Positions 1 through 14,819 of a stretch of 14,819 nt of DNA are shown piece by piece (positions within the stretch are counted from its first letter, which is position 1; every line of letters begins with the position of its first letter). Source of the stretch: an uncultured Candidatus Scalindua sp. (GTDB lineage: Bacteria; Planctomycetota; Brocadiia; Brocadiales; Scalinduaceae); NCBI GenBank assembly GCA_964438395.1, contig CAYTLC010000047.1, positions 1 through 14,819 of the forward strand. Reading direction: 5' to 3'. The position numbers and the translations under genes were made by a program. The notes below the pieces were generated by a model, which did not search any database, was not told the DNA's origin, and saw only the letters and a program-made list of their open reading frames with translations.

Positions 1-1101
1 ATTCTTCCCTGTGCCCATGCAGCCGAATCAACTACAGTGACGGTGGACGGTGTTGGCACATTAATAGGGAATGACAAGGCACGTGCGAGGGATGAGGCAC
101 TCAGAGACGCTTACCGGATGGCACTTGAAAAGGCCGGGGTTAACATGAGCACATATACAGAGATGGTGGACCTTGTCGTAATAAAGGATGTCGTACGCGC
201 AGAAGTATCTGGTCATGTGACGTCCTGGGAGATAGAAGATGAAGGTGTGCGGGGTGACGGTCTCTACTACGTGACCATAACGGCAAAAGTTGTAAAAGCT
301 CCTATTAAGAAAGATGATAAAGAGGCGTTGAGGTTGATTATAAACATGATGGGTAACCCCAGGTTTATCGTATTGATAGACGAGGCGAATAATGGAGAGA
401 AACCACCGTTTTCCACTCTTGAAGCTACGCTGACGGAGACATTGACTGATTATGGATACCACAGCATTGACCCGATACAGCAAAAAATAATTGAAGAGAC
501 AGAAGATGCCAGAAGGGCAATAGGGGGAGATACTAAAGCGGCACAGAAGCTTGCTATGAGAATGCAGGCTGACGTGATAATTACCGGCAAGGTATATACA
601 GAAAAGCTGCCAAAGAATGAGTACTTTAAAGAGACTAACTGGGTATCGAGCAAGGCATACAGTACTGTCCGGGCAGTAATCGCAGAGACGGGTAAGGTAC
701 TGGATGTTGCCAGCCCGGAGAAACCGGGCGCTGGATTGACCTTCAATGATGCAGGGACTAAGGCAATCAAACAGTGCGGACAGAGCCTGGCAGACGATCT
801 TATATGGAACATTCCTCAGCATATAGATGTTTATGACGGAAAAACCATTCAATTGCTGGTAAACGGGATCGAATACTCCGACTACTCTAAGTTGACCGGT
901 GAATTAAGAAACATGAGAAAGGTGACATATGTATTCCCAAGAGGATGGGAAAAAGATCAACCTGCTGTCTACGATGTAAAGACTATGGGTAATGCAGAAG
1001 CTCTGGCAGCAAGGCTTGAAGCTTTCGGTATGGAGATAGTAAGATTCAGTATGAATAAGATAGAGGTGAAAAAGGCTAAAAAGGGTTGGTTTAGTTGGTG
1101 A
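1..1101 (+). CDS. Secreted FlgT-like / LPP20-domain envelope protein; 5' end lies outside the window
   Basis: Frame 1 is open from base 1. The first residues (ILPCAHA|AESTT) look like the tail of a Sec signal peptide with an AxA cleavage site, so the GTG at 37 in the ORF track is probably internal. Stop TGA at 1099-1101. The N-terminal segment (DKARARDEALRDAYRMALEKAGV...DVVRAEVSGHVTSWEI...YYVTITAKV) fits the LPP20/FlgT-N pattern and is clearly paralogous to the N-domain of ORF 2965-3762. The middle segment (RFIVLIDE...ADVIITGKVY...VRAVIAETGKVL) resembles a CsgG/FlgO-type alpha/beta domain. The antisense ORFs inside it are shadows. Confidence 0.75.
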   Translation: MLPCAHAAESTTVTVDGVGTLIGNDKARARDEALRDAYRMALEKAGVNMSTYTEMVDLVVIKDVVRAEVSGHVTSWEIEDEGVRGDGLYYVTITAKVVKAPIKKDDKEALRLIINMMGNPRFIVLIDEANNGEKPPFSTLEATLTETLTDYGYHSIDPIQQKIIEETEDARRAIGGDTKAAQKLAMRMQADVIITGKVYTEKLPKNEYFKETNWVSSKAYSTVRAVIAETGKVLDVASPEKPGAGLTFNDAGTKAIKQCGQSLADDLIWNIPQHIDVYDGKTIQLLVNGIEYSDYSKLTGELRNMRKVTYVFPRGWEKDQPAVYDVKTMGNAEALAARLEAFGMEIVRFSMNKIEVKKAKKGWFSW

Positions 1102-1227
1102 TAGGGAAAGACAAAAGTCTGGATTCACAATCCCAGAATTTCTAAATCCTTAAATCAGTAAAAAATTTGAGTAAATTTGTTGAGTTAGTGTCGTCTTTTT
1201 TATCTTCATTAATCTGTGCCCCGGAAT

Positions 1228-2772
1228 ATGCATATGAAAAGATTATTTGCCCTGACACTGTTATTAGTCATTCTTTGTTCGATGTTCGGTTGTGTTACTG
1301 TGAATATCGTTAAGGATACACACACGGTACCACCACCTCCTCAACAGAAGCAGACGGTTCCTATGTATATGGAAAAGGAATATTCTGCCCCTCAGAAGGT
1401 TGATGCCTCCGAATTTGAGAAAGATATGAAGAGAGGCCGCGATCTTCTGAGCCGAAAACAGTACGGGGAGTCTATCGACTGTTTTAAAGCAATTGCGATA
1501 AGACATCCCAGAGAGACAAAGGTTCAGTACTATATTGCACTTGCCTATGACGAGAGTGGTGATAAGAGAGAGGCTTTACGGGGGTACAAGAGTTTCGTCG
1601 ATATTCAGACAGGTAATGAGGTACTGGTACGGAAGTCCAGGAGCAGGATACGTGTGCTCAAGGACACTATTGCGGAGGAGCTTATCAAGGCGGCAACTGT
1701 ACTTGTAGAGGACCATGAGTATGGAGGTTCTTTTAAGAGGCTTGAAGAGGCGTATGACCTGCGACCATCTCCTGCCACATCAAAGAAAATTGTAGAGCTG
1801 TATGACAGGTATTCAATAAACTCTATAGCCTGGCAGATGTCATCCTTCGGTGATTTGTTATCTGAGAACTCTGTATCTATCGTGCCTTTTACTGATCTGG
1901 CAGGAGAAGGGACCAGGGAGGGGAGTGCCGTTGCGATGGAGCTTAAGAATGAGCTTGTTAATATGGAGGAGTTAGATGTCTATGTTCGCGATGATGCTTC
2001 TCTCAAAGCTATATTGAATGAGGTAGAGTTTGGTGATTCCGGCGCCATTGATGAAAAGACAAGAATAGAGCTGGGCAAACTGGTAAGCACCGGGGCAGTT
2101 ATTACGGGCAGGATCGGTTATGTTGCAGATACATTTAAGATCAATGGATGGATGATAAATGTAGAGACCGGTAAGATAATTACATCCAGGAGCGTCAGTG
2201 TCCTCGGTTGGAATATTGCAGATACGGATAAGTACGCCGATTTCAATATCAAGGTATGGATGGACAGGAAGGAGTACATTATCGGAGATTCGGTGGAGAT
2301 AAATGTACAGACCAACAAGGATTGTTTTGTTACCCTGCTGAACGTTCGCAGTAACGGAGAGATATGGGAGCTGTTCCCCAATAGCTATAATAAGAACAAT
2401 TTCGTAAGGGCAAACACGAGGCACACTATTCCGTCTGGTAATGACAATTTTCGACTGGCCATAGTAGCACCTTCCGGCCAGGATTACATAAAGGCGATAG
2501 CCACCTCAGTACCTATAACCAGAGAGCAGATATCACAGGTACTCTCTGAAGAGAACTCTATCCTGGTATCCCCGGCAGACATCGTCAGGCAGAGAGGAGA
2601 ATCTGCCTTCAGGTCTGTCTCGCCATCAGAGATGAGGGGTCTTCATGAAATCCTGACAAGAGGAGTAGGAGTATTTCCCGATCCGAAAGGCAATCTCAGT
2701 TACAACAATTCCGACTCCGATACCAGGTTTGAGTACGCAGTGAGCACATGGTCGTTTGTGACTAAGAGATGA
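1228..2772 (+). CDS. Probable lipoprotein: TPR-like region + CsgG/FlgO/TolB-N-like periplasmic domain + DUF4384-like C-terminal domain
   Basis: The ORF opens at GTG 1216, with in-frame ATGs at 1228 and 1234. MKRLFALTLLLVILCSMFG|C is a signal peptide with a lipobox-like Cys. TPR-like helices: RGRDLLSRKQYGESIDCFKAIAIRHP...YYIALAYDESGDKREALRGYKSF. CsgG/FlgO-like core: VSIVPFTDLAGEG..GSAVAMELKNELVN...LKAILNEVEFGDSGAIDEKTRIELGKLVSTGAVITGRIGYV...INGWMINVETGKIITSRSV. DUF4384-like: IKVWMDRKEYIIGDSVEINVQTNKDCFVTLLNVRSNGEIWELFPN...HTIP...FRLAIVAPSGQDYIKAIATSVPI. Exact start is uncertain (1216, 1228 or 1234). Confidence 0.8.
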   Translation: MHMKRLFALTLLLVILCSMFGCVTVNIVKDTHTVPPPPQQKQTVPMYMEKEYSAPQKVDASEFEKDMKRGRDLLSRKQYGESIDCFKAIAIRHPRETKVQYYIALAYDESGDKREALRGYKSFVDIQTGNEVLVRKSRSRIRVLKDTIAEELIKAATVLVEDHEYGGSFKRLEEAYDLRPSPATSKKIVELYDRYSINSIAWQMSSFGDLLSENSVSIVPFTDLAGEGTREGSAVAMELKNELVNMEELDVYVRDDASLKAILNEVEFGDSGAIDEKTRIELGKLVSTGAVITGRIGYVADTFKINGWMINVETGKIITSRSVSVLGWNIADTDKYADFNIKVWMDRKEYIIGDSVEINVQTNKDCFVTLLNVRSNGEIWELFPNSYNKNNFVRANTRHTIPSGNDNFRLAIVAPSGQDYIKAIATSVPITREQISQVLSEENSILVSPADIVRQRGESAFRSVSPSEMRGLHEILTRGVGVFPDPKGNLSYNNSDSDTRFEYAVSTWSFVTKR

Positions 2773-2865
2773 TTGAATGCAATTTATTATTGGATCTATC
2801 TGCTTTTCTCTGCGTGAGAACTTTTCTTGCACCAGATCCACTTCCCACAACGATTAATAGGTAAA

Positions 2866-2897
2866 GCACTTAAGTTATTTGGATTAAGTGCGCTTTT
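2866..2897 (+). terminator. Candidate rho-independent terminator after the lipoprotein gene
   Basis: Perfect 8-bp stem GCACTTAA (2866-2873) / TTAAGTGC (2884-2891) with a 10-nt loop, followed by GCTTTTA. It lies 94 nt after the stop at 2772. Confidence 0.5.
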
Positions 2898-2964
2898 ACA
2901 ATAAGTTTCAGATTTTCAAACTCTAAACCCAATTATATTTATTTAAGAAGAAAGGGGTTGTGAT

Positions 2965-3762
2965 ATGTATCTACGGAGACTTAAACTTCTAGTGGTAGTT
3001 ATGCTGTTTGCAGGAATGGCGTTTACCGGTCAAGCCACGCTTAAGGCTGGTGAAAAGGTGTCCAGCGGAAAGGCAAATATTAATATTGGTGGAGGAGAGA
3101 GGGGTACCATTAACTGGGGTACAGAATTTATCACAGCGAAGGGTATTGTTCCGATAACACAGAATGAAGCGCTTGCAAGAAGAGGTGCTATAGTTGATGC
3201 CAACAGGAGATTACTGGAGATAATCAAGGGTGTTCGTATAGATGCCAAGACTGTTATATCCGACCTTATGGAAGTAAATGATGTCGTAAAGCAGGAGGTG
3301 AGCGGAGTGATTACCCATGCTGAGATAGTGAGTGAAAGCCAGAAGAACGGGAATTACATCATAAATATGCGGGTACCTGTGGGGAAATTCATCTCACTCA
3401 TTGTGAAAGACACACAGGTTTCCATACCGGACTTTCCGGCACCCACTAAATATACTGGACTGCTTATAGATGCCAGGGGGCACAATCTGGAGCCTGCAAT
3501 ATTTGTCAGTATATATAATGACAAGGACGGAACAAAGATATGCGGACCGATCCATCCAATATACCGCGTAAGTGTGAAGGGTCTTAGTAGTATCAATGAA
3601 GATCGTCTTGGTGACAATCCACTCAGGATCAAGATTAAGGGAACAACCGGTCCGAGCAATGTTGACATTACATTAAGTAATGGAAGCTCTAAAAAGGTGA
3701 GGAAGAAGATAATGAATACCGGGATATTCTCAAAGAGTAAGGTCATTATCATAATTGACTAG
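2965..3762 (+). CDS. Secreted LPP20/FlgP-like domain protein
   Basis: ATG at 2965 is preceded by AAAGGGG 7 nt upstream. Sec signal peptide MYLRRLKLLVVVMLFAGMAFTGQA|T. LPP20-type N-domain: ITAKGIVPITQNEALARRGAIVDANRRLLEIIKGVRIDAKT...DVVKQEVSGVITHAEI...YIINMRVPV. C-terminal half contains YTGLLIDARGHNLEPAIFVSIYNDKDG..ICG. Paralogous to the N-domain of the first gene. Confidence 0.8.
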   Translation: MYLRRLKLLVVVMLFAGMAFTGQATLKAGEKVSSGKANINIGGGERGTINWGTEFITAKGIVPITQNEALARRGAIVDANRRLLEIIKGVRIDAKTVISDLMEVNDVVKQEVSGVITHAEIVSESQKNGNYIINMRVPVGKFISLIVKDTQVSIPDFPAPTKYTGLLIDARGHNLEPAIFVSIYNDKDGTKICGPIHPIYRVSVKGLSSINEDRLGDNPLRIKIKGTTGPSNVDITLSNGSSKKVRKKIMNTGIFSKSKVIIIID

Positions 3763-3853
3763 ATAACAACCAACCACAGTCGGTTCAATAATCGGAAGAA
3801 GCGTAATGGGGCTGTTGTGGTTAAATGGGGGAGGGGTAAACTAAAAGTAGTAT

Positions 3854-3906
3854 AAAAAAAGGCACAGAGAAATATATTGTTCTTATATATTTCCTGTGCC
3901 TTTTGA
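3854..3906. terminator. Bidirectional rho-independent terminator between convergent genes
   Basis: A7 tract (3854-3860), then the hairpin GGCACAGAGAAATATAT (3861-3877) / ATATATTTCCTGTGCC (3885-3900) with 16 bp, one bulged A and a 7-nt loop, then TTTT (3901-3904). The A-run and T-run flank the stem so it can terminate in both directions. It sits between the stop at 3762 (+) and the stop at 3918 (-). Confidence 0.8.
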
Positions 3907-3917
3907 GTTTAAATGAA

Positions 3918-5381
3918 TTAAACAGCTATGCCCTTGTCTGTCGGTACAGTAACAGCACTGCTCTTGTACCAATCCTTGTAATAGTCGCCTGAATCGTATA
4001 GTAGACGAAGATTTTCCAGCACCTGCTCAAACACTTGTATCCAGTCAGAGCCAACCCTGAACCCAAACATTGCATTACGTTTACCGTGAGTTGTGCTGCC
4101 GATAGTCTGAAGTGATTTTCTAAATCTTAGTCTTATATTGTCACCGGCGTACAGATGGTCATACATATATTGCATGCCTTCAATGAACTCCTCAAGGTTC
4201 ATATCTATGAGTCTATGAACTACATGTGCAGTATCATAATATTTCCAGTCTTCAGGATAGTTCTTTCTGAAAATCCTCTTTTCAGAGTCAAGCCTGTCGT
4301 AAAGCGCAGTCTTAGGAAACGGGCAGTTGATTCCAAAGGTAAGAACATCAATATTGTTTTGCAGTACAAAATCTGTCATCCTTTTGAATGAATCTTTGTC
4401 ATCTCCATCTGCTCCAAGAACTATTGATCCCCAGACAACCAGGCCATGATCGTGAATTTTCTGAACGCTGTCATAATACTTATCAGCACCAATCCTTAAG
4501 TTAGTCGTTTTATTCATCTTTTCCAGAACCGCTTCATTTGTTGATTCTATGCCGCAGAGAAATCCAAAATTTCCACTCTTTGCCATAAGATCAAGCACCT
4601 CTGCATCCTTTGATATATTGAGTGCAGTAAATCCAAGCCAGTCCTTTTTGATGCCCCTGTCTATCATGCCGCGAAAGAGGTCTTTTGCCCTGTTAGCAGA
4701 GTTCTTACTATGTCCATAGAAGTTATCTTCTGCAAACATGAGTCCCTGATAATCAGTTGATTCCATTTCGTCCAGAACATCTTCAAACGGTCTTTCTCTA
4801 TATTTCTTTCCCTGAAAGGTCGGTACGCTGCAGAAATCGCAGTAATTTGGACAACCTTTAGTTGTAACAATTGATGAAAACTTATAATCATATTTCTTCT
4901 TCAGGAGTTCTCTATCCGGAAATACATGTTTCATCTCTGACAGGCCTGGCAGCCCGCCTTCGTACTTCTTTTTGAGTTCGCCTTTTTCAAAATCTTTAAC
5001 GACTTGTGGCCACAATGTTTCGGCCTCTCCGATAAAAATTGCATCCACATGTTGTGAGGCTTCTTCCGGTACTACTGAAGCGTGTATGCCACCCATTACT
5101 ACGGTCATGCCTTTTTCTCTGCAGACCTTAGCTATCTGGTAAGCTCTTGGCACTTGATATGTAACAGAAGTGATACAAACCATATCCACAGGTTCAAATG
5201 TAATATCTCCTTTATCATCCAGAGCCAGTTCAAGATTTTCATCGATTACGTCAAACTCCCAGTCACCAGGTGTAAGGGCTGCTATGTATGCAAGATTTAA
5301 AGGCATTTGAACTATGACAGTTATGCTCTCCTCGCCATGTCTCCCGGGGGGATGTGGATTGATCAGCATCATTTTTCTCAT
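3918..5381 (-). CDS. Cobalamin (B12)-binding-domain radical SAM enzyme
   Basis: 487 aa. The N-terminal B12-binding-type Rossmann segment (MVCITSVTYQVPRAYQIAKVCREKGMTVVMGGIHASVVPEE) is followed by the radical SAM cluster motif TTKGCPNYCDFCS (CxxxCxxC). Strong SD AGGAGGA (5389-5395) sits 7 nt before ATG 5381 and overlaps the upstream gene's stop codon. Confidence 0.9.
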   Translation of the reverse strand: MRKMMLINPHPPGRHGEESITVIVQMPLNLAYIAALTPGDWEFDVIDENLELALDDKGDITFEPVDMVCITSVTYQVPRAYQIAKVCREKGMTVVMGGIHASVVPEEASQHVDAIFIGEAETLWPQVVKDFEKGELKKKYEGGLPGLSEMKHVFPDRELLKKKYDYKFSSIVTTKGCPNYCDFCSVPTFQGKKYRERPFEDVLDEMESTDYQGLMFAEDNFYGHSKNSANRAKDLFRGMIDRGIKKDWLGFTALNISKDAEVLDLMAKSGNFGFLCGIESTNEAVLEKMNKTTNLRIGADKYYDSVQKIHDHGLVVWGSIVLGADGDDKDSFKRMTDFVLQNNIDVLTFGINCPFPKTALYDRLDSEKRIFRKNYPEDWKYYDTAHVVHRLIDMNLEEFIEGMQYMYDHLYAGDNIRLRFRKSLQTIGSTTHGKRNAMFGFRVGSDWIQVFEQVLENLRLLYDSGDYYKDWYKSSAVTVPTDKGIAV

Positions 5382-5393
5382 TTTTTTATCCTC

Positions 5394-6827
5394 CTAATTA
5401 TTTAAAATCATATTGGCCACCCTCCAACCAGAGGATACTACAGCACATATCCCCGGCCCCGGATTAGTCCAGTGCCCGGCCAGAAAAAGATTTTTGAAGG
5501 GTGTTGTGTGTGAAAGTCTATTTGACCACGTCTGGTCTACAGTAACGGCCCAGCCATAGGCTGCGCCTTTTGAGTTGAGTGTGTAACGATATAACGTCTT
5601 CGGTGTGGCAGCGTCAATTACCTCTATATGGTCCTGGATTTCCGGTACAAAATTTTCCAGATAATTTATTGTATGTTTTTTCATTTTATCTTTATATGCA
5701 ACCCAATCGTCTATGTCGTCATAATTATCTCTTGACGAGACAACAACAGAAATTATTTGTTTGTTATCAGGTGCCAGGCTTGGATCAACTTCCGTAGGAA
5801 CGGAAATATAAAACCAGTCGTTACCTGAAAAACTTAAGTCATTTGATGTATGGTAAAAACCTCTTTTAAGGTCTTTTAAGTCTATTTTGTTATCAAGGCC
5901 AAGGTATAGTAAAAAGAAAGAAACACTTTCCTTCATATTCTCAATCTTGCGAAGATAAGAGTCGTCAACGCTGTTTTTGTCTAATAAAGAGAAAAATGTT
6001 TGTTTTGGATCTATGTTTGAGACAAAGATATCAGCCGAAATTTCCCCTCCTTTTTTAGTTGTAACTCCTTTTATAATATTACTATCCGTAAGCAATCCCT
6101 CAACGCTAGAAGATAGCATAATGTGACCGCCATAGTCAATAAATTTTTGGGTTATCGCATCAGCGAAATTCTGGGTACCACCGACAGGGAAATAAGCTCC
6201 ATCTTTTAGATAATTTACCAACATTTGACACATACCAATAGCTGAAACCTCATGAGGAGGGGAACCAATGTATCCCCACTGTGCAGACAGAGTCATCTTG
6301 AGCTGCTCATCTGTAAAAAAATTGTCCAGCATTTCCTTGTAGGTAAGGTTCTGGTATTTGATGAGCATTTTATGCGCTTCAGTGCTGAATGTAGCCCTGT
6401 ATAATCGGGTGAATTCCTTAAAAAATAGTGATAGTTGTTCTCTTTCTGATGGAAACCGTTCCTTCAGCAGATCCACATAATCATCTATTTCGGCAGGTAC
6501 ATCAATGGAAAATGAGGGGAAATGTATGCTGTCCATCGGATCAAGCTGTAGAAAATTAATATTTATGTCAAGCTCTTTAAGGCACCTGCCAACTACACTC
6601 CATTTTCCACACCCACCAATATGATGAACTGCTGAATCGAAAATAAAACCTTTTCTCTTAAAAGAGGTACAATAACCACCGGGGATACTATGTTGTTCAA
6701 TAATCAGCACGCTCTTTCCCTGTTTTGCCAGGAAAGTCCCGCAGATTAGACCGGCAATTCCGGCACCCAGTACAATTGCATCATACTTGGATTTAATTTC
6801 AGATTTGTTCAGGGAGAAATTACTCAT
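5394..6827 (-). CDS. FAD-dependent oxidoreductase, phytoene desaturase (CrtI/CrtD)-like
   Basis: 477 aa. N-terminal dinucleotide-binding motif YDAIVLGAGIAGLICGTFLAKQGKSVLIIEQHSIPGG. C-terminal FAD-contact motif NLFLAGHWTNPGPGICAVVSSG, typical of the CrtI/amine-oxidase superfamily. Lies 19 nt downstream of the KS-like gene. Confidence 0.85.
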   Translation of the reverse strand: MSNFSLNKSEIKSKYDAIVLGAGIAGLICGTFLAKQGKSVLIIEQHSIPGGYCTSFKRKGFIFDSAVHHIGGCGKWSVVGRCLKELDININFLQLDPMDSIHFPSFSIDVPAEIDDYVDLLKERFPSEREQLSLFFKEFTRLYRATFSTEAHKMLIKYQNLTYKEMLDNFFTDEQLKMTLSAQWGYIGSPPHEVSAIGMCQMLVNYLKDGAYFPVGGTQNFADAITQKFIDYGGHIMLSSSVEGLLTDSNIIKGVTTKKGGEISADIFVSNIDPKQTFFSLLDKNSVDDSYLRKIENMKESVSFFLLYLGLDNKIDLKDLKRGFYHTSNDLSFSGNDWFYISVPTEVDPSLAPDNKQIISVVVSSRDNYDDIDDWVAYKDKMKKHTINYLENFVPEIQDHIEVIDAATPKTLYRYTLNSKGAAYGWAVTVDQTWSNRLSHTTPFKNLFLAGHWTNPGPGICAVVSSGWRVANMILNN

Positions 6828-6846
6828 GAAAGATGTCGCTATGAAG

Positions 6847-8079
6847 TTATGAATATTTTGAGATGATTACGGAAGAGATGTTGCCTGTGTCGGAAAAGGA
6901 GTTGACCAGTACATTGTTTACTTCTGCCTCTCTGCTATCGTTAGGTACGCAATCCAGGTTACACTCTTCATCTTTTTCCTGATAGTTTATTGTCGGAGGG
7001 ATTATACCGTTATTGATTGATAATACACCGGCAACACATTGTAATGAACCTGATGCGTCAAGGCACTCTCCTGTCATAGACTTTATAGCACTTACAGGTA
7101 CTTTATCAGCGCTGTCACCAAAGTAGTCTCTAATGATTTTTGCTTCCATCATGTCACCTGTTACGCTGGAATTTGCACATGCGGATATATAAGAAACGTC
7201 TTCTTTGTTAATCCCGGCATCTTCCATTGCCATAGAGATACTCCTTACACCTTGAGTAGTGTTAATATCGTCACGTGAGGTTTTGTCCGGATTAAACGTA
7301 CATCCGTACCCTTTTATCTCGGCATAGATTTTCGCATTTCTCTCCAATGCGTCTTCAAGCCTTTCTATAACAAGTAACGCAGAAGCTTCACCAATTACAA
7401 AGCCGTTACGTCTTTTGTCAAATGGCGCGGAGATTTCAGCAGCATCACTGCTTCCTGACAATACTCCTGAACTGTAAGCACCCCAGAAAATATCACGGGT
7501 TAAACCATGAACTCCACCGGCTAATACAGCTTTTCCTCTACCTAGCTGTAGGAAATCAGAGGCGTAAATGATAGCGTCCAGTCCGCTGGCAGTTCCATTA
7601 GATATTGTAGAATTTAAACCTGTCGCATTGCAGAAAATAGATACTCTGCTTGCCGGTGCATTCAAGACAGTGTTCGGGAATGCCATGGGATTTACGAAAG
7701 TTGGTCCTTCCTGTAATCCTTCCAGGTCGAATGAGCTGATACTATCAATACTTCCATACGTTGACCCGATTACTATTCCAGTTTCTTCGGCACCATAAGT
7801 TTCGTGAGTGATATTAGCATCTTCCATGGCAAGCTTTGCAGAAGAAGATACCAATAGCGATGTTCTGTCAATGTGCCTGATGCCTTTTTTACCCAGGTAT
7901 TCCTTTGGATCAAAATCAGCAATCTCACCCGCTTTTTTGCTTTTGAATTTGGACACGTCAAAAAGGGTGATATCTTTTATTCCTGAGACACCATTCGTCA
8001 AATTGGTCCAGAACTCATCCTTGTTTACACCGATTGGCGATAAAACACTAATTCCTGTTATAACCAGGCGACTATCCAT
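6847..8079 (-). CDS. Ketosynthase-like protein lacking the catalytic Cys-His-His triad (chain-length-factor-like partner subunit)
   Basis: 410 aa with the full-length KAS-II fold (RLVITGISVLSPIGVNKDEFW...; ...PPTINY...CNLDCVPN). In a by-eye alignment to E. coli FabF, the active-site Cys is Thr163 (STISNGTASG; ACT at 7591-7593), the first His is Cys301 (YISACANSS; TGT at 7177-7179), the catalytic Lys is Met310 (GDMME) and the second His is Glu338 (KSMTGECL; GAG at 7066-7068). The ORF is intact with no frameshift. Confidence 0.85.
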   Translation of the reverse strand: MDSRLVITGISVLSPIGVNKDEFWTNLTNGVSGIKDITLFDVSKFKSKKAGEIADFDPKEYLGKKGIRHIDRTSLLVSSSAKLAMEDANITHETYGAEETGIVIGSTYGSIDSISSFDLEGLQEGPTFVNPMAFPNTVLNAPASRVSIFCNATGLNSTISNGTASGLDAIIYASDFLQLGRGKAVLAGGVHGLTRDIFWGAYSSGVLSGSSDAAEISAPFDKRRNGFVIGEASALLVIERLEDALERNAKIYAEIKGYGCTFNPDKTSRDDINTTQGVRSISMAMEDAGINKEDVSYISACANSSVTGDMMEAKIIRDYFGDSADKVPVSAIKSMTGECLDASGSLQCVAGVLSINNGIIPPTINYQEKDEECNLDCVPNDSREAEVNNVLVNSFSDTGNISSVIISKYS

Positions 8080-8128
8080 ATAATTTTAAACCTCTTATTA
8101 TGAAAATAATTTAATAACTGAAAAAATA

Positions 8129-8146
8129 TTAAACGTTTAACGTTAA
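8129..8146. promoter_or_regulatory. Two overlapping perfect palindromes (TTAAACGTTTAA / TTAACGTTAA) in the KS-to-KS-like spacer; candidate protein-binding site
   Basis: A 12-bp palindrome at 8129-8140 and a 10-bp palindrome at 8137-8146 share TTAA, with centres 7 bp apart. They lie within the 81-nt AT-rich gap between the two ketosynthase genes. Function unknown. Confidence 0.3.
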
Positions 8147-8160
8147 CTTGATTTTTGGTA

Positions 8161-9387
8161 TTAGCCGGTAAACCTTTTTAGTATGAGGCTGCTATTGTTA
8201 CCACCAAATGCATATGCGTTATTCATGGCAATATCAACCTGCATTTCACGCTTAACATTAGGTACAAAATCCAGATCGCACTCAGGATCCTTTGTTTCGT
8301 AATTTATAGTTGGAGGCACAACACTCTCTTTAATGGCTAAAGCGCATGCGATTGCCTCTATGGCGCTGGCAGCTCCCATTGTATGTCCAAGCATCGACTT
8401 TATGGAACTTATCGCCAGATTCTTTGCATGTTCTCCAAAGACCCTCTTAATAGATATTGTTTCCGCCTTGTCGTTAGCTACTGTTCCCGTACCATGAGCA
8501 CTCATATACTGAACATCTTCGGGCTTGATTTTTGCACTTTGCAACGCTTTTGTCATAGCCGAAGTAACACCATTTCCCTCCGGATGTGGAATTGTAATGT
8601 GATAACCGTCACAACTAAGTCCATAACCCAGGATCTCGGCATAAATATTTGCGCCTCTAGCCAGTGCACCTTCCATAGATTCTAATACCAGCATTCCGGC
8701 ACCTTCACCAACCAACAGGCCTTTTCTGTTCTTATCAAAAGGTTGGCAAATGTCAGGTGCAATAGCATTTAGCCTGCTAAAACCGACAAATGCTACTTTA
8801 GAAAACGGATCAGAGCCGCCGGCAAGCATTATGTCAGCTCTACCTAATTTTATCAGGTCACATGCATATCCAATAGCATAGTTTCCCGCTGCACATGCAG
8901 TAGGTATTATTGTGCTTGGCCCTTTAAGACCAAATTCAATAGATATGTTAGACGGCATATTGACGCAGGGATGCTGATGGAACAGACCGGGGTCTACGCT
9001 ATCCTCACCCTTCTCATGTCTGATATAGTTTACTTTTTCCAGAATCTGAATTTCACCTGCAGTTGTTCCAATTGAAACACCTGTTCTTTCAGGGTCAGTA
9101 TTGTTCAGGTCAACATTAGAGTCATCGATAGCGAGTTTTGCAGCAGCTATGGCAAATTGTGAACCTTTGCCAATCTCTCGATTTGAACCATTTTTTGTGT
9201 AATCTCCATAATTGAAATCTTTGACTGTACAGCCTCTGTGAACTTTAAAAGGAGAGGTGTCAAATGATGTGATCTCAGATACACCGGATGTGCCTGAGAT
9301 TAATGCATCCCAAAACAGATCTTTTGTGTTTCCAATAGGGGAGATTACACCTAAACCGGTAATTACAATTCTTTTATCTTTATCCAT
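8161..9387 (-). CDS. fabF: Beta-ketoacyl-ACP synthase, KAS II (FabF) family, catalytically complete
   Basis: 408 aa. N-terminus [24 protein letters not shown]. Active-site Cys165 ([14 protein letters not shown]), His298 (YMSAHGTGT), Lys306 (NDKAE), His335 ([11 protein letters not shown]). C-terminus [13 protein letters not shown]. Starts 29 nt after the fabZ stop. Confidence 0.9.
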
Positions 9388-9416
9388 GGTTGATTATTTT
9401 TAAAGTACTAATGCTT

Positions 9417-9866
9417 TTATCCTGTTAATGAATCTTTGTCCGCAACACCAAAGCTCAACGTCGCTTTTGTTACAACTTTGTCTCCCACTTTTGCCACTCC
9501 CTTAACTATTGCCGCACTGGAAATGACCTTTTCAATATCTACTTCCAGAATAAGCTGGTCACCGGGAAATACGGGTTTTGAAAAACGTACGTTTGCGGAA
9601 GCCAACAAGAAGACTTTATCTTTATTCTGCTCGGTATCAAAGCTCTTTTTGAAGAGGATAATCGAGGCTTGCGCCAGAGCTTCTACAATGAGAACCCCAG
9701 GCATTATGGCAAAATCAGGGAAGTGTCCAACGAAGAAAGACTCATTGCCGGAGATGTTTTTCAGGCAAACAATTCTGCTCTCTTTTTGAAGTTCAGTAAC
9801 TTTATCAATAAATAAGAAAGGGTATTTTTGAGGAACCAACTCTCTTACTTCCTCAAAGTTCAACAT
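9417..9866 (-). CDS. fabZ: 3-hydroxyacyl-ACP dehydratase FabZ
   Basis: 149 aa hot-dog fold protein. LVPQKYPFLFIDKV; catalytic His in FFVGHFPDFAIMPGVLIVEALAQ, with the catalytic Glu in VEALAQ; PVFPGDQLILEV. Collinear with E. coli FabZ. Confidence 0.92.
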   Translation of the reverse strand: MLNFEEVRELVPQKYPFLFIDKVTELQKESRIVCLKNISGNESFFVGHFPDFAIMPGVLIVEALAQASIILFKKSFDTEQNKDKVFLLASANVRFSKPVFPGDQLILEVDIEKVISSAAIVKGVAKVGDKVVTKATLSFGVADKDSLTG

Positions 9867-9973
9867 ATAAAATAACCTTTCGTTCTATCGTATATAGTAG
9901 CCACCGCCCATCCACCTTTATCGTTTGTGGATAGGCAAATAGATGATTAAGAAAGCGTAACAAGCTTTATCTA

Positions 9974-10225
9974 TTATCCTTCAAGTGTAGACCTGGTCAT
10001 CTCAATAGTTGCATTCAATGATGTAATGTCTACAAGTTTTTCTTCCGGAATTTGAACCTTAAACTTCTTTTCTATAAGGGCAAGAATTTCCAATGCCAAT
10101 AAGGAATCAATTTCCAGATCCTTAAAAAAATCAGCATCCCTTTTTTCCCATATTTCAGTCTCATCCAGCTCGGTTACTTCAGCAACAATAGCAGTGATAT
10201 CTTTCTCTAAGTTCTCTGCAGACAA
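9974..10225 (-). CDS. acpP: Acyl carrier protein (cluster-dedicated ACP)
   Basis: 83 aa acidic protein with the phosphopantetheine attachment motif DLEIDSLLALEIL (DSL). It uses a TTG start at 10225-10223. GGAGG (10233-10237) lies 7 nt upstream and an in-frame TAG at 10238-10240 blocks any longer ORF. Confidence 0.88.
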   Translation of the reverse strand: MSAENLEKDITAIVAEVTELDETEIWEKRDADFFKDLEIDSLLALEILALIEKKFKVQIPEEKLVDITSLNATIEMTRSTLEG

Positions 10226-10668
10226 TATCTTACCTCCCTAATAAACAACCAGAAATCTAACTATGAACCCAAAACACCAATCAAAAAGCTATTTAAACGG
10301 GTATTTATGAAGTTACATTCTGTAAAAATTATTGATCTAAAAGTATTGATAGTATTTGATTACGATAAAATGAAAATTATCGAAAAGGGAAAAATAACAA
10401 ACTTATATCAATATGTCAATAACAATCTTAGGACAATTTACATTGTTGACAGGTATAGACGATTACTGTTAGGAATAGTATATATTCAATCCAAACTGAT
10501 GGCATTTGAAACCGGTCCGAAAAACGTTGTTAATGAGTGTTTTCCTGGTGTATGTGCAGTAGAGAAGAACGGCGGAATGAAGTCGCGTAGGACTGACAAA
10601 AGTGTATAAGTCTCTAAGGTCACAGGACTTTCTATTATAATTGGTACTAGTTTTTTATTTAAATATAC

Positions 10669-10697
10669 TTGACAACAATACTTAGTATGGATAAACT
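10669..10697 (+). promoter_or_regulatory. Candidate sigma-70-type promoter for parA
   Basis: TTGACA (10669-10674), a 17-nt spacer, then TAAACT (10692-10697), about 55 nt upstream of ATG 10751. Pattern match only. Promoter rules in this lineage are not established. Confidence 0.35.
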
Positions 10698-10750
10698 TTT
10701 CACTATTATCCTGATATTTTCTATAAAAGCACAAATCAATGAGGAGCAAA

Positions 10751-11518
10751 ATGCGTAGTATTGCGTTCATAAATCAAAAAGGTGGGGTGGGGAAAACAAC
10801 TTCGACCGCAAATGTTGGAGCATGCCTGGCTGCACATGGCAAAAAGGTGCTTATCATAGACCTCGATCCTCAAGCCAACCTGAGTATTCATTTCGGTATT
10901 AATGTCCAGGGAAAAGATTCATCTATTTATGAGATTATGTGCGGTAAGAAGACTGTTAAAGATGTACTAATAAAGACTTCTATTGCTAATCTGGATATTA
11001 TCCCTTCCGACATTGACCTTGCAAGTGCAGAGGTAGAACTCGTTAACACGGTAGGGCGTGAAACAATCGTTAAGTTCTATCTTGAAGGGATGTTAGAAGA
11101 ATATGATTATGTTTTAATTGACTGTCCACCGTCTTTAGGTCTTCTCACTCTGAATGCACTTACTATTGCCAACGAAATTTTTATTCCTCTTCAGACTGAG
11201 TTCTTTGCTCTGCAGGGCGTAAGTAAGCTGATACAAACTTTTGATGTTATCAAGAAACGGCTGAACAGCAAGTTAGAGATCACAGGAATAATACCTTGTA
11301 TGCATGATAGCAGGACAAAGCTGGGGCAGGCAGTGCTTGATAAGATCAAAGAATATTTTTCAGATAAGGTATTTAAAACGACCATTAGAAAAAATATTAA
11401 GCTTTCAGAATCAACAAGTCATGGTGTGCCGGTTACAGTATACGCTCCGGATTCTAATGGCGCTCAAGATTACGAGACGTTAACCAAAGAGATAATGTCC
11501 ATGAAGAAAAAGAAATAG
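10751..11518 (+). CDS. parA: ParA/Soj-family partition ATPase
   Basis: Deviant Walker A with signature Lys (INQKGGVGKTTSTAN), A' motif VLIIDLDPQAN, Walker B YVLIDCPPSLG. The Soj-like C-terminus is APDSNGAQDYETLTKEI. The ORF opens at ATG 10739, but GAGGAG (10741-10746) 4 nt before ATG 10751 favours the second ATG (MRSIAFINQKGG...). Confidence 0.9.
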   Translation: MRSIAFINQKGGVGKTTSTANVGACLAAHGKKVLIIDLDPQANLSIHFGINVQGKDSSIYEIMCGKKTVKDVLIKTSIANLDIIPSDIDLASAEVELVNTVGRETIVKFYLEGMLEEYDYVLIDCPPSLGLLTLNALTIANEIFIPLQTEFFALQGVSKLIQTFDVIKKRLNSKLEITGIIPCMHDSRTKLGQAVLDKIKEYFSDKVFKTTIRKNIKLSESTSHGVPVTVYAPDSNGAQDYETLTKEIMSMKKKK

Positions 11519-11653
11519 CATCCCTGATGGGCGATGCATATATCCAGAGAGCGTGCTTCCCTGTAATACAATTTCAAACCGTAGATTAAACCAACAGTAT
11601 CTGTTTGTAGATTATAGAATTTTGGTGATATTTGTTGCTAAAAGGAAAGATTT

Positions 11654-12301
11654 GTGGCAAAAAAAAATGTACTTGGGTCGGATCCATTTGAGTGGTTAAA
11701 GAAGGATGATAAAGAAGAGGGCACTGAAGATAAGAAGAGCGATATTGGTGCTCAGAAGAAACAGGAAGAGAAACAAGCTGACCCGGTAGTAGCTAAAGAA
11801 GAGACAAGTGTTAAACAGGAAGTTAAACAAGAAGTAAAGCAGGAAGTAGAAAAGGAAGTAAAGAGTGAGGTAAAGAAAGAAGTAAAGAAAGAGGTAAAGA
11901 AGAAAGTAAAGCAGGAAGCGAAAGCATACGAACCTATAGATGTCTCCGCCACAACTAAACCACCGGTCAGCAAGGCTTACGATAAAATAATAGAACCATA
12001 TCTCCAGCAGGAAGAAGAAGCTTTTGAACCCAGTGACATATCAGAGGCAAATCGAAAAGCTGTTTTGGGTAAGGATGTCTATGCTCATCATGCCAAATCT
12101 CGTAAAGCAACACAAAAAGATAGCCCCGCAACTGCATTTGTAATTGTATACACAGTCTTATTGCTGATTCTCGGTTTCATAGTCTATAAAGATCTGACAA
12201 AACAGATTAATAAATTGGAGACGAAGTTGGACCGTGTAGAAAAGAAGCTTGATGAGGGTGTAATAGACTACGAGGATGCAAAACTAGATGGTGAGTGGTG
12301 A
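11654..12301 (+). CDS. Lys/Glu-rich repeat protein with a single TM helix and C-terminal coiled coil; possible ParA partner or adaptor
   Basis: GTG start at 11654 is the only start available: in-frame TAA at 11639-11641 and no Met codon anywhere in the 215 aa. AAGGAAAG lies upstream. The first ~165 aa are highly charged and include nine VK(Q/K)E tetrapeptide repeats. Hydrophobic helix ATAFVIVYTVLLLILGFIVY, then heptad-like KDLTKQINKLETKLDRVEKKLDEG. The protein ends ...KLDGEW. No family recognised. Confidence 0.7.
   Translation: MAKKNVLGSDPFEWLKKDDKEEGTEDKKSDIGAQKKQEEKQADPVVAKEETSVKQEVKQEVKQEVEKEVKSEVKKEVKKEVKKKVKQEAKAYEPIDVSATTKPPVSKAYDKIIEPYLQQEEEAFEPSDISEANRKAVLGKDVYAHHAKSRKATQKDSPATAFVIVYTVLLLILGFIVYKDLTKQINKLETKLDRVEKKLDEGVIDYEDAKLDGEW
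11810..11917 (+). repeat. 9 x 12-bp in-frame tandem repeat (GTWAARSARGAR-like) encoding (V-K/E-x-E)n
   Basis: Units in order: gttaaacaggaa, gttaaacaagaa, gtaaagcaggaa, gtagaaaaggaa, gtaaagagtgag, gtaaagaaagaa, gtaaagaaagag, gtaaagaagaaa, gtaaagcaggaa. They are contiguous from 11810 to 11917. Confidence 0.9.
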
Positions 12302-13092
12302 TTCATAATAGTATGTTCAACCTTAAACTTTTTTTCACGTCCATTATCCAATAATAGTTTCAACTCTCCGATATTAGAAATTCCCAGAAAAATTCCTGTA
12401 TACTCTTTATTGGCATTACGAACGTTGACCCTTCTTCCTATGTTCACACAGAACTCCTGCCACTTCTCCACAATATATTCGTAGCGTTCATCCTTTAATA
12501 TTAAGTACCACGAATCCAGATTTTGCAGCAGTGCCTTTGCAAAATTGGTGCGATCTATAAATGTCTCTTTTTCAATAGCAAGAGATGTTGCCGGTTGACC
12601 AATATGTTCAGGAAATTCATGCTTCTTTGAATTGACATTTATTCCAATTCCTACAATATAGTCTCTTAACTGTTCTGTATGGTCCTGTGTCTCTACAATT
12701 ATTCCACCCAATTTCTTGTTATTAATTACAAGGTCATTAGGCCAGTCGATATCAACAGGTAATTGGAACATGTCCCTTATGGTTTGTACGATAGCTACTG
12801 CAGTAATAACCATCAGAAGATACGAATTCTCCGGTTGGATTACAGGCCTTAAGACAACAGTCAGTAACAGGCCTTTTCCGCTCTTGCAATACCACTCTTT
12901 CCCTGACCGTCCTCTTCCCTGGGTCTGCTCTTCAACAAAGATAGTGGTTCCCTCAATAGCACCCTCTTTGAGCATCTTCTTTGCAATGTCCATTGTAGAT
13001 TCGGTACGTTCAAGCGTAACTATCTCCCTGCCTATAATATCTGTACGCAGGTTATCTTTAATCTTGTCAGCAGATAAGCGAACGTGTTTCAT
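12268..13092 (-). CDS. birA: Biotin--[acetyl-CoA-carboxylase] ligase, class I (no N-terminal HTH)
   Basis: 274 aa. Biotin-binding loop EEQTQGRGRSGKEWYCKSGKGLLLTVVLRP (GRGRxGxxW), then KWPNDL-like WPNDLVINNKKLGGIIVE and GIGINVN. The N-terminus goes straight into the catalytic domain. The last 34 nt overlap the convergent gene ending at 12301. Confidence 0.88.
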   Translation of the reverse strand: MKHVRLSADKIKDNLRTDIIGREIVTLERTESTMDIAKKMLKEGAIEGTTIFVEEQTQGRGRSGKEWYCKSGKGLLLTVVLRPVIQPENSYLLMVITAVAIVQTIRDMFQLPVDIDWPNDLVINNKKLGGIIVETQDHTEQLRDYIVGIGINVNSKKHEFPEHIGQPATSLAIEKETFIDRTNFAKALLQNLDSWYLILKDERYEYIVEKWQEFCVNIGRRVNVRNANKEYTGIFLGISNIGELKLLLDNGREKKFKVEHTIMNHHSPSSFASS

Positions 13093-13150
13093 CTGTTTTC
13101 TGGGAAGAATTTAATTGAGAATCTGAAGATTTTGCTTTGACGGCAGATAC

Positions 13151-14176
13151 TCATTTATGAGGTTCAATGATCACTTTTACAGACTCTTTGGCCTCGGTAA
13201 CCAGCTTAAAGCCCTTTACAGCTTCTGACAGGCCTAAACGATGAGTAATCATCTCCTGCACAGGAACACGCTGAGAACTGATCAACTCAATTGCCACCTC
13301 TATGTCAAGAGGGCTGGCGCCGTACGTTGGCACTAAGGTAACACAGTTTTTCCAGAACTCATTAAACGGTACGTTAAGAGTAGTCTCCGGGCCGCCCGGT
13401 GCAAAGTAAAGGATAGTACCTGCACGGTCTACAGATTTCATAGCGGTATCTAAAGCGGAGTCTGCTCCGGCTGTTAATATCACACGATCAGCAAGCCTGT
13501 TGTTGTTCACTTTGAGTAGATGTGAAGGCAGGTCGTCATGGGCAGAGATGACAGAATCCGCTCCAAACTTCTTTGCCATCTCCATACGAAATTCACTAAT
13601 ATCAGTAGCAATTATCTTTCCGGCTCCCAGTGATTTAGCGAGTAAAATGTGAAGAAGTCCTGACATTCCACTGCCGATAACAACGACAGTCTGGCCCGGT
13701 TCAATACGAGCTACTCTCTGTCCACGGACCACACAAGCCAGTGGTTCAATAAACGTTCCATCTTCCAGTGACATATTATCAGGAAGAATAGAGATTCCTC
13801 TGTCTACATTAATTTCCGGTACACGTATATACTCAGCAAAACCGCCGGGATCAAAGTTTGTAGTACGCAAGGAGTCGCATACAGTGTGGTGGCCATTCAA
13901 ACAGTAATGACACGTATTACAGGGAACGTGGTGCGATACAAAGACCCTGTCTCCCTTTTTGAATCGTTTAACATCCTCTCCTGTTTCAACAATCTCACCG
14001 GTTGCTTCGTGTCCAAGTACAAGTGGTGCTTTGTGAATACGATACCATTCCATTACGTCACTGCCGCAGATACCACAGGCCATTGATTTAAACAGTACCT
14101 CGCCTTTACCAATCTTCGGAGTTGGCATCTCTTCCACTCTAATGTCACTGTTATTGTAATACATTGCTACGCGCAT
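13151..14176 (-). CDS. Zinc-dependent medium-chain dehydrogenase/reductase (sorbitol/threonine dehydrogenase-like)
   Basis: Catalytic Zn ligands CGICGSD and LGHEATGEIV. Structural Zn motif CNTCHYCLNGHHTVC. NAD-binding VVVIGSGMSGL. The family-typical N-terminus MRVAMYYNNSDIRVEEMPTPKIGKGEVL begins at ATG 14176. The ORF-track start at 14281 adds 35 atypical residues and is probably not used. Confidence 0.88.
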   Translation of the reverse strand: MRVAMYYNNSDIRVEEMPTPKIGKGEVLFKSMACGICGSDVMEWYRIHKAPLVLGHEATGEIVETGEDVKRFKKGDRVFVSHHVPCNTCHYCLNGHHTVCDSLRTTNFDPGGFAEYIRVPEINVDRGISILPDNMSLEDGTFIEPLACVVRGQRVARIEPGQTVVVIGSGMSGLLHILLAKSLGAGKIIATDISEFRMEMAKKFGADSVISAHDDLPSHLLKVNNNRLADRVILTAGADSALDTAMKSVDRAGTILYFAPGGPETTLNVPFNEFWKNCVTLVPTYGASPLDIEVAIELISSQRVPVQEMITHRLGLSEAVKGFKLVTEAKESVKVIIEPHK

Positions 14177-14356
14177 ATTGATATCCCGGATATTTAGTAA
14201 GAAAGTTAAAGTCTGGTGCTTATATGGCTGGTCAAGTGTGCCTTTTCCTGCCACTCGTATAACAGCTTGATATAACGTCACACCTTATACCAGAATGGCA
14301 AAAAGCTTTCAACTGTTTTCTGTCAGTTCAGATGGAGTTGGCGATAGTGTGAAAAT

Positions 14357-14388
14357 AAGTGAGCTAAAGTTTAAAGTGAACTAAAGTT
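14357..14388. repeat. Tandem direct repeat AAGTGA(G/A)CTAAAGTT x2 upstream of the dehydrogenase gene; candidate regulator binding site
   Basis: AAGTGAGCTAAAGTT (14357-14371) and AAGTGAACTAAAGTT (14374-14388) match at 14 of 15 positions with a 17-bp period. They lie about 180-210 bp upstream of ATG 14176 on the - strand. Confidence 0.3.
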
Positions 14389-14417
14389 ATAAGAGGTGCA
14401 AAGATACATAAAGGATT

Positions 14418-14455
14418 AAAAAAAATGAAGATTTCAGGTTTGGCAGAAGCTGAAA
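14418..14455 (-). terminator. Weak candidate terminator after the PilZ gene
   Basis: On the - strand, the stem TTTCAG/CTGAAA (+ strand 14432-14437 / 14450-14455; 6 bp, 12-nt loop) is followed after 6 nt by U8 (A-run at 14418-14425 on the + strand). The stem is short and AT-rich, so confidence is low. Confidence 0.25.
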
Positions 14456-14468
14456 GAAAGAGGATTGA

Positions 14469-14819
14469 TTATTTATTCTTAGCTTTATCATTTATCACTT
14501 CTATTATGTGATCATCGATTTCTGTGAATTGAATTGCGAAACCATTTATGGATGTGTTCAGGCGTTTTTTTGATCGAATGATTTTTCCGGCACATATTAT
14601 TGAAGGGTGGGTATGAGAGAAACCTATTTTCAGATCCAGGGTTGTACCAACCTTCAGCTTTTCCAGGGTATAAAAGAAAATACCGCCGGCACTCAGATTT
14701 ACTATGGCTACCATATCCCAGTCATTATAATTTATGTCACCAATTGATTTAACCCTGAATCTTGTAATGTATGGATTCGCTATTCTTGGATGTTTCCTCG
14801 CTTCTGAAAACTTGTACAT
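14469..14819 (-). CDS. Stand-alone PilZ-domain protein (putative c-di-GMP receptor)
   Basis: 116 aa. PilZ signature RxxxR (RKHPR, aa 8-12) and (D/N)xSxxG (NLSAGG, aa 41-46), then a beta-barrel-like remainder. The ATG is the last three bases of the window (14819-14817), so upstream context and a longer N-terminus cannot be excluded. Confidence 0.75.
   Translation of the reverse strand: MYKFSEARKHPRIANPYITRFRVKSIGDINYNDWDMVAIVNLSAGGIFFYTLEKLKVGTTLDLKIGFSHTHPSIICAGKIIRSKKRLNTSINGFAIQFTEIDDHIIEVINDKAKNK

Follow-up and report, generated by a model that had tools for sequence, protein, structure and literature searches.

What does a six-gene operon produce that places a dedicated carrier protein, a dehydratase and two ketosynthases (KS) next to a phytoene-desaturase-like flavoenzyme and a cobalamin-domain radical SAM enzyme, and is the product linked to ladderane lipids? 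The operon lies in the window (the whole stretch of 14,819 nucleotides that was analysed; GC content 41%), which derives from Candidatus Scalindua. An earlier note on this DNA had guessed an anammox origin, and the guess was correct: the closest loci are those of Candidatus Scalindua MAGs, with 84-99% protein identity. At the closest one (L052) each protein is 95-99% identical; the window comes from another Scalindua species or strain. Six minus-strand ORFs occupy positions 3918-10225, and the features of the locus, in the direction of transcription, are:

10391..10419, minus strand: predicted sigma-70-type promoter (-35 TTGACA, 17-nt spacer, extended -10 TGtTATTTT).
10226..10384, minus strand: putative 5′ untranslated leader, its extent deduced from the promoter position.
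9974..10225, minus strand: amxACP, dedicated acyl carrier protein, 83 aa (PF00550, 52 bits; Ser of the IDSL motif; TTG start).
9417..9866, minus strand: amxFabZ, 3-hydroxyacyl-ACP dehydratase variant, 149 aa (FabA-like domain).
8161..9387, minus strand: amxFabF2, active KAS-II-type ketosynthase, 408 aa (both ketoacyl-synthase domains).
6847..8079, minus strand: amxFabFmut, dead KS paralogue, chain-length-factor-like partner, 410 aa (both KS domains).
5394..6827, minus strand: CrtI-family (phytoene-dehydrogenase-like) FAD enzyme, 477 aa (Amino_oxidase and NAD_binding_8; kuste3607 orthologue).
3918..5381, minus strand: class B (cobalamin-binding domain) radical SAM enzyme, 487 aa (PF02310 and PF04055 above cut-offs; kuste3608 orthologue).
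3851..3904, minus strand: intrinsic terminator, a 20-bp interrupted hairpin (stem 3857-3904) followed by a U-run.

The gaps between the six genes, calculated from the coordinates, are 107, 29, 81, 19 and 12 nt from the ACP to the radical SAM gene. They agree with the layout given in the earlier note, as does the 513-bp divergent intergenic region, which extends up to a ParA-like gene at 10739. The predicted promoter is located ~165 nt upstream of the ACP start, and was the top promoter-like site of the scan (10 of 12 matches, with the TG). The promoter block is 84-92% identical even among divergent Scalinduaceae, and in an 11-locus alignment the -35 and -10 hexamers are invariant while their flanks diverge. 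A GGAGG ribosome-binding site is found 8 nt upstream of the TTG start of the ACP, and the final ~37 nt of the leader are conserved across Scalindua; no Rfam family matched the leader. The strong terminator that had been claimed was also observed: it folds with -24.2 kcal/mol (z = -8.37 relative to shuffles; none of 200 shuffles folded as well), its stem is formed by inverted repeats I1 and I2, and the hairpin is partly conserved at other Scalindua loci. The inverted repeats and folding revealed it, and a simple pattern scan did not pick it up. Because the promoter is conserved, the gaps measure only 12-107 nt and a terminator follows, the operon is a single promoter-to-terminator transcription unit.

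Pfam and NCBIfam agreed with the earlier domain calls for all six proteins, and the motifs IDSL (ACP), GHFP...VEALAQ (FabZ) and CPNYCDFC (radical SAM) were found. The domain search detected no ketoreductase, enoyl reductase, acyltransferase, thioesterase or PPTase among the operon's six genes, as had been noted. The top PDB match of amxACP was 7qv0_D (E = 1e-43), which is the ACP in the entry for the S. brodae amxFabZ-amxACP complex, with 3 differences over 81 aligned residues; its identity to the Brocadia, Kuenenia and Jettenia orthologues is 77-82%. For amxFabZ the top matches were 8ayi and 7qv0_A (S. brodae amxFabZ), with 10 differences over 148 residues, so that the two window proteins share 93-96% identity with their crystallised S. 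brodae counterparts. In amxFabZ, I69, S96 and I115, published as diagnostic, are all present, together with the catalytic H48 and E62, and the protein scored 152 bits with TIGR01750, slightly under the 155-bit cut-off.

The earlier note had also read the two ketosynthases as a complete KAS-II enzyme and a paralogue without catalytic residues, and this was borne out. In amxFabF2 the C165/H298/K330/H335 set is intact, and its top PDB match was 9s5h_B of the B. fulgida amxFabF heterodimer (676 bits vs 371 for B. subtilis FabF). In amxFabFmut, whose top match was 9s5h_C (583 bits), the C/H/K/H positions are occupied by Thr/Cys/Lys/Glu: all three triad residues are lost and the Lys is kept, and this Thr/Cys/Glu pattern agrees with a preprint's description of Scalindua. 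Classical chain length factors differ in carrying Gln at the active-site position, where the window's dead KS has Thr (Val in Brocadia).

Since the crystallised amxACP, amxFabZ, amxFabF2 and amxFabFmut are the top PDB matches, the diagnostic amxFabZ residues and the dead triad are present, and the six-gene order is conserved, the operon is the Candidatus Scalindua orthologue of Kuenenia kuste3603-3608, named Cluster I by Dietl 2023 and Granatino 2026. Non-orthology is excluded by the present data. Genes, order and orientation are those of Cluster I in K. stuttgartiensis and of its S. brodae and B. fulgida orthologues (7qv0, 8ayi, 9s5h, 9s5i); the FabZ I69/S96/I115 residues, the Scalindua-type dead-KS Thr/Cys/Glu and the host genus are shared, and there is no difference of substance. 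The conserved promoter and the terminator are additionally defined here, for the window. The comparison with Brocadiales genomes that the earlier note had proposed revealed the six-gene order in all anammox genera sampled, at every one of ~50 loci on long enough contigs; the genes flanking the operon are conserved within Scalindua only. Such an arrangement is far from what chance would give. The operon, collinear with kuste3603-3608, corresponds to the candidate ladderane locus of Rattray et al. 2009, as the earlier note had proposed. In itself the Scalindua operon is already known and well studied in the field, and nothing about it is new.

Some steps have been shown experimentally with orthologues. 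An amxFabZ orthologue dehydrates (3R)-3-hydroxyacyl chains only on amxACP, with a strong preference for chains up to C8. A 2026 preprint reports that the amxFabF orthologues pair as a heterodimer, which decarboxylates malonyl-amxACP and produces acetoacetyl-amxACP. This gives experimental ground to the proposal of a type II KS/CLF-style module; C6-C8 chains were favoured in crosslinking assays. Cluster I is highly expressed in Kuenenia, it is expressed in situ by Scalindua, and reviews up to 2026 treat it as the consensus ladderane candidate. As the earlier note also stated, heterologous expression yielded no ladderanes: Javidpour 2016 detected every one of the six kuste3603-3608 proteins in E. 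coli under anaerobic conditions, and the fatty acid profile was unchanged.

The operon is best explained as encoding a small carrier-protein-centred assembly line, apart from housekeeping fatty acid synthesis. Our main reading, with a probability of roughly 0.62, is that this Scalindua Cluster I orthologue, transcribed as one unit, likely makes a ladderane building block by the following steps. The chain would be held on amxACP, as shown experimentally for the orthologue. The KS/dead-KS heterodimer would decarboxylate malonyl-amxACP, as its orthologues do in experiments, and so prime itself. Malonyl loading, phosphopantetheinylation and ketoreduction would be borrowed from genes elsewhere. Because no cassette relative encodes a FAS-type enoyl reductase, the chains delivered would probably be short and unsaturated (enoyl- or dienoyl-ACP intermediates), not saturated. 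Their unsaturation pattern may then be altered through desaturation or isomerisation by the CrtI-family flavoenzyme, and the class B radical SAM enzyme may abstract a hydrogen atom from the tethered chain, leading to a new C-C bond by ring closure or coupling. According to Dietl et al., published isotope labelling of the ladderane part is at odds with simple polyene-cyclisation and with stepwise schemes. Polyenes have not been detected in anammox bacteria.

The flavoenzyme scored 165 bits with TIGR02734 (crtI_fam; cut-off 238 bits), and its nearest solved structures are CrtI 4dgk (E = 4e-24) and 4rep. Of the six proteins it is the one that varies most: the Scalindua version is 57-62% identical to those of Brocadia, Kuenenia and Jettenia. 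A role as phytoene desaturase was rejected, since kuste3607 fails to complement crtI.

Known systems resemble parts of this assembly line. The ishigamide Iga11/Iga12 and aryl-polyene Ape systems, like the window, place an active KS beside an inactive paralogue, with a discrete ACP and a FabZ/ApeI-like dehydratase and without an enoyl reductase; unlike the window, they have neither a CrtI-like flavoenzyme nor a cobalamin radical SAM enzyme. According to the preprint, the ishigamide polyene ketosynthase Iga11 is the closest structural homologue of amxFabF2. The cispentacin-type system also combines a discrete ACP (AmcB), a KS-like pair (with the KS-like subunit AmcF) and a FabZ-fold enzyme acting on short chains (AmcE, a FabZ-like cyclising decarboxylase). 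Its NCBIfam models matched the window proteins below their cut-offs of 140, 325 and 80 bits for AmcE, AmcF and AmcB, respectively (AmcE vs FabZ, 95 bits; AmcF vs KS, 235 bits; AmcB vs ACP). The Amc system builds a five-membered ring. It differs from the window in lacking a radical SAM or CrtI-like enzyme, and the window's FabZ has an orthologue that is an experimentally verified dehydratase.

The cassette is not confined to anammox bacteria, since very similar operons are present in unrelated soil bacteria. At least eight non-anammox high-GC loci (L056, L062, L065, L066, L067, L071, L072 and L076) were found to have all six genes in identical order. The few with a source label belong to Acidobacteriota or Planctomycetota, and no locus of the set is from a cultured organism. 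Their proteins are 35-58% identical to those of the window, their GC content is 55-70% vs 41%, and their flanking genes are unrelated. At each locus a KS with a complete triad is paired with a dead one, and the dehydratases, which also match the ApeI-like and ApeP-like Pfam families, carry a bulky residue 69, a non-basic 96 and a hydrophobic 115, the residue types held to be anammox-specific. No FAS-type enoyl reductase was present in any non-anammox cassette examined, and in most a FabG-type reductase follows directly after the radical SAM gene or lies further downstream. Additional genes extend some of the cassettes: one or two more modules of radical SAM, KS and dead KS, an enoyl-CoA hydratase, and others. 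A paralogous anammox module encodes an enoyl-CoA hydratase and a FadH/OYE-family oxidoreductase, a family that includes 2,4-dienoyl-CoA reductase. The FabG-type ketoreductase, the likeness to Iga11 and this module further suggest a polyenoyl product.

These cassettes bear most directly on the alternative that anammox and non-anammox hosts use the operon for a specialised acyl unit other than a ladderane (for example a starter or lipid tail that is short and polyenoyl, cyclised or modified in some other way), and that the cyclobutane rings come from other genes, e.g. the large kuste3335-3352 cluster or other loci. The collinear high-GC loci with the same diagnostic residues speak for it, as does the report of Rattray et al. 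2009 that similar clusters occur in Desulfotalea, which has no ladderanes; that report partly anticipated our distribution result. That amxFabZ and amxFabFhet prefer short chains is in keeping with their making no more than the C6-C8 linear part. However, no anammox genus examined lacks the cluster, its expression is high, and for the non-anammox cassettes a non-ladderane product is no better supported than a ladderane one. Furthermore, the anammox versions form a tight subfamily of their own (radical SAM enzymes: at least 67% identity among themselves vs 53-60% to outsiders), so a lineage-specific change of product may have occurred. We consider this alternative possible, at odds of about one in four.

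The radical SAM enzyme itself raises a second, rather improbable alternative: that it is a cobalamin-dependent C-methyltransferase. The operon would then yield methyl-branched acyl chains whose saturation the flavoenzyme adjusts, and no rings would form. Its C177-x3-C181-x2-C184 motif is complete and its AlphaFold model has a pLDDT of 93.4, but no feature of sequence or model tells a cyclase from a methylase. The majority of characterised class B enzymes are methyltransferases, and NCBI names the Kuenenia orthologue a bacteriochlorophyllide methyltransferase. Four of the nearest solved folds (MgmA, TokK, TsrM and CysS) are methylases, CysS and TokK acting on pantetheine-linked substrates, and among the best-scoring NCBIfam models are those for P-methyltransferases and for the hopanoid C-3 methylase HpnR. 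Anammox bacteria also contain methyl-branched fatty acids, e.g. 10-methylhexadecanoic acid. These similarities are all remote, however (12-20% identity, scores 4- to 8-fold under family cut-offs; 83 bits vs a 360-bit cut-off for TIGR04072, outside which the enzyme falls), and the neighbours include the non-methylating AprD4 and OxsB and, by profile, BchE and HpnJ. With OxsB, BchE, HpnJ and the proposed archaeal GDGT ring synthases the enzyme shares an N-terminal cobalamin-type Rossmann domain and a CxxxCxxC radical SAM barrel, and the role proposed here is alike: under anoxia, to form a C-C bond or close a ring on an unreactive carbon chain. Identity to this non-methylating group is equally low, with family scores far under cut-offs. 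The field lists the kuste3608-type enzyme among the non-methylating members, as a proposal only; heterologous production of this family has so far given insoluble protein or none. Moreover, mid-chain methylation of a C16 acid needs no dedicated self-priming KS/CLF, ACP or up-to-C8 dehydratase. The enzyme is second to the ACP in cross-genus conservation (76-79%), and at the loci compared it is always accompanied by the KS and dead-KS couple, with which it recurs as a three-gene unit.

A redundant copy of housekeeping FAS II, with two extra genes adjoining by chance, is refuted by the conserved gene order and by the ACP specificity known from the literature. Four of the six proteins are from ordinary FAS II families, but the six-gene order is kept across anammox genera and other phyla while flanks change, one KS has lost its catalytic triad, amxFabZ rejects the canonical ACP of its host, and canonical FabF, FabZ and ACP genes sit elsewhere in anammox genomes.

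What is new here is the distribution: collinear cassettes occur outside anammox bacteria. As to the phyletic profiling that the earlier note had suggested, the six-gene set is present in every anammox genus examined and in these outsiders as well. Because no ladderanes are known from the non-anammox hosts, the phyletic case for a ladderane-specific role is weaker than published, and the published uniqueness of the cluster to ladderane producers is weakened. For the anammox bacteria, the most likely product of the assembly line is still a building block of ladderane lipids, an assignment made purely by association.

The ORF listing agreed exactly with the six minus-strand genes, and their coordinates, that an earlier note had proposed from the sequence, and the domain identity given there for each gene was supported by both Pfam and NCBIfam.

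Features of the operon and its boundaries (genes from the ORF listing with Pfam and NCBIfam support; terminator from repeat finding and folding)
10391-10419, minus strand, predicted sigma-70-type promoter (TTGACA-17 nt-TGtTATTTT), ~165 nt upstream of the ACP start
9974-10225, minus strand, acyl carrier protein (ACP)
9417-9866, minus strand, FabZ dehydratase
8161-9387, minus strand, intact ketosynthase (KS)
6847-8079, minus strand, second, KS-like gene
5394-6827, minus strand, CrtI-like flavoenzyme
3918-5381, minus strand, B12-domain radical SAM enzyme (rSAM)
3857-3904 (3851-3904 including the U-run), minus strand, interrupted 20-bp terminator hairpin followed by a U-run

The intergenic gaps within the operon are of 107, 29, 81, 19 and 12 nt, and a 513-bp divergent intergenic region lies upstream. 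The predicted promoter is almost invariant in Scalinduaceae while the neighbouring non-coding DNA diverges, and its position would imply a leader of ~160 nt. An Rfam scan of the whole window returned no element, and hence no riboswitch in the 513-bp region. The terminator said to bound the operon is real (-24.2 kcal/mol, z = -8.4), although a scan for the consensus terminator pattern detected none 3′ of the rSAM gene and the hairpin was found by direct repeat finding and folding. The conserved promoter, together with the terminator, indicates that the operon has its own conserved transcription signals. The 107-nt spacer between the ACP and FabZ genes (9867-9973, minus strand) holds an 11-bp GC-rich hairpin with no U-tract; a role in attenuation or processing was not supported, since the region scored z = -1.24 relative to shuffled sequences.

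The window ACP found its best PDB match in S. brodae amxACP (7qv0_D; 3 differences in 81 aligned residues), and the window FabZ in S. brodae amxFabZ (8ayi). In amxFabZ the diagnostic residues are Ile69 replacing Gly, Ser/Thr96 replacing Lys/Arg and Val/Ile115 replacing Arg/Lys. The window FabZ carries I69, S96 and I115 and, like the ACP, is of the anammox-specific variant, but such residues alone do not define an anammox origin, because homologous loci from other bacteria have them too. The two KSs best matched 9s5h_B and 9s5h_C, the chains of the B. fulgida amxFabF heterodimer. In the alignment, the first KS keeps C165, H298, K330 and H335, and the second has Thr, Cys, Lys and Glu at these positions, the triad loss that marks the inactive KS of the anammox operons. 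A predicted active KS gene therefore lies next to that of a predicted inactive paralogue, as in a KS/chain-length-factor (CLF) pair. In classical type II polyketide synthases the CLF has a Gln at the position of the active-site Cys of the KS ('KSQ'). The window dead KS differs in having a Thr there, and those of Brocadia, Kuenenia and Jettenia in having a Val. According to a 2026 preprint, the Thr is specific to Scalindua, with which the window sequence agrees.

Biochemical work on orthologues bears directly on this pair. Neither FabF paralogue is active by itself. As a KS/CLF-like heterodimer, physically demonstrated for the Kuenenia and Brocadia proteins only, the two decarboxylate malonyl-amxACP and produce acetoacetyl-amxACP, with a preference for C6-C8 probes. 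The orthologous amxFabZ dehydrates 3-hydroxyacyl chains on amxACP only, with a strong preference up to C8. These experiments, and the active and dead triads seen here, vindicate the idea of a type II KS/CLF-style system. We conclude that the window pair probably functions in a KS/CLF-like manner but belongs to a distinct lineage that is nearer to FabF.

In the literature, Cluster I is defined as Kuenenia stuttgartiensis kuste3603-3608, which encode amxACP, amxFabZ, amxFabF2, amxFabFmut, a PDH-like protein and a B12-rSAM. The window operon has the same six collinear, same-strand genes, and its nearest loci are in Candidatus Scalindua MAGs (84-99% identity, with shared flanks), which places it in an anammox (Brocadiales) host. 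The window has a GC content of 41%, and since no hydrazine synthase gene lies within it, the host assignment rests on near-identity to the named MAGs. A genome scan with the window CrtI-like protein as query, taking one genome per species, returned 55 loci, of which all but one were labelled as anammox-lineage or as generic Planctomycetota/uncultured; in the Candidatus Scalindua loci the protein was 73-97% identical to that of the window. The six-gene order was kept in every sufficiently long locus from Scalindua, Brocadia, Kuenenia, Jettenia and Anammoxibacter, and the flanking genes (ParA-like, BirA and Zn-ADH) were common to the Scalindua loci only. The one exception by label, a contig from a Thermodesulfobacteriota MAG (L001, CAXMPV010000082.1), carries the Scalindua operon and flanks with 87-96% protein identity for the conserved genes, and is almost certainly mis-binned.

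We conclude that: i) the operon is a member of the known Cluster I, and ii) the window operon as such is already known and adds one more orthologue. The gene order of Cluster I, the best PDB matches and the Scalindua relatives all support the earlier reading of the operon as an anammox candidate ladderane locus. The literature given with that reading was also represented accurately: when all six Kuenenia genes were expressed in anaerobic E. coli, every protein was detected and no new fatty acids were formed.

The flanks were also inspected. Between the ParA-like gene and BirA, an ORF at 11654-12301 (plus strand) encodes a Lys/Glu-rich protein without a Pfam match, with a 12-nt tandem repeat (KQEV/KKEV, ~9 copies) at 11813-11918 and a hydrophobic C-terminal stretch. 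It is poorly conserved in Scalindua (37-93% identity; 58% for the L001 copy), and 34 nt at its 3′ end are shared with the convergent BirA gene. BirA and the Zn-dependent MDR alcohol dehydrogenase (12268-14281, minus strand) lie upstream on the operon strand, with synteny confined to Scalindua; although BirA bears on malonyl-CoA supply, a functional link to the operon is unsupported. Beyond the operon terminator, three same-strand genes at 37-3762 (plus strand) code for putative secreted or lipoprotein-like proteins with weak FlgT_N-like matches and a DUF4384 domain. Of the loci fetched, essentially only the closest Scalindua locus (L052) has this neighbourhood too, and locus L010 gave weak matches (26-32%) to two of the three genes.

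The flavoenzyme scored above the cut-offs for the Amino_oxidase and NAD_binding_8 domains but below that of TIGR02734 (crtI_fam; 165.1 versus 238.1 bits), and is CrtI-like without belonging to that family. Its nearest solved relatives are CrtI (4dgk, the closest, E = 4e-24) and a gamma-carotene desaturase. When kuste3607, its Kuenenia orthologue, replaced crtI in E. coli, lycopene formation was not restored. A literature search gave no support to a partnership, in cinnamoyl-lipid pathways, between CrtI-like enzymes and polyene synthases of the KS/CLF type.

The rSAM has the radical SAM barrel motif and an N-terminal B12-binding Rossmann domain, as expected of class B enzymes (PF04055, 55 bits; PF02310, 38.8 bits; both above cut-offs), and C177, C181 and C184 of its CxxxCxxC motif are invariant in 47 homologues. 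Its predicted model (pLDDT 93.4) adopts the class B fold, with TM scores of 0.58-0.69 to solved class B enzymes. A PDB sequence search gave remote matches only, and the nearest solved structures, AprD4 (top), MgmA, TokK, TsrM, CysS and OxsB, share only 12-20% identity with it. AprD4, which is not known to use cobalamin, has the same domain architecture, and the fold alone is therefore no proof of cobalamin use. In a search of 1.8 billion representative proteins, all relatives of at least 50% identity fell on one representative (666 bits) and the next was at 417 bits and 45% identity; by these scores the family is sharply bounded. Membership of TIGR04072 ('rSAM_ladder_B12', lipid biosynthesis B12-binding/radical SAM protein) was rejected (83 bits against a cut-off of 360 bits), and rSAMs from paralogous loci and additional modules (58-76 bits) are non-members as well. 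The family of kuste3608, the Kuenenia orthologue, thus differs from the one that NCBI named after ladderanes. The public name of the Kuenenia orthologue of 3918-5381 (P0011), 'putative bacteriochlorophyllide d C-12(1)-methyltransferase', is similarity-based and unsupported, and the organism makes no bacteriochlorophyll. In reviews up to August and September 2026 the rSAM is still listed as the proposed, uncharacterised ring-forming enzyme; the anammox protein is insoluble and in vitro reconstitution has so far failed.

The tight rSAM family extends beyond anammox bacteria. All six genes, in unchanged order, were found in a soil Acidobacteria MAG (L056, GC 60%, with glycoside hydrolase genes in its flanks), in a Planctomycetota MAG (L062, GC 57%) and in six metagenome contigs (L065, L066, L067, L071, L072 and L076, GC 55-70%); additional cassette fragments end at contig edges. 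The proteins of these non-anammox cassettes are 35-58% identical to those of the window, and the Acidobacteria flavoenzyme is, beyond its own group, most closely related to the anammox Cluster I enzymes. Their ACPs are clearly amxACP-like, and each cassette has one intact and one dead KS. The features supposed to be anammox-specific recur in their dehydratases: position 69 is Ile/Leu, position 96 is non-basic and position 115 is hydrophobic. In most of them a FabG-type ketoreductase gene follows the rSAM gene, directly or a few genes downstream, and none encodes a FAS-type enoyl reductase. No cultured carrier was present among the named matches. Partial cassettes also occur, with the rSAM alone (L063) or with the rSAM, KS and dead KS only (L058 and L060). 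At L068 (8610-11395, GC 41%) only the pair of CrtI-like and rSAM genes was found, the rSAM being 67% identical to that of the window, and ACP, FabZ and KS genes were absent upstream. Either the cluster is split at this locus, or a Brocadiales relative employs the pair differently.

Beyond the six-gene core, rSAM homologues lie beside a KS and a dead KS at L058 and L060, in the second half of L062, in the extensions of L065 and L067, and at L064, an anammox paralogous locus that matches kuste2802-2805. Judged by gene order, 'B12-rSAM + KS + dead KS' appears to be a reusable three-gene unit. Additional modules adjoin the core in some non-anammox clusters, and in anammox genomes an equivalent module is at a separate locus. 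On the anammox metagenome contig L064 (10001-16966, GC 38%), genes for a PPTase, a B12-rSAM, a KS, a dead KS, a FadH/OYE-family Fe-S flavoenzyme and an enoyl-CoA hydratase were identified. Its B12-rSAM is 51% identical to that of the window, and its dead KS shows the F/N/K/E pattern that Rattray tabulated for Kuste2805. Since the family of its oxidoreductase includes 2,4-dienoyl-CoA reductase, this locus gives a hint of dienoyl intermediates. In the large non-anammox superclusters L065 (4101-21437) and L067 (644-17085), one or two additional B12-rSAMs come after the core, with further KS/dead-KS pairs and an enoyl-CoA hydratase. The other genes after the core are, for L065, an SDR, a ferredoxin and a muconolactone-isomerase-like gene and, for L067, a Zn-ADH, an aminotransferase and an AMP-binding enzyme. 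L065 also has FGE-sulfatase-like and polyketide-cyclase-like genes inserted between the dehydratase and the KS. The dead KS of the additional L067 module (L067_d, 11471-12727) is the only one among the additional modules with a Gln at the active-site Cys position, as in a classical CLF.

Work on the orthologues has demonstrated a dedicated ACP, a heterodimer that primes itself by decarboxylating malonyl-ACP, short-chain elongation and dehydration by amxFabZ. We propose that anammox bacteria would borrow ketoreduction, for which other hosts would have a gene in the cassette itself, and that, with no enoyl reduction, short enoyl- or dienoyl-ACP intermediates would accumulate. The flavoenzyme may then alter the unsaturation pattern of the chain, and the class B rSAM may act on the tethered chain by radical C-C chemistry. 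The leading hypothesis, by association only, is that ladderane synthesis draws on the product. To this mechanism and the ladderane link taken together we assign a probability of about 0.6.

In the main rival explanation, every host of the cassette uses it to produce a shared, non-ladderane unit. Conservation of the six genes and of their order in anammox and non-anammox hosts alike would be compatible with such a unit. On the other side, the anammox rSAMs, at least 67% identical to each other versus 53-60% to outsiders, form their own subfamily, and a neighbour-joining tree of rSAM homologues, computed without support values, sets the anammox Cluster I clade apart from the kuste2803-type paralogues and from the non-anammox groups, but identifies neither a sister group of the anammox clade among the latter nor a direction of transfer; a lineage-specific product in anammox bacteria is thus possible. 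We regard the common-unit explanation as unlikely. That the rSAM is simply a methylase is improbable: methylases are among its structural neighbours, but so are a diol dehydratase and a ring-contracting enzyme, and from such a mixture no reaction can be transferred.

A wider reading of the comparison can also be considered, on which we are evenly balanced. Cluster I would represent the anammox lineage of a six-gene cassette dispersed by horizontal transfer (ACP, restricted-pocket dehydratase, KS/dead-KS pair, CrtI-like enzyme and class B rSAM, usually then FabG) that is present in Acidobacteriota, non-anammox Planctomycetota and other high-GC bacteria, and is not unique to ladderane producers. 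Its rSAM + KS + dead-KS module could be stacked two or three times, with kuste2802-2805-like modules beside the core in some non-anammox clusters.

Rattray et al. (2009) described similar clusters as 'rare but not unique', with Desulfotalea, Geobacter and Pelobacter as examples, and found no ladderanes in Desulfotalea; 'ladderane-type' calls by antiSMASH in many phyla are a known curiosity. In later structural papers Cluster I is 'encountered exclusively' in, or 'unique to', ladderane producers. The loci found here are closer, fully collinear and carry the diagnostic residues; hence they take the 2009 observation further, in contradiction to the later wording.

The biosynthesis of ladderanes, lipids with fused cyclobutane rings, has been a standing problem in lipid biochemistry since 2002, and the Cluster I operon is the field's main suspect. 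Collinear relatives in unrelated bacteria undercut the 'unique to ladderane producers' argument for this candidate, and the comparative result points to a modular rSAM + KS/CLF logic. If the wider reading is correct, that logic would be iterative, to elongate and then modify by radical chemistry. Either ladderane-related cyclised or radical-modified lipids would have gone undetected outside anammox bacteria, or the cassette would provide a generic precursor and the ladder-forming step would lie elsewhere. In either case the non-anammox homologues, which offer alternatives with their own ketoreductase for in vitro reconstitution, would be new starting points, and possibly easier ones to express, for a problem that has lasted 20 years.

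Follow-up and report, generated by a model that had tools for sequence, protein, structure and literature searches.

A six-gene operon of the Cluster I type

The window (the whole 14,819-nucleotide stretch of DNA analyzed) contains a six-gene minus-strand operon of 6.3 kb in the order ACP-FabZ-KS-CLF-PDH-rSAM (Table 1). The last two genes encode a CrtI-like flavoprotein of 477 amino acids (PDH) and a radical SAM enzyme of 487 amino acids with a B12-binding domain (rSAM). [quoted passage not shown] A preliminary description of this DNA had named a CrtI-like desaturase and a B12-radical SAM enzyme behind an ACP/KS/DH module, and both the Pfam annotations and the operon layout agree with it.

Table 1. 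Features of the operon and its flanks, with positions in the window
Feature	Position	Strand	Remarks
Intrinsic terminator	3850..3904	-	20-bp hairpin then U-run; 14 nt past the rSAM stop; closes the operon
rSAM, radical SAM enzyme with B12-binding domain, Kuste3608 orthologue	3918..5381	-	CxxxCxxC at C177/C181/C184
Shine-Dalgarno AGGAGGA of the rSAM gene	5389..5395	-	Overlaps the PDH TAG stop (5394-5396)
PDH, CrtI-family FAD oxidoreductase, Kuste3607 orthologue	5394..6827	-	GxGxxG at G21/G23/G26
amxFabFmut, CLF-like KS homologue	6847..8079	-	Cys->Thr, His->Cys, His->Glu
amxFabF2, active ketosynthase	8161..9387	-	Cys/His/His triad intact
amxFabZ, 3-hydroxyacyl-ACP dehydratase	9417..9866	-	Ile69 versus canonical Gly; 'AQASI' motif
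amxACP, anammox-specific acyl carrier protein	9974..10225	-	PP-binding domain; TTG start behind GGGAGG
Best sigma-70-like promoter candidate	10391..10419	-	TTGACA-17-TATTTT with TG; upstream of the ACP gene; consensus match only
Two 20-nt direct repeats	10393-10412 and 10418-10437		Over the promoter candidate

Promoter-like matches in this region are as frequent as expected from shuffled sequence, so the promoter is assigned only tentatively. The terminator was missed by an automatic scan and spotted by reading the sequence; folding then confirmed a hairpin with a dG of -24.2 kcal/mol (z = -9.1) that was equaled in stability by 0 of 200 shuffles. An Rfam scan of the whole window returned no riboswitch or other RNA family at the gathering threshold. 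Since the window also contains no hydrazine synthase gene, assignment to an anammox host relies entirely on protein identity: FabZ and ACP strongly match Scalindua brodae proteins, and PDH shares 86-93% identity with named Scalindua proteins, the upper value being to a Ca. Scalindua sp. protein. ACP matches amxACP in PDB 7qv0_D (E 1e-43), and FabZ matches the crystallized S. brodae amxFabZ (8ayi/7qv0; E 7e-86), whose Ile69 was described by Dietl 2023 (PMC10139942). The active-site Cys of CLF is replaced by Thr in the window and by Val in most other genera, and the Thr variant has been reported as Scalindua-specific (bioRxiv 10.64898/2026.05.19.726425). The literature gives C6-C8 as the preference of both amxFabZ and the KS/CLF pair.

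The one-strand gene order (amxACP-amxFabZ-FabF2-FabFmut-PDH-B12 radical SAM), the isoleucine in FabZ, and the loss of the Cys-His-His triad in FabFmut identify the operon as "Cluster I" (kuste3603-3608), which the literature treats as the foremost candidate for making ladderanes. Kuenenia (L084) and loci L001 and L002 show the same order. The six genes of Kuenenia stuttgartiensis are syntenic with those of the window, with identities of 77% (rSAM), 59% (PDH), 74% (KS), 63% (CLF), 64% (FabZ), and 80% (ACP), and the window rSAM falls within the anammox clade of an NJ tree. PDH and rSAM are thus almost certainly the Scalindua orthologues of Kuste3607 and Kuste3608. In anammox bacteria, Cluster I is present throughout and strongly expressed (PMC10139942), and expression of kuste3603-3608 in Escherichia coli yielded neither ladderanes nor polyunsaturated fatty acids (PMC10139942, PMC4790861).

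The preliminary description proposed that the pair desaturates an ACP-bound chain and then performs radical C-C chemistry on it, without recognizing the locus as ladderane Cluster I. The proposal is reasonable, but it has been in print for this exact cluster since 2009 (Rattray 2009, PMC2649909; Javidpour 2016, PMC4790861; Dietl 2023, PMC10139942; reviewed in PMC13459092). Both the gene pair and the tailoring hypothesis were therefore already known, and their rediscovery in Scalindua adds nothing new in itself. Anammox genomes also carry, at a separate locus, a module of the kuste2802-2805 type (L003, L004), which encodes an ACP synthase, a B12-radical SAM enzyme, FabF, and a non-canonical FabB, functions that match the table of Javidpour et al. 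(PMC4790861). Its radical SAM enzyme is a paralogue (50-52% identity) encoded beside a KS/CLF-like pair, and the module lacks PDH, ACP, and FabZ.

Distribution of the cassette

Loci from other genomes were read by exact-protein contig look-ups. A scan of a genome collection with the rSAM alignment gave four in-family loci among the 80 matches listed, the rest being at most 37% identical, so it is unusable as a phyletic census. PDH and rSAM genes were adjacent for every examined PDH orthologue of at least 40% identity (the window, L001, L002, L084, L081, L085, L087, L088, L089, and a contig from JGI 3300056388), and in about 18 further PDH/rSAM match pairs the longest contigs of the two proteins are equal in length, an indirect sign that the genes lie together. 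Co-occurrence of the two genes across genomes, on which the earlier tailoring proposal was staked, therefore holds for these orthologues but is not obligate, as each gene also occurs alone with KS/CLF: rSAM-KS-CLF modules without PDH are found at L003, L004, L083, and L086, and a PDH-KR-ACP-DH-KS-CLF module without rSAM at L090.

Complete ACP-DH-KS-CLF-PDH-rSAM cassettes are also present in high-GC contigs named Acidobacteria and non-anammox Planctomycetota. All six proteins of these cassettes are 33-59% identical to those of the window, and they share the bulky FabZ residue 69 and a CLF without the catalytic triad. A FabG-type KR is always added and an enoyl reductase never. In three of six contigs (L085, L087, and L089), the cassette is followed immediately downstream by a second rSAM-KS-CLF(-KR) module, which resembles kuste2803-2805. 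Identity does not clearly assign the second radical SAM enzymes to the kuste2803 paralogue (that of L087 is a recent duplicate of the first, at 74%), and only the best matches of the second KS and CLF point to the anammox b-type module. Literature searches turned up no earlier account of a complete Cluster I cassette in non-anammox bacteria, and one paper describes the cluster as exclusive to ladderane producers. The searches yielded only a looser deltaproteobacterial synteny (Rattray 2009, PMC2649909) and antiSMASH "ladderane" calls of a generic kind across many phyla.

This distribution bears on what the cassette makes. Its product could be a non-ladderane compound that anammox bacteria share with some non-anammox bacteria, for instance a conjugated or cyclized short acyl unit or a different specialized lipid; the ladderane rings would then be made elsewhere, or only after further anammox-specific steps. 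Neither Acidobacteria nor non-anammox Planctomycetota are known to make ladderanes, and the presence of whole syntenic cassettes in contigs bearing those names, complete with the supposedly anammox-specific FabZ and CLF traits, speaks against a ladderane role, as does a literature in which no experiment ties any Cluster I protein to ladderanes. We nevertheless consider such a product unlikely: the anammox proteins form a clade of their own, their cluster occurs throughout anammox bacteria with high expression (PMC10139942), and the non-anammox carriers are uncultured MAGs or contigs that could make related strained lipids. A tentative but plausible alternative is that Cluster I is not anammox-specific at all. 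Its PDH/rSAM chemistry would then be part of a wider ACP-tethered lipid pathway that gave rise to ladderane synthesis, with the two anammox clusters serving one pathway.

Family placement and junction of the putative tailoring genes

The window rSAM exceeds the Pfam cutoffs for an N-terminal B12-binding domain (PF02310, 38.8 bits versus 32.1) and for the radical SAM domain (PF04055, 55.2 versus 29.5). The C-terminal DUF4070 domain (PF13282), suggested as a check in the preliminary description, gave a borderline 21.2 bits over residues 358-437 against a cutoff of 22; several homologues have a precomputed PF13282 match, and the AF2 model of the window protein (pLDDT 92) places a helical domain at the C terminus and an alpha/beta domain at the N terminus. 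The CxxxCxxC motif, which ligates the [4Fe-4S] cluster, is invariant among 64 homologues, and there is no further conserved Cys, so an auxiliary cluster is not expected. None of the functionally defined families was reached at cutoff. TIGR04072 (rSAM_ladder_B12, a lipid biosynthesis B12-binding/radical SAM family), the most obvious candidate, gave 83 bits for the window protein, 87 for the Kuenenia orthologue, and no more than 83 for any paralogue tested (58-87 overall) against a cutoff of 360, and the BchE, HpnJ, HpnR, PhpK, and MgmA families gave 72-86 bits against cutoffs of 360-650. In a library clustered at 50%, the rSAM family occupied its own cluster (representative 666 bits, next 417, then 349 or less). 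At the sequence level, the family thus forms a discrete cluster outside every curated model.

Structural comparison places the rSAM model closest to AprD4, with further fold matches to MgmA, TsrM, TokK, CysS, and OxsB, at 13-20% identity. AprD4 has this fold but is not known to use cobalamin; the B12-binding domain by itself is therefore no proof of cobalamin use. Characterized B12-radical SAM enzymes are mostly methyltransferases, and methyl-branched fatty acids occur in anammox bacteria. The window rSAM could accordingly be a class-B cobalamin-dependent C-methyltransferase that adds methyl branches to an ACP-bound chain, with PDH preparing or reducing the site and no cyclization taking place. 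The above-cutoff B12-binding domain fits this role, and the nearest neighbors in sequence or structure include the methylases PhpK, HpnR, MgmA, TsrM, TokK, and CysS. However, no curated methylase family was matched, the scores being about 80-90 bits against cutoffs of 360-650, and the non-methylating OxsB, BchE, and AprD4 are about equally close; OxsB and BchE share the domain architecture and fold of the window rSAM, although the latter lies outside the curated families and its identity to any solved structure does not exceed the range given above. Methylation would also leave the dedicated short-chain KS/CLF, FabZ, and ACP without a role, and we regard it as quite unlikely.

The junction between the two genes had been read in the preliminary description as a sign of co-translation and stoichiometric production. 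Its coordinates and sequence are as described: positions 5389-5396 of the plus strand read tcctccta (T-AGGAGGA on the coding strand), the desaturase TAG lies inside the Shine-Dalgarno sequence, and the rSAM ATG (5381 to 5379) follows the PDH stop after exactly 12 nt (5382-5393). The 6.3-kb operon contains AGGAGGA a single time, 7 nt ahead of the ATG, and the sequence is thus a genuine ribosome-binding site rather than a chance match. The regulatory conclusion fared less well. An obligatory translational coupling that yields a 1:1 PDH-rSAM complex would fit the stop within the Shine-Dalgarno sequence, the identical junction at L001, the 4-nt overlaps at L087, L088, and L089, and the 2-4 nt gaps at L081 and in Kuenenia, which has a 4-nt gap and a Shine-Dalgarno sequence inside the coding end of PDH. 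Short intergenic gaps are, however, the norm in operons, and the orthologous junctions vary from 4-nt overlaps to a 35-nt gap at L085 and a 92-nt gap with a hairpin at L002. The rSAM gene carries the only strong Shine-Dalgarno sequence of the operon, with none visible at PDH, which favors independent and possibly higher initiation of rSAM. As PDH and rSAM are also found apart in related modules, obligatory coupling is decidedly improbable, and stoichiometric production is at best weakly indicated.

PDH contains the Pfam domains Amino_oxidase and NAD_binding_8. Its AF2 model (pLDDT 91) is nearest in fold to the carotenoid desaturase 4rep (TM 0.84), it matches CrtI 4dgk with an E value of 4e-24, and its best family matches are CrtI, CrtISO, and CrtD, with which it shares an FAD-binding Rossmann domain and an amine-oxidase fold. 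We can practically dismiss a genuine carotenoid desaturase or isomerase serving a pathway encoded elsewhere, which those matches and that fold would suit, because PDH scores below the CrtI phytoene desaturase model (TIGR02734, crtI_fam; 165 bits versus a cutoff of 238), Kuste3607 produced no lycopene and showed no phytoene desaturase activity when it replaced crtI (Javidpour 2016, PMC4790861), and PDH, unlike the carotenoid enzymes, has a place within ACP-dependent KS/CLF operons that is conserved across phyla rather than incidental. A possible parallel, a CrtI-like isomerase accompanying type II PKSs in cinnamoyl-lipid systems, was set aside; the paper concerned puts that isomerase in the HCCA isomerase/GST-kappa family.

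A proposed role in ladderane biosynthesis

Ladderane biosynthesis has long defied explanation, with no enzyme known to form the concatenated cyclobutanes. The PDH/rSAM pair is the main suspect of the field, and recognizing it therefore matters for annotation. We favor a role for the PDH/rSAM cluster in making ladderane or its precursor, with a probability of roughly 0.55.

The cassette resembles the KS/CLF polyene systems (ishigamide Iga11/Iga12, aryl polyene, and flexirubin), which combine ACP, KS/CLF, and DH, with or without KR, and likewise lack an enoyl reductase. The addition of a KR but never an enoyl reductase in the non-anammox cassettes fits this polyene-type logic, and their KRs score strongly, yet under the cutoff, against the flexirubin FlxB model. 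None of these polyene systems is known to include a flavoprotein of the CrtI type or a radical SAM enzyme of the B12 type. The KS/CLF polyene analogy has been drawn previously (bioRxiv 10.64898/2026.05.19.726425). In the likeliest mechanism, amxFabZ, the KS/CLF heterodimer, and a FabG encoded in trans would build an enoyl or polyenoyl chain of approximately C6-C8 on amxACP. The module itself has no enoyl reductase. The flavoprotein might then dehydrogenate or isomerize the chain beside an existing double bond. A 5'-deoxyadenosyl radical generated by rSAM, possibly together with cobalamin, could remove a hydrogen and close rings through new C-C bonds, perhaps iteratively with chain elongation. 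A reviewed precedent is Jaw5/C10P, an iterative PKS-coupled cyclopropanase of the radical SAM type that closes rings on a ketoacyl chain during its growth. Jaw5 is classed as HemN-like and not as a B12-domain enzyme. The present analysis and the literature establish what the genes are, their orthology, the operon structure, the radical SAM motif, the properties of KS/CLF and FabZ, and the failure of Kuste3607 to desaturate phytoene, whereas the ACP-bound substrate, the sequence of reactions, the cyclization, the use of cobalamin, and the connection to ladderanes are inferred. The specific desaturate-then-cyclize chemistry is rather doubtful.

The occurrence of the cassette outside anammox bacteria, if borne out, would call into question its published exclusivity to ladderane producers and may hint at genes that need to be co-expressed. 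The anammox radical SAM enzyme is hard to produce heterologously (PMC10139942), and for that reason the non-anammox cassettes would be useful as alternative, more tractable sources of enzymes for reconstitution.

Relationship of the operon to Cluster I

Strong matches link the window FabZ and ACP to the crystallised amxFabZ and amxACP of Scalindua brodae (8ayi and 7qv0; E values of 7e-86 and 1e-43, respectively). Proteins named Ca. Scalindua share 86-93% identity with the CrtI-like flavoprotein (PDH), Kuenenia and Brocadia proteins share 77-78% with the B12-domain radical SAM protein (rSAM), and the complete Kuenenia genome has the same six genes in the same order, with per-protein identities of 59-80%. 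The operon is the published Cluster I (kuste3603-3608). FabFmut, the chain-length-factor-like ketosynthase homologue (CLF), carries the Cys-to-Thr exchange reported as Scalindua-specific (bioRxiv 10.64898/2026.05.19.726425).

Much has already been proposed for this cluster. Rattray et al. 2009 (PMC2649909) suggested fatty acyl chains as the substrates that its phytoene-desaturase-like and radical SAM enzymes first desaturate and afterwards process, and a 2026 review (PMC13459092) lists the same three mechanistic schemes. Ladderanes were absent from E. coli expressing kuste3603-3608 (Javidpour et al. 2016, PMC4790861), and C6-C8 chains are preferred by amxFabZ and the FabF2/FabFmut heterodimer (Dietl et al. 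2023, PMC10139942; bioRxiv 10.64898/2026.05.19.726425); the latter two sources stress that the link between cluster and ladderanes is still without experiment. The preliminary description read the two genes as a coupled tailoring pair; its observation stands, while its interpretation is partly supported and, because the same scheme was already published for Cluster I, rediscovers a standing hypothesis. The PDH-rSAM feature is thus already known, and its distribution outside anammox bacteria is the only potentially new element.

Fourteen bases 3' of the rSAM stop lies an intrinsic terminator (a 20-bp hairpin and then a U-run, supported by folding; dG -24.2 kcal/mol, z -9.1), which delimits an operon of six genes with rSAM last. 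The convergent plus-strand genes probably share this terminator region. Within the 513-nt region 5' of the ACP gene, the best promoter-like site is weak and is overlapped by two direct repeats that could be an operator. No repressor domain was seen in the window's BirA-type ligase. BirA is tied to fatty-acid synthesis via acetyl-CoA carboxylase; the Kuenenia cluster differs in lacking this ligase/dehydrogenase neighborhood beside it.

Coordinates of features in the window and in comparison loci
Locus	Feature	Coordinates	Strand	Detail
Window	Three genes	37-3762	+	Matches: weak FlgT_N-like, DUF4384, TPR, weak CsgG-like; convergent with operon
Window	rSAM ORF	5381..3918	-	487 aa; ATG from 5381
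Window	Stop-to-ATG gap	5393->5382	-	12 bases
Window	AGGAGGA	5395->5389	-	
Window	PDH stop TAG	5396->5394	-	
Window	PDH ORF	6827..5394	-	477 aa
Window	KS homologue without Cys/His/His	8079..6847	-	
Window	Ketosynthase, triad intact	9387..8161	-	
Window	FabZ-type dehydratase	9866..9417	-	
Window	ACP	10225..9974	-	
Window	Two 20-nt direct repeats	10393-10437		AATAACAAnCTTAnnnCAAT; 25 nt apart
Window	ParA/Soj-type ATPase gene, then 215-aa Lys/Glu-rich ORF	10739-12301		ATPase gene divergent from operon; ORF with hydrophobic stretch in C-terminal part
Window	12-nt tandem repeat in 215-aa ORF	11813-11918		Encodes KQEV/KKEV units
Window	BirA-type biotin-protein ligase	12268-14281	-	Downstream of Zn-dependent threonine/sorbitol-dehydrogenase-like gene (range covers both)
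L002	PDH-to-rSAM junction	6917-7008		92 nt; hairpin
L085	Second rSAM-KS-CLF module	11481-15635		
L087	Second rSAM-KS-CLF module	11480-15838		
L089	Second rSAM-KS-CLF module	10849-15219		
L090	PDH-KR-ACP-DH-KS-CLF operon	8001-13256		

Coupling and separability of PDH and rSAM

Since the ORF list and the coding-strand junction sequence (...AAT-TAG-GAGGATAAAAAA-ATG) agree with the preliminary description, its coordinates and its account of the junction are exact. AGGAGGA, present as a single copy in the 6.3-kb operon and 7 nt 5' of the rSAM start codon, is a genuine ribosome-binding site. This Shine-Dalgarno sequence is the strongest of the operon, and an operon scan found none visible at the PDH and KS starts. 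The 12-nt junction recurs with identical sequence in locus L001, and spans 4 nt in Kuenenia (L084; GGAGG lies within the PDH 3' end), 2 nt in L081, 13 nt in the JGI 3300056388 contig and 35 nt in L085; the genes overlap by 4 nt in L087, L088 and L089. Unlike these tight junctions, the long gap in L002 (a MAG named 'Planctomycetes bacterium RIFCSPHIGHO2_12_FULL_52_36' that groups with anammox loci) contains an inverted repeat with many ACAGG/CCTGT units. The two genes stay adjacent across these loci, whereas their tight coupling is not conserved. Given this variation and the uneven Shine-Dalgarno sequences, the stoichiometric production proposed earlier is not implied by the sequence.

rSAM lies directly downstream of PDH in 10/10 loci, comprising every PDH orthologue examined at at least 40% identity, and ~18 further pairs of PDH and rSAM matches agree in the length of their longest contig, which is indirect evidence of co-occurrence. 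Each gene also occurs without the other. Paralogous rSAMs (50-60% identity) are found in rSAM-KS-CLF modules without PDH, both in anammox loci L003 and L004, where the arrangement ACP synthase-rSAM-KS-CLF matches kuste2802-2805, and in L083 and L086. Conversely, a more distant PDH heads the operon of L090 (Desulfobacterales MAG GCA_013375395.1), which lacks any radical SAM gene, so PDH does not need rSAM in order to partner a KS/CLF module. OYE-like and flavodoxin-like genes lie upstream of that operon. Because PDH and rSAM are separable among loci, both look like KS/CLF-module accessories rather than an obligate pair.

Family assignment of the two proteins

PDH has NAD_binding_8 and Amino_oxidase domains and a GxGxxG motif. 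Its best curated matches are crtI_fam (165 bits, cutoff 238), carotenoid isomerase and CrtD, and its closest solved relatives are CrtI (4dgk) and a carotenoid desaturase (4rep), on which its confident AF2 model (pLDDT 91) superposes with a TM of 0.84. The Kuenenia orthologue, Kuste3607, did not replace CrtI (Javidpour et al. 2016, PMC4790861).

rSAM combines B12-binding and Radical_SAM domains with a borderline DUF4070 match (21.2 bits, cutoff 22). Its CxxxCxxC motif (C177/C181/C184) is invariant across 64 homologues, whose alignment contains no further conserved cysteine; a single Fe-S cluster is therefore expected. The AF2 model (pLDDT 92) resembles AprD4, MgmA, TsrM, TokK, CysS and OxsB in fold, with sequence identities of just 13-20%, and its scores stay below every curated-family cutoff (~80 bits for PhpK, TIGR04072 'rSAM_ladder_B12', HpnJ, BchE and HpnR, which require 360-650). 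Clustering a library at 50% identity leaves a single representative for the entire family (666 bits; next 417, then <=349). By these sequence comparisons, rSAM belongs to a discrete family without assigned function; a class-B methyltransferase role for rSAM is a rival reading to C-C bond formation.

Cassettes beyond anammox bacteria and proposed chemistry

The complete cassette ACP-DH-KS-CLF-PDH-rSAM, ordered as in the window, occurs at six places beyond anammox bacteria, on high-GC MAG or unbinned contigs assigned by name to Acidobacteria or non-anammox Planctomycetota: Acidobacteria bacterium 13_1_40CM_2_60_7 (L081/L082, GC 60%), a Planctomycetota MAG (L087, 57%), a contig with the NCBI protein name 'Planctomycetota bacterium' (L088; another stretch, L083, has 72%), L085 (66%), L089 and the JGI 3300056388 contig. 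For L081, L085 and L087, identities to the window are 45-59% (ACP), 44-50% (DH), 53-56% (KS), 33-38% (CLF), 40-42% (PDH) and 55-58% (rSAM). Traits described as anammox-specific recur in these homologues: position 69 of FabZ is Ile or Leu, and the CLF lacks the triad. Dietl et al. 2023 (PMC10139942) describe the cluster as 'encountered exclusively' in ladderane producers, which, as far as cassette architecture is concerned, does not hold. Looser synteny in Deltaproteobacteria was noted by Rattray et al. 2009 (PMC2649909), and antiSMASH often makes 'ladderane' calls in other phyla; in the literature, we found no earlier report of complete Cluster I cassettes outside anammox bacteria.

All six cassette contigs encode a FabG-type ketoreductase (KR), directly after rSAM in three and closing an appended second module in three, and none encodes an enoyl reductase. 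A set of ACP, KS/CLF, KR and DH without an enoyl reductase follows the same logic as type II systems that form polyenes, and the 2026 preprint itself likens the KS/CLF pair to that of ishigamide (bioRxiv 10.64898/2026.05.19.726425). As the most likely reading, we infer that amxACP would carry a short enoyl or polyenoyl chain as it is built, that the flavoprotein would dehydrogenate or isomerise the bound chain, and that rSAM would then perform radical C-C bond formation, possibly once per elongation cycle. We regard this specific chemistry as doubtful. A rival reading is that the pair makes a non-ladderane product also formed by the non-anammox carriers; a role in the synthesis of ladderanes or their precursors is somewhat favored (probability of about 0.55).

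In L085, L087 and L089, the second rSAM-KS-CLF module directly follows the cassette and its CLF-like gene is degenerate. The KS and CLF of these modules best match anammox kuste2804/2805-type proteins, the module of L003 and L004, which hints that two separate anammox clusters act in one pathway.

Follow-up and report, generated by a model that had tools for sequence, protein, structure and literature searches.

The window, which is the whole 14,819-nucleotide stretch of DNA analyzed here, carries six genes on the minus strand in the order ACP, amxFabZ, amxFabF2, amxFabFmut, phytoene-desaturase-like oxidase and B12 radical SAM enzyme (Table 1). This is the gene order of KustE3603-3608, the anammox "Cluster I", and the six-gene synteny recurs in all Scalindua loci whose flanking DNA is long enough to show it. 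The synthesis of ladderane lipids is a long-standing open problem, and Cluster I is the main candidate for it (10.64898/2026.05.19.726425). The gene of interest is the fourth in this order, a ketosynthase (KS) paralogue without the catalytic triad; below, its product is called the target and the intact upstream KS its partner. A terminator scan of the window found no terminator-like site between the two KS genes, although the number of sites returned by the promoter and terminator scans of the window was not above chance expectation. An Rfam scan of the window gave zero matches.

The target protein is 100% identical to one metagenomic sequence. The FabZ and ACP encoded in the window match solved S. 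brodae structures (amxFabZ and amxACP), with the FabZ differing at about 8 of 144 positions. Because the target is 96% identical to proteins from two MAGs of Candidatus Scalindua and FabZ is about 94% identical to that of S. brodae, the host is a Scalindua species that is near S. brodae but distinct from it.

Table 1. Genes and features of the window, with the evidence for each.
Feature	Position	Strand	Evidence or remark
B12-binding radical SAM enzyme (KustE3608 equivalent)	3918..5381	-	PF02310 + PF04055
Phytoene-desaturase-like FAD amine oxidase (KustE3607 equivalent)	5394..6827	-	PF01593; TIGR02734 match below cutoff
Triad-less ketosynthase paralogue, 410 aa	6847..8079	-	amxFabFmut orthologue (KustE3606 / Broful02170 / Scabro02228); Pfam, PDB match, dN/dS
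Glu338, codon GAG, second catalytic His position	7066..7068	-	both alignments, codon read
Lys333, codon AAG, retained active-site Lys (= E. coli FabB K328)	7081..7083	-	HMMER alignment, codon read
Met310, codon ATG, opposite K307 of upstream KS	7150..7152	-	BLASTP alignment; not catalytic Lys
Cys301, codon TGT, first catalytic His position	7177..7179	-	both alignments, codon read
Thr163, codon ACT, nucleophilic Cys position	7591..7593	-	both alignments, codon read
Helix-loop-helix motif, residues 110-140	7660..7752	-	most conserved stretch of family
AAGAGG ribosome-binding site of target gene	8091..8096	-	11 nt before ATG; read from sequence
amxFabF2 orthologue, active ketosynthase partner	8161..9387	-	C165, H298, K330, H335, gate F394
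amxFabZ dehydratase	9417..9866	-	~94% identity to S. brodae amxFabZ, PDB 8AYB/7QV0
amxACP acyl carrier protein	9974..10225	-	PF00550; best PDB matches 7QV0_D, 7AUF, 9S5I_E

As the first-pass annotation had stated, the target gene is an intact open reading frame that encodes 410 aa. It begins with ATG, has zero internal stops, and its product matches both Pfam ketoacyl-synthase domains (PF00109 and PF02801) from end to end. The best PDB match of the target is chain C of 9S5H, which is B. fulgida amxFabFmut (E 2e-174, 66% identity over 407 residues), and the counterpart of the upstream KS is chain B of 9S5H (E 1e-202, 71% identity). The upstream KS also scores above the NCBIfam NF005589 cutoff. 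The target falls below every NCBIfam KS cutoff, with 351.5 against a required 493.75 for TIGR03150 and 337.8 against 387 for NF005589.

The gene is the Scalindua copy of a protein that has already been described, so it adds one more orthologue and is no discovery. The Kuenenia orthologue, Kuste3606, was judged unable to be a normal FabF from tabulated active-site deviations (Val163, Asn298, Tyr300, Gly302, Glu333, Gln342 and Arg392, with Lys328 kept; Rattray 2009, PMC2649909). The names amxFabF2 and amxFabFmut for the two paralogues come from a bioRxiv preprint of May 2026, which reports Thr at the Cys position in S. brodae (10.64898/2026.05.19.726425).

To locate the catalytic positions we used an HMMER alignment to B. 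subtilis FabF (PDB 4LS5) and a BLASTP alignment to the upstream paralogue (36% identity). The two alignments agree: the nucleophilic Cys is aligned with T163 of the target, and the catalytic His residues are aligned with C301 (first His) and E338 (second His). Neither alignment restores Cys, His and His at these positions. The codons that had been assigned to these three residues were all exact, as was the ATG of M310. Among 116 orthologues (63–100% identity to the target), position 163 is Thr in 59, Val in 47, Ile in five and Glu in five, and is never Cys or Gln. Position 301 is Cys in 99 and Asn in 17, with no His, and position 338 is Glu in all 116, with His in none. The loss of the triad is thus common to the whole set of orthologues.

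The first-pass annotation had gone further and described the whole catalytic set as replaced, including a change of the catalytic Lys to Met310. The part of this claim that concerns the Cys-His-His triad holds, but the catalytic Lys is kept. Condensing enzymes have their active-site Lys five residues ahead of the second His (K328 of E. coli FabB; PMC2649909, Table 2), and this Lys is K330 in the upstream KS and K333 in the target. Direct reading of the upstream KS bore out its C165, H298 and H335, but the residue at 306, given earlier as the catalytic Lys, is Asp. The neighboring Lys is K307, which sits in the ND-K-xE motif right after the first His and is not the active-site Lys. Met310 of the target lies opposite this K307, and we attach no meaning to this substitution, since more than half of the orthologues (62/116) have Lys there. 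Further losses in the target affect the gate Phe (now D397), the two Thr residues that follow the first His (now N303 and S305) and the Glu partner of the Lys (now Q347), while Asp309 and Glu312 are kept in the HMMER alignment to FabF. It should also be noted that K333, D309, E312 and Q347 are invariant across the 116 orthologues.

These results bear on the possibility that the target is a catalytically active, non-canonical enzyme of condensation or acyl transfer that uses other residues, such as Cys301 in Scalindua or the invariant Lys333/Glu338 pair. An intact reading frame under strong purifying selection and the invariance of Lys333, Glu338, Asp309, Glu312 and Gln347 in the former active site would fit such an enzyme. 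So would the B. fulgida structure, in which a PEG molecule occupied a second tunnel that reaches the mutated triad (10.64898/2026.05.19.726425), and the earlier suggestion that a separately made ladderane unit is coupled to a short acyl chain (Rattray 2009, PMC2649909). However, no alternative nucleophile is conserved. Since the residues at 163 (T/V/I/E) and 301 (C/N) vary among orthologues, they do not form a new catalytic set, and Cys301 in particular was rejected as a relocated nucleophile because Brocadiaceae have Asn there. Furthermore, orthologues assayed on their own gave neither decarboxylation nor condensation nor crosslinking (10.64898/2026.05.19.726425), and the pocket is less conserved than the interface and the tunnel lid, where conservation is highest. 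We therefore regard an active enzyme of this kind as very unlikely.

Pairwise dN/dS was calculated against 15 orthologous loci. For the target gene the median was 0.074 (range 0.043–0.099), compared to 0.051 for the partner KS, 0.063 for FabZ, 0.087 for the oxidase and 0.050 for the radical SAM gene; the four cluster genes other than the KS pair span 0.023–0.087. The sequence of the target changes a little more quickly than that of the partner (in one genome pair, for instance, identity is 86% for the target and 91% for the partner). This faster evolution, like the loss of the gate Phe and of all three residues of the triad, is what a decaying duplicate, a pseudogene in the making, would display. 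However, dN/dS stays between 0.043 and 0.099 in all 15 comparisons, the reading frame is full length in all homologues surveyed from Scalinduaceae and Brocadiaceae, and 112 of the 410 positions are invariant among the 116 orthologues. The gene also has its own ribosome-binding site upstream, and both cluster paralogues are stated to be expressed (10.64898/2026.05.19.726425). The median dN/dS of 0.074 therefore effectively rules out decay, which we consider barely conceivable. The earlier proposal of a retained structural role, as opposed to decay, agrees with this strong purifying selection and with conservation that is centered on the helix-loop-helix.

The distribution of conserved positions differs between the two KS proteins. 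In the helix-loop-helix at residues 110–140 of the target, 65% of positions are invariant among the 116 orthologues, compared to 27% overall, and F134, T137 and V138 lie within an invariant FPNTVLNAP. In a matched comparison of 17 genomes, the target is most conserved at residues 110–195, whereas the partner KS is most conserved around its catalytic residues (0.75–0.76 invariant). In the C-terminal catalytic half, the invariant fractions in these 17 genomes were 0.51 and 0.22 for the target and 0.76 and 0.57 for the partner. Such a distribution would be expected of a subunit under selection for an interface and tunnel-lid function. Net charge of the helix-loop-helix (110–140) and the interacting helix (196–206) was an uninformative measure, as the reported asymmetry was absent even for the crystallized B. 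fulgida pair.

The biochemistry of the orthologues has been reported in the preprint. Kuenenia and Brocadia amxFabF2 and amxFabFmut co-purify and co-elute, and malonyl-ACP decarboxylation, acetoacetyl-ACP formation and mechanism-based crosslinking were obtained only with both subunits (10.64898/2026.05.19.726425). [quoted passage not shown] Substitutions in the inactive subunit (V139G and F135G/V139G) shift the preference among C6, C8 and C16 in a crosslinking assay; the report is a preprint, in vitro elongation past acetoacetyl-ACP was not observed, and chain-length control is derived from non-physiological crosslinking (10.64898/2026.05.19.726425).

The sole Scalindua structure in the preprint is of an amxFabFmut homodimer, that of S. 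brodae (10.64898/2026.05.19.726425). This structure would suit a target that stands alone as a homodimer or monomer with no obligate KS partner, serving as a non-catalytic acyl-ACP or lipid-binding protein or as a regulator, as would the tunnel that the inactive subunit of the B. fulgida heterodimer has of its own, apart from the active site (10.64898/2026.05.19.726425). However, the helix-loop-helix is disordered in the homodimer, for which the authors blame charge repulsion, and the orthologues co-purify as heterodimers that are active only jointly (10.64898/2026.05.19.726425). Moreover, across the wider clade described below, the triad-less gene adjoins, lies near or is fused to an intact KS. 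A stand-alone function is, in our judgment, highly improbable.

The target gene is an orthologue of amxFabFmut, and we consider it very probable that its product is a non-condensing heterodimer partner of amxFabF2 that biases chain length in the manner of a chain length factor (CLF). According to this proposal, a FabF-derived protein of KS fold that has lost the ability to condense would be co-transcribed with the intact upstream KS and would join it in a 1:1 heterodimer, replacing the usual FabF homodimer. The sole working active site of the heterodimer would be that of amxFabF2. The helix-loop-helix of the target (approximately residues 110–140, including F134, T137 and V138) would serve as the lid and a wall of the acyl tunnel of the partner, and through this contribution the partner would be made active and the accepted chain length biased. 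Docking of the ACP encoded in the cluster would also involve a surface contributed in part by the inactive subunit. In this way the target would work like a chain length factor, within a pathway of fatty-acid type encoded in a putative ladderane lipid cluster. From orthology, synteny and the conserved helix-loop-helix, we infer that the Scalindua pair behaves like the Kuenenia and Brocadia pairs and forms a heterodimer that is active only when both subunits are present.

The first-pass annotation had arrived at a similar idea, a CLF-like partner in a KS/KS-beta heterodimer. This idea is supported, and it matches what the preprint reports for the Kuenenia and Brocadia orthologues (10.64898/2026.05.19.726425), so it is not new. 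A further suggestion, that the target holds a polyunsaturated intermediate, is speculation. The puzzle of the inactive ketosynthase of Cluster I has thus been largely answered by others, with a CLF-like partner. The present analysis has two by-products. The first is the correction that the catalytic Lys is kept. The second is the nesting of the family within a much larger set of triad-less KS partners outside the known anammox genomes that have a Lys/Glu signature in common, which is relevant to whether the arrangement is, as claimed, peculiar to ladderane producers.

This larger set came from a search for relatives of the target among 1.84 billion cluster representatives, of which the best 150 were classified. 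Most of the nearest relatives proved to be further triad-less KS proteins and not FabFs. Single triad-less KS proteins account for 68 of the best 150, and fusions of about 800 aa that join an intact KS with a triad-less KS account for 42; the others are large multidomain PKS proteins (25), single intact KS proteins (13) and other two-KS proteins (2). The retained Lys together with Glu at the second-His position is found in 58 of the 68 triad-less singles. In nearly all members of the wider triad-less clade the second-His position is Glu or Asp and the Lys is kept, and the position of the Glu that partners the Lys is occupied by Gln, Asn or Ser in the triad-less partners.

Many of the relatives at 47–51% identity are annotated as Candidatus Omnitrophica/Omnitrophota. 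The triad-less KSs and fusions from Omnitrophota and uncultured organisms (40–51% identity) have the signature non-Cys, non-His, Asn, Asp, Glu, Lys, Glu/Asp. They differ from the target in that Phe is usual at the Cys position, the gene order is different and a ketoreductase is present. An intact KS, an ACP and a FabZ/ApeI-like dehydratase are encoded near the triad-less KS at these loci, with an amine oxidase in several. At two Omnitrophota loci, the triad-less KS is accompanied by a ketoreductase, an ACP, a FabZ/ApeI-like dehydratase, an intact KS and an amine oxidase; the intact KS is 53–56% identical to amxFabF2, and the B12 radical SAM gene is absent from both of the loci examined. Other triad-less members adjoin intact KS genes in polyketide-like contexts.

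One contig (L049, GC 0.57) has the whole Cluster I synteny at 45–60% identity. It also carries extra radical SAM genes and a second pair of KS and triad-less KS, and the nearest named sequences to its dead KS are from Candidatus Brocadiales MAGs, at about 50% identity.

An NJ tree with bootstrap, which is a simple method and from which the classical CLFs (actinorhodin, Iga12) were left out, separated all triad-less from all intact sequences in 90 of 100 replicates, and in 122 of 200 without the active-site columns. The partner KSs of anammox bacteria, L049 and Omnitrophota group together in 170 of 200 replicates. Support for the split between triad-less and intact sequences is moderate. From these comparisons, anammox amxFabFmut appears to be nested in a larger FabF-derived clade of triad-less partners that includes those of Omnitrophota and the KS-KS fusions.

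Strict conservation of the Lys/Glu/Asp/Glu/Gln constellation in a disabled pocket extends over a very wide clade. The strict invariance of Lys333, Glu338, Asp309, Glu312 and Gln347 in a "dead" pocket is not accounted for by a role that is purely passive. The charge swap, in which an acidic residue is gained at the second-His position and the Glu partner of the Lys is replaced, might be the sign of a function still kept by the second tunnel, with the signature belonging to an old and widespread FabF-derived KS-beta family of fatty-acid-like pathways of which the anammox proteins are one branch, but we regard this combined proposal as unlikely. The second tunnel could bind or park an ACP-borne intermediate, or could aid malonyl-ACP decarboxylation. 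Alternatively, the Lys/Glu charge swap may be a structural salt bridge only.

Compared to the described amxFabFmut proteins (KustE3606, Broful02170 and Scabro02228), the target is alike in its six-gene context, in the loss of Cys-His-His and in the retained Lys. Its Thr/Cys/Glu is the pattern reported for S. brodae amxFabFmut. Thr at the Cys position is common in Scalindua-type sequences (59/116) and is no exception of S. brodae, and there are Ile and Glu variants as well.

FabF (B. subtilis 4LS5, E. coli 2GFW) resembles the target in fold and length, and the FabFs are its nearest relatives outside the triad-less clade. The target keeps Asp309, Glu312 and Lys333 but has no triad, no gate Phe and no Thr-x-Thr motif, and it falls below the TIGR03150 and NF005589 cutoffs. 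While FabF forms homodimers, the orthologues of the target form heterodimers.

Another KS/CLF heterodimer that acts on reduced chains is Iga11/Iga12, from the highly reducing type II PKS of ishigamide (PDB 6KXD-6KXF). Iga11 is the closest structural homologue of amxFabF2 (10.64898/2026.05.19.726425), and it is also a strong sequence match to the active KS of the window (347 bits). Neither the target nor the clade profile had Iga12 among its best 60 PDB matches, and no specific kinship of the inactive subunits was seen.

The actinorhodin CLF (PDB 1TQY chain B) is, like the target, a paralogue of KS fold that has no nucleophilic Cys and adjoins an active KS. It also forms a heterodimer in which interface residues shape the acyl tunnel, as reported for the amxFabFmut orthologues. 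The context of the target is a fatty-acid-like pathway, however, and not that of an aromatic polyketide. Gln at the Cys position is the mark of canonical aromatic type II PKS CLFs. The target has Thr163 and none of its 116 orthologues has Gln there, in keeping with the earlier claim that the pattern is unlike that of Gln-type CLFs. The sequence is also nearer to FabF, as the target scores 288 bits against B. subtilis FabF and 177.5 against the actinorhodin KS, with the actinorhodin CLF outside its best 60 PDB matches. Similarly, the clade profile scores FabFs at about 360–436 bits and the actinorhodin CLF (1TQY_B) at 287. The ranking of bit scores and the absence of Gln place the target, CLF-like in its predicted function, outside the CLF family of aromatic type II PKS.

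The ketosynthase/triad-less ketosynthase pair is also encoded in two loci assigned to Candidatus Omnitrophota, L050 and L052. In both clusters, an HTH regulator, a triad-less KS, a ketoreductase, an ACP, a FabZ/ApeI-like dehydratase and an intact KS are encoded, and an amine oxidase gene lies farther along. The triad-less KS of these loci has Phe at the Cys position and Glu at the second-His position. The intact KS shares 53–56% identity with amxFabF2, and the amine oxidase shares 33% identity with that of the window. No radical SAM gene is present in either Omnitrophota cluster. Because these clusters carry the pair, our data suggest that the KS/inactive-KS pair is older than anammox bacteria or is present beyond them.

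Another carrier is a GC-rich 17.5-kb contig from Logan accession SRR32147499 (L049; GC 0.57), in which the order ACP, FabZ, KS, triad-less KS, oxidase and radical SAM is the same as in the window, with identity to the window of only 45–60%. Two further B12 radical SAM paralogues are encoded on this contig as well, together with another KS/triad-less pair and an enoyl-CoA hydratase. Its closest named relatives are Candidatus Brocadiales MAGs (~50% identity), and it could represent either a deep anammox lineage or a Cluster I carrier outside anammox. For L004 (CAXMPV010000082.1), a contig binned as Thermodesulfobacteriota, the Scalindua cluster is present at 89–96% amino-acid identity to the window, and the contig is most likely mis-binned.

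An intact and a triad-less KS also occur joined in proteins of ~800 aa, including P0129 (gene context, locus L056), P0132, P0134 and about 40 more of the best 150 cluster representatives. In most of these the intact KS is the N-terminal one; such fusions would be the heterodimer in covalent form. P0381, which belongs to the P0132 cluster, carries the annotation Candidatus Helarchaeota archaeon.

Coordinates of loci, genes and codons
Feature	Location	Strand	Remarks
Cluster I-like gene order	L049:644-12727
Conserved triad-less KS cluster	L050:8736-17258		Candidatus Omnitrophota
Conserved triad-less KS cluster	L052:1000-9536		Candidatus Omnitrophota
Three adjacent genes	window 37-3762	+	FlgT_N-like or DUF4384 domains
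Q347 codon	window 7039-7041	-	Position of Glu partnering active-site Lys in active ketosynthases
E338 codon	window 7066-7068	-	Second-His position
K333 codon	window 7081-7083	-	Active-site Lys
Divergent intergenic region	window 10226-10738		AT-rich, 0.5 kb, GC ~0.34; between ACP and ParA-like ATPase genes
215-aa ORF	window 11654-12301

Within the window, the B12 radical SAM enzyme (3918-5381, minus strand) scores only 83 bits against NCBIfam TIGR04072 ('rSAM_ladder_B12'; cutoff 360) and therefore is not a member of that family, which bears a ladderane-related name. The FlgT_N-like/DUF4384 trio is convergent to the lipid cluster and possibly comprises envelope or lipoprotein genes. The 215-aa ORF has no Pfam match and shares 34 nt with the convergent biotin-ligase-like gene, at the 3' end of that gene.

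Compared to active ketosynthases, the former active-site pocket of the window protein shows an apparent charge swap around K333. Where active enzymes pair the active-site Lys with a Glu, this protein has Gln (Gln, Asn or Ser across the wider clade), and the second His is replaced by Glu (Glu or Asp across the clade). One testable structural idea is that a Lys333-Glu338 salt bridge may take the place of the original Lys/Glu pair.

Follow-up and report, generated by a model that had tools for sequence, protein, structure and literature searches.

The 215-aa protein encoded next to a Soj-like ParA ATPase of Candidatus Scalindua, an anammox bacterium, is probably the cognate partner of this ParA, and its membrane anchor would be the part that binds the cargo; we assign this reading a probability of about 0.7. 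The system would thereby link a chromosome-bound ATPase probably to a membrane and not to a centromere. ParA/MinD ATPases are general bacterial cargo-positioning machines in which the partner protein determines what each of them moves, and many ParAs are still 'orphans', as the diversity of their partners prevents recognition. In the present case the partner appears to consist of nothing but a tag, a spacer and a membrane anchor, and given this reduction the cargo would be the membrane or something embedded there. The earlier note on this DNA had proposed that the ParA is paired with a membrane-anchored protein instead of ParB, and both the adjacency of the two genes and the conservation of the transmembrane (TM) helix agree with this.

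The two genes lie in a stretch of 14,819 nucleotides (the whole of the DNA analysed, hereafter the window). A Soj-type ParA with an intact KGGVGKT motif, followed after 135 nt by a 215-aa ORF, had been described there, and we confirmed both the ORFs and their spacing. The locus contains the following features:

10669..10697, + strand: candidate sigma-70-like promoter 5' of parA, TTGACA-17-TAAACT, 10 of 12 positions matched
10739..11518, + strand: Soj-like ParA ATPase; the longest ORF gives 259 aa, the probable start at 10751 gives 255 aa
10778..10798, + strand: deviant Walker A motif KGGVGKT, ParA residues 14-20, read from the sequence
11519..11653, + strand: spacer of 135 nt between parA and the partner gene, without a terminator-like site and without repeats
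11654..12301, + strand: probable membrane-anchored ParA partner, 215 aa, GTG start, stop codon counted in the end coordinate
11654..11701, + strand: putative N-terminal ParA-binding tag MAKKNVLGSDPFEWLK, partner residues 1-16, assigned by conservation
11702..12028, + strand: variable polyampholyte linker, partner residues 17-125, mostly disordered by prediction and poorly conserved
11813..11918, + strand: tandem array of a 12-nt unit, 8.8 copies, coding for VKxE repeats; the copy number differs among relatives
12029..12127, + strand: conserved juxtamembrane cytoplasmic segment EPSDISEANRKAVLGKDVYAHHAKSRKATQKDSP, partner residues 126-158, also present in the PilZ-fused paralogue P0289
12128..12187, + strand: transmembrane helix ATAFVIVYTVLLLILGFIVY, partner residues 159-178, nearly invariant within Scalinduaceae
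12188..12253, + strand: short leucine-zipper-like coil, partner residues 179-200, running on from the TM helix, probably on the non-cytoplasmic side
12254..12298, + strand: C-terminal tail with final Trp, partner residues 201-215, conserved only in Scalinduaceae-type members

The number of promoter-like sites in the region was not above the shuffled expectation, and the site upstream of parA is a candidate only. Translation of ParA is more likely to start at the ATG at 10751 than at 10739, since GAGGAG is located 5 nt upstream of the former and the orthologues begin with MRSIA. The GTG start of the partner gene has AAAGGAAAG directly 5' of it, and no terminator was found between parA and the partner gene. 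In other lineages the gap between the two genes is 9-50 nt, or the genes overlap.

At E ≤ 0.01 the partner ORF matched 152 database clusters, the best 120 of which reached E values of 1e-32 to 3e-95, which means that it is not a chance ORF. More than half of the protein is low-complexity and charged, and the repeat array varies in copy number, as could be expected of a spurious or quickly decaying ORF. However, the reading frame, the TM helix and both ends of the protein are conserved in more than 150 clusters, as they are in 62 representatives taken at 50% identity, so that the probability of such an origin is practically negligible. Wherever a locus had enough flanking sequence for adjacency to be scored, the partner was found beside ParA. 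This was the case in 18 of the 18 Scalinduaceae species found (with ParA followed by the partner in 23/23 Scalindua-type loci), in Brocadia, Kuenenia and other Brocadiia, and in two high-GC loci (60-65%), one labelled as a planctomycete and the other a 65% GC contig. In a metagenome scan, ParA was encoded directly upstream of all 19 TM-type genes that had at least 900 nt of upstream sequence. The genomes sharing the adjacency range from 37% to 65% GC, and the search retrieved only 10 clusters of the distant high-GC relatives, a branch that is rare in current data. Conservation of the pair across relatives was the check advised by the earlier note, which had held that the pairing would be undermined by an ORF not conserved beside parA; the distribution across clusters and loci contradicts the latter. 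The window partner itself carries the marks of the tag-linker-TM-coil family, namely a gene located right after ParA, a tag that occupies residues 1-16 and one TM helix.

The segment between the tag and the TM helix comprises 143 aa, with a fraction of charged residues of 0.46 and a net charge per residue of 0.0. An earlier description of this region as polyampholytic and probably disordered holds, as it is charged and mostly disordered by prediction, but its length had been put at about 165 aa. In the AF2 model of the partner monomer (mean pLDDT 57, used for secondary structure only), pLDDT was below 50 at residues 19-47 and 92-126, and a helix spanned residues 47-91 in a K/E-rich stretch. 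The nine VKxE repeats reported before are present as the 8.8-copy array, but they are not a feature of the family: their number varies from 0 to 9 copies among close relatives, and the linkers of the Brocadia and Kuenenia partners are non-repetitive. Among the relatives compared the TM helix is nearly invariant, whereas the linker diverges. It is the one hydrophobic helix of the protein (residues 159-178, Kyte-Doolittle 2.72), and AF2 places a helix at residues 158-200 with a pLDDT of about 90, so that hydropathy and AF2 agree with the single TM helix postulated earlier. The short coiled coil postulated alongside it finds support in the same AF2 helix and in the heptad spacing, since the helix past the TM segment forms about three heptads with L181, I185, L188, L192, V195 and L199 at 4-3 spacing, as read from the sequence. 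In the PDB profile search, the coil showed only weak similarity to designed coiled coils. Across the TM-type family, the TM helix is located 23-54 residues from the C-terminus and the cytoplasmic N-terminal region comprises 50-170 residues. Searches with the partner against Pfam, NCBIfam, PADLOC and PDB profiles gave no meaningful match, and 10 relatives likewise had no Pfam or NCBIfam domain. Unlike the ParB of ParABS systems, neither the window partner nor these 10 relatives had a detectable ParB CTPase domain or HTH, and no RHH domain was found in the window partner. Matches of the partner to aconitase, REase_II and RB_A fell on the low-complexity linker and were discarded.

The tag has the consensus M-x-K-K-x-[VA]-L-G-x-D-P-[LF]-x-W-[LIM]-K (partner residues 1-16). 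G8 is fixed in position in 187/187 tagged sequences; L7, D10, P11 and W14 are nearly invariant, and so are K3 and K4. The identical type of tag heads RHH proteins in metagenomes (RHH_3 scores of 24.9 bits for P0323 and 27.8 bits for the L094 protein), and a related ParA is encoded upstream of the tagged RHH gene in 16/18 cases. In addition, one CheW-domain protein (115.7 bits) bears the same tag and is encoded directly after a related ParA. A paralogue without the tag does not adjoin ParA. The tagged RHH and CheW proteins are, with few exceptions, encoded right after a related ParA. The tag thus behaves like a ParA-binding module that can be combined with different cargo domains, and in the window partner the cargo domain would be the membrane anchor. 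The earlier suggestion that the N-terminal peptide contacts ParA thus appears likely, considering the fixed position of the peptide, the adjacency to ParA and the recurrence on RHH and CheW proteins. The tag would mark the partners of one ParA clade whatever their cargo module, be it RHH, CheW or a TM anchor, and could serve as a practical handle for finding the partners of orphan ParAs; it would also be a case from nature of the 'luggage tag' idea. No match to the tagged RHH protein P0323 came out of a scan of viral contigs. A similar design is seen in ParC-ParP of chemoreceptor arrays and in PpfA-TlpT, where an N-terminal interaction region of the partner connects the ParA-like ATPase with its cargo, a large or membrane-associated protein, and the tagged CheW-domain protein next to a related ParA adds to this likeness. 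However, no CheW domain is present in the window partner, which is itself anchored in the membrane.

The tag also bears on the possibility that the ParA is an ordinary chromosomal Soj with its ParB elsewhere, and that the downstream ORF is an unrelated membrane protein, e.g., FtsB/FtsL/DivIC-like, that shares the operon. FtsB/FtsL likewise have a TM helix with a leucine-zipper-like coil behind it, a sub-threshold DivIC match (PF04977, E 0.12) was obtained for 2/11 family members, and knowledge of anammox division proteins is poor. At the same time, the partner had no significant match in Pfam, NCBIfam or the PDB, and FtsB, DivIC and FtsL have a short cytoplasmic N-tail instead of the 50-170 residues of the TM-type partners. 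Moreover, the best-conserved cytoplasmic element of the family is the N-terminal tag that is found again on the ParA-linked RHH and CheW proteins, the tagless paralogues have no ParA linkage, and the adjacency persists across the whole GC range given above. Taken together, these observations make the chance association very unlikely, and the division-protein alternative raised by the earlier note is not supported.

ParA itself matched AAA_31 (E 1e-64) and CbiA (E 1.5e-25) in Pfam, and the solved structures most similar to it are those of M. xanthus ParA, H. pylori Soj and Thermus Soj (8RAY, 6IUB and 1WCV; E 3e-62 to 8e-52). Alignment to 8RAY indicated that the ParB-binding pocket (V99, L133, L135, L138, V170 and L175) and the Arg site (Y64, E65, D93 and E100) have been kept. 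The DNA-binding R238 of M. xanthus ParA aligns to K221, with R217 and K218 close by, and the basic DNA-binding positions are retained in the orthologues. A MinD-type membrane-targeting helix is absent from this ParA and its orthologues, the C-termini of which are KKKK or acidic tails and not an amphipathic helix. In the loci beyond the Scalindua type (Brocadia, Kuenenia, other Brocadiia and high-GC), ParA identity drops to 56-67%. In a simple NJ tree that had only four canonical ParABS ParAs as outgroups (Mx, Hp, Bs and Tt, of which two sequences were entered by hand), the ParAs with tagged partners split from the canonical ones with a bootstrap of 97/100, and those with TM-type partners were monophyletic (86/100). 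As the window ParA groups with the ParAs of tagged partners and away from the canonical ones, the evidence leans against a chromosomal Soj acting with a ParB encoded elsewhere, which had been named beforehand as an outcome adverse to the pairing. No gene with a ParBc domain was found within 8-10 kb of ParA in the Scalindua, Brocadia, Kuenenia or Brocadiia MAG loci. The scan for parS (TGTTNCACGTGAAACA) with at most one mismatch found no site in the window, in agreement with the earlier observation, or in 29 loci (L001-L029); one parS-like site with two mismatches is located inside fabF at 9064. A literature search found no statement on a canonical ParB in anammox genomes.

The tag resembles the ParB motif of ParABS systems (LG[RK]GLxAL[LI]) in its N-terminal location, its leading basic residue(s), its L-G dipeptide and its hydrophobic residues at about i, i+4/5, i+7 and i+8, the spacing of L7, P11/[LF]12, W14 and [LIM]15 being similar to that in L11-G-R13-G-L15-x-x-L18-I19; the pocket residues on the ParA side are conserved. 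It differs from this motif by an inserted D-P pair and by having S/T/H/Q in place of the central Arg/Lys, and the window ParA falls outside the canonical clade (in the small-outgroup NJ tree) and has no adjacent ParB gene. The central Arg/Lys of the ParB N-terminal motif is needed for ATPase stimulation, and its replacement makes it conceivable that the tag might bind ParA without activating it. K3 and K4 of the tag may or may not substitute for this residue. The Arg-binding site on ParA has been kept nonetheless, which would also be expected should this ParA still be served by a canonical ParB.

These features could point to a partner that is a spatial regulator or sequestration site holding ParA at the membrane, the true cargo being DNA bound by a canonical ParB or another centromere-binder encoded elsewhere. 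ParA is held at the membrane in this manner by TipN, HubP, PopZ or PadC-bactofilin, and the closeness of the window ParA to solved chromosomal ParAs, its intact ParB-binding pocket and Arg-docking site, and a tag that without the central Arg/Lys fits a binder or tether better than an activator are all consistent with such a role. TipN of Caulobacter and HubP of Vibrio are membrane-anchored polar landmarks, which capture ParA by means of long acidic cytoplasmic regions that are coiled or rich in repeats, and the window partner would likewise be a membrane-anchored, putative binder of ParA. However, TipN and HubP are large, multi-client and encoded outside the par operon, the topology of HubP is opposite to that of the window partner, and no sequence similarity of the window partner to TipN or HubP was detected. 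Sequestration also appears unlikely because in every lineage the gene sits where the operon would encode a cognate partner, RHH proteins that resemble true centromere binders carry the same tag in the systems of related ParAs, the ParA clade stands apart from the canonical ParABS ParAs, and no ParB gene is present within 8-10 kb.

With the 215-aa protein as cognate partner, a ParA-RHH partition cassette is the probable origin of the module, its RHH domain having been exchanged for a TM anchor. It shares with ParF-ParG/delta-omega systems (type Ib-like ParA and RHH) a small Soj-like ParA without an N-terminal HTH, a partner encoded immediately downstream and a contact with ParA that, judging from the sequence, would be made by the flexible N-terminal tail of the partner; the closest non-Brocadiia relatives of the ParA precede RHH proteins with the very same tag. 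Unlike these systems, the window partner has a TM helix and a coil in place of the RHH or another DNA-binding domain, and the genes lack iterated centromere-like repeats nearby, none being found upstream of parA or in the spacer. ATP-bound ParA dimers would sit on the nucleoid, as suggested by the intact basic DNA-binding positions and partner-binding pocket, and the pair would tie the nucleoid to a membrane or to a complex that the conserved TM helix and coil would hold in place. Should the tag also trigger ATP hydrolysis, the result could be a diffusion ratchet like ParABS or McdAB, which would space membrane-bound cargo along the nucleoid or partition it there, or, what amounts to the same, keep the nucleoid at the membrane.

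The membrane concerned could be either the cytoplasmic or the anammoxosome membrane. The anammox nucleoid lies in the riboplasm around the anammoxosome, and we know of no established mechanism of chromosome segregation or anammoxosome inheritance in anammox bacteria. The partner could reside in the anammoxosome membrane, in which case the ParA pair would tether and partition organelle and nucleoid relative to each other at division, possibly replacing ParB-parS. We consider this distinctly doubtful, and the presence of the module in the 60-65% GC loci weakens the idea; if true, a bacterial organelle bounded by a membrane would be inherited by means of a ParA system. The pair provides a concrete two-gene candidate for segregation or inheritance in anammox bacteria, and direct orthologues are present in Kuenenia and Brocadia, which serve as enrichment-culture models.

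The orientation of the partner in the membrane can be approached through P0288 and P0289, in which the TM-coil module is the same but is preceded by an N-terminally fused PilZ, a domain that acts as a cytoplasmic receptor of c-di-GMP. These fusions imply that the N-terminus of the TM-type partner faces the cytoplasm, although the positive-inside rule gives no support to this topology, the K/R content of the C-terminal TM flank being at least that of the N-terminal flank. With the N-terminus inside, the C-terminal Trp would lie outside the cytoplasm, as it probably does, and a McdB-like role for it would be impossible. A charged, disordered partner with a conserved final Trp had been taken earlier as the hallmark of McdB-type adaptors. 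Trp is indeed the last residue of the window partner, but it ends the protein in 123/152 tagged TM members, all of the Scalinduaceae type, and is absent in the Brocadia, Kuenenia, other Brocadiia and high-GC partners. In McdB, the N-terminal roughly 20 residues bind the ATPase, the remainder binds the cargo, and the C-terminal Trp is invariant and carboxysome-binding. The pair in the window resembles McdA-McdB in combining a ParA-type ATPase with a small, largely disordered and highly charged partner, the basic N-terminal region of which, with K3 and K4 nearly invariant, would be the counterpart of that of McdB. It differs from McdA-McdB in its cargo module, a TM helix and not a shell-binding region, and in a Trp that is confined to Scalinduaceae-type partners and probably extracytoplasmic. 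In addition, the window ParA scores far higher against Soj than against McdA (214 vs 74 bits).

Both genes were found where the earlier note had placed them, separated by the expected gap and with the KGGVGKT motif of ParA intact:

10739-11518, plus strand: Soj-type ParA (longest ORF)
10778-10798, plus strand: KGGVGKT motif of ParA
135 nt after 11518: spacer between parA and the partner gene
11654-12301, plus strand: 215-aa partner ORF with a GTG start, preceded by AAAGGAAAG

The start of parA is ambiguous (10739-10753). The longest ORF begins at 10739, and the ATG at 10751 is probably the true start, because a GAGGAG Shine-Dalgarno sequence precedes it by 5 nt and the orthologues begin MRSIA. 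ParA matched AAA_31 (E 1e-64) and CbiA, and among solved structures it was nearest to the chromosomal ParAs of M. xanthus (8RAY), H. pylori (Soj) and Thermus (Soj). The window itself belongs to Candidatus Scalindua, an anammox planctomycete, and the closest matches for both proteins came from Scalindua MAGs.

The partner was matched by 152 clusters at E ≤ 0.01 in a database of 5.8 billion proteins, the best 120 of them at E 1e-32 to 3e-95. As judged from sequence, the 215-aa ORF is a real gene, and the chance that it is spurious is negligible. In an alignment of 21 diverse members the N-terminus was invariant at K3, K4, L7, G8, D10, P11, W14 and L15, as was the stretch S157 to I185 covering the TM helix and following coil, and the middle region was poorly conserved. 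The AlphaFold2 model was of low confidence overall (mean pLDDT 57) and contained a confident unbroken helix, 158-200, spanning the TM helix and coil, together with a moderately confident helix across the K/E-rich repeats, the remainder being disordered. After the membrane segment, L181, I185, L188, L192, V195 and L199 are spaced 4-3-4-3-4, amounting to about three heptads. This agrees with the TM helix and short coiled coil proposed earlier. The TM helix hardly varies within Scalinduaceae, whereas the linker drifts. This suggests specific contacts of helix and coil, either among themselves or to another membrane protein, beyond a role as greasy anchor only.

The polyampholytic and probably disordered stretch that had been put at about 165 aa is indeed highly charged (fraction of charged residues 0.46, net charge zero) and predicted to be partly disordered, but the segment between the N-terminal tag (residues 1-16) and the TM helix measures 143 aa. 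The nine VKxE repeats are encoded by 8.8 tandem copies of a 12-nt DNA unit. Their number among close relatives ranges from none to nine, and the array is therefore a variable spacer and no functional hallmark.

The gene pair proved to be conserved across relatives. The partner directly followed ParA in all 23 Scalindua-type loci fetched (18 GTDB species), with identities of 77-98% for ParA and 38-93% for the partner. In Brocadia, two Kuenenia genomes, 'Brocadiia bacterium' MAGs, a Brocadiales MAG, a Scalindua-like metagenome contig and a 'Planctomycetes bacterium', a 148-210-aa protein lacking a Pfam domain came after each ParA orthologue (60-75% identity). These proteins carry an N-terminal M-x-K-K-x-V/A-L-G-H-D-P-L-x-W-M/I, a non-repetitive linker quite unlike that of the window partner in composition, a TM helix of the type YT-x-LLLILG-F/Y-x-V-Y-x-D and then a short coil. 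None of them ends in Trp. The earlier note had named charged, disordered partners with a conserved C-terminal Trp as the hallmark of McdB-type adaptors; here the Trp is confined to Scalinduaceae-type members. For each of the ParB, McdB, FtsB/DivIC and RHH-partner families a defining feature was looked for and was absent, which places the partner outside them. That it could be an unrelated FtsB/FtsL-like protein, the alternative raised previously on account of its TM helix and coil, is very improbable, since the DivIC match was not significant and the tag would be left unexplained.

Outside these loci, a 65% GC contig encodes a 359-aa ParA overlapping a 118-aa family member, and a further member is located on a 60% GC contig. 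The family is small: when 1.84 billion representatives were searched exhaustively with a profile, only 62 matched at E < 0.001, and the high-GC branch comprises only 10 clusters. It is centred on Brocadiia and reaches rare high-GC lineages (one member is labelled planctomycete).

The same profile search uncovered the tag on a different cargo module. One protein, P0323, combines it with a basic linker and an RHH_3 ribbon-helix-helix domain (24.9 bits against a cut-off of 21.6), without a TM helix, and lies on an integrase-bearing element directly downstream of a ParA 51% identical to that of the window. Metagenome contigs were then scanned with a degenerate DNA version of the tag (ATG-x-K-x3-L-G-x-D-P-L-x-W-I/M), which yielded 113 matching stretches; the 81 matches in the 80 loci retrieved were translated and classified. 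The 26 TM-coil proteins had ParA immediately upstream in all 19 cases with at least 900 nt of flank, and the 29 RHH-type proteins (one of them, at L094, with 27.8 bits on RHH_3) had a full-length ParA match upstream in 16 of 18. On a 540-kb contig (L054), a 280-aa tagged protein with a CheW domain (115.7 bits) in a ParP-like arrangement is directly preceded by a ParA whose C-terminal part is 52% identical. One tagged cut ORF (L047) looked globin-like by eye and had no Pfam match. Together with the CheW protein, it suggests that one ParA clade may serve several cargo types. The tag thus tracks ParA adjacency and not the cargo module, since tagged TM, RHH and CheW proteins follow ParA and, in the one case at hand, a tag-less TM-coil paralogue does not: it sits between glmS and a PD40/TolB-like beta-propeller gene (L036 8001-9748). 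ParA/MinD partners in general behave in the same way, a short N-terminal peptide binding the ATPase and the remainder binding cargo. Members of the tag-less subfamily (also P0291, P0294-P0296, P0298, P0300-P0303, P0305, P0306, P0311 and P0316) share the TM-coil module, a juxtamembrane segment conserved as RYHKLSQK and, at the C-terminus, IEIYD.

The other 25 ORFs were RHH genes with a frameshift, ORFs truncated where the contig ends, and tag-only orphans. At L043 (2341), L075 and L099 a tagged RHH gene after ParA is split by a frameshift, and the RHH part (RATFIMRKDFLEKLKAIAW...) runs on in another frame, identical in the three contigs. The orphan ORFs (L041, L046, L048 with two copies, L053, L057, L077, L078, L080, L087, L102, L107 and L110) encode 17-36 aa, little beyond the tag (e.g. 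MDKKPRLGSDPLEWIRDTRK...), and several share a common sequence after the stop. No ParA was found in these loci, for short contigs within the available flank. Disrupted partner genes may have left them behind, or they may belong to a repeated element.

To place the ParA proteins, a neighbour-joining tree was built from 34 sequences, comprising those upstream of TM-type and RHH-type tagged proteins and four canonical ParABS ParAs (M. xanthus and H. pylori taken from alignments, B. subtilis and T. thermophilus entered by hand). Tag-associated and canonical ParAs fell into separate groups in 97 of 100 bootstraps, and the TM-type ParAs were monophyletic in 86 of 100, beside the RHH-type ParAs. The window ParA is 47-56% identical to RHH-type and 41-48% to canonical ParAs. 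This placement speaks for an origin of the pair from a ParA + RHH partition cassette whose DNA-binding domain would have been exchanged for a membrane anchor, and against ParA being simply a chromosomal Soj that has parted from its ParB. Within 8-10 kb of ParA no ParBc gene was found in four lineages, and in the literature searched we found no statement on a canonical ParB in anammox genomes; a separate ParABS system may exist elsewhere in the genome. It is unlikely that the partner is a sequestration or landmark factor and that the true cargo of ParA is ParB-bound DNA. A parS-like 16-mer, TGTTCCAATTGAAACA, at 9064-9079 differs from TGTTNCACGTGAAACA at two central positions and remains almost a palindrome. 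As part of the first fabF gene it codes for V-S-I-G-T, and 11 other Scalindua loci have it in the corresponding position, a conservation due to coding constraint; it is absent from the Brocadia and Kuenenia loci, and its chance expectation in the window is about 0.03.

The ParA-binding motif of M. xanthus ParB is L11-G-R13-G-L15-x-x-L18-I19, in which R13 docks on ParA Y81, E82, D110 and E117 and is required for ATPase stimulation, being dispensable for binding. Alignment to 8RAY (M. xanthus numbering = window numbering + 17) gave V99, L133, L135, L138, V170 and L175 as pocket positions of the window ParA, Y64, E65, D93 and E100 as its Arg site, and K221 at the position of DNA-binding R238. The ParB-like character of the N-terminal peptide, suggested before, holds for L7-G8, P11, [LF]12, W14 and [LIM]15, which form a similar hydrophobic pattern, but the central basic residue of ParB is replaced by S/T/H/Q; the nearly invariant basic residues of the tag are K3 and K4. 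Given this pattern and the aligned pocket positions, it is plausible that the tag docks in the same ParA pocket.

The positive-inside rule was uninformative for the topology of the partner. A cytoplasmic N-terminus is favoured because the long, highly charged N-terminal part must meet cytoplasmic ParA, and because in two relatives, P0288 and P0289, a PilZ domain (24.7 bits), a cytoplasmic c-di-GMP receptor, is fused N-terminally to the same juxtamembrane-TM-coil module (E 4e-32 against the window protein). The coil and the Scalindua-specific Trp-ending tail would then probably be periplasmic or lumenal. The membrane part of P0289 is a paralogous copy of the partner's module, which may thus also anchor a c-di-GMP receptor. 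A stand-alone PilZ-domain ORF at the window edge (14469-14819, minus strand) shares 38% identity with that of P0289.

We consider it likely (probability about 0.7) that the partner is the membrane-anchored cognate partner of ParA, and we infer that the pair works like a ParA/partner positioning system. ParA-ATP dimers would coat the nucleoid, membrane-anchored partners would reach them via flexible linkers of 35-190 residues, and the tag would bind at the dimer interface, thereby linking the nucleoid to a membrane surface or to a complex that TM helix and coil organise. Should the tag trigger hydrolysis, the usual depletion-zone ratchet would space or partition the cargo. By descent the pair is closest to ParA + RHH (type Ib-like) cassettes, by logic to McdAB and ParC-ParP, and by outcome to the membrane landmarks TipN and HubP; a description of such a ParA/membrane-anchored partner system was not found in the literature searched. 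That the membrane is the anammoxosome is attractive for anammox cells and rather improbable; the module also occurs on contigs of 60-65% GC, unlike the anammox loci fetched (37-44%), which argues for a more general role.

The genes around the pair also recur. Divergent from parA and syntenic in all Scalindua loci is a conserved cluster (3918-10225, minus strand) encoding an ACP, a FabZ/FabA-like dehydratase, two FabF (KAS), an amine-oxidase/phytoene-desaturase-like flavoprotein and a B12-binding radical SAM enzyme, which resembles the sets of genes put forward for making ladderane lipids in anammox bacteria. In a Brocadiia MAG the pair divergently adjoins rpmF-plsX-fabH-fabD-fabG-acpP-fabF. 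This repeated adjacency to lipid-synthesis genes may have a meaning or may only reflect inherited gene order. Further features are as follows:

12268-13092, minus strand: birA, with a 34-nt convergent overlap with the 3' end of the partner gene (12268-12301)
L001 14577-14708 and L004 6618-6752 (two Scalindua-type genomes): rpmH, ribosomal protein L34
37-3762, plus strand: three consecutive ORFs of 354, 518 and 265 aa, with at most weak matches

A biotin-protein ligase gene lies convergently downstream of the pair, either directly after it or one to two genes further on, in 11 of 18 Scalinduaceae species loci and in all lineages outside this family. In five Scalindua loci (L001, L002, L003, L008 and L009; ~10528-10712) only the first ~40 and last ~25 birA codons were detectable, which looks like an internal deletion leaving a remnant. 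The rpmH gene, often close to the replication origin, lies ~4 kb downstream of the partner gene in L001 and L004, so the pair may be origin-proximal in these two genomes; in the K. stuttgartiensis record CP049055 it is at ~250 kb. Among the three ORFs in 37-3762, two have signal-peptide-like or lipoprotein-like N-termini, and the weak matches were to the LipL46 lipoprotein (E 8e-8), with TPR-like hints.
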